This document shows positions 1 through 64,000 of a DNA stretch of 64,000 bases, in pieces (within the stretch, counting starts at the first letter, position 1; the number at the start of each line of letters is the position of its first letter). Under the pieces are notes generated by a model. It searched no databases and was not told the DNA's origin. It saw only the letters and a program-made list of their open reading frames with translations. The DNA is from Gammaproteobacteria bacterium. GTDB taxonomy: Bacteria; Pseudomonadota; Gammaproteobacteria; Ga0077536. Where the stretch lies: positions 416,001-480,000 of the forward strand of contig CAXXLL010000002.1 in NCBI GenBank assembly GCA_963662545.2. The letters are read 5' to 3'. A program made the translations under genes and the position numbers.

Positions 1-1076
1 TCGATGGCGCCGGTTTTGATCTTGAAATGCATGAATCGAACACCGTCGTCCGCATCGAGAAAGCGCTCGATGTCATCGAGTCCGCCGCCACGTATGACAC
101 GGCGGTAGCCGCAAGCGGCAGCAATGCCGGCGAAATCGATGCGCGAAGAGACCGTCTTCTGGGCGCCCGTCGAATCGTGTGCCTCATTATCGAGTAACAA
201 GTGGACGAGATTGCGCGGCGCATACGCGCCGGCAGTCGCCAGGTTTCCCATACGCATGAGCGCCGCGCCGTCGCCGTCGATGACGATCACGCGTAGATCG
301 GGACGCGCCATGGCCAGTCCCATGCCGAGAGACGATCCGCAGCCCATCGAACCCACCAGGTAAAGGTGGTTCGGGCGATCCGCCAGCGCGTACAACTCGC
401 GCCCGGTGTAACCCGTCGTCGCGACGATGACCGTTTTCCCATCGCCTGTCATGTCCAACAGTGATCGCAGTACCTCACTTCGCGAATGCCGCTCTTTTTC
501 GGGATGCACATGGTCGTTTCCTTCGATCACCGCCGTCTCGAGTGCGTCCGCGCGCGGCGCTGGGTGCAGGGAGTGCGATTCGCAGGTTCCCTTCTGCATG
601 ATCAGCGCAAATGGGCGCCGTTCAATTTTCATATGCCGATCGAGCGCATCCAAGGTCGGATCCACGGCATCGCTTTCGCGCGGAAAGGTCGCCCAGGGGA
701 TCGTCATCGTCTCAAACAGTTGTTCGGTGATCGCACCCATCAACTCGTGCTGTGGTTCATCATTGACACCGCGCGCACCACGATGCGTACAGACGATCAA
801 CACGGGAATACGAAAGGTATGGGTCAAGGAGGTCAGTGGGCTGACGGCGTTGCCGAGCCCGGAATTCTGCATCATCGCGATGCTGCGCGTGCCGCCGATC
901 CAGGCGCCCGCCGCTGCAGCCACCGCATCCCCTTCGTTGGCGGAGGATACGTAGTCCAGTTCCGGATCCGCGATAATGGCGTTAATGAACGGCGTCAGAA
1001 AAGAGCAAGGCACGCCGGCGTACCAGGTGAATCCCCGATCGCGTGCGGGATCGACGAAATCGCTTGCGTTGATCAT
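1..1076 (-). CDS. aepY: Phosphonopyruvate decarboxylase (ThDP-dependent); runs off the left edge
   Basis: Not in the ORF track. Reading by hand from ATG 1076 gives MINASDFVDPARDRGFTWYAGVPCSFLTPFIN...ANEGDAVAAAAGA...MMQNSGLGNAVSPLTSL, then VGSMGC and IDGDGAALMR. It lies directly downstream of PEP mutase. Confidence 0.93.
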   Translation of the reverse strand, partial: MINASDFVDPARDRGFTWYAGVPCSFLTPFINAIIADPELDYVSSANEGDAVAAAAGAWIGGTRSIAMMQNSGLGNAVSPLTSLTHTFRIPVLIVCTHRGARGVNDEPQHELMGAITEQLFETMTIPWATFPRESDAVDPTLDALDRHMKIERRPFALIMQKGTCESHSLHPAPRADALETAVIEGNDHVHPEKERHSRSEVLRSLLDMTGDGKTVIVATTGYTGRELYALADRPNHLYLVGSMGCGSSLGMGLAMARPDLRVIVIDGDGAALMRMGNLATAGAYAPRNLVHLLLDNEAHDSTGAQKTVSSRIDFAGIAAACGYRRVIRGGGLDDIERFLDADDGVRFMHFKIKTGAI

Positions 1077-1161
1077 GACCGCTTCAAGCGAATCAGACCG
1101 GAATATTTTACGCCCCATGAATCAAAAAATAGCGGCAAGACTTGCATGCTGTTGGCTGCTA

Positions 1162-2814
1162 TCAGCGTTGGCGGGCAGTAAAGGCGGCCGCGCGTTCGAG
1201 ATCTGCGAGCGAATTAACATCGATCCAATGCCCATGGACATAGATCACGCGAACCGGATTGCCCTGTTCGACAACGTGATTGAGCAGGTCCTGCATGCTC
1301 ATTCGATCGAAATCGTCTGCTTTAGACAAGCTTGTGATTGCGTCGGTGATCCATTCGCGGCCGCGTGCGCGCACGCGCAGCATGCCTATCCAGCGGCCGT
1401 GGGCGTTGGTGCCTCCTTCATTCGCAGCGAGAGAGAGGCGTTGCAGTAGAACGTCCTGGCCCCAAAACGAACGGTCGTCCGGCGCAGAACAATAGGCGTA
1501 ATCCGGCGCGCCCGTCGCCCCGGCGGCATCGAACTGCGAATCGACCACCACCGTCAGTTCGCGCTCGGATTCGAGCAGGCCGCGCAGTACGTACGTACGG
1601 AAAATTAGATCGCCGTACATGATGATCATGTCGTCACAGAAGCGATCAGCAACGCAGACCAGGGAGGCCAGTTCACCAGTCAATTCGTGGCGTTCGTTAA
1701 CGACGAGGTCGATGCCGTTGACGTCGATTCTGTCCGCGCGGTAACCCGCTACAACGGTGATGGAATCGACGCTCTGCTTCTTGCATAGGTCGACCAGGCG
1801 GCGCAGCAGCGGTTTACCGTTGACCGGAAGCATGACCTTGGGCCGGTCGTCGGTCAGGTCTGCAAACTCGTCGCCGCGGCTCGCGGCGAGAATCAGGGCG
1901 CGGGTCGTGCGCTTCGACCCGGAAAAATAGCGGCGCTCCGCATCGGCTAGTTCGTCCGCACCCTGAAGCCGGAAGATTTCTTTGACGCTGACGATTTGAT
2001 CCTCGACGTCGACCAGAGTCTGTTCGTCGTGAAGCCTCCGTGCTGTTTCCTGCATGGCATCTGCAGAACTGCGGATCAGGTGATTCGCCCAAATCGCAAC
2101 GCTGATCTTCGCCTTGCGGAACACCTCGGTCGGTGTGCTGTAGTACTTTGTCGGCACAATGACAAGCGGCGCCCGGTTCGCCCACTCTTCCGCGAACTCC
2201 AATATCTGATGAGGGGTCGATAAACCGCTGTGAATGAGAATGGCGTCGGCGCCTGCCTTGCGATAGGCCTCGGCGCGCAGCATCGCCTCACGGAGGTCCC
2301 ATCCGGCGATGAAGGCCTCGACTCGGGCCACGACGCAGAAGTCGTCATCGCTTTGCGAATCCTTGCCCGCCGCGATCTTTCCGCAGAATTCACCGATCTC
2401 TTCTAGCGCTTGCCGCTCGCCCGCGATGAAACTGTTGGATTTGGGAAAGATCTTGTCCTCGATGCAGACGCCGGCGATATCGCGCTGTTCGAGCTTGTGC
2501 ACCAGACGGCGCATGTTGTTGAAGTTTCCGTATCCCGTATCACCGTCCAGGAGGATTGGTATGTGAGTCGCGTCGGCCATGAACTCGGCCATGCCGACGA
2601 TCTGAGTCCAGCTTGCCTCGTTGTTGTCGCGCACGCCGAATTGCGCCGACAGGGCCAGGCCGCTCGCCCAGATACCCTTGAACCCCGCCTCTTCTACGAT
2701 GCGAGCGCTGATCCCGTTGTGGGCTTCCAGCATGAATTCGAGATCGGTCGACGTGAGCAGATTTCGCAGCTGCGTCGTTTTTCGGGGTCCTGCGGTTTCT
2801 GAATTAGCGGCCAT
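1162..2814 (-). CDS. aepX: Phosphoenolpyruvate mutase with a C-terminal nucleotidyltransferase domain
   Basis: PEP mutase signature [10 protein letters not shown] (EDKx5NS) plus LDGDTGYG. The C-terminal part has ILAASRG...RPKVML of NTP transferases. Start moved to ATG 2814. Confidence 0.95.
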
Positions 2815-3541
2815 CGATTTTCGGAAGCATTGTTTTGGCGCGATCGACGTCCGCTGGAAAATCAATCTCTATCCAGGGTAATCCGGTGATGTCTTCCACG
2901 CCGATTTCCTCGGGAAACGCCAGAGCAAGATCCCTCAGCGCCTCTTCATGCGGTTCGTCTGCCCGACCGTCGGCCACGTATGCCGAGACGATCGTGGCGA
3001 GCCTGAGTGCCGTAGCGGCATCGAATTTGAAAAAACCGACCGATTCGCCGATCGAATTATACGTGAGGTCCGATGCAATTTGTTTACGGAACTCGACGAT
3101 GCGCCCGGCGTTCATGCAGATTTTCACCGGCTCGTGACCGGTATCGAACTGCCGATCGAACAAAAAGCAGTTGCGTGATGTACTCTCGACGAGCCGCTCG
3201 AGGATGGCCTGATCATACAGGACGTCAGCATCCGTAATGAGTACGTCATCGCCACTTTTGAGCGCATCTCTGGCTGTCCACAAGCTCAAGATCGAACCGA
3301 GCCGGTATTGGGGATTGTGCAGGGCGAGTACTTTCGGTCCGGGCATGGCCGCAATCTGCGCCTCGATTTGGCTGGACTCGTAGCCGACGCACAGAGTGAC
3401 GTTGCCGACGCCTGCGGCCGCAAGCGCGCTTAAGTGACGCTCGATCAGAGAACGTCCGCCGAAACTCAGCAGGCATTTGGGTAGCGGCGATTCGCGGTTA
3501 AGGCGCTTCCCGACGCCGGCTGCAAGGATGATCGCTTTCAC
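2804..3541 (-). CDS. Phosphocholine/phosphonate cytidylyltransferase family nucleotidyltransferase
   Basis: [14 protein letters not shown]...PKCLL, DADVLY and WIEIDFPAD motifs; overlaps the start of aepX. Confidence 0.88.
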
Positions 3542-3553
3542 CTCGGCACGAAT

Positions 3554-4285
3554 CTAGCGGCGCGAACGGCCAGAGAAAACCTGCCGGAAACCGAAATACG
3601 CGATCGCGTCCTTCATATTGGAGACGAAGCGCCGCAGCGGATGCATGCCGCGATCCGTGACGTATTCAAAGGTCAGCGCGATCCGCCGTTCACCCTGACC
3701 GCAGGGCGAGATCCGGTGATACAGTTTGTCGCCATTGAAGAACACGAAGGATCCCGGCAACAGCGAGATCTCACCGCGAACTGTTTCGCATTCGAAATTC
3801 TCGCGAAACAGCTCGTATTCCAATCGGCAGCTCGATTCTTCGACGAGACCGATCAGGGCAGTGTAACGTTGGCCCTTGTAATACGACGTGTCGTAATGGA
3901 AACCGATGTTATCGCCGGGCTCCGTGTAATAGTAGAGCGCGTAGGTGTGTGGATCGTCATCCGCGCAGAACAACAGTTCCCGTCCACACAAGGTATGCAT
4001 GAACGATGCGAGTTCCGGCGCACGGTAGAGCGCCGCGAATGCCGATGCATGGCGGTCGAGGTCGAAGCGGGAGATGCTGCCGCCCTTCTTGTGTCCGGGA
4101 ATAAAATTCCGGTGAATGCGAGGAGCGAGCGAGGGTAGAGCCGCCAGGAGGGGATCGAGCAAATGTCGCGGAAGGAAGTCCGGAATCATTATGAATTCGT
4201 CGTTGGCTAGGAATTCCGCGCGCAATGCGGCCGCGTCGAGGCTCGCAAGATGTCTGGCGAAAGGCGTGGGATCCCCGGCGTGCAT
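3554..4285 (-). CDS. 2OG-Fe(II) oxygenase family protein
   Basis: HxD (GFHYD), distal His (LYHRI) and 2OG-binding Arg (RIALTFEY). Confidence 0.8.
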   Translation of the reverse strand: MHAGDPTPFARHLASLDAAALRAEFLANDEFIMIPDFLPRHLLDPLLAALPSLAPRIHRNFIPGHKKGGSISRFDLDRHASAFAALYRAPELASFMHTLCGRELLFCADDDPHTYALYYYTEPGDNIGFHYDTSYYKGQRYTALIGLVEESSCRLEYELFRENFECETVRGEISLLPGSFVFFNGDKLYHRISPCGQGERRIALTFEYVTDRGMHPLRRFVSNMKDAIAYFGFRQVFSGRSRR

Positions 4286-4456
4286 GCGGATAATTTTGAA
4301 ATACGTACGGTGTTAAATCGCGACGCAAGGTTACTGTGGAGAGCCTTTACCCGCAACCGGTCTTGGTAGAAGGCGTGGGCGTGTGAGATAGTCCTGCCCC
4401 TTCGAAGAGTCCCGACGCAGTATCTCCGTCATGGCCCACCCCGCGCTCAGCACACA

Positions 4457-5473
4457 ATGATGGTTCGGTTTACCAAATTCATATTTTTGTTTGTCGGAAT
4501 CGCGCTGCTCGTCACTGTGCTGCTCGAAACGGATCTCAACGAGTTGTGGATCGCGGTATCGCGCGTCGGAGTCCTGGGCATGATGACCGTCATGCTCGTC
4601 TACGCACTTTATTTCGGAGCGGATGCAATCAGCTGGCAAATCACCCTGCCCGCAGTCGAAATCGATCGGCGCTGGATCGGCCGCATGTTCGTCGTTCGTA
4701 TGATCGGCGAAGCTTATAACAACATCACGCCCACCGCTTCGCTAGGCGGGGAGCCGATCAAGGCGTGGTTGCTCAAGGTCAACTGGGGCGTTCCACTTCG
4801 CGAATCCGGGGCCTCGCTGGTGATCGCAAAAACGACGAGCATGTTTTCCCTGGTCGTCTTCGTTGCCGTCGGCGTCTTCATGATGTTCGGGCATCCCGAG
4901 GTTACGGCGGCGCACAAATCAGTTGCCGTTTGGGGTTTGAGCATCATCGTAATCGCGGCCATCGTGTTTTTTCTGATGCAGCATCTCAAACTTTCCACGT
5001 ACATCGCACGTAAGCTTGGGCGCAGCCGATTTGAACAGCGGCTTGCCGGCGTGATCCGCGCGGTCGAGGACATCGATCGACAGTTCGCGAGTTTCTACAG
5101 CGAACACGGTGTGAGATTGTGGTGGTCTTCGTTGTTCGCGATGGCGAACTGGGTGTTGGGCGTCGTCGAGGTCTATCTGATCATGGATTTCATCGGCTAC
5201 CCAGCGAGCTTCACCGAAGCCTGGATGATCGAATGCATGGTACAACTCGTGCGGACGATCACTTTCTTTATTCCGGCCGGCCTCGGGACACAGGAGGGTG
5301 CGTTTCTAATTGGCGTTGGGGTGTTGACGGGCGCGCCGTCCGCGGGCGTCGCCACAGCGCTCGTACGCCGCTTCCGTGACCTGATATGGATTGGCTTGAG
5401 CCTGTTTCTGGCGACTTTCTATTCCGTGACACCGGCGCACGTCGCGCGCGAGGAGCTGGACTCGGCTGACTGA
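4457..5473 (+). CDS. Flippase-like / lysylphosphatidylglycerol synthase TM-domain membrane protein (HpnL-like)
   Basis: Multiple TM segments; NNITPTASLGGEPIK and IPAGLGTQEG motifs. Confidence 0.8.
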   Translation: MMVRFTKFIFLFVGIALLVTVLLETDLNELWIAVSRVGVLGMMTVMLVYALYFGADAISWQITLPAVEIDRRWIGRMFVVRMIGEAYNNITPTASLGGEPIKAWLLKVNWGVPLRESGASLVIAKTTSMFSLVVFVAVGVFMMFGHPEVTAAHKSVAVWGLSIIVIAAIVFFLMQHLKLSTYIARKLGRSRFEQRLAGVIRAVEDIDRQFASFYSEHGVRLWWSSLFAMANWVLGVVEVYLIMDFIGYPASFTEAWMIECMVQLVRTITFFIPAGLGTQEGAFLIGVGVLTGAPSAGVATALVRRFRDLIWIGLSLFLATFYSVTPAHVAREELDSAD

Positions 5474-5525
5474 AGGCGGTGCCTCGAATTTCTCTCTACG
5501 GATCTTCGAGCTTAGGGTAAGGCGA

Positions 5526-6518
5526 TCAGGGCACCATACCGCGCAACCGAAACCAGGCCAACGCGTCCTCGATCGCGGTGCGGCCCGGGCGCGCAGTGTA
5601 GCCGAGTTCTTTTTCGGCGCGAACCGATTCGAAGTACATCTTCTTGGCGGCCATACGTAATCCGTCGATCGTGGCCTGCGGCTCCGGACCGTCGGTGATC
5701 CGCGCCCATAGTTCCGAGATCCATGCGATCGGATAAACCGCGAGTCGGGGTAGCCGCACCATCGGTTTGCGGCGCCCGCAGCACTCGGCGACGATCTCCA
5801 AGATCTCACGCAAAGACAGATCGTCGCCGCCGAGGATGTAGCGGCGTCCAACCACGCCTTTTTCGAAGGCGAGCAGGTGTCCGCGAGCTACGTCATCGAC
5901 GTGGGCGATATTGAGACCGGTGTCGACGTAGGCGGGAATGCGTCCGAGCGCAGCGTCCCGCACGATACGTCCGGTGGGCGTCGGCTTGATGTCGCGTGGC
6001 CCGATCGGCGTCGACGGATTGACGATCACGGCTGGCAGCGATGCCGAGGATACGAGTTCGTCGACCACCGCCTCGGCCAGGAATTTCGAACGCTTGTAGT
6101 GCCCGATCATGTCGTCCAGGCTCACGGGCGTGTCTTCGTTGGCCGGACTGTCGTCGCGCTTGAGCCCGAGGGTTGCGACGCTGCTGGTATAGACGATGCG
6201 TTTCACGCCTGCTTCGAGCGCCGCCCGCATGATGGACCGTGTGCCATCGACATTACTGTGGTAGAGCACCTTTGGGTCGCGCACCCAGAGGCGATAATCC
6301 GCGGCGACATGGTAGAGCGCGTCGCAGCCGCGGCACGCCCCTGCGAGCGATGCGGGATCGCGCAGATCGCCCAGGCAGACCTCGAGCGCGAGCCCCTCAA
6401 TGTTGAAACGGTCGCTGTCCGGACGGGTCAGTACACGCACGGCATGCCCCGCGTCCAGCAGCAACCTGACCACCGCGCTGCCCAGAAACCCCGTCGCACC
6501 CGTGACCAGGGTCGTCAT
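5526..6518 (-). CDS. hpnA: Hopanoid-associated NAD-dependent epimerase/dehydratase
   Basis: TGATGFLG, HVAADYRLW, YKRSK, NPSTPIGPRDIKPTPTG. Start at ATG 6518, an ATGA overlap with the upstream stop. Confidence 0.9.
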   Translation of the reverse strand: MTTLVTGATGFLGSAVVRLLLDAGHAVRVLTRPDSDRFNIEGLALEVCLGDLRDPASLAGACRGCDALYHVAADYRLWVRDPKVLYHSNVDGTRSIMRAALEAGVKRIVYTSSVATLGLKRDDSPANEDTPVSLDDMIGHYKRSKFLAEAVVDELVSSASLPAVIVNPSTPIGPRDIKPTPTGRIVRDAALGRIPAYVDTGLNIAHVDDVARGHLLAFEKGVVGRRYILGGDDLSLREILEIVAECCGRRKPMVRLPRLAVYPIAWISELWARITDGPEPQATIDGLRMAAKKMYFESVRAEKELGYTARPGRTAIEDALAWFRLRGMVP

Positions 6519-7126
6519 CGGCTTAGCCGACTTCGTGATTGCATGGCGCGGAAGTATTGGACGGCCACGATCGCGCACGCCACCGGGGCACCGACTGCCG
6601 CCGCACACAGGAACCATTCGAGCGAACCGCTGAGCGTCACCGCGGGCATCAAATACAGCACATCTTCGGCTTCGAACCCGGCCCACTGCGGCTGCCGGGT
6701 AGCCGTTTTGCCGAGATGATTCTCCAAATCGTTCCGCAAATGAAAGATGGCCGCCACAGTGACCCCCGCGACTGCGCCCATGATCGCCGCTTTTGTGCCT
6801 AAGCTGCCTTGTGTAAGCCCGATACCGATGCCGACGAACATGCCAACCGTGACGAGAGCATCCGAGGCCAGGTCGAAATAGTGCCCGAAGCGGCTCGTCT
6901 TGCCACTCAAGCGCGCCAGTTCACCATCCGTGTGGTCGAGAAAATTGGAAACCACGATCAACAGCGCCGCGAGATTGGGTGACTCGCCGCGCGCAAAGCA
7001 GGCGGCCCCGGCGAGGCCGACGAGCAGTCTCAGGCCCGTCAAATGATTCGGATGGACGAACCGCGAGCCGACGAATGGCGTGACGATAAAAGATGCGATA
7101 CGTGCATCCCAGGGCTTGCGATTCAC
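6515..7126 (-). CDS. CDP-alcohol phosphatidyltransferase family protein
   Basis: HPNHLT and the DxxDGxxAR...G...D motif (LDHTDGELARLSGKTSRFGHYFD). GTG start overlaps the hpnN stop (GTGA). Confidence 0.88.
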   Translation of the reverse strand: MNRKPWDARIASFIVTPFVGSRFVHPNHLTGLRLLVGLAGAACFARGESPNLAALLIVVSNFLDHTDGELARLSGKTSRFGHYFDLASDALVTVGMFVGIGIGLTQGSLGTKAAIMGAVAGVTVAAIFHLRNDLENHLGKTATRQPQWAGFEAEDVLYLMPAVTLSGSLEWFLCAAAVGAPVACAIVAVQYFRAMQSRSRLSR

Positions 7127-9756
7127 GATGCCACGCGCTCTACTTTGACAAAGCGCTCGAGCAGTGCCGGTAACACGACCAGCGTGCACAGGATGGTCAG
7201 GGTCAGACCGATGGTGAGCATCACGCCCATGCTTGCCGTACCCGCATGCGTTGAAACCGCGAGGTTGCCGAAACTCGCGGTGGTCGTCAAAGCGCTGAAC
7301 AGGACAGCGCGTGCAGTGCTGGTCTTCAGCAGCGGGCCGTCGCCGGGACCGGGGGTCTTGTAGCGGTGCAGGATGTGCAGAGCGCTATCGACGCCGATCC
7401 CCATGAGGAGCGGCAACGCGATGATATTCGCGAAGTTGAACGACATGCCCGCCCACACGGTGGCGGCCGTCGTCAGTAAACCGGCCAGCAACAGGGGGGC
7501 CATGACGACGAGGACTTCCGCAATGCGCCGCAGTATGAAGAAGAGCACCAGTGCAATCAGTATAAAAGCCGAGGCGAATGCCTGGTAAAAGGCGCCCGTG
7601 ACCGCGCGACTCGCCTCGATATTGATCACCGGCGTGCCGGTCGCCGCAGGTCCCGTAATGGCCCGTACGGCGTCGACGAATGCCGCGAGCCGGTCGTTGT
7701 CGTCGAGGTTTTGCGCCGGGAGAATCTCGAGCCGGAAAAGGCCGTCATCGCTGATCCAGCGCCGCCGGAGATCCTCGGGAAGCGACGCGATATCGATCGG
7801 CGACGCCGCTAGCCCCTCGGAAATCAGCGTGAGTTGAGGCGCGAAATGGCGCATGAGTTTGTCTTCGAGCGCGATTAACAAAGCCGGCGCCTGGTCTGCT
7901 CCCGCGGATTCGACCGCGACCTCCAGGCGCTTCAACGCGAGCGCTAGCGCTGCTGCCGCTCGCGCTAGCGATGCGCTGGCGCTGTTGGCAATCGCATCGC
8001 AGCGACGGCTGAGTTTTCTAGCGAGCGCGGTGATATCGCCTGCGACAAGCGGGTGTGGCTCTTGGAGTTCGAGATCGGGTCCGACGACGAAAGCGAGATC
8101 CTCGATAAGGGCGAGTTTTTGTTCTTGCTCGGACGGCACCAGATCGAATGCCGTCCGCACGTTCAGAACAGCGGGGCTCTCCTCGAGTCGAGCAGCCAGT
8201 TCCAGGGCGGGGTCGGCGGACGCGGCGACCACGTCGATTGCGTAGAGTTCGGCATCGCCGTCGTCCAGAAGATCCGTCAAGGTCGTCACCGATTCGGCAG
8301 CGGGATCGTTGAGGTGGATGGGATTGTGGTCGAATTCCGCGAATGGCACGGTCAAGGCCGCCGCGAGCGCGAGTAAGAACGTCCCGGCCAGGATGATCGA
8401 CGGTCCGCGCTGCGGCCGTTCGGCGATGAGCTGGACTTTTCGCCGAGCATCAGCTCTAGGCGCGGGTAAGGCTTGCAGCAGCGCCGGCAGGATCGTAAAG
8501 CTGCAGCCCAGCCCGATGAACATCCCGACGCCCGAGATCAGACCGAGCTCCGCGACACCGCGGTAGTCCGTCGGGATAAACGCGAAGAACGCGATCGCGG
8601 TCGTTATCGCGCACAGGATAATGGATGTTCCAATGTGACGCGATGCATGAGAAATGGCGCGAACCTTATCGGTTGAGATGGACATTTCGCGGTAGCGCAG
8701 GCAGATGTGAATGGCGAAATCCACGCCCAGCCCCACGTAGAGTACGGCGAATGCGATCGAGATCATGTTCAGCGTGCCGACTGCCGCGACCGCAAAGCTC
8801 GCGGTAAAGATCAGACCGATGATCAGGGTGAGCAGGGTTGCCGCGACGAGACTCAAGGAGCGCAGGCCGACGATGAGGCAAATAGCCACCATGGCAAAAG
8901 CGAGCACGCCGGCCCGTTCGGCGCCCCGCACTACGCTCTTCATCTCGTCATAGCTCAGCGCGGCGGCGCCGGTGAGACGGACGCGAACGCCCGATCCCTC
9001 GGTAAAGCCCATCGACTCGACGGTGCTGCGTATCGATGTAATCGCCGCTTCGCCCGGCAGAATGCTGCTGAAATCGAGCCGCGGCTGTACTGTGAAAATG
9101 ACGCGCGAAGTATCGGCAACGGACTCGCCCAGCATCAAGGTCTGCCACGACATGGGCGTCGGGTCGCCGTCAAGGTAGGCGTTGATGGCGTCTGCGGTGG
9201 CGCGGAAAACAGGGTCGAGCCGGAGTTCGGGCGCCTGATCCCTGGTCTCGGCGGCTTCGAGGAGTAATGTCATGAATCCACGCAACCCGGGGTCCGGCGC
9301 GAGGCGTGCGAGAAACGGCTGTGCGGCGCTGATTTCGTCCGCGAGTGTCTGCAGGGCGTCGGTGTCAAGGTAGAGGAATTGATTGCGACGAAAGAATTCG
9401 ATGCCGGCCGGATGAAAGACGCCGGCCGCGGTGAATTCGTTTTCGGCCAGGCGCCGGGCGAGCGCATCGGACGCTTGGCGCGCGAGGTCGGGCGTCGTTC
9501 CGTCGACGACCACGACGATGGTGTCGGTGAAAAAAGGAAATGCGGTTTTGAAATTCCTGTACGCCACTCGCCAGGGGAGACGATCGGACAGCATGTCCTG
9601 GGTATCGGTGTTGATGCGCACATTAGAGACGGTGTACGACGCACCGGTGCCGGCGAGGACCAGCGCGAAAATCAAGGTCGCGAGCCAGTGCCGTTGCGCG
9701 GCGCCGACTATTTTCTCAATCAGGTCCGGAGCGAGCAGCTCGAAGCGGTTGCGCAT
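7123..9756 (-). CDS. hpnN: Hopanoid-associated RND/MMPL transporter
   Basis: Two MMPL repeats (GLGVDFAIH, GIGVDSALH) and FFRRNQFLYL. Confidence 0.88.
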   Translation of the reverse strand: MRNRFELLAPDLIEKIVGAAQRHWLATLIFALVLAGTGASYTVSNVRINTDTQDMLSDRLPWRVAYRNFKTAFPFFTDTIVVVVDGTTPDLARQASDALARRLAENEFTAAGVFHPAGIEFFRRNQFLYLDTDALQTLADEISAAQPFLARLAPDPGLRGFMTLLLEAAETRDQAPELRLDPVFRATADAINAYLDGDPTPMSWQTLMLGESVADTSRVIFTVQPRLDFSSILPGEAAITSIRSTVESMGFTEGSGVRVRLTGAAALSYDEMKSVVRGAERAGVLAFAMVAICLIVGLRSLSLVAATLLTLIIGLIFTASFAVAAVGTLNMISIAFAVLYVGLGVDFAIHICLRYREMSISTDKVRAISHASRHIGTSIILCAITTAIAFFAFIPTDYRGVAELGLISGVGMFIGLGCSFTILPALLQALPAPRADARRKVQLIAERPQRGPSIILAGTFLLALAAALTVPFAEFDHNPIHLNDPAAESVTTLTDLLDDGDAELYAIDVVAASADPALELAARLEESPAVLNVRTAFDLVPSEQEQKLALIEDLAFVVGPDLELQEPHPLVAGDITALARKLSRRCDAIANSASASLARAAAALALALKRLEVAVESAGADQAPALLIALEDKLMRHFAPQLTLISEGLAASPIDIASLPEDLRRRWISDDGLFRLEILPAQNLDDNDRLAAFVDAVRAITGPAATGTPVINIEASRAVTGAFYQAFASAFILIALVLFFILRRIAEVLVVMAPLLLAGLLTTAATVWAGMSFNFANIIALPLLMGIGVDSALHILHRYKTPGPGDGPLLKTSTARAVLFSALTTTASFGNLAVSTHAGTASMGVMLTIGLTLTILCTLVVLPALLERFVKVERVAS

Positions 9757-9772
9757 GCGGACACAGCCGGTC

Positions 9773-10450
9773 TTATTGACCGAGGGCGCGAGCGGCCTCG
9801 GCGAGCCGGGCCAGCGCTGCCCGATACCAGGCCGCAAGTTTCAACAAGGGGAAGATTTCGCCGGGGTCACTCATCAAATGGCAGACCATTGCGGTCAATC
9901 TGCGCCGTCCATTCGCGTCGAGCGCCTTTTCCGCGGCGGCCGGGAGAGTGAAACCGGCCGGATCGACAATACACCGGATGGCCGCGAATTTGGCGTTCGC
10001 CGAATTCGCCACGCGGGCGATGGCGGCGGATTCCATATCAACGGCGTCGGCGACGTGCGTTGCGTACAAGTCGGCCTTGTCGCGGACCGAGGCAATCGCG
10101 CGAGGCGCGGTGTAGAACGCCCCGGTTGCGGCTGCAAGCGGCGCCAAGCGGATGAGAAGCTCCCGCCGCAGGCCGTTATCCGTTGCGCGTCTTTTGCCGC
10201 TGTCAGAGACGGTAGCACTCCCGATCAGGAGCTGAACGGGATCCATTGCCGGATTCAAACCGCCGGCGAGTCCCCAGCTCAACAGCGCTTCACAGCCGGC
10301 GCCGAGCAGTTCCTCCGCCGCGCGCGTGGCATTTTCGATGCCTGGCCCGGCAAGCTTGAGGATGGGTTCATGAATGCCGAGGAAGCGGGGTGCGCATCCG
10401 GAGAATGCCCGGGCTTCCTGATCGAGCGCAGCGATGACGCCGATCCGCAT
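9773..10450 (-). CDS. hpnG: Hopanoid-associated purine nucleoside phosphorylase
   Basis: SWGLAGGL, AVDMES and IRCIVD motifs; hopanoid gene context. Confidence 0.82.
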   Translation of the reverse strand: MRIGVIAALDQEARAFSGCAPRFLGIHEPILKLAGPGIENATRAAEELLGAGCEALLSWGLAGGLNPAMDPVQLLIGSATVSDSGKRRATDNGLRRELLIRLAPLAAATGAFYTAPRAIASVRDKADLYATHVADAVDMESAAIARVANSANAKFAAIRCIVDPAGFTLPAAAEKALDANGRRRLTAMVCHLMSDPGEIFPLLKLAAWYRAALARLAEAARALGQ

Positions 10451-10507
10451 CAAAGCACACTGCAGCGGACGGATCGGACGATCGTTACCTGCGGATCGCA
10501 GGCCGGG

Positions 10508-11590
10508 TCAAGGGGCAAGATGAGTCCCCGCGATCTCGGCCACGCTGGCGAGGGGGGTCGCGATCTGGCGTTGCGGGAGGCCGGCCGAGCTGAGTTCAAA
10601 CAAAGCGCGCAAGCGGCGATGGGAAGAAACCAACAGGTTGGTCGTTGCCACCGTCACCTTGACCGCGCGGCGTGAGATCTTCACTTCGTCACCACTCGAA
10701 AAACCGCGATTGCGGTCGAGCTTGCGCAAGGTCAATACGGCCATGCCGAGAGCCCACAAGCAGAACCGTCGTACGCCCGCTTCACCGCGCGGGAGAATCA
10801 GCGTGTAGCGCAGCGCATTGCGCAGGTGCCCGTGCGCCGTGGCAATGAGTTGCCCCAGACCCTCCTCGAATTGGGGTCCGCCCATCCCGGGCTTGACGCG
10901 GCTCAAGGTGACGCCTTTCTTCTCGAAGATATCCCGCGGTAGCCAGCACGCGCCGCGCGCACGGTCATCCCAGATGTCTTTCAGGATGTTGGTCATCTGC
11001 AGGCCCTGGCCGAACGAAACCGCGAGCTGCATCATTTCCTTTTCCCGCGGCTTGAGTTCCGTACAGTAATCACAGAACAGTGACGTCAACATCTCGCCGA
11101 CGACGCCCGCAACGTAATAGCAATACCGATCCATAGCCGCCTGGTCATCGACGCCGTCGAGCGTTTCCTGATCCTGGTAGAACACCATCCCCTCGGCCAT
11201 GATGCGCACGCAGCGCGCCATCGCCACGCGCTGGGTATCGTTCAGTCCATGGGTGATACGAATGACGCGGGCCGTTTCACGGATCAATTCCCGTTCAGCC
11301 GCGCTCGCGTGGCCGGCGAGCCGCGGCGCCAGTTCTTCGGCGAAGGCTTGGGCCGCGCTTTCACCCTCGACGATCGCGATAAAGCGTTCTGAAAACGCGC
11401 GTTTGTCGGCGACGGAGAGGTCGGCGTCATCCTCGATGGTGTCGGCGATGCGGCACAGCAGATAGGCGTTGGACACCGCGCGGCACAGCGCGTCCGGCAA
11501 CTGCGGGATGGTCAGCGCGAACGTGCGTGACACCCCCTGCAGGATATGCTGTTGGAATTCCTCGTCTTTTCTGCTTTGGGCAGTGTCCAT
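10508..11590 (-). CDS. Squalene/phytoene synthase family protein (single-enzyme squalene synthase-like)
   Basis: VSRTFAL, YLLCRIADTIEDD, YCYYVAGVVG, GLQMTNILKD. Confidence 0.9.
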   Translation of the reverse strand: MDTAQSRKDEEFQQHILQGVSRTFALTIPQLPDALCRAVSNAYLLCRIADTIEDDADLSVADKRAFSERFIAIVEGESAAQAFAEELAPRLAGHASAAERELIRETARVIRITHGLNDTQRVAMARCVRIMAEGMVFYQDQETLDGVDDQAAMDRYCYYVAGVVGEMLTSLFCDYCTELKPREKEMMQLAVSFGQGLQMTNILKDIWDDRARGACWLPRDIFEKKGVTLSRVKPGMGGPQFEEGLGQLIATAHGHLRNALRYTLILPRGEAGVRRFCLWALGMAVLTLRKLDRNRGFSSGDEVKISRRAVKVTVATTNLLVSSHRRLRALFELSSAGLPQRQIATPLASVAEIAGTHLAP

Positions 11591-11786
11591 TTCGATTTGC
11601 CGCACGGTTGTGGTCTAGCGCGCGAGAAATTCTACACCGGACGGCTAATGACCGCAGCCTGGGCCAAAATAGGCGGGCTAAGCGACTGTCAATCAACGAT
11701 ACTTTCAAAATTGGACGAGCATTGCCAAGCGGAGTGAATTTCGGCGCCGGCATTTCGTCAAATTACTGACTGGAAGGAACGCGAGA

Positions 11787-13223
11787 ATGTCAACCAACGA
11801 CGCCGATGAACGACTGCCGATCAAGATAGACAGCACCAGCAACGGCGAATTCGTGCCGCTGCCGCTGCCCGAAATTAATCGCAAGGCCAATACCCTGGCG
11901 CGCGAGAAAGCATTCGAACACGCGCGATTGTTGGGACAATCCCGCCGTGCCTTCCTACAATCGGCGGCGGGTGCGGCGTCGGTGTTGTTCGCGTTCAATC
12001 AGGTCCATGCCGCGGCGGGCCGCGACGGCGGCTATTTCGAGGTGGCCGCTGAAGCGGCATTTGACGATGCGCTGGCGCTCGAACAACTCGGCGGCAACGA
12101 ATTCGTGTTCGACGTCCAGGGACATTACGTCGTGCCGCCGAACCTCGCGACCACACTGAAACCCAGATGCCGCGCGGATCATGAACACCTCGGCCGCGAT
12201 TACATGCGCTGCATTGGCGCCGAAGCCTTCATCAAAGACATTTTCCTCGACAGCGACACCGACATGATGGTGCTGTCGTTCATTCCCTCGCGGCGCGAGG
12301 CGGAACCGCTCACCATCGCCGAGGCGGCCACCACGCGCGAGATCGTCGAGCGGATGGAGGGTACTCACCGCCTGTTGATCCACGGCCGGGTCAATCCCAA
12401 TCAGGACGGAGATCTGGACGACATGGACGAGCTGGCCGAGCGATGGGGCGTCGCCGCCTGGAAGTGCTACACGCAGTGGGGCCCGGACGGCGTGGGATTT
12501 CACATGACGGATCCGGACACCGGCATTCCGTTCGTGGAGAAGGCAAGGCGCCTCGGCATCAAGACCATCTGCATTCACAAAGGCATCCCGTTCGGCCGGC
12601 GCTCCTACCAGCATTCGGTGTGTACCGATATCGGCGCCATCGCGGCGCGCTACCCGGACGTGAACTTTCTCGTCTATCACGCGGGATACGTACCCGGGCA
12701 AAAGGAAGGACCCTACCGGCCGGGACGGGGCGAGGGCGTGGATGAGCTCATCCGCTCCGTCCTCGACAACGGGCTCGGGCGGGGCAGTAATGTCTACGCG
12801 GAACTCGGCACGACCTGGCGCATGCTGATGCGCGACCCGCAAGAAGCGGCGCACTGCGTGGGCAAGCTCGTCAAGCACCTCGGCGAGGATAACGTGCTGT
12901 ATGGATCGGATTGCGTCTGGTATGGATCGCCCCAGGACCAGATCCAGGCGTTGCGGTCCTTTCAGATCACCACTGAGTTTCAGGAGCGCTTCGGTTATCC
13001 GGCGATGACGCCGGTGCTACGCGCGAAGATCCTGGGATTGAACGGCGCCCGCGTCTACGGCATCCAAGTCGACGAAATCCTCGAGCGCGCGGGACACGAT
13101 GCCGTCGCGCTGTCACGCGAGAATTACCGCAACGACCCGAATCCGCATTTCAAAACCTTCGGACCCAGGACGCGCAGGGAATTTATGGAACTGCTGCGCT
13201 TGAAAGGCGGTTCACGCGCCTGA
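11787..13223 (+). CDS. Amidohydrolase-2 family metallohydrolase
   Basis: DVQGH, CIHKG, VYHAG and YGSDCVW metal-ligand motifs; internal twin-arginine-like SRRAFLQ. Confidence 0.82.
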   Translation: MSTNDADERLPIKIDSTSNGEFVPLPLPEINRKANTLAREKAFEHARLLGQSRRAFLQSAAGAASVLFAFNQVHAAAGRDGGYFEVAAEAAFDDALALEQLGGNEFVFDVQGHYVVPPNLATTLKPRCRADHEHLGRDYMRCIGAEAFIKDIFLDSDTDMMVLSFIPSRREAEPLTIAEAATTREIVERMEGTHRLLIHGRVNPNQDGDLDDMDELAERWGVAAWKCYTQWGPDGVGFHMTDPDTGIPFVEKARRLGIKTICIHKGIPFGRRSYQHSVCTDIGAIAARYPDVNFLVYHAGYVPGQKEGPYRPGRGEGVDELIRSVLDNGLGRGSNVYAELGTTWRMLMRDPQEAAHCVGKLVKHLGEDNVLYGSDCVWYGSPQDQIQALRSFQITTEFQERFGYPAMTPVLRAKILGLNGARVYGIQVDEILERAGHDAVALSRENYRNDPNPHFKTFGPRTRREFMELLRLKGGSRA

Positions 13224-13231
13224 CGCGCCGC

Positions 13232-13795
13232 TCACAAGACCATGACGGGGACGCCAGCGATGTAAACGTGGGCCCAGGCTGCGATGAGAACGTAAATGCC
13301 GAGGCCCGCGACCACGGCGACGACGTCGTAGACCGCCTTGGGTTCGGCCACGACCGGACTGCGACCCGCGCGTTTGACTGCGATCAGATCGACCACGCAG
13401 AAGACGAGAAACGAACCGAATAACAGTATCGACGCCAGGTCGCCGTTGATCAGAAGGTGGGCGAACGCCCAGGTCTTGACCGCTATCAACATCGGGTTTT
13501 TGACTCGGGCCTTGATATACCCCGGCAGATACATCGCCGGTAGCAGTATAAATACGGGCAGCATCAACAGCATCGTGACATGCCGCATCCAGATCGGCGG
13601 GGCCCACACGGCGATCCGCGGCGCGTCGGCATAACCCATCACCAGCAGTACGAATCCCGCTATTGAGATGAGCGAGTACAGGCCTCGGTAAGGCAGTGCT
13701 CCAAGCTTCGCGACGAGCTGGTCGCGCGCGCCGCGGAACATCGTGAACGTGTGTGCCGCGAAAAAGATGACCAGGCCCGCAACTAAGGTCGTCAT
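13232..13795 (-). CDS. NnrU family membrane protein
   Basis: YRGLYSLIS and KNPML...WAFAHLLINGD. Confidence 0.85.
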   Translation of the reverse strand: MTTLVAGLVIFFAAHTFTMFRGARDQLVAKLGALPYRGLYSLISIAGFVLLVMGYADAPRIAVWAPPIWMRHVTMLLMLPVFILLPAMYLPGYIKARVKNPMLIAVKTWAFAHLLINGDLASILLFGSFLVFCVVDLIAVKRAGRSPVVAEPKAVYDVVAVVAGLGIYVLIAAWAHVYIAGVPVMVL

Positions 13796-13966
13796 GGCGT
13801 TACCCCTATTGGTGCGGGGCTAATTATAGAGACGTCGATTGGCGAATGAGAGGGGCTGTTTTCGATGGCGGATCGTTCAGGGCGATAGCGGTCGCGCGTT
13901 GCGGCCGGCGCAGCGGTCACGGATGGTACCATCCGGCGCTTGGTCAAGAGCGGGAGTCAAACGCGC

Positions 13967-14425
13967 ATGGATATCCGGCGCATTACCGAAGTCGGCGTCG
14001 CAGTACGCGATTTGGAGCAAGCCACCCAGTTATTCGTCGACCTTTTCAACGCCGAGGCCGGCGACATCGTGGACGTGGAGCGCTACGCGATGCGTTTTCG
14101 CATGTGTCGCGTGGGAAAGATCGACTTCGAGTTGATGGAGCCGACCGGGGCCACGGGAGTTATCGCGGAGTTCCTCGCCAAGCGTGGTGAAGGGCTCCAC
14201 CACATTGCCTTTGCCATTGACGATATCGAAGACACGATGGGCTCGCTCGGCAAGAAAGGCGTACGCTTCGTGGACGATGTACCAACTCGCCTTCAGCTAG
14301 ACGCCGTGGATTACGCAGGGCGAACGTTTTCTGATGATATCCAGTTCACGTTCTCCCATCCTGCGTCAATTTTGGGGATCTTGTTCGAGTTCATTCAGTA
14401 TCCTGACGGATACCAAACGCCATAA
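13967..14425 (+). CDS. VOC family protein (methylmalonyl-CoA epimerase-like)
   Basis: VGVAVRDLEQA, ELMEP, FLAKRGEGLHHIAF, GILFEF. Confidence 0.82.
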   Translation: MDIRRITEVGVAVRDLEQATQLFVDLFNAEAGDIVDVERYAMRFRMCRVGKIDFELMEPTGATGVIAEFLAKRGEGLHHIAFAIDDIEDTMGSLGKKGVRFVDDVPTRLQLDAVDYAGRTFSDDIQFTFSHPASILGILFEFIQYPDGYQTP

Positions 14426-14535
14426 GTCCGAGGATGAAGATTTACCTAGGAATAGGGTCAGGCTGAAGTGGCCCCAGATACGCGCCCCGGTTTAGAAATA
14501 GATCAACCGTCCTCTTTACGGGAAGCAAAGTAGGC

Positions 14536-15402
14536 TGTTGATTTGCACTGAAAACTGACCCACCTGAAGGGGATATTTGCACCGAAAAATGACCCACGCC
14601 TAGACACTGGCCTGCTCGATGATCGGGCAGGAGACAAAGGAGTGATTGACGTGGCGTTATTGAGTGTGATCCGAAGGTGGCGATTTCGGGAAGGTCTCGC
14701 TATCCGCGAGATTTCCAGACGAACAGGATTGTCGCGGAATACCATCCGTAAATATCTGAGAAGCAAAGTCGTTGAGCCGCAGTACGCGACGCCAAAGCGC
14801 GCCAGCAAACTCGATGCGTTCGAGGACAAACTTGAGCGTTGGCTGGAAACAGAGCCGCGTAAGGGTCGCAAGCAGCGACGTAATCTACGGCAGATGCATG
14901 GCGACCTGGTTGCGCTGGGTTACCGGGGTTCTTACGACCGGGTAGCGGCGTTCGCGCGCGAGTGGCGACGCCAGCAACGGGAAGCGGCACGGGTCGCCGG
15001 CGGGGGTACGTTCGTGCCGTTGGTGTTTGCACCGGGCGAGGCGTTCCAGTTCGACTGGAGCGAAGACTGGGCGGTTGTCGGCGGCGAGCGGATGAAGTTC
15101 AAGGTGGCGCACTTCAAGCTGGCGCACAGCCGGGCGTTTGTGCTGCGGGCGTACCGGCAGGAAACCCACGAGATGTTGTTCGATGCGCACAATCATGCGC
15201 TGCGAGTCCTGGGCGGGGTACCGACGCGGGGTCTGTACGACAACATGAAAACGGCGGTGGACCGAATGGGTCGGGGCAAAGCACGGGTGGTCAACGCGCG
15301 CTTCGCGGCCATGACGAGTCATGACCTGTTCGAGGCGACGTTCTGTAATCCGGCGTCGGGTTGGGAGAAGGGGCAGGTCGAGAAGCAGGTGCAGGATGCG
15401 CG
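14536..15402 (+). mobile_element. Truncated IS21-family element (left end plus 5' part of istA, CDS from 14642)
   Basis: Terminal TGTTGATTTGCACTGAAAACTGACCCAC with an internal repeat at 14576-14597. IstA motifs: HTH, FQFDW, YDNMKTAV, WEKGQVE. No istB. Confidence 0.88.
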
Positions 15403-16271
15403 GCGGTTGACGCTAAACATCATATGATCGTGACGCACGAGGTGACGAACGTGGGTCATGACCGAGCGGCGCTCGCCGCCATGGCAAAGCAAGCGAAGGA
15501 AGCACTCGGTGTTGAGCACCTGGAGGTTGTCGCGGACCGGGGTTACTACAGGAGCGAGGAGAGCCTGGCGTGTGATGAAGCGGGGGTCACGACTTATCTG
15601 CCGAAACCCCAGACCTCGGGCAATCTGGCGAAGGGCCTCTTCGGCAAACGGGATTTCATTTATAAGCCCGATGATGACGAATACGAATGTCCGGCGGGAG
15701 AGCGACTGACGCGCCGCACGGAAACACACCAAGACGGATTAACAATCTACCGTTACTGGGCATCGACGTGTGGTTCATGTGCGCTCAAAGGCAAGTGCAC
15801 GACGGGGAAAGAACGACGCGTCAGCCGCTGGGAGCACGAAGCCGTGCTCGAAGCGGTTGAAGCAAGGTTGGACAAAGAGCCCGCGCGCATGCGCGTTCGA
15901 CGACAGACCGTCGAACATCCCTTCGGCACGTTGAAATCCTGGATGGGGTCGACACACTTCCAAATGAAAACGCTGAAGAACGTGGGTACGGAGATGAGTT
16001 TGCACGTGCTGGCGTACAACATGAAACGGGCGATGGCGATACTCGGGGTTGCGCCACTCATAGAAGCGATACAGTCATAGGAACCCGCCTTTTTCCCGAA
16101 ACATCCTCCGGGTGTTGGATAGACCGCGGCGGCGAATGTCCTTCGCCACTTTGGCGTCGAGTTTCTCAAACGCTGTTGGACGCGCAGAATCAGCGCATCG
16201 TGATGACGCCGCTACCAAACAGCCCGGATGAGCCGTCAAGTGCTCCGCAAAGTGAGTTTATGGACAGCCTG
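15403..16271 (+). mobile_element. 3' remnant of an IS1182-family element (transposase C-terminal half, stop at 16080)
   Basis: AVDAKHHMIV, VADRGY, YECPAG, RRQTVEHPFGTLK, LAYNMKR. The right end ...TTTATGGACAGCCTG is followed by GACC. Confidence 0.85.
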
Positions 16272-16378
16272 GACCCATAACGGACATCAGCGGTAGCGAA
16301 GAAAGCGGAGCTGTCAAGCGTCGGCCTCATAGGTGTTAGGCGGCGCGTCATAAACCAATGTCCAAGTTTAAATTCTGA

Positions 16379-16795
16379 CTAATCGATTGCATCAAGCCCT
16401 GCTTGAGCGCATGCCACATCTTCCTCAACAGTGCCACCGCCCACGCCAATACCACCGACCACTTGTTCATCGATAATAATGGGAAGGCCTCCTCCTACAA
16501 CCGTTGCTCCTGAAAAGTGTGATAACCCGTGCAATAGGCTAGGGTCGTCCTTTATCCAATCGTATAAGCTCTCGGTACCCATCCCAAATAGCGAGGTAAA
16601 TGCCTTTCGTTGGCACCCCTCAATACCCAGGATCGGCGCGCCGTCCATCCTACCGAAGGCGACTAGTCGCCCGCCATCATCGACGACGGCCGCATTCTGT
16701 TTGCAATTGAGCTCCTCAGCTTTCGCGATTGCGGCTGCGATCATCTTTGTGGCCGCTTCGTAGCTTATCGATTGTTTTCGAACCGTATTTGTCAT
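16379..16795 (-). CDS. GlcG/HbpS family heme-binding protein (cassette gene)
   Basis: AVVDDGG, RMDGA, KAFTS, GGLPI...GGIGVGGG...D. Confidence 0.85.
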   Translation of the reverse strand: MTNTVRKQSISYEAATKMIAAAIAKAEELNCKQNAAVVDDGGRLVAFGRMDGAPILGIEGCQRKAFTSLFGMGTESLYDWIKDDPSLLHGLSHFSGATVVGGGLPIIIDEQVVGGIGVGGGTVEEDVACAQAGLDAID

Positions 16796-16884
16796 TTTAG
16801 ATCCCCTCCGTTCATTCAATATGATATTTGCAGCGACGTCGTCCGACCGAAGGTAACGCCCCTTGCGTGAGTATTCTTCTGGCT

Positions 16885-17148
16885 GCCTAACGAGGGTGTA
16901 GAAAAAGTCCCGCAATTCGAAAAAGTGCAAAAATTGGGGGTCTCGAAACCATTGCCTTGATCGAGATCGTCGCTTACAGCGCAACTGGGAAGGTCGAATT
17001 TCTCATCGAATTCTCGGATAGACTTATCCTACAACTTCAACGCTAGGATAACCGGCGTGTTACAGCGGGCTCTTTTGGGACGAAAATGCGAAGCCGACCC
17101 AAAAGAGCCCGCTGTAACACGTCAGGTTGATCCATTGTATGGTGAGGC
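16885..17148 (-). repeat. Integron attC-like site (MITE inserted at its R' box)
   Basis: GCCTAAC at 16885 and a perfect 24-bp inverted repeat (17056-17079 / 17098-17121); the far R box is degenerate. Confidence 0.72.
16892..17038. mobile_element. 147-bp MITE, copy 1, with AAC duplicated on both sides
   Basis: Imperfect terminal IRs GAGGGTGTAGAAAAAGTC / GACTTATCCTACAACTTC; homologous to 17581-17727. Confidence 0.8.
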
Positions 17149-17155
17149 GGATACA

Positions 17156-17575
17156 TTACTCTCGGCATCTTAGCGGTTTGAACCTTATCGGAACTGTACC
17201 CAAAGAACACTGATCCCACGTCTTGTGTTCTGGGTCAAAACGCCAGCCGATGCTCTTTCCCGCGACGTGCTCGTAAACACCTGTAGTTTTCAGTGTTACA
17301 AAGTATGGATTGGAGCCTTCAACGGTGGCGACAAATTCGCCATAGCCGCCTACATTCTTGAGTTCGCTAATATCGGGCATACGTCCAGTTTCTTCATAGA
17401 ACGGCTCAGCCTCCCGTTTGATTCTGTAGAGAATCGTAACGGCTTCTGAAACATGAAACTTTCCTGATGTATCTGGCGAAGGTTGGCTCGGAATCCATAC
17501 CGCGAGAAAGACCGCGGCAATGAATAGTAGGGCGAAAACGTGAAGCGGTTTTATGGGCCCGATCTTCATATCCAT
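17156..17575 (-). CDS. Pilin-domain-like protein without a class III signal peptide (cassette gene)
   Basis: N-terminal TM, SEAVTIL...FYEETGRMP helix and a C-terminal W-x-x-C...P..C disulfide loop typical of pilins; no GFTLIE motif. Confidence 0.55.
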   Translation of the reverse strand: MDMKIGPIKPLHVFALLFIAAVFLAVWIPSQPSPDTSGKFHVSEAVTILYRIKREAEPFYEETGRMPDISELKNVGGYGEFVATVEGSNPYFVTLKTTGVYEHVAGKSIGWRFDPEHKTWDQCSLGTVPIRFKPLRCRE

Positions 17576-17580
17576 CTAAC

Positions 17581-17727
17581 GAGGGTGTAGGAAAAGCCCC
17601 ACAGACTGAAAATGTGCCAAATTCGGGGCTCTCGATACCATTACCCTAACCGAGATCGTCGCTTACAGAGCGTCTGACGAGGCCGAATTTCTGAGCGATT
17701 ATTCGCAACGACTTATCCTACAACCTC
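17581..17727. mobile_element. 147-bp MITE, copy 2, with AAC duplicated on both sides
   Basis: Same length and end types as copy 1; shared core GAGATCGTCGCTTACAG. Confidence 0.8.
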
Positions 17728-17828
17728 AACGCTGAGTTAACCGGCGTGTTACACCGGGCTTTTCTGAAGCGAAAATTGCGCAGCTGCGAAAGAAAAGGGA
17801 ATTACGCAGAAAAGTTGACAGCACCTAT

Positions 17829-17993
17829 TTAGGTGACCTCTTTTATGGTCGGCGTCCCGCTGCGATCTGTACGCAAGACAAAGCGTTTATTAACTTCTGC
17901 TTTCGTTGGGCGCTTTGGGCGTCCAGCCGCAGGCTTTACCTTATTCATGCGCTGTAATGCTCTGGTTGATCGATCAAGCGCCTTTTGTTTCAT
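17829..17993 (-). CDS. Small basic hypothetical passenger protein (54 aa)
   Basis: Read by hand: MKQKALDRSTRALQRMNKVKPAAGRPKRPTKAEVNKRFVLRTDRSGTPTIKEVT. Confidence 0.4.
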   Translation of the reverse strand: MKQKALDRSTRALQRMNKVKPAAGRPKRPTKAEVNKRFVLRTDRSGTPTIKEVT

Positions 17994-18020
17994 AATCTGA
18001 ATATTCTAAAAGTGAGAGTC

Positions 18021-18990
18021 TTAATCGACATTATCTTCGTCTGGCGCTTCTTCGATCTGTAGGAGCGTTTGTTGCTTCACGGGCCTGTATTCTAAAACCT
18101 TCACAACATTGTGCTCCGAACTAAGTTTGTCTCCTTTCATGGTCCAAATATCTTCAATCTCACAAATCAAAACATCTGACTTACTGAACGAAACCTGATT
18201 GTTTTTTACCTTTTGAAGGAAATCGAGATCAGCAATCGTGACAGAAACTGTATTGCCCCCGTCATTGAGTCGCCACTTATTTTTCTCTTTAAACGTGAGA
18301 GATTCTATGGAAAATGCACCTTTCCTTGTGTTTCTTAGTATCTCTTCTTCGCCCTCAATCACAGGAAGGGAAAAGTATTCTTTATCTTCTTTATATATTG
18401 TTTCTATGACGTCCTTGCCAGACTGAATAACTAATTGATCTATACCTTCATATATTGTTTCTATGACGTCCTTGCCAGACTGAATAACTAATTTTATCAA
18501 GTGGGGCGGTAACTTTCTCAATCGCCTTACGGATTGAGGTTTCGTTGTACGCCCGCAGCAGGTCTTTCGGCACATCAAACGATTCACCATCAATCTCAAT
18601 GCGAACGGTCCCGTTTTCCAGGTCGGTTACTTTTGGTGCTGGCCGCCCTTTGAGCCTCTTAATAAGTCGAAATAGTCCATAGGTCGTGACACCAACACCA
18701 CCAATAATGATATCTTTGAGGTTTAAAACGGCATTAACCTCATCGCTGTTGAAAAGATCGGTGAACTGACTAAATAAAGATTGAGCCAACCCGATATCAA
18801 CACTAAAACAGCCTGCTTCAACGGCTTTAACGTGCAAGCGAACATCCACCTTGTCCCCATACAAGAGGCGGCTTGTTTCGTCGAATAATTGGGAAAGGGA
18901 GAGCAACGCTGGGGCCAGATCGCGTACGTCCACCGTGTGGTCTTGTAACGCTTCGCCATCAAACACAATGGTAAACGCTTCGTGAGTCAT
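18021..18990 (-). pseudogene. Hypothetical passenger gene frameshifted by a 43-bp duplication
   Basis: ORFs 18448-18990 and 18021-18599 join in frame (...APLDK-EGIDQLVIQ...) once the extra copy at about 18451-18493 is removed. Confidence 0.7.
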
Positions 18991-19014
18991 GCCAATGTGT
19001 GCCTTGACAAGGCG

Positions 19015-19418
19015 TTAGCCAAAGAAAAAAGTGACAAGTGCCTTCTGACTTAATTGCCAGATTTCATAGCGGTCTTTCTTAACATACATCTGGCAAGATG
19101 ATGTCGTCTCATCCCAGACAGGAACAATCACCATTTCATCGGCGAGATAGTCCATGGAATTAACGATAATCGCCTGCTCGCTTTTCTCGAAGGTAACCCC
19201 ACTTACTTGAGGTTACCGCCTTCACATCGAACTACCTTGAACTGAGTACCGAGCCCATTAGAATTTTGGATATCGAAGAGATAGTTCTGGCGCTTGCGCT
19301 GTGGCAGCCTATTCATTTCTGCAACGTCGTTTTTTGCCGCGAGGTATAGTTCCTCGAATTTAGAGCCAAGGTCGCATCTGCCCCGCTCGGCGACCCAGTT
19401 AAAGGATTCGTTACCCAT
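19015..19418 (-). pseudogene. Hypothetical passenger gene, apparently with two frameshifts
   Basis: The 72-aa ORF appears to continue in other frames (...IVPVWDETTSSC... and ...YEIWQLSQKALVTFFFG*). Confidence 0.4.
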
Positions 19419-20353
19419 CACGATACTAACCTCTCATAGGTGATTGTCTTACCCGACATTGCGCCAAACAAGGCATCTAATCTGCCTTGCGTATCTACTT
19501 CGACGTTGCCTTCATTCAGCCTGAACGAAAACTCGTTAACGTATTTCTGGCAATGCTTCTTGCTCCAGTGGTGATACACGCCGTTGTAGCCGCGCTTAAG
19601 GACCGCCCAGACGCTCTCGATTCCGTTGGTATGTGCCATGCCATTAACGTATTCCTTGGCACTGTGCTTAACGCTCTTGTGGGTGAAAAAGAGACCATCA
19701 AGGTCAGCATACCCTTTGTGATCATCGGTATAAACCGTCGTTCCAACTTCTACGTTTTTGGCGATCTGGCCCTGTAGTGTTTTTTTGTCAATGTTCGATA
19801 TCGGCAGCGCCTTAACCTTCCCGCCGCGCTCACGCAGACCGAGCACCGCCATTTTGCCAACCGCGCCACGGCCAGCGCGGAGTTTCTTGCTGGTGTGTTT
19901 GTTTGACTCTTTGCCGCCGAGGTAGGTTTCGTCTACCTCTACAGCCCCACTCAAGGCTTCCATATCTTCGCCACAGGCCAAACGTAAGCGGTGTAGCATG
20001 TACCAAGCCGTTGTTTGTGTAACAGATAGTTCCTTGCTCAACTGTAGGCTGCTAATCCCTTTACGCGCCGTCATCAGCAAGTATGCGGCAAACAACCACT
20101 TGCGCATATCCACCTTTCCATATTCAAGCGGGGTGTTGGTCCGAGCGGTGAAGTAGCTGCGGCAATACCCACACCAGTAACGGCCGATGTCCTTCTTTTG
20201 CGGTGTGATCTTATCCTCTCCGCCACACCGCACACAGCAAAGCGAATCACCCCAGCGGATTTGCTCAAGGTATTTGATTGCATCCGCCTCGGTTGGATAT
20301 TGCTCCATCAACTCGAAAAGGCTTATTGTTTTTGCTTTTCTGCGTGCCATCAA
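19418..20353 (-). CDS. IS1595-family transposase
   Basis: Zn ribbon CxxC...CxxC, VEVDETYLGG, VYTDD, HTNGIESVW, YVNEFSFR. Confidence 0.95.
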   Translation of the reverse strand: MMARRKAKTISLFELMEQYPTEADAIKYLEQIRWGDSLCCVRCGGEDKITPQKKDIGRYWCGYCRSYFTARTNTPLEYGKVDMRKWLFAAYLLMTARKGISSLQLSKELSVTQTTAWYMLHRLRLACGEDMEALSGAVEVDETYLGGKESNKHTSKKLRAGRGAVGKMAVLGLRERGGKVKALPISNIDKKTLQGQIAKNVEVGTTVYTDDHKGYADLDGLFFTHKSVKHSAKEYVNGMAHTNGIESVWAVLKRGYNGVYHHWSKKHCQKYVNEFSFRLNEGNVEVDTQGRLDALFGAMSGKTITYERLVS

Positions 20354-20385
20354 TGTGTCCTTAATGTGTCAGTTAATATGGCTGT

Positions 20386-20415
20386 ATTATAGGGTATACA
20401 AGAGATGTTTGTCAA
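20386..20415 (-). promoter_or_regulatory. Sigma70 promoter of the IS1595 transposase
   Basis: TTGACA-N18-TATAAT on the minus strand, with the -35 inside the IR. Confidence 0.65.
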
Positions 20416-20494
20416 CTTTCCTGCGTAATTCCCAAAGAAAAGCCCGCTGTAACACGTCCGGTTGAACGACTGGTTAGGTCGCACCAGTATTATT

Positions 20495-20968
20495 TTAGGC
20501 ATTCGGTTCGCTGCTCATGATCGGACGCATGATGTCGACGGTACCTCCAACCGAATAATCTTTGAGGATTTTTCGAAATTCAGAGTGTAACCGAGGGTAT
20601 CGCCTAATTATCCGTTCTACGTCTTCGCAGAACGAGACGTAGACGACCTCGTCAACCAGATCGCGATCATGCGAAATTTGAATTTCCATCCAGTGGACGA
20701 GGTACCGCCGCGCAATCGCTTCTAATAGAGCCTCTTCCGTCCTATTTAGCCCATCGTTGTCTTCGAGCTTTCCAAACAACTCCGGGATCAGCGGATTAGC
20801 GAGCATTACCTCCTGCATCCGGTTGAATTCATTCAGGACGCCGGAACTCGCAGCTGCAGTACTTTGCGCGGTGCTTTGTTTGATTTGGAGCGCGAGGTAG
20901 ATCAACGAGATTACCACTGCCACCGATGCGATGATTTCCGCTAATACCCCAAAATCTTGAAGTGACAT
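20495..20968 (-). CDS. Hypothetical membrane-anchored cassette protein
   Basis: MSLQDFGVLAEIIASVAVVISLIYLALQIKQ; bounded by attC sites on both sides. Confidence 0.75.
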   Translation of the reverse strand: MSLQDFGVLAEIIASVAVVISLIYLALQIKQSTAQSTAAASSGVLNEFNRMQEVMLANPLIPELFGKLEDNDGLNRTEEALLEAIARRYLVHWMEIQISHDRDLVDEVVYVSFCEDVERIIRRYPRLHSEFRKILKDYSVGGTVDIMRPIMSSEPNA

Positions 20969-20982
20969 AAACGTTTCTTGCG

Positions 20983-22439
20983 ACCTAACGACCCAGCTAA
21001 CCGGCGTTTCAAAATGGGCTTTCTTGGGACGAAAATGCAACGCCGGCACAAGAAAGCCCATTGTGAAACGTCCGGTTCAGCGCCTTGCTGAGGTATCCCC
21101 ACGAATTGGGACTTTTCATGAAGCGAATTCAATCCTTTAGATGATCGACGTGCCTGCTGCTGCCTGATCTAATGGTCGTTACCACACAATCACTTCAATC
21201 AGGAGCAGCAGCATGCACGGCATTAGCTTGTTAAAAAAATGGTGCGAGTGCAATGGCGTCATTGGGCATCGGGCTCGGCTCGATGCCACACTTCGGGTTG
21301 TTGGCGCCCTGCTTGATGGTGGCAAACTGGCCTTAACCCATTTGGGACGTCATCGATCGGGTTCGGCCTTCGTCAAACACCACATCAAAGCCGTCGACCG
21401 TCTGCTCGGTAATCGCCATCTGCATCGTGAACGTCGAGGACTCTATGCGGCCTTTGCACGGACACTCTTATCCACCGTGCGGCGCCCACTGATAGTCGTT
21501 GATTGGGCAGACTGCGAACTCGACCGTGAAATGCTCATCCTCAGAGCCGCCGTGCCCGCCGGCGGTCGTGCAATTACGGTGTATGAGGAAGTCCACCCCC
21601 TCAGTCGCTATAACAGCCCCAAAACCCATCGCGCCTTCTTGAAGGCGCTTCACCACATCGTCCCCGAGAACGTCATCCCTGTCGTCGTCACCGATGCGGG
21701 TTTCCGGGGACCCTGGTTCCGCCAGGTCGAAGCCCTGGGGTGGGATTGGATCGGCCGTATCCGAAACACTATCAAGTACTTCAAACCCGAGACCGGGCGG
21801 TGGTGTTACGTGCATTCACTCTACCCGCAGGCGACACCAAAGGTTCGGCATATCGGTGAGCGGTTGCTCTCCAAACGCCACCGTTACCGCTGTCGCTTAT
21901 ATCTGCTCCGGGCTTATCTGCCGCGTACCGGACGACATGCCCAGCGCAAAAGTTACGGCTCCAATGATGCGCTCTACCGTCGATTACATCGTTCACCGTG
22001 GCTGCTCGCAACCTCTCTCCCGCATACTCGAAACAGCGCTAAGGCCGTCGTGCGTGCTTACCAACAACGCATGCAGATTGAAGAGGCTTTCAGAGACCTC
22101 AAAAACCACCGCTGGGGTTTCGGTTTGCGCTATGCGTGGTCGAGGAATACTCAGCGCCTTGAAGTACTGCTTCTCATCGCGCTGCTCGCAACCCTGCTGC
22201 TGTGGTTGTGTGGGCTCGCAGCGAAAGCTAATCAGTGGACACGGCATTTTCAGGCGAATACCGAACGCAAACGAACCGTGCTATCCATTCCTTTCCTGGG
22301 ACAAGAACTCTGGCGAAGTCATCGATTCAAACTATCTCGCCATGATCTCCAGGACGCATTCATCACGTTACAACAACTCGTTATCTGCGAAGCTCAGTAT
22401 GCCTAATTCGTGGGGATCCTTGAGAACGCCTTGTTAGGC
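20983..22439 (-). repeat. Integron attC site split by an IS4-family element
   Basis: ACCTAAC...GCTAACCGGCGTTTCAAAATGGGCTTTCTTG pairs with CAAGAAAGCCCATTGTGAAACGTCCGGTTCAGC; GTTAGGC resumes at 22433. Confidence 0.8.
21088..22424 (+). mobile_element. IS4 family (IS10-like) element; transposase 21213-22406
   Basis: IRs CTGAGGTATCCCCACGAATT / AATTCGTGGGGATCCTTGAG; near-perfect 9-bp TSD A(G/A)CGCCTTG; motifs VDW, TDAGF, YQQRMQIEEAFRDLK. Confidence 0.92.
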
Positions 22440-22447
22440 GGCGGCTC

Positions 22448-23769
22448 GGTACGGACCGGGTAGATAGGTAACATTATAGTCAAGGTACATGGGTGACAGA
22501 TCAATGGTATTAGGTTCCTCAAAGGAGGAGTCCGATGCCCTGGAGAGAAACGTCACCAATGAACGAAAAAACGCAATTCATCGCAGACTATCTGCGCGAC
22601 CTGTTGACAGTTACCGAGCTGTGCGAACATTACGGCATCAGTCGCAAGACTGGCTACAAATGGATTGATCGGTATCTAAGCGAAGGTCCGGCGGGTTTAG
22701 AGGAACGCACACGGCGGCCTAGAACTTGCCCGCATAAAACGCCGGCGCGGCTCGAGCGCCTGATCATCGATGCGCGACAACGTCATCCGACTTGGGGCGC
22801 TCGTAAATTGCGGACGTTTCTATCGCGGAAGCACCCGCGAGAGCCGTGGCCAACACGGACAACCATTCATGACATCCTAATCCGTGAAGGATTCATCCGG
22901 ACACCGCGGCGCTCACGCAAACTCGGGCATCCGGGAAAACCTGAAACCCGAATGAATGCACCCAACCAAACCTGGGGCGCCGACTTCAAAGGGCATTTCA
23001 AGACCGAAGACGGGCGGTATTGTTACCCGTTGACCGTCACCGATGGCTTTAGTCGATACCTCATCGGATGCCAGTCATTACTCACGACCGCCGTTGAACC
23101 ATCGAAGGCGGTGTTCACCCGCTTATTCAAAGAATACGGACTGCCAGAACGCATCCGTACCGACAACGGCGTCCCCTTCGCGACGAACACGCTCGGTCGA
23201 TTATCAACGCTGTCTGCCTGGTGGATCAGGCTTGGTATTTATCCCGAGCTCATCGAACCCGGAAAGCCTCAACAAAATGGCCGACACGAACGGATGCACC
23301 GAACCTTAAAGGCGGAGACGACTCGACCTCCGGCCGGGGACTATCGCGCGCAACAGAAACGATTTAATCGGTTCCAGATTGAATTCAATGAAGAACGCCC
23401 TCATGAAGCGCTCGACATGTTCACACCTGCCGACTTCTACGAATTTTCTGCCAAAGAAATGCCTAGCAAAATCCCGCCGCTCGAATATCCTGACCGTTTC
23501 ATCAAGCGCTTCGTCAGTGCCAACGGTGGCATCCGATGGCATTCCACCCATGTGCCTGTCTCAATCGCGTGTGCCGGTGAGTACATAGGATTAGAGGAAA
23601 TCGACTGTGGTGTTTGGAACGTCTATTTCGGAACGCTTAAGCTCGGCCGAATGATTGAAAAATACAATCGGATCGAAGATGCTTACGGCCGACTAAAACG
23701 ACATTATCGATAACAAAAGTGTTACCCATCTACCTTGGCACTTTTGTTACCTTTCTCCCGGTCCGCTCA
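22448..23769 (+). mobile_element. IS481-family element; transposase 22535-23713
   Basis: MPWRETSPM, ADFKGHF, TDNG, GKPQQNGRHERMHRTLK; ends CGGACCGGG...GGTAACA with internal repeats. No clear TSD. Confidence 0.9.
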
Positions 23770-23842
23770 GGCATTTAACGAAGCCTTAAACACTTTCTCT
23801 TTAGTGTTCCCAGGGTTGCTCAAATGCACGTCGCTTGGAAAT

Positions 23843-24226
23843 CTACGCGGCACTCGCCACCACCTTGATTTCCGCGGCCAGCGTGGCTCCCCATAAACCT
23901 GCGACTTCGATCGCGGTCCAGCATGGATACGGCTTTTCGGTGATGTAACGGTCCTTCACCTTCAGAAATACTTCCTTTTGCGGTTCCAGGTCAACGTGAA
24001 ACGTTGTCACATCGATGACGTCATTCCAGGTTAATCCTGCATCTTCAAGAATCATCTGAATCGTTGAAAACGCTTTGTCGATGGCGTCTTCTAGCGACTG
24101 TCCTTCCTGAGGCGAAACGACGACCCCGGAAAGCCAGACTAGATCACCGGCTCGAATCGCTGGCGACGTGTTGAAATCATCCATCCATTCAGTTCCGGGT
24201 GGCGTATAGCTAGTTCGTGTTGACAT
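23843..24226 (-). CDS. RidA/YjgF family protein (cassette gene)
   Basis: SPAIRAGDLVWLSG, PYPCWTAIEV, EIKVVA; preceded by GTTAGGC (minus strand, 24259-24265). Confidence 0.85.
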   Translation of the reverse strand: MSTRTSYTPPGTEWMDDFNTSPAIRAGDLVWLSGVVVSPQEGQSLEDAIDKAFSTIQMILEDAGLTWNDVIDVTTFHVDLEPQKEVFLKVKDRYITEKPYPCWTAIEVAGLWGATLAAEIKVVASAA

Positions 24227-24381
24227 AACGGGTACCTTTCACGCTTTTTTCGATTGACGCCTAACAGTTAATATACGGGCAGAAACGCCCTGTTATGCAT
24301 AATACTTCGTGCGTGCATTTTGTACGGGTTTGTATCTGATTTTACTGGGTTTCCTGCATACCGTAGCGGCTAAGCGACATT

Positions 24382-25822
24382 CATAGGTCGGATCTTATAA
24401 GCCGTTGAAAAGAGGGAACCAAAAGCGCTCCATCCGATCAGATCATGAAATCAACACCAATCGACTTCGTGATCTGGGAGTATCGGATGAAGCACAGAAA
24501 TTAGCAAACGCATGGCGAAATTAGCACAGTGAGCCGGCAGTTAAAACGCACGCTAGGCGAGCGTACGCTCAACGACTTGGGGCGTGCAACGCGATTCTGT
24601 CGCCGAGAAAGGGAGGTCACGCCGTTCCGTTTAGCGGTAAGCCTAATCGAAAGCTTCGCCGGGCACTCAGCGAGCTGTATCGCTGATATTCAACGCGCTT
24701 TCAATGCGCTGTGCTCGACCACGGTGCGCTACAAACCGTTTCATAATCAGCTCGCCAAAAAACAGTTTCCGATGTTTATGCAAGCGCTGCTAAGCGAATT
24801 GCTCAATGGCCTGGCCTGCGATGTCCTCCGATTCGAACCCAACAGCCCATTTGCGCAGTTTGACCACATCCGCATCCAGGACGGCACCTCGTTTGCGTTA
24901 AAACCGGCGCTGAAGGACAGCTTTCCCGGTCGCTTCACGACCGTGAGTCCCGCCGCGGTAGAACTCCATGCCGATCTCGACCTGCTCAGTGAGACCCTGA
25001 ACGAGGTCGTACTCAGCCCTGACAGCTCAGCAGAGCGGCAGTTCTTGCCGGCCGTTGAAGAGGTCGCTGGTGGTTTGCTGCTGGCCGACCGTGGCTACTT
25101 CGCGCGGCCTTACTTTGAAGCGCTCGACACCGCCGGCGGCTATTTCATCGTGCGCGCGGGTCAAGGTATCAATCCGCTGATCGTTGCCGCTCGTCGCGCC
25201 GATGGGCGGCGGGTCAAACGCTTTGACAAGCAGCGATTGAAAGCGGTGGCATCGACCTTAAAGCGCTTCGATTGCCTCGACATGGCCGTGCAATTCGACG
25301 GCGTGCAGGGACCCTGGACCTGTCGTTTAGTCGTGCACCCCAACCTTAAAAAAGGTGCAGCACCTCGTTATCTCATCACCAATCTCGACGCCACCACCTT
25401 TACCCCCGAGCATATTAGCGACGCGTATCGCTTGCGCTGGCAGGTAGAACTGCTCTTCAAAGAGTGGAAGTCTTACGCCAATCTACACGCCTTTGATACC
25501 GCCAACCCGCACATCGCCGAAGGGCTTATCTGGGCCGCACTATGCGCCGCAACGCTGCAGCGCTATTGCGCTCATGTCACCGAGCGCTGGTTGAACGTCG
25601 CCATCTCGACTCATACCGCGGCCAAGTGCATTCATCACGTGCTCGGTCCCATTCTCCATACGCTTATCCATCGGCCCCGCTCTTTACACCGACCGCTCGA
25701 ACACGCGTTGCGCTATTTGGCCAGCAACGCTCAGCGCGCAAAACCTGACCGCGATTGCATTTCGGGACGACTCAAGCTCGGCCTTCAGCATGTTCATGCG
25801 GCCGCTTAAGAACTAACCTATG
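24382..25822 (+). mobile_element. IS4-family element, copy 1 (18-bp insertion near the transposase start; ORF 24529-25809)
   Basis: Ends CATAGGTCGGATCTTA / TAAGAACTAACCTATG; 10-bp TSD AAGCGACATT; motifs QDGT, ADRGY, YRLRWQVELLFKEWK. Confidence 0.93.
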
Positions 25823-25931
25823 AAGCGACATTAATAACAGGCGCACCGAGTGGCGATATGAAGGTTCCCTACTTCGCTTTGCTAATCGTACATAAAGGAA
25901 CGACCCCGACCGAGTAATAAATCAACCGCGC

Positions 25932-26078
25932 CATGTCCGCAGTTGGCCGGGAGCCACCCAACGCCATGTTTGCGTCATCAAACGCTATCGGACGACCGCT
26001 TACGAGCGCATTGCAGACGTAACCTAGAGCGGTGCTGCACAGCCGCGATTCGGCCGCTGACGACCCGAAGGCGGCATC
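25932..26078. repeat. Dispersed repeat A: three short imperfect palindromic units at ~59-bp period
   Basis: Units near 25933, 25991 and 26051; homologous to repeats B and C. Confidence 0.65.
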
Positions 26079-26323
26079 GCTACAGATTAATAAACCTGAC
26101 ACCTATACGTCAGTAACCCGGACCCGGAGGTGCAGGCTGTGTTGTCACCATTGCTGATGTCGCATCGCGATTACAACTATGAAAAATACCTTGAACTTCC
26201 AATCGTCTTCTGAACAACTACGCCGCGGCGATCCGGAGTCTTGCCTTTTGCCCCCTTCCTCGTTTGTTAACGTAACTGGTCAATCGGCCGATAACGTCAA
26301 AATCGACTACGGAGAACGATCGT

Positions 26324-26770
26324 ATGAGACAGTGCTTATTGGCCGCATCGCTTGGCGTGATGGTCATTGCCCAAACGGTTCATGCCGATGTCATTACACT
26401 CATTGACGGCACGCGAATCCACGCCGAGGTGCTCTCCCTGCACAACGGGGTTTACACCGTCCGGAGCGACACGCTGGGGACAGTCGAGCTGGCGCGGTCG
26501 AAGATCGTCACAATCGACCAGAAAAACGCTAAACCGAACGAAACCGATCATACCTACGAGGCGCTCAAGGCCGACGTGATGGCGAATCCCGCAGCGATGA
26601 ACAGCATCATGGCGCTGCAGAATGACCCGGAGGTACGCGCACTATTGAGTAATCCCGAGACCCTGAAAGCCATCCAGTCGTTGGATCTGAACGCTCTCTC
26701 GAACAATCCGCAGATTCTCCAGTTCATGCAGCGGCCCGAGGTCCGGGAAATTAACGAGCTCATGCGATAG
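26324..26770 (+). CDS. Hypothetical exported protein
   Basis: Signal peptide ending TVHA-D; helical C-terminus with NP/DP repeats; good GGAG RBS. Confidence 0.75.
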   Translation: MRQCLLAASLGVMVIAQTVHADVITLIDGTRIHAEVLSLHNGVYTVRSDTLGTVELARSKIVTIDQKNAKPNETDHTYEALKADVMANPAAMNSIMALQNDPEVRALLSNPETLKAIQSLDLNALSNNPQILQFMQRPEVREINELMR

Positions 26771-26909
26771 CTGGCGCGAGCGGATGCCCCGCATCATGGT
26801 CACGCCGCCGAACGCTACTCGACGACCGCTTACGAGGGTACTGCAGACGTAATCTCTAGCTGTGCTGCACTGCGGCGAGGGGGCCGCTGACGACCCAATA
26901 TAGCGGCCA
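26761..26909. repeat. Dispersed repeat B
   Basis: AACGCTA..GACGACCGCTTACGAG..TGCAGACGTAA..GTGCTGCAC..GGCCGCTGACGACCC is shared with repeat A. Confidence 0.75.
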
Positions 26910-27042
26910 CGCCGGCGGGCGACTCTTCGAGCTCGTAGGCGCGCGCGAGGTTCGCGATGTAGTCGGGCGGATGATAATACGAGATGTATTGCAGCGCGTC
27001 CGCCACGCTTTGAATAACGTCCTCCGATCGAATCGCTGTCAC
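26910..27042 (-). pseudogene. N-terminal fragment of a class I fumarate hydratase
   Basis: MTAIRSEDVIQSVADALQYISYYHPPDYIANLARAYELEESPA; similarity stops at repeat B. Confidence 0.85.
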
Positions 27043-27048
27043 GGAGCG

Positions 27049-28914
27049 CTATTCGGGGATCTCGAACGCGATCAGTACGTTTCCGGGCAGCCCAAAATTG
27101 AACTGATCCAAGCCGGATGAAACGTATAAGCGGTTTTTCACGATGACGGGCCCCCCGAACGAGCCGAGCCCCCCACCGAACCCTTTGCGGCCGTTAACCG
27201 TTTCATACTCGCGCACCGTATCAAATGTCCACACCGGCTTCCCGGTCGCGGTATCGTAAGCGCGCAGTACGCCGTCGGCGGTGCCCGTGAAAACGACGTC
27301 GCCCGCCACGGTACTGGGCAAGGTAAAGGCATTGCTGCACGGTGGTGTCGTCTTACCTTTACAATCCGGCGTCATATCCTGTATACGCCATACGGACTCA
27401 CCGGTCAGGAGATCGACCGCCGTGAAGGAGCCGTTCGCCTTCCAGTCCACATCCATATCGATGACGGGTACGTAGGCATTTATGCCGTCGCTCGAGAATC
27501 CCCACTCGATACCGCCGAGCTCTCCGCCGGCGCCGAGGCGGATCTGCCACAGGACTTTGCCGCCGTCATCCGGATCCAGGCCGTAAAGCATGCCGTCCTT
27601 GGATCCGGTCACGATGATCTCCTTACCATCCGATCGTTCCACCAGCACCGCGGGAGCCACGATATCCCGGTCACCATGTCCCGTCGGGTTTAAGGGCGAA
27701 CAGGTTTTCTGTTCGGGATCCACCCACTTTTCGCAGCCCAGGTGGTAGATGTCCTGGCCGCCCATCTGCTCGGGCGCCAGTGATTTCACCCAACGCTTGG
27801 CGCCCGTTTTCATGTCCAACGCCAACATGGCGTCGGATTCGGGCACGACCGGCTCGGTCATCTGGTTGCCGGTTGGCACGTAAAGGAGGCCGCGCTTGTC
27901 GTCGACCGTGACGGCCGAGAACACCACGACCCCCGAGGGACCGTAGCGATTCGTGCCGGCTTTCGTCGTGCCCAGATACCCGAATTCCTTGTCGATGGTG
28001 TAAGACTTCCACTTGCGCTCGCCGGTACGCAGGTCATAGGCGACGATGCTGCCGCGAAACGTACAGCACGGGTATTCCTTATTTTTGCCAATATTGAGCA
28101 CTTCTTGGAGGGAGGACACGGGCACGTAAACCATGCCGTCGTGCGCCGTCACGTTGCCCGTAATGCGTGAAGTCGGCGTCCAATCCGCCCGGTCGCGCCA
28201 CAGCAATTGGCCCGTTTCCGCATCTACAGCGTAGACGTTGGCCGCCGTATCGCCAAACACGGCGATACCGTCGGACACGGCGATGTTCGACCTGATCCGC
28301 CATTCCGCCCGGAATGCCCAGTGCGCGCACCCGGTGTCCGCATCGAGCGAGTAGGCCCATTGATTGAGGTTACCCACGAACAATCGGTCGCCCACGACGG
28401 CGACCGGGTGCCCACCACCCTTGGACGCGTGGACCTGCGGGAAGGCCACGGCCCACTTGACCTTGAGGTTCGCTAACCCCGCAGCGGTGAGCTGCGCATT
28501 AGTCACATGCCGGTTGTAGCGGTTGTCGTTCGACAGTCCAGGCCAGTCATGCTCCGCATCGGGTACCAGCGGCGTCTTGTCTTTGCACATGGTCACGCCG
28601 GCACCGCGCGTGCCCTTTTCGGGTTTGTGCCCCGCGATCCACTTGGCTATCGTCCATCGCTTCGCATCGTCCATGCCATTGGCGAACTGTGCCATGACGC
28701 CGAACCACAGTTCCTTGTGAATTTCCTCTGCAGTCATGTTCGATAATGCCGTCAACGATGGGGAAATTGTGGCGCGCCCGTGGCATTCGATACAGTGTTC
28801 GGCGTACAGTGCGGCGCCGTCCAGTCCCTTCGACTTTTCGGTTGCCGGTTCGGCATACGCTGCGAGCGACGCGAACAGGGATCCAAACAGGGGTAACAGG
28901 TGCAGATTTCTCAT
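27049..28914 (-). CDS. Quinohemoprotein PQQ-dependent dehydrogenase with an N-terminal cytochrome c (polyvinyl alcohol dehydrogenase-like)
   Basis: Signal peptide, CIECH heme motif, PQQ beta-propeller repeats, YPCCTFRGS, C-terminal PGNVLIAF. Confidence 0.85.
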   Translation of the reverse strand: MRNLHLLPLFGSLFASLAAYAEPATEKSKGLDGAALYAEHCIECHGRATISPSLTALSNMTAEEIHKELWFGVMAQFANGMDDAKRWTIAKWIAGHKPEKGTRGAGVTMCKDKTPLVPDAEHDWPGLSNDNRYNRHVTNAQLTAAGLANLKVKWAVAFPQVHASKGGGHPVAVVGDRLFVGNLNQWAYSLDADTGCAHWAFRAEWRIRSNIAVSDGIAVFGDTAANVYAVDAETGQLLWRDRADWTPTSRITGNVTAHDGMVYVPVSSLQEVLNIGKNKEYPCCTFRGSIVAYDLRTGERKWKSYTIDKEFGYLGTTKAGTNRYGPSGVVVFSAVTVDDKRGLLYVPTGNQMTEPVVPESDAMLALDMKTGAKRWVKSLAPEQMGGQDIYHLGCEKWVDPEQKTCSPLNPTGHGDRDIVAPAVLVERSDGKEIIVTGSKDGMLYGLDPDDGGKVLWQIRLGAGGELGGIEWGFSSDGINAYVPVIDMDVDWKANGSFTAVDLLTGESVWRIQDMTPDCKGKTTPPCSNAFTLPSTVAGDVVFTGTADGVLRAYDTATGKPVWTFDTVREYETVNGRKGFGGGLGSFGGPVIVKNRLYVSSGLDQFNFGLPGNVLIAFEIPE

Positions 28915-29003
28915 GGTCCGATCTCCCGACATCGTCTTATTGGATGTTCACCCGAGGGCAGTTCTGAAAGCGTAGCAAATCTCGACGAACACCGTTTATA
29001 TTC

Positions 29004-29136
29004 GGGACCGCTCTTAGCCGCGAGCCGAAGTCAAGCGCTGCGATGCTTTTTATGAGAAGGGAATGGCCGTTTACGAGGGTATCCCAGACCTAACCTCTAG
29101 CATTGCTGCACTGCCGCGATCCGGCCGCTGACGACC
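29004..29136. repeat. Dispersed repeat C (third unit split by a MITE and intron; resumes at 29951)
   Basis: CCGTTTACGAGGGTA..CTCTAGC..TGCTGCACTG..GGCCGCTGACGACC. Confidence 0.7.
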
Positions 29137-29293
29137 TATTGTGTTGAAAAAGTCCGGTTCGCCGTCGGTCGCGATGTGCGTAGAAAAACCGACCGCGCAG
29201 GATCGCCTGTAAGCGACGATCGGCACTCCGGTAATGGTTTGACGACCCCCAAATTTATCGAAATCCTATGCTGCACGACTTTTTCAACACAAT
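29137..29293. mobile_element. ~159-bp MITE (last 2 nt displaced to 29949-29950 by the intron); GACC duplicated on both sides
   Basis: IRs ATTGTGTTGAAAAAGTC / GACTTTTTCAACACAAT; internal CTGTAAGCGACGATC shared with the attC MITEs. Confidence 0.8.
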
Positions 29294-29948
29294 GTGTGCC
29301 ACGAGGCACTGAAGAGATAGGGGGTCACTGAAAGTGTCGTAACTCTAACAGAGATGGAGGTAGGTCCTCCAAAGCCGCCCTGCAGGGGGGGGCTTTAAAC
29401 CACCCTAAGCTGCTCCGGTCAAGAGCCGGGGTGGTGAGCGTTAGGGAAAAGGCGTCGCAAGAGGCGTCAGGTGAGAAACAGAGAGACGAGCGCAAGCGAA
29501 CCACTGCTGAAGCGTCGAAAGAAAAATCGGGTGACATCAAAACCGAGTCTGATTGTGTGGCTCGGGAGGGATCCAGCGGGTGCCTGCTGATTGGCTGGGT
29601 GGTGTCCGGTGTATAGGTGGCGTGACGCTGTTTCGGGCTTTGTTAGGGAACGTGGGAACCTGTCGCTTGGATGTCAAGGGAGAAGTTTAAGTGGTCAACG
29701 CCACGAGAACGAGCGTACCAATGCCAGGCACAGGGGCGGAGCAACTCGTAGTAGTGATGAAGCGGGGTAATGCCCGTGGAGCGAAGGGGTTGCGTCATTC
29801 AGTCTCAGGATTGGGTCAACCCGTCAGGGGAGGAGCCCATGAGTGAGACAAAGCCGTTTCTCGGCTGAATGATGGGAGCCGGATGAGCGGAGACGTTCAC
29901 GTCCGGTTCTACGAGGGCCTCGGGGTGAAACTCCCCGGGGCTACTCAC
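29294..29948 (+). ncRNA. ORF-less group II intron (probably bacterial class D-like; RT/maturase gene deleted)
   Basis: 5' GTGTG; domain V GAGCCGGATGAGCGGAGACGTTCACGTCCGGTTC (29876-29909); domain VI ending CTACTCAC; residual 9-codon ORF MSETKPFLG* (29839-29868) with GAGGAG RBS. Confidence 0.9.
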
Positions 29949-30062
29949 CAGACCCTAAACGGCCATCGGCGAAAATCGAATAACTCATCCTGACAGTTTC
30001 GAGTAGGGGAACTCTTGTCGGCGCGGTATCCTTGCGCCTTGGGTATGCGCGAGGGGTGTCCG

Positions 30063-30407
30063 ATGAAGAAGTTTTTGCTTATTCCTTTGCTGTGCGTTTC
30101 GGGGAATGTCGCGGGGGGAGAGTACGGGGTATTCAAGAGCGGCAACGAATTGTTGTCGGACTGCACCGAGACTTCCCGAGGACTGAATTACATGCACAGC
30201 CTCGGCTACATAGCGGCGGCTGCCGACACCCATGACGTTTGGGTGACCTGGGGCGACTTACACAGAAAAATATGTACGCCATTAGAGGTCCCGCAAGAAC
30301 AGCTCAGGCGCGTCGTCGTGAAGTACCTCGAAGAGCGCCCCGCACTATTGGACACAATGGGCAGCGATGGCATCGATCGCCGTGTGAATGCCAAGCATCA
30401 CGTGTGA
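30063..30407 (+). CDS. Rap1a/Tai-like immunity protein, C-terminus possibly truncated
   Basis: Signal peptide, SGNELLSDC, GYIAAAAD, ICTP...QLRRVVVKYLEERP. Confidence 0.65.
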   Translation: MKKFLLIPLLCVSGNVAGGEYGVFKSGNELLSDCTETSRGLNYMHSLGYIAAAADTHDVWVTWGDLHRKICTPLEVPQEQLRRVVVKYLEERPALLDTMGSDGIDRRVNAKHHV

Positions 30408-30414
30408 AGGAAGC

Positions 30415-33400
30415 ATGCTGGAGCTTACTAACAAGCGCTCATCGGTTTTAGCCAGGGGTATCGTAGCCCGGAAATCCTGGGTCCTCATCGTCGCTGCGGT
30501 CTGCGTGAACGCTTCGGCGGGTGGGCCACAGGCGGCCGCGGCGGATGATGCTGGAGCGCGGCCGCCGAAGCTCGAAAGCGCAGACGCGAGGCGTTCGCGT
30601 ATCGCGCGTGAATTCCGCTCGGGCGTGGAGATTCTCGCCGCCGACGACATGCAGGGACGTGGGCTCGGAACGGCGGGTCTGAGCCGCGCTGCTTCCTGGA
30701 TCGAGGGCCGACTGCGCGACCCAGGGTTCGATCCGGCGTTCGGATCGAGCTACCGGCAGAACTTCCAGGTGAAGGTGGGCGTGGCGCTTGTGGGGCGGAA
30801 CGAGCTCAAGGGAGTTGCCGATGGGGACTGGACACCGCTCGGGATGTCCAGCAACGGAGGGTTTTCCGGAGAATTGGCGTTTGTCGGATACGGCATCGAG
30901 GCGCCGCCAATCGGCTTCCGCGAACTCTCCGGTCTCGACATCGAAGGCAAGATCGTGCTCATGCTCAGGTATGAGCCGCAGGAGCGGGACGAAGCATCGC
31001 CGTTCAACGGCAAGAAGCCGAGCCGTTGGTCGGCGCTACGCTACAAGATCCTCCAGGCGCGCGAGCGCGGTGCTGCAGCGGTGATCTTTGCCACGGGACC
31101 CCTTCAGGACGAAAGCGAGGATCGCATCCCGGCCCTGACGAACGACGGCCCGGAGAGCCCGTCCGGCATTCCCGTGATCCAGGTCAGGACGTCCGTCGCC
31201 CGTCGTTGGCTCAAGCAGGCGGGCATCGATCTCCAGGCGTTTCAGGAACAGGTCGATCGGGATCTCGTTCCACGCTCCAACGACGCGACGGGGATTCGCC
31301 TCGAAGGCCACGTCGAGCTAGCGGCCACCTATGAGGACGTGGTGAATCTCGCCGGCGTTATCTCGGGGCGGGGTATCTTCGCGAGTGATGTCTTGGTGGT
31401 CGGCGCACACTACGATCATCTTGGGATGGGGGGCGATCGGTCGATGCGGCCCAACGAGTCCGCGATCCACAACGGCGCGGACGACAACGCATCTGGGACG
31501 ATGGCAGCTATTCAGATAGGCGAGGAGCTGAAGTCGGTGCTGGCGCGCGAGAGCGATCACAGGACGGTTGTCGTGGCGCTCTTCTCGGCCGAGGAGGTAG
31601 GCCTCGCAGGATCGGCCAGGTTCGTCGAGGCGCCTCCGTTTCCCATGGAGCGCCATGTTGCGATGGTCAATCTCGACATGGTGGGCCGGCTCAAGGACGA
31701 CACTCTGATCGCGTTTGGGTCGGAGTCTGCATCGGAGTGGGGGGATTGGATCGATCGCGCCAGGCGAGCGGTCCCGGGCCTGAAGGTGACGAGCAGCGGC
31801 GACGGCTATGGTCCCTCCGACCAGACGAGTTTCTATGCAGCGGGCGTGCCGGTCCTGCATTTGTTCACCGGCTCCCACGATGCGTACCACACGCCGGATG
31901 ACACAGCGGACACGGTGAACGCCGATGGCGGCGCGCGCGTCGTCGCCTTCTCGACCTCACTCCTCAGGGACTTGGCCGTGCAGCCGGTGCGGCTCACCTA
32001 CGAGGGCGCCGGCGCTGCACCCACGATGTGGGGCGACAGCCGTGGCTTCGGTGCGTACCTCGGCACGATCCCCGACTACACGGCGATGGAATCTGCCGAA
32101 GGCGGCGTCCTTCTTGCCGACGTGCGCAAGGGCGGTCCGGCGGACCTCGCTGGTATCCGCGGGCGAGATAGGATCGTCAAGATGGCGGGGACGCGTATCG
32201 AGAACCTTTACGACATGACGTACGCGCTGCAAGACAGCAAACCCGGGCAGACGATCGAGGTCGTTGTGGTACGGGACGACAAGGACCTCCGGTTCCTGTC
32301 GACGCTCGGGGATAGAGCCGCCATGGCGAAGCAAGGGGAAGAGGGTGAAGCCGAGAAGGATCGCGACCCCGCGGCCATGCACCCGTCTCTGCCTGCGGCC
32401 CCGCCACCAAAGGAGGCGGTAGTCGCCGCAGCGGAGGATGTCGCCGCGTTCTATCGCGGCCGACCTGGCGACGACTTTCGCGTTGGGGCGGGCAAGCCAT
32501 TTCTCGACACGGTCGAGCACGAAAGGCACCTTGCTGAAATTCGCCAACTGACGTTCGGCGGGGAGAACGCCGAGGCGTACTTCAGTCCCGACGGCAGGCG
32601 TCTCATCTATCAGGCGACGGTCCCCGGCGCAGACTGCGATCAGCAGTACGTCATGGATCTCGGCACTGGAGATTCCGAGCTGGTGTCCTCCGGCAAGGGA
32701 CGCACCACGTGCGGCTATTTCGACTGGCCCGAGGGCGACCGGATCGTCTACGCGTCCACCGAGACGGCCGGCGACGAGTGCCCACTGCCGCCCGACCACT
32801 CGCGCGGTTACGTCTGGGCCTTGTACGACACGTTCGACATCTTCGAGGCGCGCCCCGACGGCTCGGGAGCGCGTCGCCTCACTGAAAGTCCGGGCTACGA
32901 CGCCGAGGCGACGTGGTGTCACCGCGGCGGGGAGATGGTCTTCACGTCGATGCGCGACGGTGATCTGGATCTCTACGCGATGGACGAGGCGGGCAACGTG
33001 AGGCGACTGACGCAAGAGGAGGGATACGACGGCGGCGCGTTCTTCAGCCCCGACTGCTCCGAGATCGTCTGGCGAGCGAGCCGCCCAGAAGGCGAAGACC
33101 TGGTGGCGTACCGCCGGCTCCTGTCCCAGAACCTGATCCGGCCGACGGCTCTGGAGATCTTCGTTATGAACGCCGATGGTTCGGCCATTCGTCAACTCAC
33201 GGCCAACGGTGCCGCCAACTTTTGTCCGACCTTCACGGCGGACGGCTCGAAGATCGTCTACGCCTCCAACTATGCCTTCGAGGCGGGCGCCGCGCGTCCC
33301 CGCGAGTTCGATCTGTGGCTCGTGGACAAGGCGGGCGGTGAGTCCGAGCAGGTCACGTTCGCGCGAGGCTTCGATGGCTTTCCGCAATTCAGCCCCGACG

Positions 33401-33483
33401 GTCGCTGGCTCGTGTGGGCTTCGAACCGAGCCGATCCGGGGTCGGGCGAGACGAACATCTTCATTGCACGATGGGTGCCGTGA
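30415..33483 (+). CDS. M28 aminopeptidase (PA + M28 + PDZ) fused to a C-terminal TolB-like PD40 beta-propeller
   Basis: GAHYDHLG, NGADDNASG, SAEEVG, NLDMVG, YHTPDD; PDZ YLGTIPD; propeller repeats AEAYFSPDG, GGAFFSPD, GFPQFSPDG. Confidence 0.88.
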   Translation: MLELTNKRSSVLARGIVARKSWVLIVAAVCVNASAGGPQAAAADDAGARPPKLESADARRSRIAREFRSGVEILAADDMQGRGLGTAGLSRAASWIEGRLRDPGFDPAFGSSYRQNFQVKVGVALVGRNELKGVADGDWTPLGMSSNGGFSGELAFVGYGIEAPPIGFRELSGLDIEGKIVLMLRYEPQERDEASPFNGKKPSRWSALRYKILQARERGAAAVIFATGPLQDESEDRIPALTNDGPESPSGIPVIQVRTSVARRWLKQAGIDLQAFQEQVDRDLVPRSNDATGIRLEGHVELAATYEDVVNLAGVISGRGIFASDVLVVGAHYDHLGMGGDRSMRPNESAIHNGADDNASGTMAAIQIGEELKSVLARESDHRTVVVALFSAEEVGLAGSARFVEAPPFPMERHVAMVNLDMVGRLKDDTLIAFGSESASEWGDWIDRARRAVPGLKVTSSGDGYGPSDQTSFYAAGVPVLHLFTGSHDAYHTPDDTADTVNADGGARVVAFSTSLLRDLAVQPVRLTYEGAGAAPTMWGDSRGFGAYLGTIPDYTAMESAEGGVLLADVRKGGPADLAGIRGRDRIVKMAGTRIENLYDMTYALQDSKPGQTIEVVVVRDDKDLRFLSTLGDRAAMAKQGEEGEAEKDRDPAAMHPSLPAAPPPKEAVVAAAEDVAAFYRGRPGDDFRVGAGKPFLDTVEHERHLAEIRQLTFGGENAEAYFSPDGRRLIYQATVPGADCDQQYVMDLGTGDSELVSSGKGRTTCGYFDWPEGDRIVYASTETAGDECPLPPDHSRGYVWALYDTFDIFEARPDGSGARRLTESPGYDAEATWCHRGGEMVFTSMRDGDLDLYAMDEAGNVRRLTQEEGYDGGAFFSPDCSEIVWRASRPEGEDLVAYRRLLSQNLIRPTALEIFVMNADGSAIRQLTANGAANFCPTFTADGSKIVYASNYAFEAGAARPREFDLWLVDKAGGESEQVTFARGFDGFPQFSPDGRWLVWASNRADPGSGETNIFIARWVP

Positions 33484-33758
33484 TCGGCGTCGGGCTGTGC
33501 GATCGCGCCCATGTTCCTGACGGTCTCACCTGGAGTATAGGAAGAGCAAGAGTATAGGGAGAACAACGCCCCAATTCACAGGTATCGGCGCGCAAAACGT
33601 AGCGCCCGATAGGAGCTGCATGGCCGATTGAGCATGGGACTATCAGTCGTACGATTGGGATATCCGAGATGAAAAGCAACGTAAGAACATCAGAACGTCA
33701 GTGACAGGAACCCGCTTTGGCGGGTTTCTTGTTGCCTGCGCGATGTCCGTTGCTGGCC

Positions 33759-33917
33759 GAGGCTGTGTCAAAAGTCGAAAAATGCACGACGCCGCGAAAA
33801 TATTTCCCACTAAGGTTGTTATGAACGGCTGATTAAGGGACGGCACCCTTTAACTTAAGCGAATCGGGCTAAACTTCTCCCACTTTCAAAATTCGAAAAT
33901 ACTTTTGACACAGCCTC
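33759..33917. mobile_element. 159-bp MITE with IS1182-like ends; GGCC duplicated on both sides
   Basis: IRs GAGGCTGTGTCAAAAGT / ACTTTTGACACAGCCTC, inserted in ATGTCCGTTGCTGGCCGAAAGCCGCCAT. Confidence 0.82.
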
Positions 33918-34008
33918 GGCCGAAAGCCGCCATGCTCACTTGAGGGATTCGCATCACCGGTAACGGCTGCTTTCGGGCTAAGCGGACGTGGAGTTAAGCG
34001 ATGGCTTC

Positions 34009-34224
34009 TCATTCCTGTTCCCAATCCTTCGGCCAAAATTTCCTCCGCGCCCATATCCACACCCACCATAACGCTGCCATCCAGAACGTAAAAGCCATTG
34101 CTCTCTGCAACGGGTTTGATTCTGGTGCTCCGGCGGCAATCCAATAACCGAATCTAGCCCCTATGAGATTGCTTTGGGCGATGGAGACGAAAAGGGTCGC
34201 TTTGTAAGTCGCTTGATCTTTCAT
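34009..34224 (-). CDS. Small hypothetical membrane protein
   Basis: MKDQATYK... with a Trp-rich TM segment. Confidence 0.4.
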   Translation of the reverse strand: MKDQATYKATLFVSIAQSNLIGARFGYWIAAGAPESNPLQRAMAFTFWMAALWWVWIWARRKFWPKDWEQE

Positions 34225-34396
34225 ACGTGTAGCTTCGCTTACTCTCGCACTCAGTTCGTCGGTGAATAATATGCCGCAGTACAGGGGAGCCCGGAAATGT
34301 TCCGAGATATGTGCTTTTGGTACAGTTTGCTTTGAAATTGTTTTCAGCAAAATCAATACTTAGCGGCGTAAGAATGGCGATACAGGAGCAAACTGA

Positions 34397-34669
34397 ATGG
34401 CTTGGACCGAAGAACGTCGGAAACAACAAGCGGAGATATGCCGCAAGAACAAACCGTGGTTGAAAAGTACCGGACCAAAGACGTTGCAGGGTAAAGCTAC
34501 GGTTGCTTTAAATGCCCGAAAATATAAGGAATGGTTTCACGAAGAAGCAATCGAGCGGCGACGCTCATTATTTGAACGACAAAAGGAACGGTTGAGATTA
34601 CTTCATCGGGAGAATTTTGAATTAAAGCTCAAATTGCAGAAATACGAATCCGACGCCTTGGGTGATTAA
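34397..34669 (+). CDS. Small basic protein with an STGPKT motif (HGGxSTG-like, phage/mobile associated)
   Basis: KPWLKSTGPKTLQGKATVALNARK; AGGAG RBS. Confidence 0.65.
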   Translation: MAWTEERRKQQAEICRKNKPWLKSTGPKTLQGKATVALNARKYKEWFHEEAIERRRSLFERQKERLRLLHRENFELKLKLQKYESDALGD

Positions 34670-36750
34670 ATCCGAAGATTGGTGCTTCTTCGCGCGAACC
34701 CTAAATATCCAATCCCTGTTAAACCTGACGCCAGCATCGGAAGGGCCGCGGGTATGGTTACGAAAGAAACCTCCATGTTATCGAGATAAGGCGACGCTAA
34801 TTCGCCGATTCCGCTGATGGTGAGCCGGGTCATGTTATCGCCCGTTACCGTCAATCGCGTTCTAAACTTGTGGCGGCATCGGATTATTAGGCGCCGCAAA
34901 TTGTACGTCCTCTCCGACGCGGAAAAAGTCGATCGTTGACGGTGGACCTGGAAGGAACTGAAAGTCCAGCGGAGATAGTCGCACCCCGTGATTACCAATA
35001 ACTACGACATCAAGCGACACTTGAGTCACAGGTCGAGCGAAATCTAAGATTACTGGTCCGGCGGAAAACGGGTCTTGGCTCATCCCCAAAGTACCGAATT
35101 CCACAAAATCAGGTTCGCCGCTCGGCGCAGTGATGTATACCGCGTTTTGGAAAACGATATCGGCGGTATTCTCAACAAGAAAAAATGTAGACGGATTTCC
35201 AGGAATCTGGGCTGTGCCGTCCTCAAAGTCGAGAGTAACTGCGTTTGCGTAGGTTCATAGGTCGGATCTTATAAGCCGTTGAAAAGAGGGAACCAAAAGC
35301 GCTCCATCCGATCAGATCATGAAATCAACACCAATCGACTTCGTGATCTGGGAGTATCGGATGAAGCACAGCGAAATTAGCACAGTGAGCCGGCAGTTAA
35401 AACGCACGCTAGGCGAGCGTACGCTCAACGACTTGGGGCGTGCAACGCGATTCTGTCGCCGAGAAAGGGAGGTCACGCCGTTCCGTTTAGCGGTAAGCCT
35501 AATCGAAAGCTTCGCCGGGCACTCAGCGAGCTGTATCGCTGATATTCAACGCGCTTTCAATGCGCTGTGCTCGACCACGGTGCGCTACAAACCGTTTCAT
35601 AATCAGCTCGCCAAAAAACAGTTTCCGATGTTTATGCAAGCGCTGCTAAGCGAATTGCTCAATGGCCTGGCCTGCGATGTCCTCCGATTCGAACCCAACA
35701 GCCCATTTGCGCAGTTTGACCACATCCGCATCCAGGACGGCACCTCGTTTGCGTTAAAACCGGCGCTGAAGGACAGCTTTCCCGGTCGCTTCACGACCGT
35801 GAGTCCCGCCGCGGTAGAACTCCATGCCGATCTCGACCTGCTCAGTGAGACCCTGAACGAGGTCGTACTCAGCCCTGACAGCTCAGCAGAGCGGCAGTTC
35901 TTGCCGGCCGTTGAAGAGGTCGCTGGTGGTTTGCTGCTGGCCGACCGTGGCTACTTCGCGCGGCCTTACTTTGAAGCGCTCGACACCGCCGGCGGCTATT
36001 TCATCGTGCGCGCGGGTCAAGGTATCAATCCGCTGATCGTTGCCGCTCGTCGCGCCGATGGGCGGCGGGTCAAACGCTTTGACAAGCAGCGATTGAAAGC
36101 GGTGGCATCGACCTTAAAGCGCTTCGATTGCCTCGACATGGTCGTGCAATTCGACGGCGTGCAGGGACCCTGGACCTGTCGTTTAGTCGTGCACCCCAAC
36201 CTTAAAAAAGGTGCAGCACCTCGTTATCTCATCACCAATCTCGACGCCACCACCTTTACGCCCGAGCATATTAGCGACGCGTATCGATTACGCTGGCAGG
36301 TCGAGCTGCTATTCAAAGAGTGGAAGTCTTACGCCAATCTACACGCCTTTGATACCGCCAACCCGCACATCGCCGAAGGGCTTATCTGGGCCGCACTATG
36401 CGCCGCAACGCTGCAGCGCTATTGCGCTCATGTCACCGAGCGCTGGTTGAACGTCGCCATCTCGACTCATACCGCGGCCAAGTGCATTCATCACGTGCTC
36501 GGTCCCATTCTCCATACGCTTATCCATCGGCCCCGCTCTTTACACCGACCGCTCGAACACGCGTTGCGCTATTTGGCCAGCAACGCTCAGCGCGCAAAAC
36601 CTGACCGCGATTGCATTTCGGGACGACTCAAGCTCGGCCTTCAGCATGTTCATGCGGCCGCTTAAGAACTAACCTATGTGCGTAGGTTAAGTTCAGCTCA
36701 AAAAATGTTAGGAGCGCCGTGATCAACACATTTAGCGCCGCTTTTTTCAT
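34666..36750 (-). pseudogene. PEP-CTERM/VPLPA-CTERM-type surface protein, interrupted by IS4 and frameshifted
   Basis: MKKAALNVLITALLTFFELNLTYA|NAVTLDFED reads through once the IS and one TSD are removed. The sorting-like tail TIPAALPMLASGLTGIGYLGFARR is in another frame. Confidence 0.7.
35256..36678 (+). mobile_element. IS4-family element, copy 2 (intact transposase, stop at 36665)
   Basis: Nearly identical to 24382-25822; 10-bp TSD TGCGTAGGTT. Confidence 0.95.
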
Positions 36751-36845
36751 TGCCGAAATCTACCCCCGTGGACTTATCGTGGACTTACACAAGGCCGTCC
36801 AAACATTTCGATGGCCGCGTTGCGTTGGTAACCTGCTGATTAATT

Positions 36846-36922
36846 TGGTCGGGGTGACAGGATTCGAACCTACGACCCCTGCCTCCCGAAGGCAGTGCTC
36901 TACCAGGCTGAGCTACACCCCG
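36846..36922 (-). tRNA. tRNA-Pro(CGG)
   Basis: CGGGGTGTAGCTCAGCCTGGTAGAGCACTGCCTTCGGGAGGCAGGGGTCGTAGGTTCGAATCCTGTCACCCCGACCA. Confidence 0.97.
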
Positions 36923-36943
36923 ACTGTTTGGAACGCGCTGGTT

Positions 36944-37942
36944 CTACGAATTGCGGTGGACGGCGAACTCTACCAGGGCTTCGAGTGCATCTCGGTAGGG
37001 GGATTTCGGGATCGCGGCGCACGCCGTCCGCGCTTTTTCGGCCTCGGCCTCAGCGCGCGCGAAAGTGTAGGCGATGGCACCGGTCGATTCAATTGCGCGG
37101 GAGATCTCCTCGATGCGGTCCCGGCCGCCCTCGACGATGGCTTCGCGGACGATCGCGGCCTGCTCGCTGGTGCCGTTCCACATCGCGTAGAGCAGGGGCA
37201 GCGTGGGTTTGCCTTCCGCGAGGTCGTCACCGATGTTTTTGCCGAGGTCCTCGGGCGAGGCGCTGTAGTCGAGGGCGTCGTCGACGAGTTGAAAAGCGGT
37301 ACCGATGTGGCGGCCGTAAGCGCCCATCGCGTGCTCGAACTCGCTTTCCCGGCCCGCGATCACGGCGCCCAGGATTGCCGCCGCTTCGAAGAGCTTTGCC
37401 GTCTTGTTGTGAATCGTGGTCAGGTAGCGTTCCTCGGTCGTGCCCGGGTCGCGGCAGTTGATGAGCTGCATCACCTCGCCCTCGGCAATGGTATTGGTCG
37501 CATCGGCGAGGATTTCGAGTACGCGAATGTCCTGCAGATCCACCATCATTTGGAACGCGCGCGAATAGAGGAAATCGCCGACGAGAACACTGGCCTCGTT
37601 GCCCCAGACGAGATTTGCGGTCTCCCGCCCGCGGCGCATTTTCGAGGCGTCGACCACGTCGTCGTGCAACAGGGTGGCGGTATGGATCAGCTCGACGATA
37701 ACCGCCACCTCTCTATGACGCGTTCCGTCGTAGCCCGCCGCCTTGGCGCTCAACAGCGCCAGCAACGGGCGCAGGCGCTTGCCGCCGCTGCCGATGATGT
37801 AGTGGCTGAGTTGGTTGATCAGCACGACGTTGGAATAAAGGCGGGCCTTGATCAGCCGGTCGACGGCGGTAAGATCGTCGCCGACGAGTCGGCGCAGATC
37901 ATCGATTTCAGGTTTGGTTTGGGTTTCTTCCAAGGCGGTCAC
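36944..37942 (-). CDS. ispB: Octaprenyl-diphosphate synthase
   Basis: [32 protein letters not shown]; divergent from rplU. Confidence 0.93.
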
Positions 37943-38018
37943 TAATGGGCATTGGTCGGGATCAGCCACCGGATCTTGCCAAGAGCAGGGGGAAAATGCC
38001 ATTTTCGGCGCCCCGATC

Positions 38019-38047
38019 TTGTCTCGCAAAGGCGAATTCCGTAAAAT
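38019..38047 (+). promoter_or_regulatory. Sigma70 promoter upstream of rplU
   Basis: TTGTCT-N17-TAAAAT. Confidence 0.6.
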
Positions 38048-38099
38048 CGCGCGCTTATTTGGGGTCCCAGGACCCGGATTCACCCGGCAGGTTATCGTA

Positions 38100-38414
38100 A
38101 TGCAGGCAGTCATCAAAACCGGCGGAAAGCAGTACCGCGTCAGCGAAGGGGACAAGCTGAACGTCGAAAGTCTTGCCGCGGGCGCCGGCGAAGACGTCGA
38201 ATTCGCCGAGGTCCTGATGCTGGACGACGACGATAATATCGAAATCGGTACCCCTTTTGTCGAGGGCGCGAAGGTCACGGCCAAGGTCGTCGAGCACGGC
38301 CGCGGCGAGAAGATTCTCATTGTGAAATTCAAGCGCCGCAAGCACTACCTCAGGCGTAAGGGCCATCGGCAGAACTATACCCGGGTCGAGATCACAGGAG
38401 TCAGCAGGGGCTAG
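38100..38414 (+). CDS. rplU: 50S ribosomal protein L21
   Basis: [14 protein letters not shown]...GHRQNYT. Confidence 0.97.
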
Positions 38415-38416
38415 CC

Positions 38417-38677
38417 ATGGCGCATAAGAAAGCCGGCGGCAGTACGCGCAATGGACGTGATTCGGAATCCAAACGACTCGGCGTCAAGCGCTACGGTGGC
38501 GAGTCGGTGCGCGCGGGCAGCATCATTGTCCGGCAAAGGGGTACGCATTTTCACCCCGGGATGAACGTTGGATGCGGACGCGATCACACGCTGTTCGCTA
38601 AGGCAGACGGGCAGGTGCGTTTCGAACGCAAGGGCCCGCGCCACAGAAGTTTTGTGAGTGTCGTTGTCAAACAATAA
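38417..38677 (+). CDS. rpmA: 50S ribosomal protein L27
   Basis: [16 protein letters not shown]. Confidence 0.98.
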
Positions 38678-38701
38678 CAACAACGCCAATTGAACACTTG
38701 C

Positions 38702-38727
38702 AACCCCGTCTTAGACGGGGTTTTTTC
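38702..38727 (+). terminator. Rho-independent terminator
   Basis: AACCCCGTC-TTA-GACGGGGTT followed by a T-run. Confidence 0.8.
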
Positions 38728-38761
38728 TGTCCGGACTCCAGTGTGCTGTCCCGAAGATTAA

Positions 38762-40958
<2,197 letters not shown>

Positions 40959-40997
40959 AAAATATTTCCGAGAATAATATTCCTGGATAACGGGTTA

Positions 40998-41160
40998 GGG
41001 AACCTCTGAATAAGTCATGGCACCTCTACCTTGCTTTTGAAATCGCGGAGCCTAACGTGACGAACCTTAGCCCTAGTCCCGCTATGGCCTGCGATTCGTG
41101 CCTCGATCTGCACCATTGCATGAACCATTCAGACCCACCATGACGTATTCAGAGGTTCTT
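40998..41160. mobile_element. MITE with IS5-like ends
   Basis: IR GAACCTCTGAATAAGTCATGG / CCATGACGTATTCAGAGGTTC. Confidence 0.65.
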
Positions 41161-41174
41161 GAGACGTCAGCAAC

Positions 41175-41200
41175 AAAAAGCCGGCTTCGAGCCGGCTTTA
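41175..41200. terminator. Probable bidirectional terminator between proB and rpsT
   Basis: AAAAAGCCGGC-TTCGA-GCCGGCTTT. Confidence 0.75.
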
Positions 41201-41237
41201 TCAATCATATGGGCGGGTAAGATACGCGAGCTAGCGC

Positions 41238-41501
41238 TCAGGACATTGCCTTGATTCGGGAGTTCAACCTGGATTTATGGCGAGCCGCTTTGTTCTTGTG
41301 AATGATGTTGTCGCCGGCCATGCGGTCGATGATCGGCACCGCTTTCGCGTATGCGGCTATCGCCTGTTCTTTGTCGCCCGCTGCGATGGCATTCACGACC
41401 TGCTTGATTCGGGTGCGTAAGAGCGAGCGGCGAGAGATGTTGTGAATGCGGCGTTTTTCGGATTGGCGGGCGCGCTTGCGCGCCTGGGAGGAATTAGCCA
41501 A
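41238..41501 (-). CDS. rpsT: 30S ribosomal protein S20
   Basis: TTG start, [12 protein letters not shown]...[13 protein letters not shown]. Confidence 0.96.
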
Positions 41502-41534
41502 TGGACGGTCTCCGGGGATCCTGAAAGGCGCGCA

Positions 41535-41563
41535 ACTATGCTCATTCACGTGCTCATTGTCAA
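41535..41563 (-). promoter_or_regulatory. Sigma70 promoter of rpsT
   Basis: TTGACA-N17-CATAGT. Confidence 0.65.
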
Positions 41564-41644
41564 TGTTGCCGTGATCCAGGCCGCGTTTATTGCGGCGTAT
41601 AATCCCGCGTCGACGCCCCGTGCGTAACTCTGGGGATTGGGACA

Positions 41645-43186
41645 CTGACTTCGAAACTCTTACGGTCGACCACCGTCGTCGGCCAGATGACGCTCATTTC
41701 GCGCGTTCTCGGTTTCGTTCGGGATGTCGTCATTGCGCGGTTGTTTGGCACCAGCCTCGCGGCGGACGCGTTTTTTATCGCGTTCAAGATTCCGAATCTC
41801 TTCCGCAGACTGTTTGCTGAAGGGGCATTCTCGCAGGCTTTCGTGCCAGTACTGGCCGAATACCGCGAGAAGGACGGCGATCCCGCGGTTGGGGATTTGA
41901 TCGACGCGACGAGTGGCACTCTGGCGATTGTACTCCTGGTAGTCGTCGCCATCGGTGTCATCGCTGCACCGCTTGTAATCGCCGTGTTTGCGCCGGGGTT
42001 CATTCAGGATACGGACAAGCTCGAGCTTGCTACGGCGCTCCTGCGATTTACTTTTCCGTACCTGTTCTTCATCTCGCTCACTGCACTAGCGGGTTCGGTA
42101 CTCAATACATACGGGCGGTTCGCGGTACCTGCAATCACGCCCGTGCTGCTCAATGTGTCACTGATCTTCGCCGCGATATCACTTTCGCCGCGGCTCGATC
42201 AACCCGTAATGGCACTAGCCATAGGGGTTCTCGTCGGCGGAATCGCGCAGCTCGCGTTGCAGCTAGCAGCGCTCTGGCGCCTCGGATTCGTGCCTAAACC
42301 CATCGTTGCATTCACCAATGAGGGCGTCAGGAAAATACTGCGCCTGATGGGTCCGGCGATGTTCGGAGTCTCGGTCGCACAGATCAATCTCATGTTCGAT
42401 ACCTTGATCGCGTCTTTCCTGCAGACGGGCAGCATCTCATGGCTTTATTACTCTGATCGCTTAGTAGAATTTCCGCTCGGCGTGTTCGGTATCGCACTGG
42501 CGACGGTGATCCTGCCGACCCTGTCCGCCCGGCACAGCGAAAGCGATCCGAAATCGTTTTCAGCGACACTCGATTGGGCGCTGCGGTGGGTTTTCCTCAT
42601 CGGCCTTCCCGCCGCGGTCGGTCTCGTGGTACTAGCCGCGCCCATGTTGAGCACGCTCTTTCAATATGGCGCGCTCGACGAACGTGATGTTGTCATGGCC
42701 TCGCGTAGTCTCGTCGCGTATTCGAGCGGCCTGATGGGTTTCATGCTCATCAAGGTGCTGGCGCCGGGATTCTTCGCACGCCAGGATACGCGCACGCCCG
42801 TGCGCATCGGCGTCATTGCGATGGTTGCGAATATGGTGATGAACCTCGTGTTCGTCTTTCCCCTGGCGCATGCGGGCCTCGCGTTGGCGACTGCGCTCTC
42901 GGCTTATATCAACGCGGCGTTGCTGTTTCGCGCCTTGCGGCGGAGCGGCGTATATCGTTCGAATACGGCTTGGCGACCGTATTTTATACGCGTTGGGCTG
43001 GCCGGCATCGCGATGGCATTGGTGCTGTGCTTGAGCGTCAAACCGGTATCGGTATGGAGCGCGTGGGATGTCTGGACGCGAGCCGGCCAGCTCTCGCTCT
43101 GGATCGCCGTTGGCGCAGGGACTTATTTCGCGGTTCTCTGGATTTGTGGGCTGAGGCCGCGCGATATGGCGATGCAGGTGCCCTGA
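41645..43186 (+). CDS. murJ: Lipid II flippase MurJ
   Basis: [28 protein letters not shown]. The conserved N-terminus extends upstream of ATG 41687, to a CTG at 41645. Confidence 0.95.
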
Positions 43187-43240
43187 GTATAATGGCGTCC
43201 CGCTTCTCGCGACCCGACGCCATACCTCATCCTGCCTGCC

Positions 43241-44173
43241 ATGGAGCTAATACGCGGCATACATAACATTCGACCGGAACACCACGGTTGTGTCGCAACG
43301 ATTGGGAATTACGACGGCGTACATCTCGGGCATACCGAAATTATCAAACGCCTCAAGCGTCGAGCAAAGCGCCACGGAGTTTCCAGCGTCGTCATCATCT
43401 TCGAACCGCAACCCGAGGAATTCTTCATTCACGATGAATGCCCGGCCCGGTTGTCGCGCCTACGCGAGAAATTTCATTTGATCGCTGAGCGCGGCGTCGA
43501 TCGGCTGCTCGTATTCAAGTTCAACCGGCTCCTGGCAACGCTCAAGCCCGAGCATTTCGTGCGCAACTTGCTGGTCGATAAGCTGGGTGTCAAGGCGCTG
43601 ATCATCGGCGACGATTTCAAGTTCGGCCGCGCCCGCCGCGGCAACTTCAAAACGCTGCTCAATTTGGGCCGTGCTTACGATTTCGAGGTCGAGCAGACGC
43701 CGGCCTTCCTGTTCATCGGCAAGCGGATCAGCAGTACCTCGATCCGGTCTCTGCTGCATCATGGCTACATGAAAGAAGCGGAACGGATGCTGGGCCACCC
43801 TTATTGTATGGAAGGCCGGGTCGTATATGGCCATCGACGTGGGCGCGAATGGGGTTTCCCCACCGCGAACCTCGATTTACATCGAGTGGAAAGCCCTGTT
43901 TCCGGGATCTTCGCGGTCAAGGTCCACGGGCTTGCCGAAGAACCGTTGAAGGCCGTCGCCTACGCCGGCACGAGACCGATCATTGACGATCCGCGCTCCG
44001 TACTCGAGGTGCACATATTCGACTACGATGCGGATTGTTACGGCGCGTACATCAAGGTGCAGTTCGTCGGCAAGATACGCGAAGATATCGAGTTCGAATC
44101 CTTTGACGTGATGGCGGAGCAGGTCAGGCGTGACTGCGACGCGGCTAAGGAGATTTTGTCTTTTGAATACTAG
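43241..44173 (+). CDS. ribF: Bifunctional riboflavin kinase/FAD synthetase
   Basis: TIGNYDGVHLGH, ISSTSIR, GFPTAN, LEVHIFD. Confidence 0.96.
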   Translation: MELIRGIHNIRPEHHGCVATIGNYDGVHLGHTEIIKRLKRRAKRHGVSSVVIIFEPQPEEFFIHDECPARLSRLREKFHLIAERGVDRLLVFKFNRLLATLKPEHFVRNLLVDKLGVKALIIGDDFKFGRARRGNFKTLLNLGRAYDFEVEQTPAFLFIGKRISSTSIRSLLHHGYMKEAERMLGHPYCMEGRVVYGHRRGREWGFPTANLDLHRVESPVSGIFAVKVHGLAEEPLKAVAYAGTRPIIDDPRSVLEVHIFDYDADCYGAYIKVQFVGKIREDIEFESFDVMAEQVRRDCDAAKEILSFEY

Positions 44174-44672
44174 CAGGCGGGTTGAGAGCCGCCGGCATCT
44201 GCGGTTCTGGCTAGGCCTTGCGCTGGGCATTTGTCTGCTGGACCAGGGCGTGAAGACCCTTGCCGGGGCGTATCTGACCTATGGGATCCCCGTGCCGATG
44301 CTCCCCGGTTTCAATTTGACCCTGCTGCACAACACGGGCGCAGCGTTCAGCCTCCTCGACGACGCTTCGGGCTGGCAGCGCTGGTTTTTTTCAGGCGTCG
44401 CCATCGTGGTCGGCATCGGTGTCGCCTTTTGGCTCTCAACGATGGACGCGAGTCAACGGTGGGCACCGTTGGCGCTGGCCCTCATCCTCGGCGGTGCATT
44501 CGGAAACTTGATCGACCGACTCTTGCTCGGCTATGTCGTTGACTTCATCGAGGTCTACTACGATCGATGGTCCTGGCCCGCCTTTAATGTCGCGGATGCG
44601 GCGATATCGGTCGGTGCCGTGATGCTGATCATTCGCGGCCCGCATTCCCGCACCTCACCCAGTACGGACTAG
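44163..44672 (+). CDS. lspA: Signal peptidase II
   Basis: NTGAAFS, GAFGNLIDR, VVDFI, FNVAD. Confidence 0.95.
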   Translation: MNTSRRVESRRHLRFWLGLALGICLLDQGVKTLAGAYLTYGIPVPMLPGFNLTLLHNTGAAFSLLDDASGWQRWFFSGVAIVVGIGVAFWLSTMDASQRWAPLALALILGGAFGNLIDRLLLGYVVDFIEVYYDRWSWPAFNVADAAISVGAVMLIIRGPHSRTSPSTD

Positions 44673-44675
44673 ATA

Positions 44676-44816
44676 GTGTCCGTACAGAAAGAATAACTCT
44701 CGCCAAGGCGCAAAGATCGCAAAGTGAACTGTGATCGTTATTAAACTCATTCGGAAATGCTTTCCTGGGGTCTTTGCGCCTTGGCGAGAGAAATATTGAT
44801 GTTAATGGATGGACAC
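44676..44816. mobile_element. MITE with ISNCY-like ends enclosing a REP-like palindrome
   Basis: Ends GTGTCCGTACAGAAA / TTAATGGATGGACAC resemble the IS ends at 58775/60471; internal 20-bp IR CTCTCGCCAAGGCGCAAAGA (44697) / TCTTTGCGCCTTGGCGAGAG (44771). Confidence 0.6.
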
Positions 44817-44974
44817 TATTTAGTAGAGACCGTGATGCCGCCGCTGGCGTTAAGCGGTATCTACCAAGGGCCGGGCGGGTGCGTATAATGCATTCTAGTG
44901 ACTCCGACAGGTCGGCGAAAAATATCGGGAAATCATTTTCCGCCATCCTGCCAATTATTTACGGGAAGTAATAG

Positions 44975-45925
44975 ATGCAGATACACCTGGCTAACCCGCG
45001 CGGATTCTGTGCCGGCGTCGATCGGGCGATCGGTATCGTGGAGCACGCGCTCGACCTGTTCGGCGCGCCGGTCTACGTCCGGCACGAAGTCGTGCACAAC
45101 AAGTACGTGGTCGATGGGCTGCGCAATAAGGGCGCCGTGTTCGTCGATGAGCTCGACGAAGTCCCTGACGGCGCGACCGTAATATTCAGCGCCCACGGCG
45201 TCGCAAAAGCCGTCCGCGAGGAAGCGGCCCACCGCAAGCTACGGGTATTCGATGCAATCTGCCCGCTCGTCACCAAGGTGCACATGGAAGTTGGACAGTA
45301 CCAGGACGAAGGCCGCGAATGCATCCTCCTCGGCCATGCTGGCCATCCGGAAGTCGAAGGTACTCTGGGGCAGTATCGCAAAGTCGACGATAAGCACGGC
45401 GGGATGTACCTGGTTGAATCGGTCGAGGATGTCGGGGATCTAAAGGTCAATAACCCGGAATTCCTGGCGTTCGTGACGCAAACGACGCTGTCGATGGACG
45501 ACACTGCCGAGATCATCGCTGCTCTGCGCGCCCGCTTTCCCAAGATCGTCGGTCCCAAGAAGGAAGACATCTGCTACGCGACCCAGAATCGCCAGGACGC
45601 GGTCAAGGGTATGGTCGAATATTGCGATCTCATTCTCGTGGTCGGATCAGAGACCAGTTCGAATTCCACCCGCTTGAAGGAGATTGCGGAAAAGCAGGGG
45701 ATCGCGGCCTACCTCATCGACGATGCTAGCGAGATCAAGACTGATTGGCTGTTGGGCAAGAAAAGCGTGGCGGTGACCGCAGGCGCGTCGGCGCCCGAAG
45801 TGCTGGTCGAGCAGGTCGTCCAGACCTTGAGGGATCACGGCGGCCTGGCAGTCAGCGAGGTGCCGGGAATCCAGGAAGAAGTCGTCTTCAGCCTGCCTCG
45901 GGAACTGGTTAAGGCCGCGAAGTAG
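44975..45925 (+). CDS. ispH: 4-hydroxy-3-methylbut-2-enyl diphosphate reductase
   Basis: [35 protein letters not shown]. Confidence 0.97.
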
Positions 45926-46024
45926 GTGCCGTAGCCGGTCGCGTCATGGTTTGAGAAGATCCGTCAACCTACAAGCGAGATCCTGCGGATCGATCGATGC
46001 AGGCGTCCGTGCAGGCGAACCCGG

Positions 46025-46492
46025 TCAATTACAATATTCCTTTAAGGCTTTCTGCGCCTTGCTGATCCGCGAATTGCGCTGGTCTTCGGTCAGAAACGCG
46101 CGCTCGTTATTCTCATTGACATACTGCAGGCGGTTCGCGCGTGGGCCCTGCATCTGCGCGAGTTGTTCTTTGGCGTTCGTGCAGTTCTTTTTCTTGATGA
46201 CTAATTGCTCCGGTGTCAGCTCCTTGGGGGTCTCGCCAGCGGCGTCCCCACCGGCGCCATCCGTCTCCGCGGTACTACCGGGCGTGCTTTTCACAGCGCC
46301 CGCCGGCTGCTTGGCATAGCGGGGCTTGATGACCTCGCTCTCCGTGCCGCGCGGCGGGGTTTGTGAGAACACGACGTTGCCGTCTTCGTCCACCGACTTG
46401 TACATTTCCGCGGCCGCGGACCCGGCCAGCGCCAGCGCCATTACCAGGATGGCAGTATCGGGCCATCGCATGCCGGCTATTTGCCCCAGCAT
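46025..46492 (-). CDS. DUF4124-domain exported protein
   Basis: Signal peptide followed by MYKSVDEDGNVVFSQTPP. Confidence 0.8.
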   Translation of the reverse strand: MLGQIAGMRWPDTAILVMALALAGSAAAEMYKSVDEDGNVVFSQTPPRGTESEVIKPRYAKQPAGAVKSTPGSTAETDGAGGDAAGETPKELTPEQLVIKKKNCTNAKEQLAQMQGPRANRLQYVNENNERAFLTEDQRNSRISKAQKALKEYCN

Positions 46493-46986
46493 GTGTCGTT
46501 ACCACCATGGACGTTGCCACTGTGGTCAGTGTGGGCGTCACCCTCCGTCCCACGCGAGTCGAGGCTCAGCGCGCCGCACATGGTGTCGGTGTGCGGGGCC
46601 AGCGGTGTGATGGTCAAGAGGTAACTGGTATTGATATTACCCGTCGCGCCCACGGCCATGGTCAGGTCGTAGTTTTCTTCTTCCGAACACGGATTCGCGC
46701 TCTGTGTGCATGCATCGGTCGTCGGTGAATAACCGAGAGAGGTTGCCGCCGTCGTGTACTGGTTGTTGTCGAAATAAAAGCGTTCCTGGCGCGCTGCGGC
46801 TTCCAGCAACAGGACCTTGCCTTCCGAGCGTTTTGCGCGGTCGACATAGTCCTTGTAAGACGGCAATGCCACGGAGGCGAGGATGCCGACGATGACGACC
46901 ACGATCATCACTTCCATCAAGGTGACGCCGCCCTGCCGGCTCCGGCTAGTCTGCCTCGGTGAAGTGCTGTTGCTAGGCTTGTTCAC
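46477..46986 (-). CDS. pilE: Type IV minor pilin PilE
   Basis: GVTLMEVMIVV...PSYKDYV; last pilin of the operon. Confidence 0.85.
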   Translation of the reverse strand: MNKPSNSTSPRQTSRSRQGGVTLMEVMIVVVIVGILASVALPSYKDYVDRAKRSEGKVLLLEAAARQERFYFDNNQYTTAATSLGYSPTTDACTQSANPCSEEENYDLTMAVGATGNINTSYLLTITPLAPHTDTMCGALSLDSRGTEGDAHTDHSGNVHGGNDTCWGK

Positions 46987-47041
46987 GTCTGAACCTCCAT
47001 GAAAATCTTCGATTTCGACAAGTCCGTCTCCTGTCGTTCCG

Positions 47042-50000
47042 CTAAAACGTCCGGTATTCCCGCCATGTTATCTCGCCATTGGCGATGCCGCCGAGGGTCG
47101 TGGCATCGGTCGTATCGATGGCACCTGTCGATTTCTGCGTGATGACGGTGACTTTACCAGGAATGTCCTGATCACCGATATGGATACTGGGCGTGGAGGC
47201 GAGACCCGCGCCGAGGTCGACGAAGGGACTCGACTCGCTCACACCCGCGGGGCAACCCGCGCACGGAATTTCTCCGAAGATCGGACTCGGCAGCGCGGTG
47301 CCGGTATTGAAGGCGAGTCCGAGCAGGATACTGGTGCCTTCCGAGGTACAGAGGTCCGTGCTCGGGGTGAACGCGGTGTTGAACAGTACGCCGTCGATCA
47401 GGGTCGAGCGGTTCACGCTGCGCTCCGACGGGTCGGGCGCGTTCGTCGTGTAATGCCGCTGCCAGCCGCCGGCCGTCTCGACCGTTGCCTTGAGGGCGTC
47501 GAAAGTTATAATCACACTGCCGTCACCGTCGAGGTCGACGTCGCCGTTGGTGCGGACTACCGTGTTCGTCGTCACGATCAGGTCGGCGATCGTGGGCGAG
47601 AGGTTCGACGCATTGTCACCGACCGCGGGGTTCTCGTCGATGAATCCGTACAAGGTCTGCTCGGTTATGCTGGTCTTGTCCGCATTCACGTAGAGCCGTC
47701 CGGTGCCCGCCATCACCCAGGTCTGGAATTTCTCATCCACGGTTATTGACGCTTGGGAGATGAAGGGCTTGTTCGCATCCAGCAGCCTTTTGGCGGATCC
47801 CCAGTTGCCGGGATCGGGTTCCTCACCAATGGCTATGCGCCAGATCGAGCCGTCATCCGCGGTGGCGTCGCCGACGGTACCGAAATAAATGGCTTCCGCC
47901 TTCATGTCGACGTCGAAATCGATGACGACGGGATCGCCCACGAAGGTGTTGTTCTCGTTGACTTCTTCATAGCCGGCGCCGGTATTGAACGGCCCCGTCG
48001 TCACGCGCGCGCCATCTATGGTAAGAAGGGAAGCCCGCCCGGATGCCAGGTCAGCCAGATCATAGGCGAACAACCGGGCTTTCTGCGTCGACGTGGCCGT
48101 GCCGAGATCGGTCGGCCCCGATCCGAAGATCAGGTACCACTTATTGGGACTGGAAGTTGTAGTTGCCGGGCCCGGTGGTTCTATCGGGTCGCCAATGATC
48201 GCGATCTGCGGAAAGGAGGTCGTGAAATTGAGCCCATCGGGTGATAGTTCAGCCAGCACGTCGGGCGGACTTTCGGGATCCGTAATGTCGAGTATGACGA
48301 GTGCCGATTTCATCGTCGCGTCCGTACCGCCCATGTTGTCGATATCGAGCGAGATGCTGGTGTTATCCGAACCGCCGCCGAATCGCATGCCCATGACGAG
48401 CACGGTGCCCCAGCCATTGGGGTGGATGGTATCGGGCGCGAAGATCTTCGCATCGAACACGCGCGGCGTATTGTCCATGTAGAAGACGTGTGAGTAGTCC
48501 GGACGGGTCAGCCACTGCAGGTGGGGCAGGAGATTCTTCGGAATATAGGCCCACAGTTCCGCGCCCAGCGGGTGCGGCGTCTGGCTGTTTGGCGACAGCT
48601 CGAACTTCTTCGTAACAGCATTGAAAAAGCCGCCGTTGAACGCGTGGATCATGCCGCCGTTGCTGCCGATATACACGACTTGCCGCCGGTTCTGGTATTT
48701 CGCGCGGAATACGGCGTAACTGGTGTCGAGCGCCAGCAGGTCGAACGCCTCGATAGGCGTCGACACCGGGATCGGCGTCGAGTGGATGATGTCGGCCATG
48801 CGCATCAGTTCGAGATTGCCCGAGGCATGCGCCGCCGTGCCGCCCGCGTTGTTGCCATCGTAGTCCACGATGCGGTTGCGCAGGCCCGTGATGTTTTTGC
48901 CGCGCACCCAGTTGATGATGTTGTCGGCGGTCGCCTGGACGCCCTCGTCCAGCCATCGCCAGCGGTTGTTCGAGCCGAACGCCGAGGTCGTGAAGCTCAC
49001 GATCTCGGCGCCGCCGACATCGACGATATCGTTTAAGTCGTCGTCGACCCAGGTGATGATGTGGCGCCCTTCGTTGGCGCCCGTGCCGACCGCCACGTTG
49101 TAGGAACGCTGGTTCTCGATCGTTCCCTCGTCCAGGTCCGAGAGGCGTTCCCGGGCGTTCCAGATAGTCTGGAGCTCAGTCAGTTCGAGTATCGTAGAGG
49201 TGGCTGTGGCCTCTACGAATTCAAGCGGGTCGCTGGTTGAGAAGCGCCTTATCTTGGAACGCCGGTCGACCTCGTCAAAGAATATCTCGACGACCTTGTC
49301 GACGGTGTAGTCGTCGAGCTGGCCATCCTGGTCGTTGTCCTCGCGAATCAGGCCCTCCGGATCAACCCACAGGGCGTGCAAAGTGCCGATCCACTGCACT
49401 TCGTTCGAGGCGGCCGTGCTGTCCGATTTGAAGGGGTCGTAAAGTGCCTGAAACACGGCGCCGACGCCCTCCTGGTCGTTCGCGACCACGGCCGCGGCGG
49501 TACCGGAGGAGACGCGTTCAATGATGATGTCGAATACCGCGGACAGCGAATCCTCGAGCGCCGCCGGATTGGAGACGAAGAAAAAATTGTCAGGCACGCC
49601 GTCGCCGTCCGGAATACCGTCGGGTATGCCGTCGGGGGGACTATTAACGGTGTTCAGGTCTGGCGTAAACGCGCCGTTCTGGTCGCGGACGTCCCACTCC
49701 TGGCGGAGGTTGGGCGTGCCGTCGTCGTCGGTGTCGTTGAATCCGCCCCATTTGGCGGCGTAGTACAGCGGATTCTCGAGCAGGCCCGCCGCCGGCGTCG
49801 CGCTCACGGTGAAAGTGTGCGAAACGGGCGGGTCACCCACGTTGCAGTTGTTGCAGGCCGGCACGCCCGGAAATACCTCGTCAACGTAGTCGCCGTTCTC
49901 GATGCCGGAATAGGCGTGAAAGCCATCCTCGGTGGTGCCGCTCGTGACGAAACCGAAGAGCTGTTGGTTGACCGTCGATTCCGCAATGACATCGGTGGTG

Positions 50001-52225
50001 ACGGTGATGGTGTTCGCCGCCACGTCGACGATGTAATCCAGCAGGCCCCAGAGATCCTGGTCGTAGTCACCGCCCTGCTCGGAGTCCTTCCAGTTGATGT
50101 AGAACTTGCCGTGGAAAACCCCTGAGCCTACCTGCTCGGTCGGGAACAATACCGTCGGCTGTCCAGCCCCATTGACTTGTGCGGGATTGATCTCGGTGTG
50201 TTTTCGCACGACCTTGAAATCGACCAGCGCGCCGGCGCCTTCCGGTTGCCCTGCTTTGAGCAGGCGGTAACCGGGCAGGATATTGACGGTCGCCGCCGTA
50301 CCGTCCGGCCCGATGGGCGCGACGATCGCCGGCACGTTGGTGGCGAGCGCCACCGCGTAGGTTACGACGTCCTGGACGCCGTCCAGATCCGAACGCATAT
50401 CGTTAGTGCGGGCGTAGTGTGCCATGCCAGCCATGTGAAAAGAGCCCTCCAAGGTTGGCCCCTCGGGGCAAAGCCCGAAACTGTCACCCAGGCTGGTAAT
50501 GGTCTTGGGCGTGCAGACCTCGTCCGTCGCGGCGGCGGTCTTGCCGATAAACCACTTGTTGCCGTGGATGCCCTCACCGACGCCCACCGCGTCGGTCAGG
50601 GCTTTCGGTGTGGCACCGCCAAAGATAGCGCTACTGGTCTCGTTGTTGTCGTAAGAATTGATGCTCGCATTGAAGGCCACGACATTCAGCGAGGCACAAG
50701 CGTTGTCCGCGTCCAGTGGATCGGTCGCCCAGGACACCGAATTCGGCAGGGCCGAGAAGAAACTCGAATCGTTCGCGTTGAAGGCGGGCGTTGGCGCGCG
50801 GCCGCTGCCGACCGAGAAGTAACGCAGCGCCTCGAGGTAGATCTCGGAGATCGGATTACCCCAGGCCTCGCACTTGCCTGCAGTGAGGCCAGCCAGCTGG
50901 AAGCCGCAGTTGTCCTCGCTGTCGTCGCCAAAGTAGGTGCCGCCTTTATTGCCGTTGGCGCCGTAGTCGTAGCCCCAGATCCGCATCGTGTTCAACATGC
51001 CGATGATGTTGCCGGCGGCGGGGGCGGACTTGAAGGTGCCGTCCGTCGTGGTATTGATTTCATCGGTCATTACGCCGACGTTTTTGCGCAGCACACCGCC
51101 TGAGATGTTCTTCTGCCAGCTGCCGGTAATGAGGCCGAAATCGACCAAACCGGTCTCGCCATAGCGCTGTAGCAGCCCGGTCGGCTTAATATTACTGCTC
51201 GGATACTTCTTGCAGTTCTCGAGGTTGTTGCTCGCATCAAAGAAATTGTCGTCGCACACCTCGACGCGCACGATGTGATCCCGGGACCCGTTGGGCGTTT
51301 GGAGTTCGAGTGCCGGGAAAGGGTCGCTGTCGCCGGCGTTAATGCCGGATTGCGCGGATTGATTCTTGTTGATGTCGTCATTGCGGCCTTCGCGGTTGCT
51401 GCCGCTGGTCGGAGCCTCCCAGGTGCACTGCCAGCGCTCATTCGCGCCCCAGAGTTGCCGGTTGGTGCTTACCGCACGCAGCAGTGGTGGGCTGGTCGTC
51501 GTCTGCGAGTTCGTGTTCTCGCCGGAGAACGTGGTATTGCAGATCGTGATGCCTTCGTCGCTGTCGTCGACGCCGTCGTTGTTGCCGCCATTCAGCGTAT
51601 CGGTCTTGACTGAATTAAAGGGAGTGAGCTTGTCCACATCGGCGCCGTTGTAGTACTTCGCGAAGCTATGGGCGTCGGTCGGAAGGTGGGCGCGTTCCAG
51701 CACGGTCAGCGAACTCGTGTCGGTCGAACGCTTACCGCCGAAGAGGATCTTCCGGACGATGTCCATGCGCGACATTGCGGACCAGTTCAGGAAATTGCCG
51801 CTCCACGCGTCCGCGGATCCGCCGCTGCAATAATGCTTGTTAACGGTGCCGTCGGTCGTGGAGACCGGCTCGAAGCGTCCGTTCCCGTCGTCATAGCGGT
51901 AGCACAGCTCCGAATGAAAATAACCGTAGTACGTAAAGGTGTCGTCGTAGGTGGTCTCGATCACTCCGTCCGAATCGACATCCGAATAGTCGTTGTAAGC
52001 CTTGAAGAAGTACTGGTGGTCGCGTGACATCGCGAGCATCACCTGCGGCGTGACGGATTCCACACTCGTCACCGGTCCCGCCGTGTAATCGGCCATCGAA
52101 GCGCCCGAAAGTTGCGCGGCACTGGCATTGAACGAAGTCACGGCAGGAAGAAAGCCGATGCTCAGAACGACGCCGTGCATGAAGTGTTTCGAATAATGGA
52201 TGATGGAATGCATGGGCTTCCTCAT
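47042..52225 (-). CDS. pilY1: Type IV pilus tip adhesin PilY1/PilC (1727 aa)
   Basis: C-terminal PilC propeller (IIHSTP, GMIHAFN, ELWAYIP) and several DxDxDG Ca-binding-like motifs; operon position. Confidence 0.88.
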   Translation of the reverse strand: MRKPMHSIIHYSKHFMHGVVLSIGFLPAVTSFNASAAQLSGASMADYTAGPVTSVESVTPQVMLAMSRDHQYFFKAYNDYSDVDSDGVIETTYDDTFTYYGYFHSELCYRYDDGNGRFEPVSTTDGTVNKHYCSGGSADAWSGNFLNWSAMSRMDIVRKILFGGKRSTDTSSLTVLERAHLPTDAHSFAKYYNGADVDKLTPFNSVKTDTLNGGNNDGVDDSDEGITICNTTFSGENTNSQTTTSPPLLRAVSTNRQLWGANERWQCTWEAPTSGSNREGRNDDINKNQSAQSGINAGDSDPFPALELQTPNGSRDHIVRVEVCDDNFFDASNNLENCKKYPSSNIKPTGLLQRYGETGLVDFGLITGSWQKNISGGVLRKNVGVMTDEINTTTDGTFKSAPAAGNIIGMLNTMRIWGYDYGANGNKGGTYFGDDSEDNCGFQLAGLTAGKCEAWGNPISEIYLEALRYFSVGSGRAPTPAFNANDSSFFSALPNSVSWATDPLDADNACASLNVVAFNASINSYDNNETSSAIFGGATPKALTDAVGVGEGIHGNKWFIGKTAAATDEVCTPKTITSLGDSFGLCPEGPTLEGSFHMAGMAHYARTNDMRSDLDGVQDVVTYAVALATNVPAIVAPIGPDGTAATVNILPGYRLLKAGQPEGAGALVDFKVVRKHTEINPAQVNGAGQPTVLFPTEQVGSGVFHGKFYINWKDSEQGGDYDQDLWGLLDYIVDVAANTITVTTDVIAESTVNQQLFGFVTSGTTEDGFHAYSGIENGDYVDEVFPGVPACNNCNVGDPPVSHTFTVSATPAAGLLENPLYYAAKWGGFNDTDDDGTPNLRQEWDVRDQNGAFTPDLNTVNSPPDGIPDGIPDGDGVPDNFFFVSNPAALEDSLSAVFDIIIERVSSGTAAAVVANDQEGVGAVFQALYDPFKSDSTAASNEVQWIGTLHALWVDPEGLIREDNDQDGQLDDYTVDKVVEIFFDEVDRRSKIRRFSTSDPLEFVEATATSTILELTELQTIWNARERLSDLDEGTIENQRSYNVAVGTGANEGRHIITWVDDDLNDIVDVGGAEIVSFTTSAFGSNNRWRWLDEGVQATADNIINWVRGKNITGLRNRIVDYDGNNAGGTAAHASGNLELMRMADIIHSTPIPVSTPIEAFDLLALDTSYAVFRAKYQNRRQVVYIGSNGGMIHAFNGGFFNAVTKKFELSPNSQTPHPLGAELWAYIPKNLLPHLQWLTRPDYSHVFYMDNTPRVFDAKIFAPDTIHPNGWGTVLVMGMRFGGGSDNTSISLDIDNMGGTDATMKSALVILDITDPESPPDVLAELSPDGLNFTTSFPQIAIIGDPIEPPGPATTTSSPNKWYLIFGSGPTDLGTATSTQKARLFAYDLADLASGRASLLTIDGARVTTGPFNTGAGYEEVNENNTFVGDPVVIDFDVDMKAEAIYFGTVGDATADDGSIWRIAIGEEPDPGNWGSAKRLLDANKPFISQASITVDEKFQTWVMAGTGRLYVNADKTSITEQTLYGFIDENPAVGDNASNLSPTIADLIVTTNTVVRTNGDVDLDGDGSVIITFDALKATVETAGGWQRHYTTNAPDPSERSVNRSTLIDGVLFNTAFTPSTDLCTSEGTSILLGLAFNTGTALPSPIFGEIPCAGCPAGVSESSPFVDLGAGLASTPSIHIGDQDIPGKVTVITQKSTGAIDTTDATTLGGIANGEITWREYRTF

Positions 52226-52254
52226 GGTCTTGTCCTCGTAATTCCGTGGGCGTC

Positions 52255-52899
52255 TCAGTTGCGCACCAGGACGCGGTAATCTGCGCCCGTGACGATCACC
52301 GCGTTACCCGCGGATACGCCGATCGACCTCATGTCGAAAAAAACGTGTGCGCCCGCTCCGGCAGCGCCGACGCCGGGCCCGAGATAACCCGATCCCTGCG
52401 CTGCCCCGGAACCGGGCGAGAGCATGCTGGCCGTGCGTGTTACCCAGACGTCGGAGAACATGTCGGTGTTGTCCGGGGAGTTGTCGCCGTCGGTATCGAG
52501 CTTGAATCGCATGTCTTCCGTGCGCGCATAGGGATCGGAGACGAGATCCGCGAGTACCCCGTTGGTGCCCATGAAGTAATCCGCCGTGGCATTGACGACC
52601 TCGACCTCGGTCGGGATGTCGAAACTCGCCGTCGCCGGCGCGGTGCCCCCAATAGCCGTCGGCCAGCCGCGATAGAACACGTGGTCTTCAAGCGTCGGCC
52701 CGACCGCAGTTCGCGCACCCTCCGAGCTCTGGAACGCGCGCCGCGAAAGCGTCGTATTCGTCGTCATCTTGAGATCGACGGTGGTCGTGCGCGTGGCGAC
52801 GACCGCAATCATAGTCATGACCAGCAACATGATCAGTGCAATGACCAGTGCCATGCCGCGTTCAATGTGGGAGAAATTCGATTGCGAAGTCCGGTTCAT
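52255..52899 (-). CDS. pilX: Type IV minor pilin PilX
   Basis: ERGMALVIALIMLLVMT, lacking Glu5 as is typical of PilX. Confidence 0.85.
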   Translation of the reverse strand: MNRTSQSNFSHIERGMALVIALIMLLVMTMIAVVATRTTTVDLKMTTNTTLSRRAFQSSEGARTAVGPTLEDHVFYRGWPTAIGGTAPATASFDIPTEVEVVNATADYFMGTNGVLADLVSDPYARTEDMRFKLDTDGDNSPDNTDMFSDVWVTRTASMLSPGSGAAQGSGYLGPGVGAAGAGAHVFFDMRSIGVSAGNAVIVTGADYRVLVRN

Positions 52900-52902
52900 G
52901 GT

Positions 52903-53931
52903 TCAGGCCCTCGTGAGGTTTCTTATCTGGACGACAAAATTGAACAGCTTGCGACGGTAGGAACGGTCAGCTGCAACTGGGGTGTAAGGGAACCCGCCGT
53001 ACATATTGAAGGTGCGAGTATCGGTAAAGGTCGCGTCGTATTCCTCGCCCCGGATGACGAGCGATATTTGGACGTTCGTCACCCGGTTCCAATTGCTGTT
53101 GGTGGTGATGGTCGTCGCGTCAAAGTATTGGATCTGAGGCGGATCGACGGATTCGTCCAGAAGGCCGTAAGTGATCTGCATTTGCTCGACGCCCGCGATG
53201 ATGTCTTCCTCGACCAGTTGGGTGCCGCTGAGTACAAGCCGCGTCAGAGTCGGCGTCGTGTCGTCGGCAGCGTCGCAGACGTTGGGCGTGCCGAAATCCT
53301 GGGAGGCGCACTTGCGAATGAAATAGACCGCTGTCTTGAAGCGGTAATTGGTGAATTCTGTGTCGGTTCCGGTGGCCGGATGCACCGGGTAGGGCGTGTC
53401 CGCCTGGATGTCCGCGTCCAGGGCGGCCAGCGCCGTGCCCTGGAAGATGGCGGCCCGGCGCCCGATCGCCGTGCGCAGATAGATGTCGGCCGAGGTGACG
53501 ATGTCTTCCGACCACACGCGCTCCGGTTGCCCATAACGGATGATGAGCATGTCGGTGTTCGGCTGGTAGTCGGAGGCCGGAACGCAACTGAGCGGTGCGG
53601 TCGCCGCGCCCTCGAATCCAATGAATCCGATCGGCGTTAATGCCGGGCTCTCGGCGCAATCGTCGGTAATCGCCACGGTCGTCTCTAAGGAAATGGCGGA
53701 AGCCTCGACGCCACCCCAATGATCGCCCATGCGCAGGTCGTACTGTATCTGGTTGAGGGCATAGCGGGCATTCTCGTTTAGAATGTTAGTGCTCTCCTGC
53801 AGCCGGTAAGCCTGCTTGTTGCTCACGAATATGCTGATGATCCCGGACAGCAGAATCAGTCCGACGGTGATGGAAACCATCAGCTCGATGAGCGTAATAC
53901 CGCGCTGTCGATCGTTGTTTAAAGCTCGCAT
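52903..53931 (-). CDS. pilW: Type IV minor pilin PilW
   Basis: GITLIELMVSI, ENARYAL, GVEQMQITYG. Confidence 0.88.
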   Translation of the reverse strand: MRALNNDRQRGITLIELMVSITVGLILLSGIISIFVSNKQAYRLQESTNILNENARYALNQIQYDLRMGDHWGGVEASAISLETTVAITDDCAESPALTPIGFIGFEGAATAPLSCVPASDYQPNTDMLIIRYGQPERVWSEDIVTSADIYLRTAIGRRAAIFQGTALAALDADIQADTPYPVHPATGTDTEFTNYRFKTAVYFIRKCASQDFGTPNVCDAADDTTPTLTRLVLSGTQLVEEDIIAGVEQMQITYGLLDESVDPPQIQYFDATTITTNSNWNRVTNVQISLVIRGEEYDATFTDTRTFNMYGGFPYTPVAADRSYRRKLFNFVVQIRNLTRA

Positions 53932-53954
53932 AATTATGGTTCTCTAGTTCGCGT

Positions 53955-54521
53955 TTACGGCATTTCGTCCAACGCGGGCAGCACGGTCATGATGAATACC
54001 TGGTTCTGTACGTCCGCACCGCCGGCATCGTCTGCGCGGACGGAACGTTCCTCCCACTGCAGCTTGATCGCGTACACATTACCGTTGTCGTCGCAGGCCC
54101 AGTTCGAGGCGTCGCCGTCGTTGGGAGTCGCGTCGCGGCAGACCACGCCGACGCCCAGGGGCAGCACCCCGGCGTTGGATTGCTGCGGCTGGCCGGTGGT
54201 CGTTTGGTTCCACGTAACGAGGTCGAAGGTTGCGCGGGCTTGCGCATCGCAGACCGTCGTCGAGCAATCGGTTGGAAACGAAGTCGGCATGCTGGTGGTC
54301 ACATTGTAAAAACCGTTGCGCACGCCAAACTCATTCGCCCGCATGAGATCGGCCATCGATTCCGCCTGCATGGTCCCGGCGGAACGCAGTTGCGAGCCGT
54401 GGGTGAACCGCATGCCGGCGATTTGCAGGCCGGCAATGCCGAGCAGGCCGATCGCAAAGATCACGATCGCGATCAGCACTTCGATCAGCGTGAATCCTTG
54501 ATGAAGGCGGGCTACGGACAT
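53955..54521 (-). CDS. pilV: Type IV pilus modification protein PilV
   Basis: GFTLIEVLIAIVIFAIGLLGIAGLQ, MADLMRAN. Confidence 0.9.
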   Translation of the reverse strand: MSVARLHQGFTLIEVLIAIVIFAIGLLGIAGLQIAGMRFTHGSQLRSAGTMQAESMADLMRANEFGVRNGFYNVTTSMPTSFPTDCSTTVCDAQARATFDLVTWNQTTTGQPQQSNAGVLPLGVGVVCRDATPNDGDASNWACDDNGNVYAIKLQWEERSVRADDAGGADVQNQVFIMTVLPALDEMP

Positions 54522-55138
54522 GACAGTGCACTCCCGTTCGGTTGTTTGGCCAGGCTCGCTACGCGTCCGGTGCGGCTGATCGCCAGCGCCTTGGCGTATT
54601 GGGCGCCGCGGAAGTCGCACAGAGTGAAAAAGGTGTTGGCGTTATTGCAGGTTTCGAGCGTCGTGATATCGCCATCCGTATTGCAGCGCAGCGAGCCGTC
54701 GCCCACGTAAGCAAGGAAATCGGGCGCGCCGGCGCCTGGGGTCAGGATATTCGTACCCGGATAGGCCGCCTGGCTGGCGATGATGCAGTCGGTCGTGGCG
54801 GTCACCGCGCAATCGTCCGTACCGGGCGGACCGAGGTCGACGACACTGTTGTTGTTGCGATCAACGAATACCAGCCAGCCCTCATCCCAGGTTGTGCCGC
54901 TGCCGGTAGCTTCGCAGGCCGTGCCATTGGTCGAAACGCAGATGAGCACGCGGTCGTTCCGTTTAATGGCCTCGCTGCGCGCGATCGCCAGCGAGGTAGA
55001 CAGTAGGTTGATCTGACTGGTCAACCTGCTGTTTTGAAGGAATGACTGCATGCCGGGGACGCCAATACCCATGAGCACGCCCAGAACCGCGATCGCGACC
55101 ATCAATTCGATGATGGTGAAGCCGAGTTGTCTGTTCAT
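54512..55138 (-). CDS. fimT: GspH/FimT family pseudopilin
   Basis: GFTIIELMV, ARSEAIKR, WDEGWLVFVD. Confidence 0.85.
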   Translation of the reverse strand: MNRQLGFTIIELMVAIAVLGVLMGIGVPGMQSFLQNSRLTSQINLLSTSLAIARSEAIKRNDRVLICVSTNGTACEATGSGTTWDEGWLVFVDRNNNSVVDLGPPGTDDCAVTATTDCIIASQAAYPGTNILTPGAGAPDFLAYVGDGSLRCNTDGDITTLETCNNANTFFTLCDFRGAQYAKALAISRTGRVASLAKQPNGSALSCP

Positions 55139-55409
55139 GAGCGAAAGTATGGACAGTGCAGCGAGCCGTTGCCCGCCCCGATCGACGAACGGCGCGAATC
55201 TCGCGGCGAATGGTCGCAGCACCCGAAAAAATATGAACGGCGTCACACTCGTCGGTGCGGTTTCGTGGAAACTCTGCGGCGCGGTAGGCTGGCGACCGCG
55301 TTTCCGGCGGCCGCGCGCAGGGTGGACTCTGGGCAAAAAGTCAGAGCGCGAATGCAAATAATTCTCGTTTATTCTAGACAAGGTCTAAGCAACGCGTATA
55401 CTTCGGATC

Positions 55410-55841
55410 ATGGACACACACCGCGCAAAGCACCCCGTGACGCGCGACGTGATCATCGAAGTACTGCACGACCGCGGCATTTCAGCAACACCGCAACGCG
55501 TTGAAATTGCAGCAATTATGCTAGAAGAAAAGCAGCACCTCTCGGCCGACCAGGTCCTCACCCGCCTGGCGGGCGTGGAAGCGGCGGTTTCCAAGGCAAC
55601 CGTCTACAACACCTTGGGACTCTTTGCCGAGCGCGGGCTAGTCCGGGAAGTCGTCGTGGACAGCACGAAGGTGTTCTACGATTCCAATACGACTGAACAC
55701 CATCATTTCTACAACGTGGATGACGGCACGCTGATCGATTTCCCTTCGGACACGATCGTCATCGACCAACTCCCGGCCGCACCGACGGGGACGCAGACGG
55801 AAAGCGTCGACGTCGTCATCCGCGTACGCAAAAAGCCCTGA
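55410..55841 (+). CDS. Fur family transcriptional regulator (Irr/PerR-like)
   Basis: TPQR, HLSAD, SKATVYNTL, HHHF. Confidence 0.88.
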   Translation: MDTHRAKHPVTRDVIIEVLHDRGISATPQRVEIAAIMLEEKQHLSADQVLTRLAGVEAAVSKATVYNTLGLFAERGLVREVVVDSTKVFYDSNTTEHHHFYNVDDGTLIDFPSDTIVIDQLPAAPTGTQTESVDVVIRVRKKP

Positions 55842-55889
55842 GGGGACAACGCGAGATTCTGCAGCGCTTACCCAAGCTAACGAGCGTCT

Positions 55890-56161
55890 GGCCGAGGCAG
55901 GACGGGTTGGGGCATGTCGAAGCCAGAAGCGTAGCGCCAGGGATGGCGAATGGAATCCCATATGAAGCCGGAGTAGCTCAGTTGGGCGAGCCGGAAGAAG
56001 AGGAAGCCATAAAACATGGCTTGCTCCCGGCGAGCGCCCGGCCATGGAAGGACGGGCCGGTGCATGTCGAAGCCGGAAGCGTCGCGCCAGGGATAGCGGG
56101 CAGGCTCCCCTACGAAGCCGGAAGCGTCGCGCCAGGGATGGCGGGCAGGCTCCCCTACGAA
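55890..56161 (+). repeat. Nested direct repeats upstream of the tRNA-Thr fragment
   Basis: CGAAGCC(A/G)GAAGCGT(A/C)GCGCCAGGGAT(G/A)GCG occurs three times; extra 19-nt tRNA 5' copy at 55967-55985. Confidence 0.8.
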
Positions 56162-56201
56162 GCCGGAGTAGCTCAGTTGGTAGAGCAACTGATTCGTAAT
56201 C
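56162..56201 (+). pseudogene. 5' half of tRNA-Thr(CGT), a probable integration (att) scar
   Basis: GCCGGAGTAGCTCAGTTGGTAGAGCAACTGATTCGTAATC, then no T-arm or acceptor 3' strand. Confidence 0.82.
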
Positions 56202-56462
56202 TGGTATTGCGCCGGTTGCCAAGTGCTTGAAATTGCACAAATTCGTGTAAGACGATATTTCTCACGAATCCTCGCGAGAGCCTTTACGACCCCGCGGGTT
56301 GGCGATCGAGATAGCTGGTACAGATTGGGCTCGGTTCTGAGAGATAATTACGCGACGCTGCCAATTCGAAGATAAGCTGGATTTGGCGTTGCATTAGCAA
56401 TATTGCAAATCACGGCTCAAATGCCGTCTTCGAATAAATAAATATAAATAACGAACTGCCCG

Positions 56463-57398
56463 ATGCTCGACCCAGTTGAATTATTTCCGGAGGTCCCGAA
56501 CCTCTACGATTTCCCGAGTGTGCATTCCGATATGTTGCTTGATCGCCGCAGAATTTCGGCGTACCAACAAGCGATTAGCGAAGTCGTACAGCTAGGTGAC
56601 ACCGTCGTTGATCTTGGCGCCGGAACTGGAATCTTGTCATTCCTGTGCATTCAAGCCGGCGCCAAAAAGGTCCATGCTATCGAAAGAGCTTCCATTATCA
56701 ATTCAGCAAAAATAATTGCTTTCGATAACGGGTTTGCGGACCAAATTGTGTTCCATCACGGAGATTCAAGATCAATATCCCTTCCTGAAAAAGTCGATGT
56801 TATTGTCAGCGAGATCATTGGACATGTCGCCTTTGAAGAAGGAATGACCGCGGCGTTACTTGACGCCAGAAACCGCTTTTTGAAAAAAGATGGACAAATT
56901 CTCCCCTCGTTCGTTGATTTGCGCGGGGCATTAGTTAACGAAACACACGTCTACCATAACTACATTAGCAGTTGGGATACTTTCTTTGGATTTGACTTCT
57001 CTGCTCTTCAAGAAATCGCAGCAAAGACCGCTTATGTCACAGAAATATATTCTAAGGACCTTATGTCTGACTCTACGCGTCTCCTGGAGTGGAATTTCAC
57101 CGAACTCAATTTCGAGAGAGATCGCGAAATTGAGTTCGACTTGCCGGTGCTAAGGGATGGTCAGGTAAACGGACTAGCTTTGTGGTTTGAGGCGACATTA
57201 TCACCGTCAGTTTTCTTGTCTTCTTCGCCCTGGAACAAAACACATTGGGGGCAATGTTTTCTCCCCTTTCTAAAACCCATCGAAGTTCGGGCTAGAGAAA
57301 CAATGAAGATGGAGTTGAGAATGGCGATCGAAAGTCCAGTAAGTGGGACGTTCGAAATCTCAGTAGCGCCGCACCGTGAGAACCGTGACTGTGCGTAG
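56463..57398 (+). CDS. Protein arginine N-methyltransferase-like SAM-dependent methyltransferase
   Basis: HSDMLLDRRR..AY, VVDLGAGTGILS, double-E loop VSEIIG...EEGM, GLALWF, THW loop (KTHWGQ). Confidence 0.85.
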   Translation: MLDPVELFPEVPNLYDFPSVHSDMLLDRRRISAYQQAISEVVQLGDTVVDLGAGTGILSFLCIQAGAKKVHAIERASIINSAKIIAFDNGFADQIVFHHGDSRSISLPEKVDVIVSEIIGHVAFEEGMTAALLDARNRFLKKDGQILPSFVDLRGALVNETHVYHNYISSWDTFFGFDFSALQEIAAKTAYVTEIYSKDLMSDSTRLLEWNFTELNFERDREIEFDLPVLRDGQVNGLALWFEATLSPSVFLSSSPWNKTHWGQCFLPFLKPIEVRARETMKMELRMAIESPVSGTFEISVAPHRENRDCA

Positions 57399-60300
57399 AG
57401 AGCGGACATCTAAGACGAATATAGGCAATCAGCTGTCGTCGCGCCGGAAGAGTTTGAATAATAACGATAGAAAAACGGTTGTTCTTTTCGCCGACATAAT
57501 GGGAGCATCTGAAGTATCAAACCACAAAGGAACTAAACAGTATTTCGAGTTCGTTCGGGAATTTCAAATAATCTTTTGCAAAGTTTGTGAAACTCATTTC
57601 GCAAAGTTTCACGAAAAAGAAGAGGATTTTTATCTCTTCGATGCGCGAGGGGACGAGGGAATCCTCATGATTCTCCCTCCGAACGATCTGAAGAATGACA
57701 CATTTGCACGACATGTTGATTTAGCATTGACGATTGCGCTAGCGCTTAAACGCGAATGGCTAGCTTGCGACGAAAATCGCTCACGGGTTAAAAATCAGAA
57801 GTTACTGCCCGTAGACTTGGGTATCGGAATACATGTAGGGCACACATTCATTGAGGAAGATAGAACGTCAAAGCATGCAATCCGAAATCCAAGGGGATTT
57901 AGGCCGGAAGGCTATGCAATAAATCTTGCCAAGCGAGTCGAGGGGTACTCACGAAACGGCAAATTCACCAACATTTTTCTAAGTGAGGCGGCGCATGGTG
58001 CGTGGACCGGCGTTCCGGACGAGCGAATGGTCATATTCGATGAAATGCAGGTGATGGAACCGAAAGGCATTAGTAGGAAAATAGCTGTGTTCGAAGTTAA
58101 ACATCACTTCCTGCCGACCGATTGGGCCGACTACATCGATGTCGCATCAAAACGCGGTCGATCGTTAGTTGATACAAGAAAAATAGATCTTGAATTGCTT
58201 CACTCTGCTCATGCGCTTAACCCGACAAATTTGTGGCTTGCTGAGGAGTACATTCTTCAAAGCGTCGTCGCGAACTATTCTGGGATCAAGATGAAAGATA
58301 GGAATAGGCCAGAGTTCAGAAAGAAAGCTTTCTCCGAAGCTAAGGTAATAGCCGAAAATTTGGCCAACAGTGAACTTCGAGATCCTGGAATATTGCTAAT
58401 TCAGGGCTTCCTCGAAGGTGAGCAATTTGAGTTCGGAAGTGAACGAGAATTTTACGATGAAGCCGCGGCGGATCCCCGCGCAAGGATGGCGGAAGTTCAT
58501 TGGTATAAGGCGTTGTCGTATTCCTATCAAATCTTTTATGAATTAAACCGGTCAATGAAGAAAAGTTGGGACGATCTTGAGAGGAACCAACAAGACTTAA
58601 TCAAGCTGGCTTATAAGGAATTTGAAAAAGCCAAGAACTTTGATACCAACTCTGCGTGGCTGCCTTTTGATCATGTTTGTGAATTGGTTCGATGGGCAAC
58701 TAGTATCGAGGACACTAACGCGGGAATTGATCAGATTGAAATCGCTCATAGCCGATTGTCCGAGGACATAGCTAGTGTGCATCCCTAAACGCGATGCGGT
58801 TGAAATAAAAAGGAAAATTTGTCGCTTAAGGGATCGAAACCTCCGGTAGGTCGTGATCTAATGGAACTTCAAACCTCTGATTTTCCACACAATCATCGAC
58901 ACCACAGGAGGGGGAATGCGTCAGAAACGCACGGCCCAAGCGAGTATATACGAGCTGTTTGCTGACCATGACCTGGGGCGAGAGCTGCAGGGCATGTCCG
59001 AGTGGCTCGATGCTCACCCCAAGGTCCTCACGCCGGTCATGAACGATCTGTGTCGGCGGGGTTTGAAGCCCACCGGTCGACGCGGACTGTCGGCGGAGTC
59101 GGTGCTGCGCTGCGCGGTGCTCAAGCAGCACCGGCAATTGAGTTACGAGGAGCTGGCCTTTCACCTGCAGGACTCGGCGAGCTTTCAGGCCTTCGCCCGG
59201 TTGCCGGGTAATGAACGTCCGAAGAAGTCTGCCTTACAGCGGGTGGTCTCGGCGATCCAGGTATCGACGTGGGAGTCTATTCATCGCGCCCTGCTGGCGA
59301 CGGCGAAAGAGACGCGCATTGAGCCGGCACAGCGTGTACGGATTGATAGCACGGTAACGGACAGTGCCATCCACGCGCCGAGCGACAGTCATCTGCTGTG
59401 GGATGGCGTGCGTGTTGTGGTTCGTCTGCTCGCACAGGCGCGCGAGTTGCCTGGCGCGCCGGAGTTGTGCTTCGTGAACCACACTCGATTGGCGAAGAAG
59501 CGTGCGCGGGCGCTGTGGTATGCGCGTGGTGCGAAGCAACGCCAACGTCTGTATCGCGATTTGATTGGGGCGACGCGTTCAACCTTGGAAGCGGTAGCGA
59601 GGGTACGTGAGCAGCTGCTGAGCCCGGGCGTCACCGGCGTTGAACTGCCGGACTGGCTAGCGCAGGTAGCGCACTACGAAACACTTGTTCTGCAGGTGAT
59701 TTCGCAAACTGAGCGGCGGGTGTTCGGCGGTGAGAAGGTCCCCGCGAGCGAGAAGTGCGTGAGCTTGTTCGAGCCGCATACCGACATCATCATAAAGGGT
59801 GCGCGCGACGTTCAGTACGGACACAAAATCAATCTGGCTTCGGGGCGCAGTGGCCTCATCCTCGACGTGGTCATCGAGCGAGGCAATCCGGTCGATAGTC
59901 AGCGCTTCATGCCGATGCTCGAACGGCATCGAACACACTACGGGACGATGCCACGACAGGTCGCCGCCGATGGCGGCTATGCGAGCCTCGACAATCTCCG
60001 GGCGGCGAAAGCAGAAGGCATCGAAGACGTTGCCTTCCACAAGAAGCGCGGGCTCGCGATCGCCGACATGGTCAAGAGTCAGTGGGTCTATCGACGCTTG
60101 CGCAACTTCCGCGCCGGCATCGAGGCCGGTATCTCCTGCCTGAAGCGTGCATACGGATTGGCACGTTGCACCTGGAAGAGCCTGCCGCACTTCGAAGCCT
60201 ACGTGTGGTCTTCTGTGGTCGCCTACAACCTCAGCCTGCTCGCGCGCTATCAACTCGAATAGCGACGTTCACTCGCACTAACTGACCTCCTCGATATCGT

Positions 60301-60548
60301 CGAACGGGCGACTTTGGGTTGCAGCGCTCTGCGGCCGGCGAACGTACTCACAATTACGCTCGAAGAGCCCTTCGACCCCCACCGAACCGCCGCTACCGCT
60401 CCAACAACCTACTTTCAACACCTCGATTTCTCCGTGCCCATCGAAGAAAATGCCTGTTTATGGACGGACACTAGCTAATGAGATCGAAAACGAGGAGTAC
60501 CTCGAATCTGTGCGGGATCACCCAAAAATTCGCAAGTTGATTACATAG
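57376..60548 (+). pseudogene. Class III adenylate/guanylate cyclase-domain protein with a helical (TPR-like) C-terminus; last ~24 codons cut off by an IS
   Basis: FADIMG, RGDE, GIGIHVG, INLAKR. Removing the IS restores ...SEDIANEIENEEYLESVRDHPKIRKLIT*. Confidence 0.78.
58775..60471 (+). mobile_element. ISNCY/IS5-like element; transposase 58916-60262
   Basis: IRs GTGTGCATCCCTAAAC / GTTTATGGACGGACAC; 6-bp TSD TAGCTA; motifs RIDSTV, SLFEPHTDII, ADGGY, FRAGIEAGIS. Confidence 0.92.
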
Positions 60549-60570
60549 GTGATTACAAAGCCGGCGCATC

Positions 60571-61753
60571 ATGACAATCCGAAACTACGATACCCCTGCA
60601 ATAGTTTACGACGAGAACGTATTGCGGGGAACAGTAAATCGACTACTGCGTGCTAACGTATTGCGTAAATCGACTACTGCGCGGATGCGGATGCAAGTTG
60701 CTGTACTCTCCAAAAGCATGTGCAGTTTCAAGCGTCATGAAAACTCTCGGCGAGATGGTGATCGGCTTTTCATGTAGCTCTTTGAACGAATGCAAGCGGG
60801 CCCGCGCTCATTTGGGGCCAAAAGGTGAAGTGCATCTTGTAACTCCTGCAATCAAAGATCGTGACGTCCGAAAAATAGCAGAAGTTTGTGATTACGTTGT
60901 TTTAAACAGCTTGGCGCAACACGCTAGACTTACCGGAGTTCTATCCCTGTCGTGTCAAGTGGGATTGCGAGTAAATCCGCAACTCTCGTTTGCAAAAGAT
61001 TCGCGTTACGACCCGTGCCGTTCTGATTCTAAATTGGGCGTACCGGTAAATTCGTTGATACAGAATATTGAGGATCATGCGTTCGAGTTAGATGGATTAA
61101 GTGGTATCCACGTTCACAACAATTGTGAAGGGACGGACGCCTGTGATATCGCAGAAACAACACGGAAGTTGATACGCGGTATCCCAGGCATCCTGGAAAA
61201 AATCGCATGGATTAATCTTGGTGGAGGGTATTTTTACGACGAGTTCGAAAATCCCGAATTATTCGTCCAGACGGTCTCAGAATTGAAGGAGAGATTTAGT
61301 CTTGATGTGTATATCGAACCAGGCGCGGCCATCGTCCGTCAGGCAGGATCAATTATTTCCAGTATCGTAGATTTGTTTGAAGGAGAAGATCGGACAATCG
61401 CGGTGCTTGATACCTCGGTGAATCACATGCCGGAAGTCTTAGAGTATCAGTATACGCCCGATGTGGTTGGACATTCGGAAGGCGCACTACACGAATATGT
61501 GTTAGCGGGCTGCACATGCCTCGCTGGAGATCAGTTTGGTATATCGTGCTTTGATGCCCCCCTTTCCTTAGGAAATGAAATCGTTTTCCCAAACGCTGGT
61601 GCATACACGATCTCTAGGGCGAATACATTTAATGGCGTCCCGTTACCAGATGTCTACCTTCGTACTACCGACGGAGAATTGGTAGAAGACAAGGCTGCGA
61701 TCGTGGGGCGTGCTACAGACGACTTCGAGCTATTACCTCATGAAATTGCTTGA
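60571..61753 (+). CDS. nspC: Carboxynorspermidine decarboxylase-like PLP enzyme (frameshift near codon 28)
   Basis: TPAIVYDE, LLYSPK, GLRVNP, YDPC...SKLG, INLGGG, YIEPG, HMPEVLEY, GCTCLAGD. A local duplication at about 60653-60680 shifts the frame. Confidence 0.8.
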
Positions 61754-63083
61754 ATTCAGTTGCCGTGTCCCGGCGGTTCAAGCCCGATCGACTCTAATCG
61801 ATCACTTTCGCGGGGCCGTATCTTTTCATTCCAACGGAATGACCCCAATTCGGTTTGCCGTAACTTCGCTAGACGATGAAGGCTTCGACTGTGAAGTCGC
61901 AGCAGTTGATCAGACGCTTCTTGAAAGTGCATCAGATCAACTTTCGATCTTTTCGTTTCGACAACGGGAGTTTGAGAGCGTAGAGAAATTTAACGCCGTT
62001 ATGGTAGTTCCGACAGGAATCGGAGCGGCATACGGAGGACATGCGGGTGATTCAACTCCAGTGGCTCATGTCTTAGCAAAAAGTTGTGACACATTGATTC
62101 TTCACCCGAATGTGGTCAACGCGTCGGACATTAATGAGGCCCCCGCTAATTCTCTATATATAGAGGGAAGCATACTTTCTCGATTAATGATGGGGACAGT
62201 GGGTTTGAGGCGAGTGCGATCAAACCGAGTGCTGGTCGTGATCGACGGGGACCACGATGAGATGTTTACTAACGCCACTATTAACAGCGTTAACGCAGCG
62301 AGAGCAAGCTACGGGCTGGATTGTGTTGATGTCGTAAAGATGGACCCACCTGTCAAACTCAAGACCTCTAGTGCCAAATCGGGACGAGCAACTGGAACGG
62401 GGAAGAATATTTCTAATCTGATTGAAGAATTAGCTGCGAGAGAGGGAACATACGACGCCGTCGCGATAGCTTCAGTGATAGAAGATGCCGACGGGCAACT
62501 AAATGCATATTTTGAGAGCGACGGAAGTCTAGTTAACCCATGGGGAGGCATCGAGGCGATGCTGACCCACACCATTTCAATTCGATTTAACGTCCCGACC
62601 GCGCATTCACCGATGATGGAATCGAAAGCGGTCGCCGCTCAAGATTTGGGTATTGTCGAGCCGAGGATGGCAGCGGAGGCTGTCTCAATGACGTTTTTGA
62701 ATTGTGTCTTAAAGGGCTTGCACCAAAGCCCCCGAATCGTTCATGGCGCTTTTGATTTCGTAAATCCTGAAATTCTGACCGCATCTGATATCTCGTGTTT
62801 AATTATCCCGGATGGGTGTGTTGGATTACCAACCCTCGCGGCTCTTGAGCAGGGAATAAAAGTAGTTGCGGTCTCTGAAAACGAGAACCTTATGAAGAAC
62901 GATTTAGAACGCCTCCCGTGGAAGCCAGGTCAGTTGATTAAAGTACGTAGCTATTTTGAGGCTGCTGGCGTAATGAACGCTCTTCATATAGGGCTTTCGC
63001 TCGATACACTAAGCCGCCCACTTAAGAGTGTCGGAGTAAGTGCCGCATATTGGGCTTCATCGGTCCGCCGAAAGCCGGCATAG
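61740..63083 (+). CDS. DUF3326-domain protein with an N-terminal extension
   Basis: VPTGIGAAYGGHAGD, LHPNVVNAS, YIEG, PWGGIEAMLTH, PTAHSP, PRMAAE. Confidence 0.8.
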   Translation: MKLLEFSCRVPAVQARSTLIDHFRGAVSFHSNGMTPIRFAVTSLDDEGFDCEVAAVDQTLLESASDQLSIFSFRQREFESVEKFNAVMVVPTGIGAAYGGHAGDSTPVAHVLAKSCDTLILHPNVVNASDINEAPANSLYIEGSILSRLMMGTVGLRRVRSNRVLVVIDGDHDEMFTNATINSVNAARASYGLDCVDVVKMDPPVKLKTSSAKSGRATGTGKNISNLIEELAAREGTYDAVAIASVIEDADGQLNAYFESDGSLVNPWGGIEAMLTHTISIRFNVPTAHSPMMESKAVAAQDLGIVEPRMAAEAVSMTFLNCVLKGLHQSPRIVHGAFDFVNPEILTASDISCLIIPDGCVGLPTLAALEQGIKVVAVSENENLMKNDLERLPWKPGQLIKVRSYFEAAGVMNALHIGLSLDTLSRPLKSVGVSAAYWASSVRRKPA

Positions 63084-63294
63084 AATTCGTTACTGTCGAA
63101 ACCGGTAACGGCCCTCTCAATCTTTCGCGAAATTGCCCCTTTTAGGGAAAGTTCTAATCTGACGTTCCAGTAATCATGCGGCCTGACGAGCCGTGGTACA
63201 TCACGTTCCAATAATCGTTTTCGCGAAAGATAGCTTTCAAAGCGAGTTTCTCGAGATCGGATGCCTCGTCAGGGGCGCCGGTCATGGCGCGAGT

Positions 63295-63426
63295 TCAGGA
63301 ACGCTTGATGATCACGGAGGCGACATTCCCGGCATGCTTCTTCGCCTGCTTGGCTGCCTTCTTTTCTTTCGGTGTCAGTACGGCCGGTTTTTTCGCTTCC
63401 TTGTTGGATCGCTGAGGCTTGGACAT
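63295..63426 (-). CDS. Small lysine-rich protein (43 aa)
   Basis: MSKPQRSNKEAKKPAVLTPKEKKAAKQAKKH...; AGGGA RBS; resembles a common proteobacterial small-protein family. Confidence 0.65.
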   Translation of the reverse strand: MSKPQRSNKEAKKPAVLTPKEKKAAKQAKKHAGNVASVIIKRS

Positions 63427-63757
63427 AGTACGTATTCCCTATCACGTTGAAGGGACGCCCGAGGAGCGGCAGGAGGCGGAGCTAAAGGACATTTGCGCAG
63501 GCGTTTCGCTATGTCCTGCTCTGTAGGATGTTATGACGCGTTTCGACTATAGGCGTGTGGCGGCGCAAAAGCTAATTACTTGCCCGTATCAATCCTTAAG
63601 CTAATGGAAATTCGCGAGGGGGAGACATTGCGAGCTTATTTAAATCCACGACGATGTTTATGTTTGTACTCATTGGGAATGCTGTGACCATGGCCATACT
63701 GGGTAAGGCGCTGTGGCCGGAGGGCGGGAAAGAAGAATAAGAAGCGTCGATCAAGCC

Positions 63758-63820
63758 TGCGTATTCCGGCGAAGCCGATCACTAGTTCCAGCTGAAGCCG
63801 ATCACCTGTACCGGGGAAGC
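63758..63820. mobile_element. Isolated IS21-family-type terminus
   Basis: TGCGTATTCCGGCGAAGCCGATCAC, with GAAGCCGATCAC repeated. Confidence 0.6.
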
Positions 63821-64000
63821 CAGCGGCATCGTGCCGTCGAGTTTTCGTATTCTTCGACAACTAATAGGTCGTATCGAGGACGATGCGAGTGGCGACATCA
63901 AACCGCGTGAGTTCCACGTCGAGATTCCGGCTGCGCGCATCGAAGAGGCGGCGGCAGCGGCGGCCGTACTTAACGATGAGGTCTATTCAAAGTTCCCGTT
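63813..64000 (+). pseudogene. 5'-truncated M20-family metallopeptidase fragment; continues past the window
   Basis: EASGIVPSSFRILRQLIGRIED...FHVEIPAARIEEAAAAAAVLNDEVYSKFP, with no upstream coding part. Confidence 0.65.

Follow-up and report, generated by a model that had tools for sequence, protein, structure and literature searches.

Adaptive genes are stored on a large scale in integron cassette arrays, for which the attC sites are the only handles. To our knowledge, the elements reported until now to home to attC are IS1111-type insertion sequences (IS) and group IIC introns. The IS1111-attC group of the IS110/IS1111 family, with members such as ISPa21, ISKpn4 and ISPst6, has been described as targeting one end of attC at a fixed position and in a fixed orientation (PMC11187229). 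According to the same source, these elements are characterised by a seekRNA-guided DEDD transposase and by subterminal repeats with 7- and 3-bp extensions, and they do not duplicate their target (PMC11187229). Group IIC-attC introns are likewise reported as mobile elements homing to attC (PMC3001079). Moreover, short non-autonomous inverted-repeat elements (MITEs) have been described for class 1 integrons, for instance a 439-bp MITE in Acinetobacter and the 288-bp IMU (PMC3575428). The IS described in the Vibrio cholerae array are IS3-family copies, which lie inside cassette genes and not at attC (PMC11023631). A preference for structured targets has been reported for IS1272, a member of the IS1182 family, which targets inverted-repeat structures, and some other members of this family target palindromes (PMC5678879).

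The window analysed here, a stretch of 64,000 nucleotides of gammaproteobacterial DNA, contains two elements, MITE1 and MITE2, which we regard with a probability of roughly 80% as non-autonomous MITEs of a group of IS1182-family (DDE) IS that integrates specifically at the GTT of the attC R' core. Both are located in a short integron cassette array on the minus strand (16379-21093), which consists of three cassette genes and attC sites belonging to one conserved family of ~100 nt; an integrase gene was not found within the window. All features of the array described in the following lie on the minus strand. The cassette gene downstream of MITE1 (16379..16795) codes for a 138-aa protein of the HbpS-like haem-degrading family (Pfam PF03928, E 4.7e-32). 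Its ATG at 16795 is located 90 nt past GTTAGGC, the cassette-side R' core (16885..16891; GCCTAAC on the plus strand), which fits GTTRRRY as well as the R' of unoccupied attC sites. Adjacent to this core is MITE1 with its terminal inverted repeats (16892..17038), followed by attC1 (17039..17145), which comprises the second GTT copy (17039-17041), a spacer, L' GTTATC, L'' GATCAAC and a degenerate R'' ACCATAC. With its 27-bp stem (17056-17082 and 17095-17121), attC1 is recognisable as an inverted repeat, in an nhmmer attC match and in the DNA fold. The cassette gene between the two attC sites (17156..17575) encodes 139 aa and has no Pfam family. It is followed by the cassette-side R' core GTTAGAT (17574..17580), of which the GTT at 17578-17580 is one of the duplication copies, by MITE2 (17581..17727) and by the R'-proximal part of attC2 (17728..17796), which contains the second GTT copy (17728-17730), a spacer, L' GTTAAC and one stem arm. 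The proximal part ends in the 8-bp sequence AAAGAAAA, which was duplicated by an adjoining IS1595-family insertion. The latter element (17797..20433) is 2.6 kb long, lies inside the attC2 stem and carries passenger ORFs, a transposase gene (PF12762, E 2e-44), inverted ends GGGAATTACGCAG.AAAGTTGACA and the 8-bp flanks AAAGAAAA; it splits attC2 and is separate from the history of the MITEs. The distal part of attC2 (20434..20479) contains the other stem arm, L'' GTTCAAC, the spacer CAGTC and R'' ACCTAAC. Further on, the array contains a cassette gene that belongs to no family (20495-20967; ATG at 20967) and an unoccupied attC (20983..21093; ...CGCCG GTTAGC TGGGTC GTTAGGT), with the gene ATG 14 nt further on. 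This attC serves as the reference empty site; the sequence given, read on the cassette strand, shows L' and R' GTTRRRY with 6 nt of spacer in between.

The earlier note on this DNA had described two diverged 147-bp elements, flanked by AAC and placed right after RYYYAAC in adjacent attC sites, and direct reading confirmed the coordinates and the context. The two elements, each of 147 bp, are 78.4% identical, have terminal inverted repeats of 16-18 bp with 2-3 mismatches and are too short to contain a transposase gene. On the plus strand, the left repeat at the cassette side reads GAGGGTGTAG[A/G]AAAAG, and the right repeat at the attC side, read inward, is GA[A/G]GTTGTAGGATAAG. The repeat motif has four matches in the window, with 0.62 being expected. 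MITE1 is flanked by AAC at 16889-16891 and 17039-17041 and preceded by GCCTAAC, MITE2 by AAC at 17578-17580 and 17728-17730 and preceded by ATCTAAC; both heptamers fit RYYYAAC. The AAC on the plus strand corresponds to GTT on the cassette strand, at the R' core of the two adjacent attC sites, and the occupied sites read ...GTTATC CTAGC GTT-(147 bp)-GTTAGGC and ...GTTAAC TCAGC GTT-(147 bp)-GTTAGAT on this strand. Using a single-sequence query, nhmmer detected 39 attC sites in several arrays of the genome (E<1e-3), 34 of which have, as read by eye from the listing, an uninterrupted single GTTAG/GTTAA core; among the remaining five, three are occupied by a MITE, one has GTTGGGC and one is degenerate. 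Since the unoccupied attC sites carry a single GTT, the element together with 3 bp represents an insertion and the triplet has been duplicated. Conservation of the element is higher in its internal 60 nt than at its ends. A comparison with Rfam gave nothing on the element and only sub-threshold matches of microRNA models on the attC hairpins. The possibility that the internal core serves as a guide RNA was rejected because the target-like stretch GGTTAGGG is not conserved among the copies.

In the source genome of the window (5.58 Mb, three contigs), two genes for integron integrases score above the TIGR02249 cut-off, and a BLAST search identified five full-length copies of the element on two contigs. 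Besides the window copies at 16892-17038, in a canonical attC, and at 17581-17727, in the canonical attC split by the IS1595-type element, these are C2:985102 in a complete canonical attC, C3:1949649 in a canonical attC also bearing a second small insertion and C3:1843345 in a short attC-like site with a canonical L box plus an extra base, 5-nt spacers, R' GTTGGGC and a degenerate R''. The conserved ~100-nt attC family thus accounts for four of the target sites, and the short attC-like site for the fifth. The attC architecture, i.e. R''/R' and L''/L' around a hairpin with R' GTTRRRY, is present at four of the five target sites, and the target of C3:1843345 falls short of it in its degenerate R''. 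All five copies have GTT on both sides, all are in one orientation relative to attC, and they share the layout [L']-spacer-GTT-element-GTT[A/G]GG. Compared to about 40 attC sites, the genome has 1596 instances of CGTT[AG]G[AG], and therefore such a word cannot explain the exclusive location at attC.

The copies in the source genome share pairwise identities of 69-82%, except for MITE2 and the C2 copy (985102-985248), which are 98% identical. The latter two differ in the upstream attC subtype and in the downstream cassette, and their similarity stops at the GTT on both sides. MITE1 and MITE2 also differ in their attC subtypes (GTTATCCTAGC versus GTTAACTCAGC) and in the downstream genes. The different flanks of the 98% pair rule out that the copies descend from one ancestral cassette duplication and argue for a 147-bp unit that moves; moreover, the pair points to a fairly recent move. 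With all genomic copies gathered, neither of the outcomes that the earlier note had set against its own proposal, copies lying mostly outside attC sites or a single ancestral duplication, has occurred. A direct repeat of 201 nt, the first to be found, extends from the element into an attC arm, which would fit a non-mobile repeat belonging to a long attC variant or to a cassette segment that was duplicated. This explanation is refuted by the 34 of 39 attC sites of the same family that lack the element and have a single uninterrupted core, by the similarity between copies, which ends precisely at the GTT on either side, and by the same element in unrelated attC types of other organisms, and we assign practically no probability to it.

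The element is present in two of the 81 genomes of the window's taxonomic family, the source genome included. In the second genome (G017), a copy in the same orientation is located at the R' GTT of a different attC of ~65 nt. By scanning metagenome contigs with the conserved internal pattern, 55 loci were obtained, ten of which contain the element. They provide 11 junction sets, as one locus has two copies, and two of the loci look like the same place. All of the 11 right junctions begin with GTT[A], and the six left junctions that are present on the contigs all end in GTT. At least four of these six left flanks represent a third attC type (...GTTAGC NNGAC GTT), and one more is shortened and ends in GCGAC GTT. 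The related genome and the metagenome contigs together provide at least 12 further copies in three other attC sequence types, and the location of the element is exclusively at attC across at least four unrelated attC sequence types. A pattern scan of genome contigs returned at least 119 stretches, mostly noise in the form of chance or weak partial matches; among the matches listed and compared, only one (L102) is a real full-length copy, which is identical to the copy in G017. A search of plasmid DNA with the MITE gave no match. The contigs assembled from public reads break at the repeats, and none of them bridges an empty site at the window locus. One metatranscriptome contig covers only 17318-17513, within the gene encoding 139 aa, and one X10 contig lacks 16906-17027 but has no more than 22 letters on one side, too few to draw on. 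The copies in the genome, in its relatives and in metagenomes strongly support the proposal of the earlier note that the R' triplet of attC is targeted site-specifically and that its GTT is duplicated.

The note had also suggested searching for an autonomous IS with matching ends. Such a partner was indeed found in relatives, where it is a 1.6-1.8-kb IS1182-family IS with the same repeat (GAGGGTGTAGAAAAA), but it is absent from the source genome, in which the best homologue of its transposase is only 28% identical and belongs to an IS1182-type element with different ends. On contig C308 of G017, the IS end GAGGGTGTAGAAAAAC abuts GCCTAAC and precedes a frameshifted and truncated gene for an IS1182-type transposase, of which the N-terminal 280 codons are present. 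When 81 genomes of the order were searched with a 201-residue piece of this transposase, five genomes matched, and IS with MITE-like ends and the same duplication are present in G017, G019, G023, G066 and G082. The complete genome of G019 contains seven full copies, six of 1778 bp and one of 1763 bp, with 83% identity to the G017 piece, the repeats GAGGGTGTAGAAAAAC and an open transposase frame of 520 aa from the first start codon. In all seven cases the flanks read RYYYAAC-IS-AAC-spacer-L', which corresponds to the duplicated triplet at the attC R'. Six copies lie in one array of G019, and in the 95 kb of this array that were analysed, six of the 118 attC matches are preceded by an IS end; an integrase gene is located 35 kb further along. 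The six IS copies of the array fall into two groups of two and four identical members; the two groups differ by 10 bases, and the downstream cassettes are different for all six. Thus, the insertions are recent and independent, and the activity of the IS in G019 is very recent. The same junctions were observed for the copies in G023, G066 and G082, with the exception of one G023 copy (L231), which lacks GTT on one side. The partner transposase matches the NCBIfam model NF033551 of the IS1182 family over positions 13-488 of 488 with 261.7 bits, just under the curated cut-off of 270, and the domains precomputed for the identical protein are PF05598 (DUF772, N-terminal), PF01609 (DDE_Tnp_1) and PF13751 (DDE_Tnp_1_6).

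No element that combines the ends of the MITE with a transposase gene was found in the source genome, and in the absence of a close transposase homologue its five copies look orphaned. Several candidate partners in this genome were rejected. The repeat-like sequence GAGGTTGTAGATAACGGC lies within a repeated coding region adjoining tyrosine recombinase genes, and GAGGTTCTCGAAAAAGTC is coding sequence. The remnant at C2:766099, where ATCTAAC is followed by TAGTCTGTAGAAAAAGTCC, is merely a truncated end. A 16-copy IS1182-type element and a 1152-bp IS630-type element have other ends, and the IS1182 fragment beside the array (15361-16080) is 23% identical to the partner transposase. Furthermore, for all IS examined, the MITE has no consistent similarity to the IS ends beyond the terminal repeats. 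The sole internal word that is shared is the 10-mer GCGACGATCT (z about 2.5-4). Descent of the MITE from the partner IS by internal deletion is therefore not supported. 

Taken by themselves, the absent internal homology and the absent cognate transposase in the source genome would also fit a MITE that is moved by another transposase and resembles the attC-specific IS1182 group through convergent or borrowed terminal repeats. The genome indeed contains MITE families of the same size with related ends and other targets, one of which shares the internal core of the MITE. However, the repeat sequence, the 3-bp GTT duplication, the R' target in attC and the fixed orientation all coincide with those of the IS group. 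Moreover, G019 contains two MITEs of 159 bp, with a core visibly related to the window element and with repeats matching those of the resident IS at 15-16 of 16 bases, which also speaks against an unrelated transposase, and we therefore consider this alternative unlikely. An 84-bp mini-element with the repeats of the resident IS is present in G023. The MITEs of G019 and the mini-element of G023 are all located at the GTT of attC, and the two MITEs share the orientation of the window element. As judged from the sequences, the MITE in the window was probably moved in trans by a transposase of the cognate type that is now missing from the source genome.

The IS group is widespread. In an even sample of the class, a homologue with 39-58% identity (E<=1e-50) was detected in 20 of the 400 genomes scored; near-perfect ends next to the gene were kept among the pattern matches. 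The junctions were counted for 18 loci, with five loci of two genomes flagged as unpublished and two loci without an end being left out, and the IS ends are flanked by GTT in 13 of 13 cases on the left and in 17 of 17 cases on the right. Copies with 41-42% identity, the same ends and GTT flanks are also present in two Pseudoalteromonas replicons, and the copy with 42% identity lies beside an attC-like site. Empty sites were reconstructed for ten loci of the class sample and for one Pseudoalteromonas copy. For six of these 11 sites, the structure of lowest energy is a hairpin with AAC/GTT at its base; three others show RYYYAAC-N5-L'' by eye and two show neither clearly. The transposase family is extensive; of 8000 scored candidates, at least 7706 clusters pass E<=1e-80, and their sources name them merely 'transposase'. 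The half of the MITE with AAATTCGRCCTC...GCGACGATC adjoins the attC hairpin in every copy that can be oriented. The transposase gene is antisense to the cassettes in every IS copy of the window's own family and sense to them in every homologue of the class sample and in both Pseudoalteromonas copies. The orientation is fixed within a lineage and differs between lineages. The MITE orientation cannot be mapped onto either of the IS lineages because only the repeats are shared with the IS.

The insertion of a circle by the integron integrase IntI at G/TT would also predict GTT on both sides and a fixed orientation, and with two intI genes in the genome it is conceivable that the 150-bp unit is an unusual cassette or has been placed by the integrase. 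However, the element has no R''/L''/L' arrangement, and it contains neither RYYYAAC nor AAC on the cassette strand that could pair with R'. Furthermore, its ends are those of the 1.6-1.8-kb transposase-encoding IS with the same junctions, and placement by the integrase is thus very unlikely. Even less probable is an RNA-guided element of the IS110/IS1111 type without a true duplication, in which one GTT would belong to the element. This explanation is suggested by the IS1111-attC elements, which also target attC in one orientation, and by apparent duplications in the IS1111 family that were reassigned to the element, as described in PMC11187229. According to that source, the family uses a DEDD transposase, and its 11-13-bp repeats are subterminal and extended by 7 and 3 bp (PMC11187229), whereas here only three extra bases are present, the repeats are terminal and the partner is a DDE protein of the IS1182 type. 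Neither a DEDD transposase nor a guide RNA matching the attC flanks was seen in association with the MITE ends.

For the preferred reading, in which MITEs and IS of the IS1182 type share the attC target, the following steps can be proposed. A transposase supplied in trans would bind the terminal repeats of 16-18 bp and join the element to a target that is cut with a 3-bp stagger around the GTT, which would leave GTT on both sides. The insertion would occur in one fixed orientation relative to attC. The target may be read as attC architecture, i.e. the stem, the L' box, the spacer and the GTT, possibly in the form of folded DNA or of a site bound by the integrase. Only C-GTT-R is common to all targets, yet the insertions occur only at attC sites of several unrelated types; therefore, it is probably the architecture of attC that is recognised and not a word. 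This would be in line with the reports on IS1182-family members that target inverted repeats or palindromes (PMC5678879).

The earlier note had further assumed that the insertion separates R' from the hairpin. This holds only in part: the element is inserted at R', but one GTT remains next to the hairpin, correctly spaced from L', and forms, together with the terminal GAGG of the element, GTTGAGG, which corresponds to six of the seven positions of GTTRRRY. For the intact occupied site at C2:985102, the calculated DNA fold has an energy of -41.7 kcal/mol as compared to -45.9 kcal/mol for the reconstructed empty site, and the R box stays paired with six of seven pairs. An occupied attC therefore probably remains usable and at least partly functional. 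If so, the downstream cassette, on recombination at the proximal GTT, would take the element with it as its 5' part or leader. The duplicated GTT argues against a simple locking of cassettes, which the note had considered. The idea that the MITE supplies promoters is unsupported, since a crude consensus scan of the cassette strand gave no sigma-70-like site in either element. It is tempting to speculate about an abundant and unnamed clade of DDE (IS1182-family) IS with MITEs that is specialised on the crossover triplet. Such a clade would read attC as a structure and cut it with a 3-bp stagger around the GTT, and the GAGG of its elements would rebuild a usable R' core; attC would thereby stay recombinogenic and the transposon would join the mobile cassette. 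We put forward this broader scenario only tentatively and consider it possible rather than probable. If it is true, the transposon lands where it does no harm and is carried along by integron-mediated gene transfer.

The elements have consequences for the analysis of integrons. By splitting attC sites, they separate a cassette from its upstream site by a further 0.15-1.8 kb, and tools for integron annotation may miss cassettes or assign wrong boundaries to them. If the occupied attC stays active, the element can move with cassettes between replicons. Moreover, transposons that home to attC represent a natural probe of how attC is recognised by proteins other than IntI. Full-text literature searches turned up no paper in which an IS1182-family or MITE element targets attC; prior naming of the group is possible. 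An attC-specific group of IS1182-type elements with MITEs thus appears to be undescribed.

The elements resemble each of the known systems in part. Like integron gene cassettes, they have GTT on both sides, are located at the crossover point and have a fixed orientation, but they contain no attC and their ends are transposon repeats. The MITEs of class 1 integrons differ in that they have been described as flanking whole integrons and moving them as composite units, and not as being located in attC (PMC3575428). The group IIC-attC introns are retroelements of ~2 kb that rely on intron RNA and a reverse transcriptase, whereas the elements described here have 147 bp, terminal inverted repeats and no match in Rfam. 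The IS1182 family with IS1272 is close in that the partner transposase matches the IS1182 model, with a score under the cut-off, and has the corresponding domains. However, IS1272 has been reported to lack a target duplication and to replace the target repeat (PMC5678879), whereas the GTT is cleanly duplicated here. In contrast to the IS1111-attC group, the elements are of the DDE IS1182 type, have terminal repeats of 16-18 bp, duplicate 3 bp and have MITE derivatives. If our interpretation is correct, a group of DDE transposons that uses, together with its MITE offspring, the integrase's own triplet represents a third and mechanistically distinct class of attC parasites.

The partner IS of the attC-specific MITE, which are IS1182-family insertion sequences of 1.6-1.8 kb that have the same terminal repeats as the MITE and are flanked by GTT at attC, and their homologues in other lineages have an orientation that is constant inside a lineage and reversed between lineages. 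All copies of the window's own family (L226-L237) have their transposase gene antisense to the cassettes, and it is in sense with the cassettes in all other lineages examined, namely in the class-sample homologues L275-L292 and in the further copy L238. Moreover, in the last 60 nt of several class-sample copies (L283, L284, L285 and L290) the right repeat occurs a second time, in a subterminal position and inverted (GGACTGTAGAATA...TTTTTCTACAGCCTC), and therefore the right end of these IS can fold a hairpin of its own that directly abuts the flanking GTT.

Two of the attC sites that carry the MITE hold other insertions as well. The stem of attC2, the site of the second MITE copy in the window, is split by a 2.6-kb IS1595-family element with passenger ORFs (17797-20433; transposase at 19418-20353), whose inverted ends read GGGAATTACGCAG.AAAGTTGACA and which is flanked by the 8-bp duplication AAAGAAAA. 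The attC holding the MITE copy at C3:1949649 of the same genome contains an insertion of about 88 bp (C3:1949533-1949632; 1379-1478 of the extracted locus L005), which lies inside the L'-spacer region and is bordered by a 10-11-bp direct repeat, GGTTATCCTAG. The cassette array of the window has IS debris on both sides (14642-16170 and 21100-25809). On one side, an IS21-like N-terminal and an IS1182-like C-terminal fragment are present, and on the other there are three transposase genes, encoding a DDE_Tnp_1 protein of 397 aa, an IS481-like protein of 392 aa and a DDE_Tnp_1 protein of 426 aa. The first of these three IS directly borders the unoccupied attC (20983-21093) at its R'' end. Furthermore, a truncated MITE or IS end, TAGTCTGTAGAAAAAGTCC, immediately follows ATCTAAC at C2:766050-766120, in surroundings that resemble a cassette array in decay.

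A REP-like repeat roughly 60 nt long (CAGACCTAAC...TGCTGCACTGCCGCGAT...GCTGACGACC), which is present at 29085-29135 of the window and at about 50 other places in the genome, is the insertion site of several IS and MITE copies. Two further MITE families, similar in size to the attC-specific MITE, occur genome-wide (examples at C2:392138-392298 and at C2:449759-449917, window 33759-33917). The 161-bp family has the ends CAGGYTGTTGAAAAAC, a 4-bp YTAR duplication and an IS5-type relative at C3:361991, and the 159-bp family has the ends GAGGCTGTGTCAAAAG and GGCC on either side in every case. Yet another family of MITEs, about 158 bp long, has TA on its flanks (window 29137-29294; C2:76132, 76752, 737831 and 1609213; C3:2555789 and 2557691) and the ends TTGTGTTGAAAAAGTC, which it shares with a full-length IS1182-type element at C2:1713460-1715080. 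Although this family and the attC-specific MITE have the internal core CTGTAAGCGACGATC...AATGGTTT...CCCCAAAT in common, they differ in their ends and in their target.

Follow-up and report, generated by a model that had tools for sequence, protein, structure and literature searches.

A co-oriented 145-149-bp repeat at the joints of accessory DNA segments in a gammaproteobacterial genome, a possible site of cargo gain and loss

Tn3-derived miniature elements have a res site with three subsites, enclosed by inverted repeats, and directly oriented copies flank captured genes, an arrangement proposed to originate from the integration of a circle carrying one copy (PMC13367494). Translocatable units and pseudo-compound arrays of IS26 also comprise direct copies amid unrelated segments, some of which end in genes, and their internal copies lack target duplications. 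The pdif (Xer) modules of Acinetobacter plasmids are bounded by palindrome-like sites of ~28 bp in alternating orientation, with the enzyme encoded elsewhere, whereas REP/BIME elements are intergenic mosaics of palindromic units and conserved linkers, whose palindrome centres are targets of insertion sequences (IS elements that target REP units are known). Here we describe a co-oriented repeat at the joints of accessory segments, a position suggestive of a site at which DNA segments are added or removed by an enzyme whose gene lies elsewhere.

The window, that is, the whole 64-kb stretch of DNA that was analysed, contains three homologous, co-oriented blocks with 78-83% identity in self-BLAST, which a repeat search places at 25965, 26795 and 29036 and which a block profile detects with nhmmer E values from 1e-33 to 1e-42. 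The original prediction had spoken of three diverged blocks of ~140 bp, and both methods agree with it on number and place; the length of the element is 145-149 bp in all seven copies measured. The copies, together with a weaker fourth, are the following:

25933-26077, forward strand: block A, full, 145 bp (nhmmer E 1e-39).
26762-26910, forward strand: block B, full, 149 bp, with its left end over an ORF stop and its right end abutting a truncated fumarase gene.
29004-29136, forward strand: left 133 bp of block C, ending in ...GCTGACGACC (nhmmer E 5e-33).
29955-29966, forward strand: final 12 bp of block C, CTAAACGGCCAT, matching the family tail ...CCCnnAnnGCGGnCAT.
33743-33758, forward strand: initial 16 bp of a probable block D, ATGTCCGTTGCTGGCC (weak nhmmer match, profile positions 4-24).
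33922-33989, forward strand: further part of the probable block D, up to about profile position 100, with the remainder missing (84% identity to positions 137-254 of the related locus L026).

Block C resumes past an insert, as had been claimed, and measures 145 bp once the insert and a duplicate GACC are taken out. Related units had also been placed at 33743 and 33963, where two collinear matches around a 159-bp insertion were indeed found, but each with an E value of only about 1 when 22 kb were searched; their uninterrupted orthologue in L026 (126-194) scores only 7.4 bits, and block D is probably a degenerate partial copy, not a firm one. A further unit proposed at 16272 is abandoned, since the block profile does not match it significantly and it does not fold (z +0.8). 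No other significant copy was detected by nhmmer in the 64 kb. All copies in the window, three firm and one weak, are thus not scattered at random but confined to 8 kb of accessory DNA (25.9-34.0 kb), at spacings of 0.7-3.8 kb that include genes, and none lies in the core DNA of the window (~40 kb).

This non-coding repeat of 145-149 bases is previously undescribed. Literature searches with block sequence strings and keywords returned analogues and no description of the repeat, and neither a blastn search in distant mode of block A against 72,556 plasmids nor a comparison of the window region and three related loci with Rfam (gathering threshold, and E up to 5) gave any match. A coding reading was rejected because the copies differ by one-base indels and contain stops in frame (block B is an example), and the 77-aa ORF across block A has no protein match in a set of 5.8 billion clusters. 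Likewise dismissed were tRNA-derived att repeats, the blocks being unlike tRNA-Pro or tRNA-Sec as judged by eye, and a simple dispersed palindrome (GTCCGC..GCGGAC), whose two matches, against 0.38 expected, both fall in coding DNA.

Each end of the block is an imperfect palindrome of 24-28 bp, roughly G[T/A]CCGCT-N3-GG[C/T]C-N3-AGCGGnC, and both ends belong to one palindrome family as mutually inverted repeats, which enclose a strongly conserved core of ~95 bp with further ..CCGC.. half-site-like motifs in direct orientation. The consensus left end ATGTCCGCTGTTGGCCGAGAGCCG agrees at 17 of 24 positions with the right end when the latter is reverse-complemented (ATGACCGCTATGGGTCGTCAGCGG); copy by copy, with end points picked by eye, the mean end-to-end alignment score (3.6-4.2) is barely higher than that of shuffles (2.8 +/- 1.5) or of the forward orientation (3.0), and the terminal inverted repeat is clear at the consensus level only. 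As had been predicted, the palindrome-like units lie ~59 bp apart (centres near 25945, 26004 and 26064 in block A), but their quality is uneven: with arms of 9 nt and at least 7 matches, the left-end palindrome is kept in 3/10 copies, the central one in 5/10 and the right-end one in ~5/9. Whole blocks fold like shuffles on both strands (z from -1.3 to +1.1), against z of -11.0 and -8.6 for the attC-like hairpins of the window, the covariation terms of RNAalifold are unfavourable (+0.78 and +1.8, with 1/20 and 0/27 pairs compensated), and alignment folding on both strands yielded nothing stable or covarying. The blocks are conserved in sequence, not in structure. Their ends read ATGTCCGC... and ...GCGGnCAT and, in accord with the initial description, contain no RYYYAAC or GTTRRRY boxes. 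None of the seven copies inspected is flanked by target duplications, as expected for internal copies of an array built by recombination, and no conserved 4-5-nt target of the IS200/IS605 type (PATE) precedes the blocks, the left flanks of which differ in all copies.

Both block C and block D have received insertions, which are listed here:

29137-29293, with a last base inferred at 29950, forward strand: MITE-like element E3, with perfect 17-bp terminal inverted repeats ATTGTGTTGAAAAAGTC.
29294-29949, forward strand: ORF-less group II intron (GTGTGCC...CTCACC; Rfam RF01999, 115.7 bits, and RF00029, 54.9 bits).
33759-33917, no strand assigned: MITE-like element E4, with a GGCC duplication at 33755-33758 and 33918-33921.

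The insert of block C is 814 bases long (29137-29950), and the GACC next to it (29951-29954) repeats that at 29133-29136 as a 4-bp target duplication. E3 entered the centre of the right-end palindrome of block C, and E4 the centre of the left-end palindrome of block D, for which the uninterrupted sequence is present in L026. The two elements are related to each other and to a third on an Azotobacter chroococcum plasmid, inside GTCCGCTTTGGGCC/GGCCAGGAGCGGAC, so that one MITE family accounts for three independent insertions at palindrome centres; the end palindromes are recognisable DNA targets. The intron lies one base from the right end of E3 and is ~71-72% identical to rhizobial introns, its 5′ and 3′ ends having been set by comparing it with L051 and L052. 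A group IIC-attC intron that targets the block as a hairpin was considered and rejected, as the intron is most similar to ltrA-containing rhizobial introns and sits in the MITE, not in the block.

Between the blocks of the window lie the following segments:

26078-26761, forward strand: cargo 1, an exported 148-aa protein (ORF 26324-26770), the final 9 bases of which overlap block B.
26916-27042, reverse strand: cargo 2a, a class I fumarate hydratase gene reduced to its initial ~43 codons at the right end of block B.
27049-28932, reverse strand: cargo 2b, a PQQ-dependent dehydrogenase with a cytochrome c domain.
30015-30407, forward strand: cargo 3, a Rap1a-like protein.
30388-33483, forward strand: cargo 3, a 1031-aa M28 peptidase with PA, PDZ and PD40 domains.
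33633-33740, forward strand: a decayed PEP-CTERM gene tail and a terminator of the rho-independent type, directly left of block D.

Cargo 3 as a whole spans 30015-33483. The original prediction that the blocks are co-oriented between unrelated cargo is confirmed by all firm copies, which share one strand and enclose different cargo in each interval, and so is the claim that block B overlaps a stop codon, that of ORF 26324-26770, and cuts the next gene, the fumarase, at codon ~43. In a protein search, the fumarase fragment matched the N-termini of 508-aa proteins at 93-98% identity, and a PDB search and a family scan gave no match; one cargo segment is a raw piece of chromosome that ends inside this gene. 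Cargo genes lie on both strands, with block C between the divergent starts of the PQQ dehydrogenase and Rap1a genes, most genes that flank the blocks are intact, and spacers are short. Homology between copies stops at the block ends in BLAST comparisons, and these edges coincide with changes in gene content. Among the 62 window ORFs scanned (26 + 36), no recombinase, resolvase, integrase, HUH or cas gene was detected, the last as had been anticipated.

The window also harbours a canonical-looking attC array at 16.9-21.1 kb, whose unit at 16885-17135 found no match among plasmids, and two IS copies with 98% identity, at 24380-25824 (duplication GCGACA) and 35254-36680 (duplication CGTAGG). Since each IS carries its own 6-bp duplication, a composite transposon formed by both around the blocks was rejected. 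Without the IS at 24380-25824, the block array would border immediately on the hairpin array with its cassette-like ORFs, and a 10-base string, CTAACGACCC, is common to the second copy of the related locus L005 and to the flank of the attC-like site at 20985. As a side observation, the island of the window is rich in IS elements and MITEs.

Relatives were sought in 185,579 species genomes with a 24-base search pattern, 20 exact bases being required, which is present in 6/9 known copies. The scan returned 50 loci, 47 of which are chance matches to the pattern only, whereas three are true relatives from environmental genomes: L005 with three copies, L015 with two and L026 with two and a partial one. 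In all three, co-oriented copies lie 0.8-2.5 kb apart with unrelated genes between them: an alpha/beta hydrolase, a pilin-domain protein and an FAD monooxygenase in L005, which has an adjacent tRNA-Sec; a tRNA_edit protein and a TPR protein in L026; and a GFA protein and a PEP-CTERM protein in L015, where the left end of the first block is joined to a group II intron reverse transcriptase that breaks off after 190 aa. Only one locus per genome was found in the scan; how many copies a genome has is uncertain, since MAG assemblies break at repeats. Altogether, ten firm copies are known in four contigs, two of them shorter than 4 kb and one ending inside a block, and every firm copy has the same strand as its neighbours within the contig; for freely oriented copies, simple arithmetic gives this a chance of 1/64, or 1/256 with two weak copies. 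In L005, the 12 ORFs of a 14-kb stretch include no recombinase, resolvase, integrase or HUH gene, and 9.9 kb of core DNA hold no block. Convergent gene ends flank 3/9 copies (L005 copy 2, L026 copy 2 and L015 copy 1), and L005 copy 3 lies between the divergent starts of the pilin-domain and monooxygenase genes. L015 copy 2, L005 copy 1 and block D of the window have a left flank in common, the one with the decayed PEP-CTERM tail and the terminator, and these three may represent one inherited locus instead of independent events. The idea that L026 copy 1 and the partial copy were halves of a block split at the middle unit, and hence a case of mid-block integration, was dropped, given that the former spans profile positions 28-167 and is a whole, diverged copy.

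The explanation that we favour, tentatively and at somewhat less than an even chance, is that the block serves in cis as the site of a recombinase or transposase provided in trans, and that units of block plus cargo are gained and lost by recombination between copies; the enzyme is entirely hypothetical. A block and its adjacent DNA would behave as a single unit, which would be released or deleted when two co-oriented blocks recombine, through either the hypothetical enzyme or RecA, and a circular unit would be added by recombination with a resident block. The outcome would be one-way arrays with a block at each joint and no target duplications. New DNA may also be joined to a block end now and then in a transposition-type event, which would explain the cargo that ends inside a gene. 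The earlier inference of an unrecognised capture system survives in that the blocks are distinct from the attC-like hairpins, arrayed, sharp-edged and unaccompanied by a recombinase gene in the window, but not in its integron-like tidiness: because of the cargo running both ways, the segment cut in the fumarase gene, the cut intron reverse transcriptase and the degenerate terminal inverted repeats, the blocks resemble a cassette site less than they resemble the junction element in an array of the transposon or translocatable-unit type.

By analogy, the putative mechanism of the blocks resembles those of IS26 translocatable units, Tn3-derived miniature elements (IS101, TIME244) and pdif modules, and is unlike that of integron attC sites, which fold as single strands. 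TIME elements are also short and non-autonomous, with two inverted repeats around a multi-subsite recombination site and the enzyme in trans (PMC13367494), but they measure 209-244 bp against the 145-149 bp of the blocks. In the blocks, the three palindrome-like units, which can be set against the three subsites of res-type sites, are unevenly conserved, and no transposase or resolvase of the Tn3 family was found nearby, nor any match in the 72,556 plasmids. Tn3-family repeats of 38 bp run GGGG...TAAG, whereas the block ends are different and do not begin with GGGG, and the 5-bp duplications of Tn3-family TIMEs have no counterpart. IS26 encodes its own transposase, whereas the block encodes nothing. 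The ~28-bp module-bounding sites of pdif modules are similar in size, palindrome-like nature and alternating orientation to the block ends, but the sequence of the latter is unlike dif, and two sites are always joined by the conserved 95-bp core. With integron attC sites and CALINs (integrase-less integrons) the blocks share the presence of co-oriented repeats 3′ of small cargo units at a single locus, and the link to a left flank in three contigs recalls how an attC stays with its upstream gene; however, hairpin, R''/R' boxes and structure-only conservation are all missing. CRISPR arrays differ from the block array in their spacers of 25-50 bp.

A serious rival, possible though in our view rather doubtful, is that the block belongs to the intergenic mosaic repeats of REP/BIME or MITE type, passive or selfish, that it accumulates in dispensable island DNA, and that it marks joints merely through homologous recombination between copies and nearby IS activity, with no role in cargo capture. 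Like REP/BIME elements, the blocks combine palindromic units with a conserved linker, and the MITE family that inserts at their palindrome centres recalls the IS elements that target REP units; however, the blocks are neither dispersed nor present in both orientations in the DNA covered, all ten firm copies being co-oriented per contig. Among the window ORFs scanned, there is no RAYT (Y1 HUH) transposase gene. A MITE would fit the size of the block and, at the level of the consensus, its terminal inverted repeats, and the block is non-coding and matches no RNA family; the lack of target duplications does not fit a MITE. An island full of IS elements and MITEs, with mostly intact neighbouring genes and short spacers, is where a passive repeat would be at home, and the copies between convergent gene ends are equally expected of it; on the other side, the core DNA of both the window and L005 is free of blocks, the scan met a single locus per genome although most known copies carry the exact pattern, and the left-end motif is not enriched either in the window (7 occurrences, three of them the blocks themselves, where 3.15 +/- 1.9 are expected) or in 50 kb of the Azotobacter plasmid (4 against 3.15). 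The left flank shared by three copies suggests vertical descent, which would also suit a passive repeat.

Less probable still, and in our judgement unlikely, is a second capture system independent of integrons, in which a dedicated site-specific recombinase would act on double-stranded sites of 145 bp, each composed of a pair of palindromic core-like sites plus an accessory core that is conserved, to exchange circles of cargo plus block at a single tRNA-adjacent locus shared among environmental bacteria. The merits of a cis-regulatory or RNA element upstream of accessory genes (a promoter cassette, an invertible promoter or a small RNA) are slighter, and this reading seems very improbable: the inverted repeats around a conserved core and the placement of block C and L005 copy 3 between divergent gene starts would agree with it, but no block contains a promoter-like site (the region has one, outside the blocks, against 3.3 expected), there is neither an Rfam match nor covariation, and block orientation stays constant whatever the direction of the neighbouring genes, while the copies between convergent gene ends led to the rejection of an invertible promoter in particular. 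That the blocks are unusual attC sites of a CALIN recombined by IntI is hardly credible, for the arrayed units of one or a few genes, with their short spacers, the contact with the hairpin array and the shared 10-base string are outweighed by the shuffle-like folding, the box-less ends, the conservation of sequence instead of structure across contigs and the cargo on both strands, one segment of which ends inside a gene (no intI lies in the window, which alone is not decisive because CALINs also lack it).

If the blocks are merely a passive repeat, they extend the known range of bacterial mosaic repeats only modestly. If they are instead, as we tentatively favour, sites at which units of block plus cargo are gained and lost, they would constitute a gene-shuffling platform unlike integrons, with double-stranded, sequence-conserved sites, that takes cargo in either orientation as well as raw chromosomal segments. 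In that case, the 145-bp profile would be a searchable signature for tracing the enzyme by co-occurrence, and the blocks would mark a new route of accessory-gene flux in uncultured Gammaproteobacteria-like organisms.

The three blocks that the original prediction had placed among the cargo genes are real: a repeat search of the window returned a direct family with three members (at 25965, 26795 and 29036), self-BLAST identity among them is 78-83%, and a three-block profile finds matches in the 64 kb only at blocks A, B and C (E 1e-39 to 1e-42), a ten-copy profile again recovering only these. With ends anchored on conserved terminal motifs, element length is 145-149 bp in seven of seven full copies. 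Block C ends at 29136 and restarts at 29955 with two inserts between, and measures 145 bp after subtraction of both inserts and the duplicate. The units foreseen at 33743 and 33963 form a probable, weak and partial fourth copy, block D, whose halves are collinear and have an uninterrupted counterpart in another genome (locus L026; 7.4 bits, 84% identity to the window), although each half reaches only a profile E of ~1 in a 22-kb search; the supposedly related unit at 16272 matches nothing.

Blocks, their inserts and the MITE family
25933-26077: block A
26762-26910: block B
26916-27042, minus strand: class I fumarate hydratase fragment, N-terminal ~43 codons, fused to the right end of block B
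29004-29136 and 29955-29966: block C
29137-29293 plus base 29950: E3, MITE-like, 158 bp, inside block C, with perfect inverted repeats of 17 bp; target duplication GACC
29294-29949, plus strand: ORF-less group II intron, 656 nt (GTGTGCC...CTCACC), Rfam 115.7 and 54.9 bits
33743-33758 and 33922-33989: block D, weak, split by E4
33759-33917: E4, MITE of the same family as E3, duplication GGCC
16893-17036 and 17582-17725: further members of the MITE family
2958-3114 of L053, an Azotobacter chroococcum plasmid locus: MITE relative

The predicted trio of units ~59 bp apart does exist (in block A, the centres lie near 25945, 26004 and 26064), but their palindromes, taken as at least seven of nine arm bases matching, are kept in 3 of 10 copies at the left unit, 5 of 10 at the central one and ~5 of 9 at the right. 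The outer two units are the element ends, each an imperfect palindrome centred on GGCC or GACC. In the consensus these ends are mutual inverted repeats (left ATGTCCGCTGTTGGCCGAGAGCCG; right, as reverse complement, ATGACCGCTATGGGTCGTCAGCGG; 17 of 24 positions match), a symmetry that is degenerate in individual copies, with per-copy scores barely exceeding controls; the most conserved portion is a ~70-95-bp core. In the seven copies inspected, flanking target duplications are absent. Consensus sequences of Tn3 repeats, res, pdif and REP-targeting IS elements are part of the general background.

The MITE family comprises four window copies (E1-E4) and the Azotobacter relative, with ends resembling GA..CTGTGTYRAAAAGTC, a common core of CTGTAAGCGACGATC...GGTAATGG...CCCCC and 4-bp target duplications (GACC, GGCC and probably CGTT). 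Three insertions lie at the centre of GTCCGCT..GGCC..AGCGGAC-type palindromes: in the right end of block C (duplication GACC), in the left end of block D (GGCC), and within GTCCGCTTTGGGCC/GGCCAGGAGCGGAC in Azotobacter, where no block surrounds the insertion site and the palindrome is not a dispersed repeat on that plasmid. These are independent events, and therefore the end palindromes are distinctive DNA targets, whose normal user is not indicated by the MITE insertions. A single base separates the intron from the right end of E3, so the MITE end may be its homing site; the intron shows ~71-72% identity to rhizobial plasmid introns, of which some contain ltrA and one, in Rhizobium leguminosarum, is also ORF-less.

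A single scan of a species-representative genome set, for a pattern of 24 letters with 20 bases specified, yielded 50 loci, in 47 of which the profile matches the pattern alone; the remaining three hold real copies.

Loci with real copies in other genomes
L005, Pseudomonadota MAG: three copies, at 9890, 11345 and 12346
L026, with a Chloroflexota label: two copies and a partial one
L015, with a Poribacteria label: two copies, of which the contig end truncates one

The census amounts to 10 firm copies in 4 contigs, and no claim is made on spread across phyla because the two short contigs may be mis-binned. Within each of the three loci, all copies share one orientation and are spaced at 0.8-2.5 kb, with unrelated genes between them. 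The L005 array begins directly downstream of tRNA-Sec, after 9.9 kb of core genes without a copy. This tRNA-Sec and an 82%-identical partial copy ~550 bp upstream (8503-8575 and 9056-9151) directly precede the blocks, an arrangement resembling a scar left by integration at tRNA-Sec; selA, upstream of it, is apparently split into two ORFs.

By BLAST, homology among copies stops sharply at the block ends, and neighbouring genes, at distances of 5-230 bp, are mostly intact. At two of the joints a gene is interrupted. The fumarate hydratase fragment beside block B lies stranded on the downstream side of the PQQ dehydrogenase. It shares 93-98% identity with the N-termini of 508-aa proteins from Gammaproteobacteria MAGs that bear the name fumarate hydratase, and the remainder of the gene is absent from the window; since the gene is cut at codon ~43 and the fragment matches full-length genes, the B-C cargo is raw chromosomal DNA. 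In L015, the left end of copy 1 adjoins a group II intron reverse transcriptase cut after 190 residues. L015 copy 2, L005 copy 1 and block D share a left flank, a PEP-CTERM gene tail plus terminator (the gene being intact in L015 and decayed in L005 and the window), and differ in their right flanks, so the block travels with, or is inherited with, its left-hand neighbour. A small ORF with its downstream sequence occurs twice in the window (63640-63800 and 34009-34356, both minus strand) and once in L026 (205-440), the latter two copies each adjoining a partial block.

The blocks lie inside a ~22-kb island bounded by core genes and tRNA-Pro.

Other features of the island
16900-21090 (16.9-21.1 kb), minus strand: array of attC-like hairpins with strong folds
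17730-17800 and 20430-20470: one hairpin, split by an IS1595-family element carrying extra ORFs
24380-25824 and 35254-36680: two copies, directly oriented and 98% identical, of an IS encoding a DDE_Tnp_1 transposase
36849-36922, minus strand: tRNA-Pro
Also in the island: an IS21 remnant and an IS481-type element

The hairpin array looks like a CALIN: its minus-strand ORFs are cassette-like, one being HbpS-like and the rest of unknown kind, and the window holds no integron integrase for it. Two MITE copies lie directly beside its hairpins. A 10-base string, CTAACGACCC, occurs both in a hairpin flank (20985-20994) and at the right end of one copy of the block (L005 11468-11477), and E1 is inserted at the corresponding position next to another hairpin. 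Coincidence could account for this, or it may hint that the hairpin and block arrays exchanged DNA in the past. An 18-bp indel close to the 5′ end distinguishes the two DDE_Tnp_1 copies. Each has its own 6-bp duplication (GCGACA and CGTAGG), so they are simple insertions and not the two halves of a composite transposon. Elsewhere, direct repeats of ~45-92 nt (55881, 56031 and 56076, within 55881-56190; 66-84% identity) lie beside a Fur-family gene. A scan of 62 window ORFs detected no integrase, resolvase or HUH protein, in agreement with the expectation that a recombinase, if any, lies outside the window.

Co-orientation (chance, if freely oriented, 1/64 for the 10 firm copies and 1/256 with two weak ones), confinement to a single accessory locus and a block at every joint, together with inverted-repeat ends, occasional fusion inside genes and the lack of target duplications, are best fitted by a cis-acting junction element on which an enzyme acts in trans, the arrays being altered by recombination between copies. 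This reading is tentative, somewhat short of an even chance, because no enzyme, circle or polymorphism was seen. Its main rival, somewhat less likely but serious, is a repeat of REP/BIME or MITE type that is passive and lies in an island undergoing rearrangement. The exact search pattern is present in 6 of the 9 copies covering that part of the block, so a dispersed high-copy family should give many loci per genome; the scan gave one, which argues against such a family suggestively rather than strictly, as MAG assemblies break at repeats. A regulatory element is improbable: an Rfam search gave no match to a known RNA, and alignment folding of the copies detected no covariation on either strand. 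An aberrant attC is more improbable still, with folding z-scores of -1.3 to +1.1 in the blocks (the attC-like sites of the window reach -11.0 and -8.6) and, as predicted for a non-attC family, no RYYYAAC or GTTRRRY boxes, the attC consensus, in the aligned block ends. Coding sequence was also rejected, given single-base indels between copies and stops in the frames of some; the protein collection yielded no relative of the ORF across block A. Neither 72,556 plasmids nor a literature search by block sequence gave a match.

The proposal of an unrecognised recombination-site system is partly supported: the blocks form a second repeat family, distinct from attC, where cargo segments meet, but their features point to the style of transposons or translocatable units rather than integron-like cassettes. 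IS26 translocatable units are described as gaining and losing segments by recombination between co-oriented copies. In PMC13367494 the same origin, recombination between co-oriented copies, is proposed for directly oriented Tn3-derived miniature elements, some of which consist of inverted repeats enclosing a res site with three subsites. The block arrays may be likened to both. As a junction element served by an enzyme in trans, the block would let arrays grow and shrink via recombination between co-oriented copies.

Follow-up and report, generated by a model that had tools for sequence, protein, structure and literature searches.

The segment 29294-29949 of the window (the whole 64,000-nt stretch of gammaproteobacterial DNA analyzed here) corresponds to an ORF-less group II intron of the IIB type, 656 nt in length. 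It is very probably a member of a lineage homing into the terminal repeat of an IS1182-like IS/MITE family, and an orphan in this genome. Its target is the repeat end common to the IS1182-like IS and its MITEs, and not the MITE as such. An earlier reading of the DNA from the sequence alone (henceforth the sequence-only reading) had named the MITE inverted repeat as the target; the pairing does match this repeat, but the repeat end is not peculiar to the MITE. The features of the locus are collected in Table 1.

Table 1. Features of the intron and of the elements that enclose it, in window positions
Feature	Position	Strand	Evidence and remarks
attC-like repeat (~75-nt unit), left part	29067..29136	+	ends ...GCTGACGACC; BLAST of flank against genome
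Target-site duplication GACC, left copy	29133..29136	.	repeated at 29951-29954
MITE body, 157 nt	29137..29293	+	158th/last base A29950 lies beyond the intron; no ORF
MITE left terminal inverted repeat	29137..29154	+	second exact 14-nt target, on opposite strand; unoccupied
MITE right terminal inverted repeat	29277..29293	+	intron splits repeat one base short of tip
IBS2 (TTTTTC)	29280..29285	+	complement of EBS2; relatives share 6+1+7 geometry
IBS1 (ACACAAT)	29287..29293	+	complement of EBS1; covariation over 39 distinct intron/exon pairs
Intron	29294..29949	+	GUGUG...CUACUCACC; Rfam, empty-site comparison, relatives' boundaries
Part of domain I matching Rfam group-II-D1D4-2 (RF01999)	29356..29472	+	115.7 bits, gathering 36, E 3.3e-23
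EBS2 (GAAAAA)	29521..29526	+	in loop closed by GUCG/UGAC (fold); exact TTTTTC complement
EBS1 hairpin CCGAGTC/GGCTCGG	29543..29565	+	EBS1 AUUGUGU at 29552-29558, exact ACACAAT complement
RT/maturase ORF remnant MSETKPFLG*	29839..29868	+	within domain IV stub
Domain V, 34 nt	29876..29909	+	AGC triad, GAGA loop, 2-nt bulge; Rfam alignment, fold
Domain VI	29912..29947	+	bulged branch-point A29943, 6 bases from intron 3' end; Rfam alignment, fold
First 3'-exon base = last MITE base, A	29950	+	other copies ...ACACAAT|A; A at +1 also in L160, L163 and L188
Target-site duplication GACC, right copy	29951..29954	.	abuts A29950
attC-like repeat, right part (CTAAACGGCCAT)	29955..29966	+	compared with consensus of 56 uninterrupted copies

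The identification of the element as an ORF-less group II intron, which the sequence-only reading had also made, is borne out by two Rfam matches above their gathering thresholds, namely that of domain I and one to the D5-D6 model RF00029 (29874-29949; 54.9 bits with a threshold of 40, over the full 77 model positions). Further hallmarks of group II introns are the 5' GUGUG at 29294, the GAGC at 29876 and the bulged A29943, while the 3' end is CC instead of AY, likewise in many relatives. The final intron base is C29949, with the 3' exon beginning at A29950, because the five other full copies of the MITE read ...CAACACAAT|A, because the transposase frames of two related introns (G001, from the same genus, and the full-length G025) are restored only with introns ending in ...GAC and ...ACC respectively, and because the 3' ends of the family read CTACTC(A/G)(A/C)C. 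The intron end at 29948 proposed in the sequence-only reading was thus off by one base. Domain IV is a mere stub containing a predicted hairpin AGCCG-UUUCU-CGGCU (29852-29866), and the maturase ORF is, as had been recognized earlier, reduced to the remnant MSETKPFLG*, the N-terminus of which resembles the MVEAKPF of a full-length relative, L163. The genes on either side of the intron are divergent, and within the intergenic region it precedes a gene on the + strand by 114 nt; a Rap1a-like gene is found downstream of it at 30063-30407.

The intron resides in a MITE, which in turn resides in an attC-like repeat, and the three nested elements discerned in the sequence-only reading are all recovered. 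The MITE (157/158 bp) has ends of the form TATTGTGTTGAAAAAGTC ... GACTTTTTCAACACAAT(A) and is present in six full-length copies of 90-100% identity, along with four partial matches, in the genome; it is short, non-coding, multicopy and bounded by 18-nt inverted repeats, as is typical of MITEs. The same 18-nt ends delimit a parent IS of 1.62 kb in the host genome (G000:C2:1713459-1715080), which displays a 4-bp duplication (GGAT) and codes for a 444-aa transposase with DUF772, DDE_Tnp_1_6 and DDE_Tnp_1 matches. The GACC duplication reported earlier for the MITE within the repeat unit is indeed present on both sides, and GACC/GACC flanks occur in three of the six full copies, with unlike flanks in the remaining three. 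The attC-like repeat itself has 91 copies in the genome as detected by BLAST, arranged in single-orientation clusters with a spacing of ~0.6-3 kb. In the 56 uninterrupted copies the consensus following ...GACGACC is C-A-A-A-G-C-G-G-W-C-A-T, and one such paralogue at C3:355015 reads ...GACGACC|CTAAACGGCC. Outer inverted repeats can be discerned by eye (GACCGCTT.../...AAGCGGTC), with GTA in place of GTT in the canonical RYYYAAC ... GTTRRRY arrangement. Two proteins in the genome match the integron integrase model TIGR02249 (462.5 and 461.1 bits; cut-off 265), and neither intI is adjoined by any listed copy of the attC-like repeat. In one DNA contig 29132 is followed directly by 29951, with 818 nt missing; this contig was not counted as an empty allele, as it may derive from the uninterrupted paralogue at C3:355015.

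The target TTTTTC-A-ACACAAT is matched by six out of six EBS2/IBS2 pairs and seven out of seven EBS1/IBS1 pairs, separated by a one-base linker. As had been claimed from the letters, both EBS elements are exact complements of the exon. Upon folding both lie in loops, the 9-nt loop of the EBS1 hairpin (TGATTGTGT) being wholly unpaired in both the MFE and centroid folds. The further proposal that this loop pairs across the junction with ACACAAT|CA holds for ACACAAT; the CA extension fails because C29949 is intronic and A29950 cannot pair with the G preceding EBS1. With the EBS positions set by homology, 13 of 13 pairs are of the Watson-Crick type, which is beyond chance. In 39 distinct intron/exon pairs drawn from 42 aligned rows, the EBS1 position averages 6.08 pairs out of 7, whereas 1000 shuffles of the exons give 4.39 +/- 0.16 (maximum 4.95), despite four rows of this automated set scoring 4/7 and some of the 5' boundaries there being wrong. 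For EBS2, with 38 distinct pairs from the 42 rows, the observed mean of 4.08 out of 6 is reached by none of 1000 shuffles (3.64 +/- 0.14, maximum 4.05), with the covariation being weak beyond the closest sub-clade (G025 has 1/6). Here the homologous position in relatives carries GCGUAG facing an exonic CUACGC, and rows with GCGTAG or GCGTAT facing an exon of the form [CTAG]TA[CT]GC score 5-6 of 6. Covariation across relatives supports both EBS assignments. Moreover, EBS1 follows the polymorphism of the repeat, being AUUGUGU in the window and AUUCUGU or AUUUUGU in relatives.

Given that the intron is a single copy with many IS elements and rearrangements nearby, it might be argued that the complementarity is incidental, with recombination, or the transposition of a larger block, having brought the intron in. 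However, the insertion is base-exact relative to the five empty MITE copies, the pairs lie at positions fixed by homology and covary family-wide, the same intron junction recurs in at least eight other sequence contexts, and the target duplication abuts the tip of the MITE rather than the intron. This explanation is already largely refuted, and its probability is close to nil.

Scans for the ACACAAT junction recovered six matches in genome contigs, one of them an intron, and 25 in metagenome contigs, eight of them introns (seven distinct), i.e. a total of nine introns (eight distinct), in metagenome/MAG contigs. The variant ACAGAAT yielded ten matches and one intron (L188). These introns are 84-95% identical to that of the window, and four of them (L163, L151, L158 and L188) possess an ORF. 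By design such scans detect only copies at the ACACAAT or ACAGAAT target; exact target-blind scans for the EBS1 hairpin gave no match in genome or metagenome contigs, and one for the EBS2 region gave only two chance matches, neither of them an intron. Since the relatives came only from the target-specific scans and the target-blind scans added none, it is possible that members of the clade occupy other sites. The prediction of the sequence-only reading that other copies should follow ...TTTTTCAACACAAT is accordingly upheld outside the genome, by the nine introns at ACACAAT, but not within it, where the sole additional copy is fragmentary and has a different 3' exon. In the final tree (44 rows, with close relatives added and L121, L080, L032 and L042 omitted), five of the junction-scan relatives and the window intron form one clade with 100% SH-aLRT support. 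The placement of the latter on a long branch with L080/L032 in the first tree was flagged as long-branch attraction, which the added relatives and the omissions resolved. The window intron is ~10% diverged from its nearest relative, and the hosts of the clade include Gemmatimonadales and Binatia MAGs, several metagenomes and the present genome.

The full-length RT-encoding relative that had been anticipated is L163, which is outside this genome and codes for a 415-aa IEP with RVT_1 (133 bits) and GIIM (61.3 bits) matches and no D/En domain. It is inserted in the right repeat of a full-length IS1182-like IS that shares its repeat end with the IS of the host genome, and the 458-aa transposase of the former is 59% identical to that of the latter. 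At four further loci the left repeat lies 217-218 nt upstream of the junction, which marks these as other MITE hosts; the relatives include ORF-less copies in MITEs. The domain content of the L163 IEP fits class D, yet in the accessible text of PMC3552965 an IEP with RT and X/maturase and without D/En is a trait common to classes A, C, E and F too; the intron would belong to either class D (IIB3) or class E. The IEP of G025 is of similar size (~415 aa). At least three different ORF deletions are seen, in the window intron, in L160 and in the fragment at the second locus of the genome, with the domain IV stem being retained in every ORF-less relative and the loop differing in each. A single ancestral deletion common to the window intron and G001 was rejected because their loops differ, because G001 groups elsewhere, i.e. 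with an ORF-less intron of Rhizobium leguminosarum (at the same IS6-like target) and an intron of S. meliloti, and because the relatives of the window intron are the 84-95% identical metagenomic copies. The wider family targets genes of mobile elements, namely the YADD codons of other intron RTs and the transposases of IS3 and IS6-like elements, and 13 of the 54 sampled members with detectable D1-D3 are ORF-less. Matches on S. meliloti plasmids considered as RmInt1/RmInt2 proved to be a YADD-targeting intron, and the identification of L067 as RmInt1 was likewise rejected.

Within the host genome the intron is a stranded orphan that is not currently mobilized, because the genome lacks an RT/maturase, because 10 of the 11 targets are empty and because the sole other copy survives as a fragment that the parent IS has interrupted. 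Profile searches of the assembly (96.85% complete) with RVT_1 and GIIM gave no matches, and a tblastn search with the L163 IEP gave a best E of 0.14, with no IEP-like sequence; given this completeness, a plasmid-borne RT could be absent from the assembly. The 14-nt target occurs at 11 exact sites in the 5.58-Mb genome, all of them ends of the IS/MITE family, and the empty ones include the other end of the same MITE. The perfect EBS/IBS match, the ten further exact targets and the sequence-intact ribozyme, together with the occurrence of the intron in RNA libraries, might be taken to suggest an active non-autonomous element, mobilized in trans and spreading among MITE ends at present, as the sequence-only reading would imply if taken literally. 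The absence of any RVT_1, GIIM or IEP-like sequence from the genome, the empty targets, even at the other end of its own MITE, and the broken state of the other copy speak against such a present state, which is very unlikely. As only one full copy is present, homing is not directly seen in this genome.

Judged against consensus pairs computed without the window intron, the ribozyme retains 121 of 124 pairs in D1-D3 and 26 of 26 in D5-D6; of the near-invariant columns it retains 166 of 170 and 43 of 43, respectively (209 of 213 in total), in keeping with the earlier remark that domains V and VI look intact. Contigs of 321-374 nt with 0-1 differences (99.7-100% identity) are found in three metatranscriptome runs from two studies. 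They span 29480/29492-29812/29853, i.e. only the interior of the intron, and RNA libraries may contain DNA; in these Logan contigs (as opposed to raw reads) of the three runs neither exon is covered and no 29293>29950 joint is seen. A promoter scan upstream of the intron returned no sites. Because the pairs and invariant positions are preserved and near-identical contigs occur in RNA libraries, the ribozyme is somewhat more probably able to splice still than not.

The opposing explanation is that the intron arrived in the proposed manner and no longer splices, its structure being preserved merely because there has been too little time for decay. Related introns such as RmInt1 require their IEP for splicing in vivo, and the window intron has none; its location between divergent genes implies that the host does not need splicing, and no promoter-like site was found in the scan. 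Nevertheless, the ~10% divergence from the nearest relative has left almost all pairs and near-invariant columns in place, and the contigs from the three RNA libraries are practically identical to it, so that a dead relic is somewhat unlikely. It might also be proposed that the intron has been domesticated, benefiting the host either by locking a MITE/IS end or by acting as a structured RNA in front of the Rap1a-like gene. The structure kept without an RT, the RNA-library contigs and the short distance to the downstream + strand gene are compatible with this, and the insertion one base from the tip would separate the cleavage site from the repeat. But only one of the 11 ends is occupied, the second copy was allowed to break, and no conservation of the locus across species was seen, G001 being a different intron at a different site; domestication is hence highly improbable.

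The preferred history, that of a homing lineage left as an orphan, would have begun with the insertion of the 158-bp MITE into the attC-like repeat and the duplication of GACC. As this duplication abuts A29950, the MITE was probably whole when it landed, with the intron coming second in this lineage, and the nesting points to the same order. The intron RNA would then have reverse-spliced between T29293 and A29950 of the right repeat of the MITE, guided by the 6-bp EBS2/IBS2 and 7-bp EBS1/IBS1 pairings across the one-base linker, and a reverse transcriptase provided in trans would have made the DNA copy. A deletion within domain IV, between the arms of its stem, would have removed the ORF and left MSETKPFLG*. 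Retrohoming as the mechanism is suggested by these sequence features, and an insertion one base from the tip would be expected to disable this end of the MITE.

Archaeal and bacterial introns homing into other mobile elements were reportedly described by Dai and Zimmerly in 2002 and 2003. The wider family considered here likewise targets genes of mobile elements; however, whereas the targets of those introns are coding, that of the window clade is a non-coding repeat end. Group IIC introns recognize stem-loops, with an IBS1 of 3-4 nt, no EBS2 and a shorter domain V. The cassette-array-like surroundings of the window intron are reminiscent of the group IIC-attC introns, an identity that was rejected given its 6-bp EBS2 pairing, 7-nt IBS1 and 34-nt domain V, and given that its direct target is the MITE repeat and not the attC-like repeat. 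ORF-less bacterial group II introns are said to have been treated by Simon et al. in 2008, and Thermosynechococcus introns by Mohr et al. in 2010. In the accessible text of PMC4424553, ORF-less introns are described as rare in bacteria and nearly always accompanied by a related IEP in the genome, the sole known exception being C.te.I1 of Clostridium tetani. Like these, the window intron has lost the IEP and kept the ribozyme, and as far as that text goes it is of the exceptional kind found in an IEP-less genome; but C.te.I1 is reportedly located in a gene and spliced alternatively, whereas the window intron lies in an intergenic MITE. Since 13 of the 54 sampled introns are ORF-less, the description as rare may fail for the wider family.

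The closest precedent is RmInt2, a class D (IIB3) intron of Sinorhizobium meliloti GR4 that, according to the available portions of PMC4615759 and PMC5894124, homes into the inverted repeats of ISRm17. Judging from those portions, both systems involve bacterial group II introns whose IEP lacks En, IS terminal repeats as natural targets and two potential sites per element; the RmInt2 copies, however, carry the IEP and are active, whereas the window intron is ORF-less in a genome without RT. As described there, RmInt2 has a 2-nt IBS2-IBS1 linker and a 4-5 bp EBS2 pairing, as opposed to 1 nt and 6 bp in the window intron, and its host element is ISRm17 and not a MITE of an IS1182-like family. RmInt1 of ISRm2011-2 is similarly an IS-specialized intron with a single-nucleotide IBS2-IBS1 linker in the part of PMC4615759 available, but it sits inside the transposase gene instead of the repeat and carries an IEP; its insertion is said, in the corresponding part of PMC5894124, to block the spread of the IS. 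An intron and a MITE are also nested in the 'MITEtron' of Ca. Thiomargarita nelsonii, which in the accessible text of PMC4853749 is a MITE within a group I intron, unlike the present group II intron within a MITE, targeted by base pairing. The literature searched, which did not extend to subscription journals, yielded no description of a MITE harboring a group II intron.

Thus, at this locus a clade of group II introns and the repeat end of a transposon are matched in nature in a way that the sequence defines, which makes it an unusually clear natural case of one genomic parasite specializing on another. Autonomous and non-autonomous forms are known for both partners (IS and MITE, IEP-encoding and ORF-less intron), and therefore the movement of ORF-less introns, the blocking of transposition and the following of the target by the EBS are directly testable. 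It also enlarges the very small number of cases in which an ORF-less bacterial intron resides in an RT-less genome, C.te.I1 being the only one named in the available text of PMC4424553. A bolder and on present evidence doubtful extension is that a single IS/MITE family sustains, at its non-coding ends and in distant phyla, a retroelement lineage of its own, with its EBS1 tracking the C/G polymorphism of the repeat and its ORF being lost repeatedly; the ORF-less forms would spread via the RTs of transient relatives and, in genomes that have lost every RT, would endure as ribozymes that are still transcribed and splice themselves, capping and thereby immobilizing a transposon end. If true, three parasites would be living on one another here, and the invasion would be reciprocal, for at the second locus it is the intron that has received an insertion of the IS.

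In the fragment at this second locus the 3' exon begins with G instead of A, and the 5' exon is lost; the original site of this copy may have differed from ACACAAT|A. The 27 nt preceding GGCTGAATGA in it showed no significant resemblance to the 3' ends of intron ORFs (best score 18, shuffle mean 17.7). The same 27 nt align to the 5' end of the ORF (positions 569-604) in three relatives with modest support, the score being reached by 3, 12 and 25 of 500 shuffles.

The insertion in the right terminal repeat of the 158-bp MITE is a real and well-defined ORF-less group II intron, whose place is set by base pairing with the repeat end; its clade is specialised on this IS/MITE family, and in the genome under study it is stranded without a reverse transcriptase (RT). 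Both the D1D4 and the D5-D6 models of Rfam matched on the forward strand with no RT-sized ORF between them, and the sole remainder of the maturase ORF encodes MSETKPFLG*, as the sequence-only reading had it. All five other full MITE copies read ...GACTTTTTCAACACAAT|A and then run into the flank, and therefore the insertion occupies exactly 29294-29949 (656 nt), with the 3' end CUACUCACC and an A as the first base of the 3' exon. Three other observations fit these boundaries: across the family the 3' ends follow CUACUC(A/G)(A/C)C, in the same-genus genome G001 the interrupted IS6-like transposase frame (...LDE|VFVRING...) is restored only with an intron end ...CUCGAC, and around a full-length relative in the genome G025 the IS3 frame (...TDI|TYLR...) only with ...CUCACC. 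As the intron ends at 29949 and not at 29948, an earlier proposal that a 'CA' (C29949-A29950) extends the pairing with the loop had to be dropped.

Coordinates of the intron, its hosts, related copies and neighbouring genes (window = G000:C2:416001-480000, G000 being the genome under study and C2 the contig holding the window; coordinates without a locus are those of the window)
Feature	Location	Strand	Remark
Group-II-D1D4-2	29356-29472	+	Rfam match, 115.7 bits
Domains V-VI	29874-29949	+	Rfam match, 54.9 bits
Intron 5' end GTGTG	29294	+	sequence
ORF remnant ATG AGT GAG ACA AAG CCG TTT CTC GGC TGA	29839-29868	+	sequence
Copies of the ~75-nt repeat	25996-26065, 26826-26895, 29067-29136		
PQQ-dependent dehydrogenase with cytochrome c domain	27049-28932	-	
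Rap1a-family immunity-like protein, 114 aa	30063-30407	+	114 nt downstream of intron
M28 peptidase with PDZ and PD40 repeats	30388-33483	+	
tRNA	36849-36922	-	
Second intron copy (L002)	C2:1713391-1715102	-	retains intron positions about 570-656, with 96% identity over 69 nt; locus L002 spans C2:1713391-1715400, outside the window
Full-length IS, 1.62 kb	C2:1713459-1715080		ends same as those of the 158-bp element; 4-bp duplication GGAT
ORF-less intron, sister clade	L005 (G001:C17), about 1432-2112		IS6-like transposase gene
ORF-less intron, sister clade	L146 (Rhizobium leguminosarum plasmid), 2448-3088		IS6-like transposase gene

The genome contains the 157 nt 5' of the intron (29137-29293) as six full-length copies (90-100% identity), five of them empty, and four partial matches. 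The element is bounded by 18-nt inverted repeats (TATTGTGTTGAAAAAGTC) and lacks an ORF; its ends are those of a 1.62-kb IS, so it is a MITE of that IS family, whose 444-aa transposase combines DUF772, DDE_Tnp_1_6 and DDE_Tnp_1, as in IS1182/IS5-type elements. The target is the inverted repeat that this IS and its MITEs have in common, and the nesting order of repeat, MITE and intron is confirmed. GACC flanks the element on both sides at the window locus and in two other copies, and three have unlike flanks. Since this duplication abuts A29950, the MITE would have been whole when it inserted into the repeat, and the intron would have entered it afterwards in this lineage. The outermost repeat measures about 75 nt and ends in ...GCTGACGACC|CAAAGCGGWCAT; genome-wide it has 91 copies, grouped on both large contigs in clusters of a single orientation. 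No insertion interrupts 56 of them. In another 27, the point that the MITE occupies at the window locus is taken by the end of a different IS (CAGRSTGTSYGAAAAC); 5 have a MITE/IS end of this family and 3 a third element. The genome encodes two integron integrases (TIGR02249, 462.5 and 461.1 bits, above cut-off), and therefore this repeat may be an attC site, albeit one with core sequences not canonical for attC and with none of the listed copies adjoining either integrase gene. As attC sites they would mark dispersed cassette arrays and could serve several site-specific elements as a hot spot.

In the fold, TGATTGTGT forms the 9-nt loop of the stem CCGAGUC/GGCUCGG, with every base unpaired, and GAAAAA lies in a loop closed by GUCG/UGAC; both positions correspond by homology to exon-binding sites in relatives. 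Opposite GAAAAA and AUUGUGU, the exon sequence TTTTTC-A-ACACAAT forms 13 of 13 Watson-Crick pairs. In an alignment of 42 related introns (41 ungapped at EBS1, 39 distinct intron/exon pairs) the seven loop bases and the last seven exon bases form on average 6.08 of 7 pairs, against 4.39 +/- 0.16 (maximum 4.95) in 1000 shuffles of the exons, the few low-scoring rows having a wrong automated 5' boundary. For EBS2 the mean is 4.08 of 6 (38 distinct pairs) versus 3.64 +/- 0.14 (maximum 4.05), with no shuffle reaching the observed value; this signal comes mainly from one sub-clade, with GCGUAG opposite CUACGC and a 6+1+7 geometry identical to that of the window intron, and pairing is poor in other sub-clades (1/6 in G025). 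The proposed EBS1/IBS1 and EBS2/IBS2 pairings are supported by fold, homologous position and covariation.

A junction scan (TTTTTCAACACAAT|GTGYG) of public contigs, which by design finds copies at this target only, gave 6 matches in species genomes, one followed by this intron type (L151, Binatia MAG), and 25 in metagenomes, with 8 introns (the identical L153 and L177, L155, L158, L160, L163, L167 and L169); with the repeat variant ACAGAAT there were 10 matches, one of them an intron (L188, Gemmatimonadales MAG), the remaining matches being chance. These same-target introns are 84-95% identical to the window intron, and each has a 3' exon of A followed by GGCC or GACC. The six members with enough sequence, including the window intron, form one clade (100% SH-aLRT) in a 44-row tree that leaves out the long branches L121, L080, L032 and L042. 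In these target-limited scans the junction turns up again in eight or more further contexts, other sites being possible for members, and an autonomous relative exists. This is L163, on a metagenome contig, the nearest to the window intron in the tree (90% over 525 columns): it is full length, encodes a 415-aa IEP with RVT_1 and GIIM and without the En domain, and is inserted in the right repeat of an IS; the 458-aa transposase of that IS shares 59% identity with that of the IS in the genome under study. An ORF is also present in L151, L158 and L188; L160 is ORF-less through a different, in-frame deletion (...KPLVS|WRLGSPFSAE*). In L155, L160, L167 and L169 the left repeat lies 217-218 nt upstream, and they are thus in MITEs of another length. 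EBS2 is GAAAAA in all clade members seen, and EBS1, AUUGUGU in the window intron, is AUUCUGU in L160 and AUUUUGU in L163, L158 and L188, in line with the C/G polymorphism that the repeat shows. L153 and L177 match the window intron only over positions 1-222 and diverge near the EBS2 position, which may reflect another insertion or rearrangement. A c-di-GMP-I riboswitch at 7940-8054 of L163 (50.4 bits) is unrelated to the intron.

A domain V pattern scan recovered at least 114 loci of the wider family. Among the matches listed, 54 of 115 matched stretches have D1-D3 upstream; 13 of these 54 are ORF-less (gap 69-97 nt), one is partly deleted and 40 carry an ORF of about 1.2-1.3 kb. The ORF-less forms are scattered across the tree, each with its own loop on the retained domain IV stem, and the ORF was therefore lost many times. 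Targets are mostly mobile-element genes, namely YADD codons of other intron RTs and IS3 and IS6-like transposases. The sister-clade introns L005 and L146 share one insertion point (...LDE|V...) although their hosts are distant: L146 is on an alphaproteobacterial plasmid, and L005 is in G001, a genome in which no GIIM was found either. Insertions directly 3' of YADD codons (...RYADD|GTGTGCC), as in L139 and L145 (pSymA/pSymB of S. meliloti ml59) and many other loci, are cases of intron-in-intron homing; L145 has two full copies head to tail.

Mobilisation in trans, as first proposed, does not describe the present state of this genome (completeness 96.85%, 3 contigs): RVT_1 and GIIM had no matches in it, and the best tblastn hit of the L163 IEP has an E of 0.14. 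The intron has only one full copy there, and the exact 14-nt target occurs at 11 sites, every one an end of this IS/MITE family, of which 10 are empty, including the opposite end of the same MITE. In the second copy, the full-length IS1182-like IS from which the MITE probably derives has split domain V, with a GGAT duplication, and the copy is truncated upstream by an IS256-like element that is present in 15 further copies. The 27 nt before GGCUGAAUGA have no match to the domain IV stub of the window intron and align, with modest support, to the ORF 5' end in three relatives, a comparison which suggests another deletion variant. Its 5' exon is lost and its 3' exon begins with G, and its site may have been a different one; the predicted recurrence at one junction is seen in public contigs outside this genome. 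The IS within the intron at this locus and the intron within the MITE at the window locus together constitute a reciprocal invasion.

Measured against 40-sequence alignments, the window intron keeps 166/170 near-invariant columns in D1-D3 and 43/43 in D5-D6, and 121/124 and 26/26, respectively, of the consensus pairs, which were derived without it (family median 97.6%); domains V and VI look intact, as first noted. What is left of domain IV folds into AGCCG-UUUCU-CGGCU, whose counterpart in full-length relatives is the stem around the ORF. Three metatranscriptome runs from two studies yielded contigs (321-374 nt) that differ at 0-1 positions over 29480/29492-29812/29853; as the nearest known relative reaches an identity of only about 90%, they derive from the window intron or a near-identical strain, these being RNA libraries in which DNA may be included. 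No promoter-like site was found upstream of the intron. Overall, we lean towards regarding the intron as splicing-competent.

The closest precedent is RmInt2 of S. meliloti GR4 at ISRm17 inverted repeats, as passages of PMC4615759 describe it; the single-base IBS linker is common to the window intron and RmInt1, and the clade, with an IEP that lacks En, may be of class D or of class E. According to PMC4424553, bacterial introns without an ORF are rare and a related IEP nearly always goes with them, C.te.I1 being the exception; a 2022 survey counts them as a category (PMC8919778), and PMC7923331 reports IIB introns in integron surroundings. No paper describing a group II intron inside a MITE was found in the literature searched, and in the nearest described case (PMC4853749) a MITE lies within a group I intron. 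The mechanism is already known, and what is new is the MITE as host, the reciprocal nesting and the RT-less genome. Both large contigs also have, in several dozen identical copies, a further and very abundant element end, tggtgtcgatgaTTGTGTGGAAAATcagaggtttgaagttccatt, apparently with three copies inside the window's span of C2; it looks like that of a high-copy IS or MITE.

Follow-up and report, generated by a model that had tools for sequence, protein, structure and literature searches.

What function is shared by a PRMT-like methyltransferase, a putative nucleotide cyclase, an NspC-like decarboxylase and a DUF3326 protein whose genes lie side by side in AT-richer DNA behind a broken tRNA? 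This question was addressed in the window, i.e. the whole stretch of 64,000 nucleotides analysed here, for which a sequence-only reading had proposed a horizontally acquired four-gene unit of undescribed composition. The relevant features are the following.

56162..56217, plus strand: tRNA remnant bordering the low-GC DNA on its left (Rfam RF00005, 26.6 bits; gathering score 29)
56463..57398, plus strand: intact gene for a PRMT-like SAM-dependent methyltransferase of 311 aa (Pfam PRMT_C, 2.1e-18, 67.2 bits; cut-off 27)
57376..58774, plus strand: 5' part of the cyclase gene up to the insertion sequence (IS), encoding a class III cyclase-homology domain (approximately residues 30-245) and a helical TPR domain
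58775..60477, no strand assigned: ISNCY-family IS together with a single copy of the 6-bp target duplication TAGCTA (recognised by transposase, inverted ends and genome copies)
58916-60262, plus strand: transposase ORF of the IS (NF033593, 473.8 bits; cut-off 325)
60478..60548, plus strand: displaced 3' end of the cyclase gene, comprising the last 24 codons and the stop (matches the C-terminal consensus of 20 homologues)
60571..61753, plus strand: frame-broken gene for an NspC-like fold-type III PLP decarboxylase (Pfam Orn_Arg_deC_N, 1.7e-12)
61740..63083, plus strand: intact gene for the DUF3326 protein (PF11805, 7.4e-91, 305.1 bits; gathering score 25)

Open reading frames, Pfam matches, gene overlaps and the GC profile confirmed the proposed layout of four co-oriented, tightly packed genes on the plus strand, with the IS interrupting the cyclase gene near its 3' end. 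The cyclase ORF as open in the window extends from 57376 to 58788 (plus strand), and its start overlaps the PRMT stop codon (57396-98) by 8-23 nt for the possible GTG starts (57376, 57385 or 57391). With the frame resumed past the IS, the cyclase stop (60546-48) lies 22 nt ahead of the decarboxylase ATG at 60571. The DUF3326 gene begins before the decarboxylase stop (61751-53), with an overlap of 14 nt from ATG 61740 or 44 nt from GTG 61710; its ORF is open from the GTG, and the ATG agrees with the starts of homologues. GC content was 0.44-0.50 (about 45-50%) at 56500-58999 and 60500-62999, compared with 0.56-0.63 (about 60%) upstream of the island and within the IS. A strong match to the cyclase was present in one of 41 related genomes, namely the window's own. 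Because of its low GC content and this restricted occurrence the island looks foreign, which supports the horizontal origin suggested earlier. The sub-threshold tRNA match retains the acceptor, D and anticodon arms with anticodon CGU and lacks the T arm, as expected for the broken tRNA noted before the island; ARAGORN called no tRNA in 50000-64000. Three copies of a 92-nt repeat (55881-56167) are located just 5' of the remnant.

Judged by its sequence, the PRMT-like protein has the full architecture of a type I PRMT. The PRMT_C match corresponds to the C-terminal beta-barrel/oligomerisation subdomain. In an alignment of 24 sequences, residues of motif I (GxGxG) and the acidic post-I residue (D50, G52, G54, T55, G56) were invariant. 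The same was true for S116, E117, G120, H121, F124, E125 and G127 (E126 nearly so) in what we take to be the double-E loop, and for H261 and W262 (T260 nearly so) in what we take to be the THW loop. The family profile matched PRMT1 over nearly its entire length (2.5e-50) with motif I residues aligned, and the PRMT1 counterparts of the two loops read SEWMGY..YESM and THWKQ, so that the loops had been correctly described as those of eukaryote-type PRMTs. Type I PRMTs of this kind (PRMT1/3/8, CARM1, PRMT6) aligned nearly end to end (2.5e-50 to 1e-45) and share motif I, both loops and the beta-barrel. In contrast to them, the cassette PRMT is bacterial, has 306-323 aa without an N-terminal extension, and is translationally coupled to a cyclase.

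Assignment of the second gene as an atypical class III cyclase was supported by several lines of comparison. The window protein matched Pfam Guanylate_cyc (PF00211) at E 0.044 and 13.8 bits, below the gathering score of 21.9; many of its 158 homologues carry PF00211 and TPR families, and the family profile matched Cya2 (6.3e-7) and CyaB (1.3e-6) in the PDB. Structure prediction, as suggested by the earlier reading, yielded an AF2 model (pLDDT 87.2) for which Foldseek returned Cya2 (2w01, E 6.8e-9, TM 0.70), CyaB (3r5g, TM 0.76) and Rv1900c (1ybu, TM 0.81) with probability 1.00. As modelled, the domain has the class III cyclase-homology fold. D40, D93 and N183 were invariant and R187 nearly invariant among 21 sequences; these are presumably the two metal-binding Asp residues and the transition-state Asn/Arg. 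An invariant R-G-D-E-G takes the place of the usual K/E-x-x-G-D, and the residue four positions before D93 varies across the family. The first 26 residues form a disordered tail rich in Arg and Lys, and N-tails in the family mostly start with M[PA]RRR.... The cyclase family had no match in IMG/VR.

Two of the four genes are disrupted in the window. The IS, a member of the ISNCY family with host-like GC content and ends formed by a 22-nt inverted repeat, had 55 matches in its own genome (43 near full length, 98-100% identity), and the palindrome TAGCTA flanked all four copies examined. It separates the last 24 codons from the cyclase gene. These codons encode the C-terminal motif of the family, E.YL..V...PRIK.LL, and excision of 1703 nt was the only removal that left the reading frame intact and gave the 8-residue spacing found in the nearest homologues. 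Homologue C-termini and IS flanks thus vindicated the restored cyclase stop and the 22-bp gap of the sequence-only reading. The decarboxylase ORF spans 60650-61753, but the true N-terminus is encoded in a different frame from ATG 60571 on. Homologues align first to one frame and then to the other, with the switch at about codon 27, after which a 31-nt imperfect tandem duplication (~60651-60681) causes the frameshift; a 17-nt exact direct repeat is found at 60634-50 and 60665-81. Since the IS truncates the cyclase and the 31-nt insertion frameshifts the decarboxylase, the window copy is decaying, and the cassette is very probably non-functional in this genome.

The decarboxylase scored 252.1 bits against NCBIfam nspC TIGR01047 (251.3 in the genome search), below the cut-off of 409. 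No carboxynorspermidine dehydrogenase (saccharopine-dehydrogenase family) was found in the island with Pfam, and a genome-wide search returned nothing convincing, the best PF03435 match (25.6 bits) being to a 287-aa frame. These searches bear out the description of an NspC-like enzyme without its usual partner; an NspC equivalog proper was rejected on the basis of the score and the lack of a convincing dehydrogenase. The DUF3326 gene is present in single copy in the genome, and an alignment of 14 family members showed a mean column identity of 59%. Foldseek with its AF2 model (pLDDT 77.8, pTM 0.82) gave no convincing match. In a comparison aimed at a fold common to CASDH or saccharopine reductase, VIA-align gave 1e5l (Z 9.1), 4ina (8.4) and 5l76 (8.4), with glycosyltransferases and lumazine synthase tied at Z 8-9.8. 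The family had been regarded as mainly cyanobacterial and plant-borne, a view superseded by at least 541 loci in species genomes and 71 viral contigs.

Co-occurrence of the four genes, on which the earlier reading depended, was found in other genomes, and many uncultured bacteria carry the set as a genuine conserved cassette. A PRMT gene was located directly upstream in 32 of 35 long-cyclase loci having at least 900 nt of upstream DNA. Among 35 PRMT-cyclase loci, 23 had at least 600 nt downstream, and the gene found there was SpeD-like (13 loci), NspC-like (7), arginase-family (2) or PycTM (1). Decarboxylase loci continued to DUF3326 in 19 of 23 cases and stopped at a contig edge in the remaining four. 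The cassette does not form one four-gene unit, as had been assumed, but consists of a rare PRMT-cyclase pair and a very common decarboxylase-DUF3326 pair. The latter is an independent, widespread unit that ties DUF3326 firmly to a decarboxylase: a decarboxylase gene lay directly upstream of DUF3326 in 78 of 80 genomic loci (54 SpeD-like, 24 NspC-like), just two of the 80 including a PRMT. A SpeD-like gene preceded DUF3326 in 51 of 71 viral contigs, none of which had a PRMT or cyclase. The decarboxylase type switches at least eight times across the DUF3326 tree; the NspC-like gene of the cassette can be exchanged for a pyruvoyl decarboxylase of the SpeD-like kind.

In the literature searched, no description of a PRMT-cyclase-decarboxylase-DUF3326 set was found, in agreement with the sequence-only reading. 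Pycsar systems, which consist of a PycC cyclase and a PycTM or PycTIR effector, resemble the cassette in having a class III-type cyclase in a small mobile operon, and two relatives (L013, L017) end with a PycTM/2TM-type protein. In contrast to Pycsar, the window lacks an effector (tblastn with the L013 and L017 PycTM proteins gave no match in it), and its cyclase matches the PADLOC PycC model at E 0.009 only. Moreover, the cassette cyclase ends in a TPR domain and always follows a PRMT, and amine-synthesis genes occupy the effector position in 20 of 23 loci with downstream DNA. The cassette decarboxylases also depart from those of known bacterial polyamine routes, the NspC-like protein by its score of 252 versus 409 and the SpeD-like proteins by T-S-S at the processing site instead of E-S-H, which we take to be the canonical motif and which was also seen in L032. 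As described in two reports, these routes comprise CASDH/CASDC (NspC), SpeD/SpeE, and SpeDA or SpeDC with SpeY/HSS (PMC10407285, PMC13625781). They likewise cluster an NspC/SpeD-family decarboxylase with a second, triamine-building enzyme, swap non-homologous decarboxylases between clusters and include ureohydrolase partners, but their second enzyme is of the saccharopine-dehydrogenase family, SpeE, SpeY or HSS rather than DUF3326.

The only studied relative of the decarboxylase-DUF3326 unit makes a polyamine. According to a preprint, PavA (with an NspC-like domain) and PavB (DUF3326) are both required for the triamine N-(5-aminopentyl)cadaverine, and the pavABC pavettamine cluster is restricted to Burkholderia s.l. 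(bioRxiv 10.64898/2026.06.12.731819). This is the single experimental connection between polyamine synthesis and DUF3326, described earlier as lacking an assigned function. By this description, pavABC pairs an NspC-like decarboxylase domain with DUF3326 as the window does. It differs in that the Pfam search of the four window proteins revealed neither a Rieske domain on the decarboxylase nor a JmjC PavC, and in that PRMT and cyclase are absent from pavABC as described.

We tentatively prefer a reading in which a cyclic-nucleotide signalling pair is coupled to polyamine-type amine synthesis and acts in phage-host conflict. The cassette would be a mobile composite of two units, of which the island holds a decaying copy. 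In one unit, an NspC-like (PLP) or SpeD-like (pyruvoyl) decarboxylase would act with DUF3326, which by analogy to PavA/PavB may catalyse a condensing or reductive step, to give a polyamine-type amine. A glutathionylspermidine-synthase-type ligase gene beside the cassette of L064 speaks for the link to polyamines. In the other, PRMT and TPR-cyclase would form the signalling pair. The cyclase, with its catalytic residues kept, probably forms a cyclic nucleotide once the TPR domain perceives a cue, and the PRMT, whose pocket for guanidino groups is intact, may methylate an arginine or guanidino group; candidate targets are the disordered Arg-rich N-terminal tail of the cyclase and a guanidino-polyamine intermediate. 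The pair would control or cooperate with amine production, and in some relatives may also drive a Pycsar/CBASS-type 2TM membrane effector.

The antiviral element of the preferred reading draws on the neighbourhoods. The gene that follows the cassette in L013 and the one behind the cyclase in L017 match PADLOC 2TM-effector/PycTM models (4e-34 and 1.2e-30) as well as Pfam PycTM. Neighbours include an Mrr_cat-NB-ARC-TPR protein (L013), Vsr with a C5 methylase (L052), a type II R-M pair, PLD protein and helicase (L050), and Schlafen-like and PsyrA-like genes (L006). L035 is part of a prophage that has capsid genes and a serine recombinase. Against defence count the missing IMG/VR match of the cyclase family, a recognised effector in only two of the 23 PRMT-cyclase loci with downstream DNA and, for the reading as a whole, a non-homologous 577-aa protein in place of the cyclase in L120. 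In the PADLOC check proposed earlier, none of the four window proteins was recognised as a defence component, the sole matches being the methyltransferase domain to mad2 and the PycC match cited above. Of 68 flanking proteins, 53 had no PADLOC match at 1e-6, and some of the 15 matches were to generic ATPase or methylase domains. Housekeeping neighbours were also seen: ribosomal L13/S9 (L023), an amino-acid kinase with an aminotransferase (L043), asnA (L020) and an ABC transporter (L014).

The main rival, which we consider somewhat less likely, is a specialised-metabolite pathway without a defence role. Starting from arginine, agmatine or another amino acid of this kind, the decarboxylase and DUF3326 would produce a polyamine of the guanidino or alkyl type. 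The PRMT-like enzyme, working on this small molecule, would N-methylate its guanidino group, and the cyclase would be merely a regulator or scaffold. Such a pathway would suit the predicted guanidinium-binding pocket with its conserved loops, and partners acting on arginine-type or polyamine substrates, namely arginase-family genes (L024, L032), a canonical SpeD upstream in L032 and a glutathionylspermidine-synthase-type ligase (GSP_synth) adjoining the cassette in L064. It would also suit the more distant PRMT-like genes of Streptomyces, which lack cassette partners. To our knowledge, however, PRMT-fold enzymes with a beta-barrel domain are protein methyltransferases. Why the cyclase should be so strictly coupled and keep its catalytic residues is not explained by the pathway, which also leaves the 2TM effectors of L013 and L017 and the defence-island and prophage settings unaccounted for. 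Chemical precedents are on its side: SpeD homologues have become arginine or ornithine decarboxylases (PMC10407285), and guanidino-polyamines occur as genuine intermediates, bis(guanidino)homospermidine among them (PMC13625781).

Short, PRMT-less cyclase relatives, likewise with basic N-tails, adjoin amtB, glnK and nif genes (between amtB-glnK and nif in Syntrophaceae) and point to nitrogen regulation rather than defence. On this basis PRMT and cyclase could be a nitrogen/polyamine-status sensor whose cAMP/cGMP-type signal tunes an ordinary polyamine operon, the cassette being a transferable housekeeping alternative. The occurrence of decarboxylase-DUF3326 mostly without PRMT across the 541 or more species-genome loci and the arginine- or asparagine-metabolism genes next to some cassettes fit this idea. 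We regard it as improbable given that the cassette is patchy and island-borne (the single strong match among the related genomes), is dispensable here with two of four genes broken, and is linked in two loci to abortive-infection-type 2TM effectors. Still less probable is that two unrelated two-gene modules hitch-hike as neighbours on mobile DNA, even though 76 of 80 genomic loci have the decarboxylase-DUF3326 pair by itself and L017 has PRMT-cyclase with PycTM only. More than 20 loci of various lineages share gene order and orientation, their genes overlapping or lying a few bases apart. PRMT-linked DUF3326 proteins fall into three clades, a clustering reached in none of 500 shuffles, and in species genomes a decarboxylase adjoins five of six close PRMT relatives, four of these five also having DUF3326.

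On the preferred reading, this cassette, whose function is undescribed in the literature searched, would couple signalling by an arginine methyltransferase and a cyclase to a widespread unit of two amine-making enzymes.

The cassette at 56463..63083, carried on mobile DNA, is a rare gene pair, encoding a PRMT-like methyltransferase and a TPR-cyclase, joined to a common pair for probable amine synthesis; an insertion sequence (IS) and a frameshift inactivate it here. ORF calling and Pfam searches confirmed the layout noted from the sequence, with four same-strand genes and one IS in the interval. The following features were located in it and beyond the window end:

56463-57398, plus strand: PRMT-fold methyltransferase, 311 aa, complete (Pfam PRMT_C, 2.1e-18)
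57376, 57385 or 57391, plus strand: GTG start of the cyclase gene, within the 3' end of the PRMT gene
Fourth gene, plus strand: DUF3326 gene, overlapping the nspC stop, intact (PF11805, 7.4e-91)
G000:C2:486757-487380 on the window's own contig (= L063:8258-8881), minus strand: phage-integrase-family gene, about 7.7 kb past DUF3326 (3e-43)

Two of the four genes are broken. The cyclase gene is interrupted by an ISNCY-family element (58775-60477; transposase NF033593, 473.8 bits). Matches to this element number 55 in the 5.58-Mb genome, and 43 are near full length with 98-100% identity. The palindrome TAGCTA was present on both sides of the element in the four copies examined. Excision of positions 58775-60477 (1703 nt) yields an in-frame cyclase with 24 more codons and a stop at 60546-60548, and the displaced codons encode a C-terminal motif common to all full-length cyclase homologues. 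The flanking palindromes together with this motif therefore bear out the restored cyclase end, and the 22-bp gap before the ATG at 60571, that had been proposed in the sequence-only reading. A different joint, with a CTAG duplication and a cyclase terminating right at the IS, was rejected because the other copies are flanked by TAGCTA and the homologue C-termini match the 24 codons. The target of the element looks like the 6-bp palindrome itself, recreated by the IS ends; some copies form head-to-tail arrays with one TAGCTA between copies, e.g. at C2:570377-575501. The NspC-like decarboxylase gene (Pfam Orn_Arg_deC_N and Orn_DAP_Arg_deC; 252 bits with NCBIfam nspC versus a cut-off of 409) has about 27 codons from ATG 60571 in one frame and the remainder (ORF 60650-61753) in another, with a 31-nt imperfect tandem duplication between them. 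In an alignment to six homologues the frame switch fell exactly at this duplication.

The cassette has a GC content of 0.44-0.50, compared to 0.56-0.63 for the upstream DNA and the IS. Just 5' of it lies a tRNA remnant without T arm (56162-56217; 26.6 bits versus a gathering score of 29), preceded by three 92-nt repeats (66-79% identity; 55881-56167). A second partial tRNA 5' fragment was seen near 55968-55990. Repeats and tRNA fragments resemble traces left by several rounds of integration at a tRNA-Thr(CGU) site. The DNA past the window end has mixed GC (0.45-0.59), and the island may extend from the tRNA remnant to the phage-integrase-family gene; SCO1/SenC, outer-membrane efflux and PEP-CTERM proteins are encoded between DUF3326 and the latter. 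Upstream of the island, at 52903-55841, are minor pilin genes of a type IV pilus (PilW, a GspH/FimT-like gene and a pilin with N-methylation motif; minus strand) and a gene for a Fur-family regulator (55410-55841, plus strand), which are host genes of normal GC. A scan for promoters and terminators in the island returned fewer sites than in shuffled sequence. Among 41 genomes (the window's own, two of its genus, 22 more of the family and 16 more of the class) a strong match to the cyclase family was found only in the window's own (1.9e-193; runner-up 3.7e-9). This genome holds one copy each of DUF3326 and the nspC-like gene, and a search of it revealed no convincing partner of the saccharopine dehydrogenase family.

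Almost the entire PRMT family profile aligned with PRMT1, PRMT3, PRMT8, CARM1 and PRMT6 (2.5e-50 to about 1e-45). In an alignment of 24 PRMT relatives SAM motif I, the double-E loop (SE..GH..FEEGM) and the THW loop were invariant or nearly so. The window cyclase alone matched Pfam Guanylate_cyc with an E value of only 0.044; its homologues (n = 158, about 480 aa) carry PF00211 and TPR families in many cases, and the family profile matched the solved class III cyclases Cya2 (6.3e-7) and CyaB (1.3e-6). An AF2 model of the cyclase (pLDDT 87.2, pTM 0.87; residues 1-26 disordered) superposed on the catalytic domains of Cya2 (E 6.8e-9) and Rv1900c (TM 0.81). Across 21 sequences D40, D93 and N183 are invariant and R187 nearly so; we take these four to be the metal-binding and transition-state residues of class III cyclases. 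The positions that usually specify the base are not conserved in the family, and "atypical class III cyclase", as the protein had been called, is thus a fair name. PRMT-linked cyclases mostly begin with M[PA]RRR... and have a basic tail roughly 30 residues long. As it is basic and disordered in the model, this tail is a candidate substrate of the PRMT; since short cyclases without a PRMT also have basic tails, it is only a lead.

Scans with the cyclase alignment returned 12 loci in species genomes and 46 in metagenomes, of which a few duplicate the same DNA (L003 within L035, L049 within L002). Thirteen loci encode a short cyclase (about 350 aa) without TPR and without the partner genes. Short TPR-less relatives were seen between amtB-glnK and genes for a sigma-54 activator and nifH/nifD-type proteins in Syntrophaceae/Smithella MAGs (L004-L011, L039, L041-L047), where a nitrogen-status cyclase is possible. 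For 35 of the 45 non-short loci the available DNA extends at least 900 nt upstream, and in 32 of these a PRMT gene directly precedes the cyclase (exceptions L001, L012, L051). Downstream of the pair, in the 23 of 35 PRMT-plus-cyclase loci with at least 600 nt available, we found a SpeD-like gene (PF02675) in 13, an NspC-like gene in seven, an arginase-family gene in two and PycTM only in one (L017). DUF3326 followed in 19 of 23 decarboxylase-bearing loci; the remaining four stop at the contig edge. The order was always PRMT, cyclase, decarboxylase, DUF3326, except in L231, where a cyclase-like gene lies ahead of the PRMT. The four genes thus co-occur in other genomes and the cassette is real. 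The literature searched contained no description of the four-gene set, in line with the view that no described system has this composition.

Variant cassettes were also observed. In L024 (1761-2720) and L032 (3238-4152) the arginase-family gene replaces decarboxylase and DUF3326, and in L032 a canonical SpeD (438-797) lies directly 5' of the PRMT. In L120 (3867-5600, identical to L229:6936-8666), where RNase Y and YmdB precede the cassette, the cyclase is replaced by a 577-aa protein encoded between PRMT and SpeD-like gene; it matched no Pfam family, and a profile comparison with the cyclase showed no similarity (hhalign probability 0.2).

The DUF3326-alignment scan detected at least 541 loci in species genomes. 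In the best 80 of these the gene directly 5' of DUF3326 was SpeD-like in 54 and NspC-like in 24, the other two beginning at a contig end, and a PRMT was present only in L064 and L120. In IMG/VR, DUF3326 was found in 71 viral contigs, 51 of them with a SpeD-like gene upstream; none of the 71 carried PRMT or cyclase, and a search of IMG/VR yielded no member of the cyclase family. A tblastn search of GenBank phage records gave no DUF3326 match. On a FastTree phylogeny of 158 DUF3326 sequences (excluding hits of fewer than 330 query residues, hits with stops and the own-genome loci L059-L063) the decarboxylase type switches at least eight times, and the PRMT-linked sequences form three clades. The window DUF3326 clusters with those of L064, L038 and L040 (98% support). 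As DUF3326 loci mostly lack a PRMT and the decarboxylase has switched repeatedly, decarboxylase-DUF3326 is a very common unit in its own right, whose decarboxylase can be exchanged. The PRMT-cyclase pair depends on this unit and is a rare addition to it; five of the six close PRMT relatives in species genomes are housed in such cassettes. The earlier interpretation, a horizontally moved set that would link a cyclic-nucleotide signal to methylation and amine chemistry, holds in outline, but the locus scans and the tree recast its single four-gene module as a rare pair attached to a common one.

Several precedents bear on what the common pair makes. In a 2026 preprint on pavettamine in Burkholderia s.l. 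(bioRxiv 10.64898/2026.06.12.731819), PavA, which combines a Rieske domain with NspC-like decarboxylase domains, and the DUF3326 protein PavB are each reported to be needed for N-(5-aminopentyl)cadaverine, toward pavettamine. SpeD homologues have repeatedly turned into arginine or ornithine decarboxylases (PMC10407285), and guanidino-polyamines from agmatine are true intermediates (PMC13625781). In L064 a glutathionylspermidine-synthase-type ligase is encoded directly upstream of the cassette. Given these precedents and this ligase, a polyamine-type product is the best inference. The DUF3326-linked SpeD-like proteins (L002, L006, L018 and others) form a tight subfamily with 66% mean column identity. 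Cassette SpeD-like proteins have T-S-S at the self-cleavage position, versus E-S-H in the canonical SpeD of L032, so that their processing and substrate may differ from those of AdoMetDC. DUF3326 may act before the decarboxylase (CASDH-like) or after it (homospermidine synthase-like). That DUF3326 stands in for SpeE as well as for CASDH, depending on which decarboxylase accompanies it, was rejected, as the DUF3326 proteins from the two settings are 50-60% identical and interleaved on the tree. The DUF3326 model (pLDDT 77.8, pTM 0.82) has Rossmann-like domains, and structure searches gave it no convincing relative. Foldseek against the PDB gave no full-length match with TM >0.3, BFVD nothing at E <= 0.001, the ESM Atlas no usable match and a PDB profile search nothing meaningful; a wide VIA-align search gave only generic Rossmann-like ties (Z 8-9.8).

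With respect to the proposed anti-phage role, PADLOC gave no convincing defence-model match for the window's four proteins. Matches were obtained beside relatives: the 2TM-effector and PycTM models matched a 192-aa protein after the cassette in L013 (4e-34) and a 191-aa protein after the cyclase in L017 (1.2e-30), both also assigned to Pfam PycTM. Further downstream are an Mrr_cat-NB-ARC-TPR protein in L013 and Vsr plus a C5 methylase in L052. A type II R-M pair and genes for a PLD protein and a helicase adjoin the L050 cassette, Schlafen-like and PsyrA-like genes lie around that of L006, and the L035 cassette lies inside a prophage, with capsid genes on one side and a serine recombinase on the other. 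Against a role in conflict, no PADLOC match at 1e-6 was obtained for 53 of 68 flanking proteins, some of the matches were generic, and housekeeping genes adjoin several cassettes.

We tentatively favour a conflict-related signalling-plus-polyamine system, a reading that falls somewhat short of probable. That the cassette serves a specialised methylated-amine pathway is possible and rather doubtful. A bolder and unlikely proposal is a new anti-phage system, in which a PRMT-controlled, TPR-sensing cyclase would turn on an unusual, possibly guanidino-methylated polyamine as chemical defence or as the signal itself, and bacteria and phages alike would use DUF3326 in this conflict as a third class of enzyme that forms polyamines, non-homologous to the others. 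Homeostatic regulation is less likely still, and two pairs without functional coupling seem the least probable arrangement.

For the host genome the import is smaller: the window copy is a decaying island passenger, and copies of a single IS crowd the genome. The decarboxylase-DUF3326 core is common yet almost unstudied; its product, once assigned, would supply a missing piece of known polyamine pathways and account for carriage by phages. The PRMT-cyclase pair would be a rare example in bacteria of a genetically tractable PRMT whose partner is defined. Should the coupling prove real, three themes as yet unconnected in bacteria would come together: eukaryote-type arginine methylation, cyclic-nucleotide signalling and polyamine synthesis.
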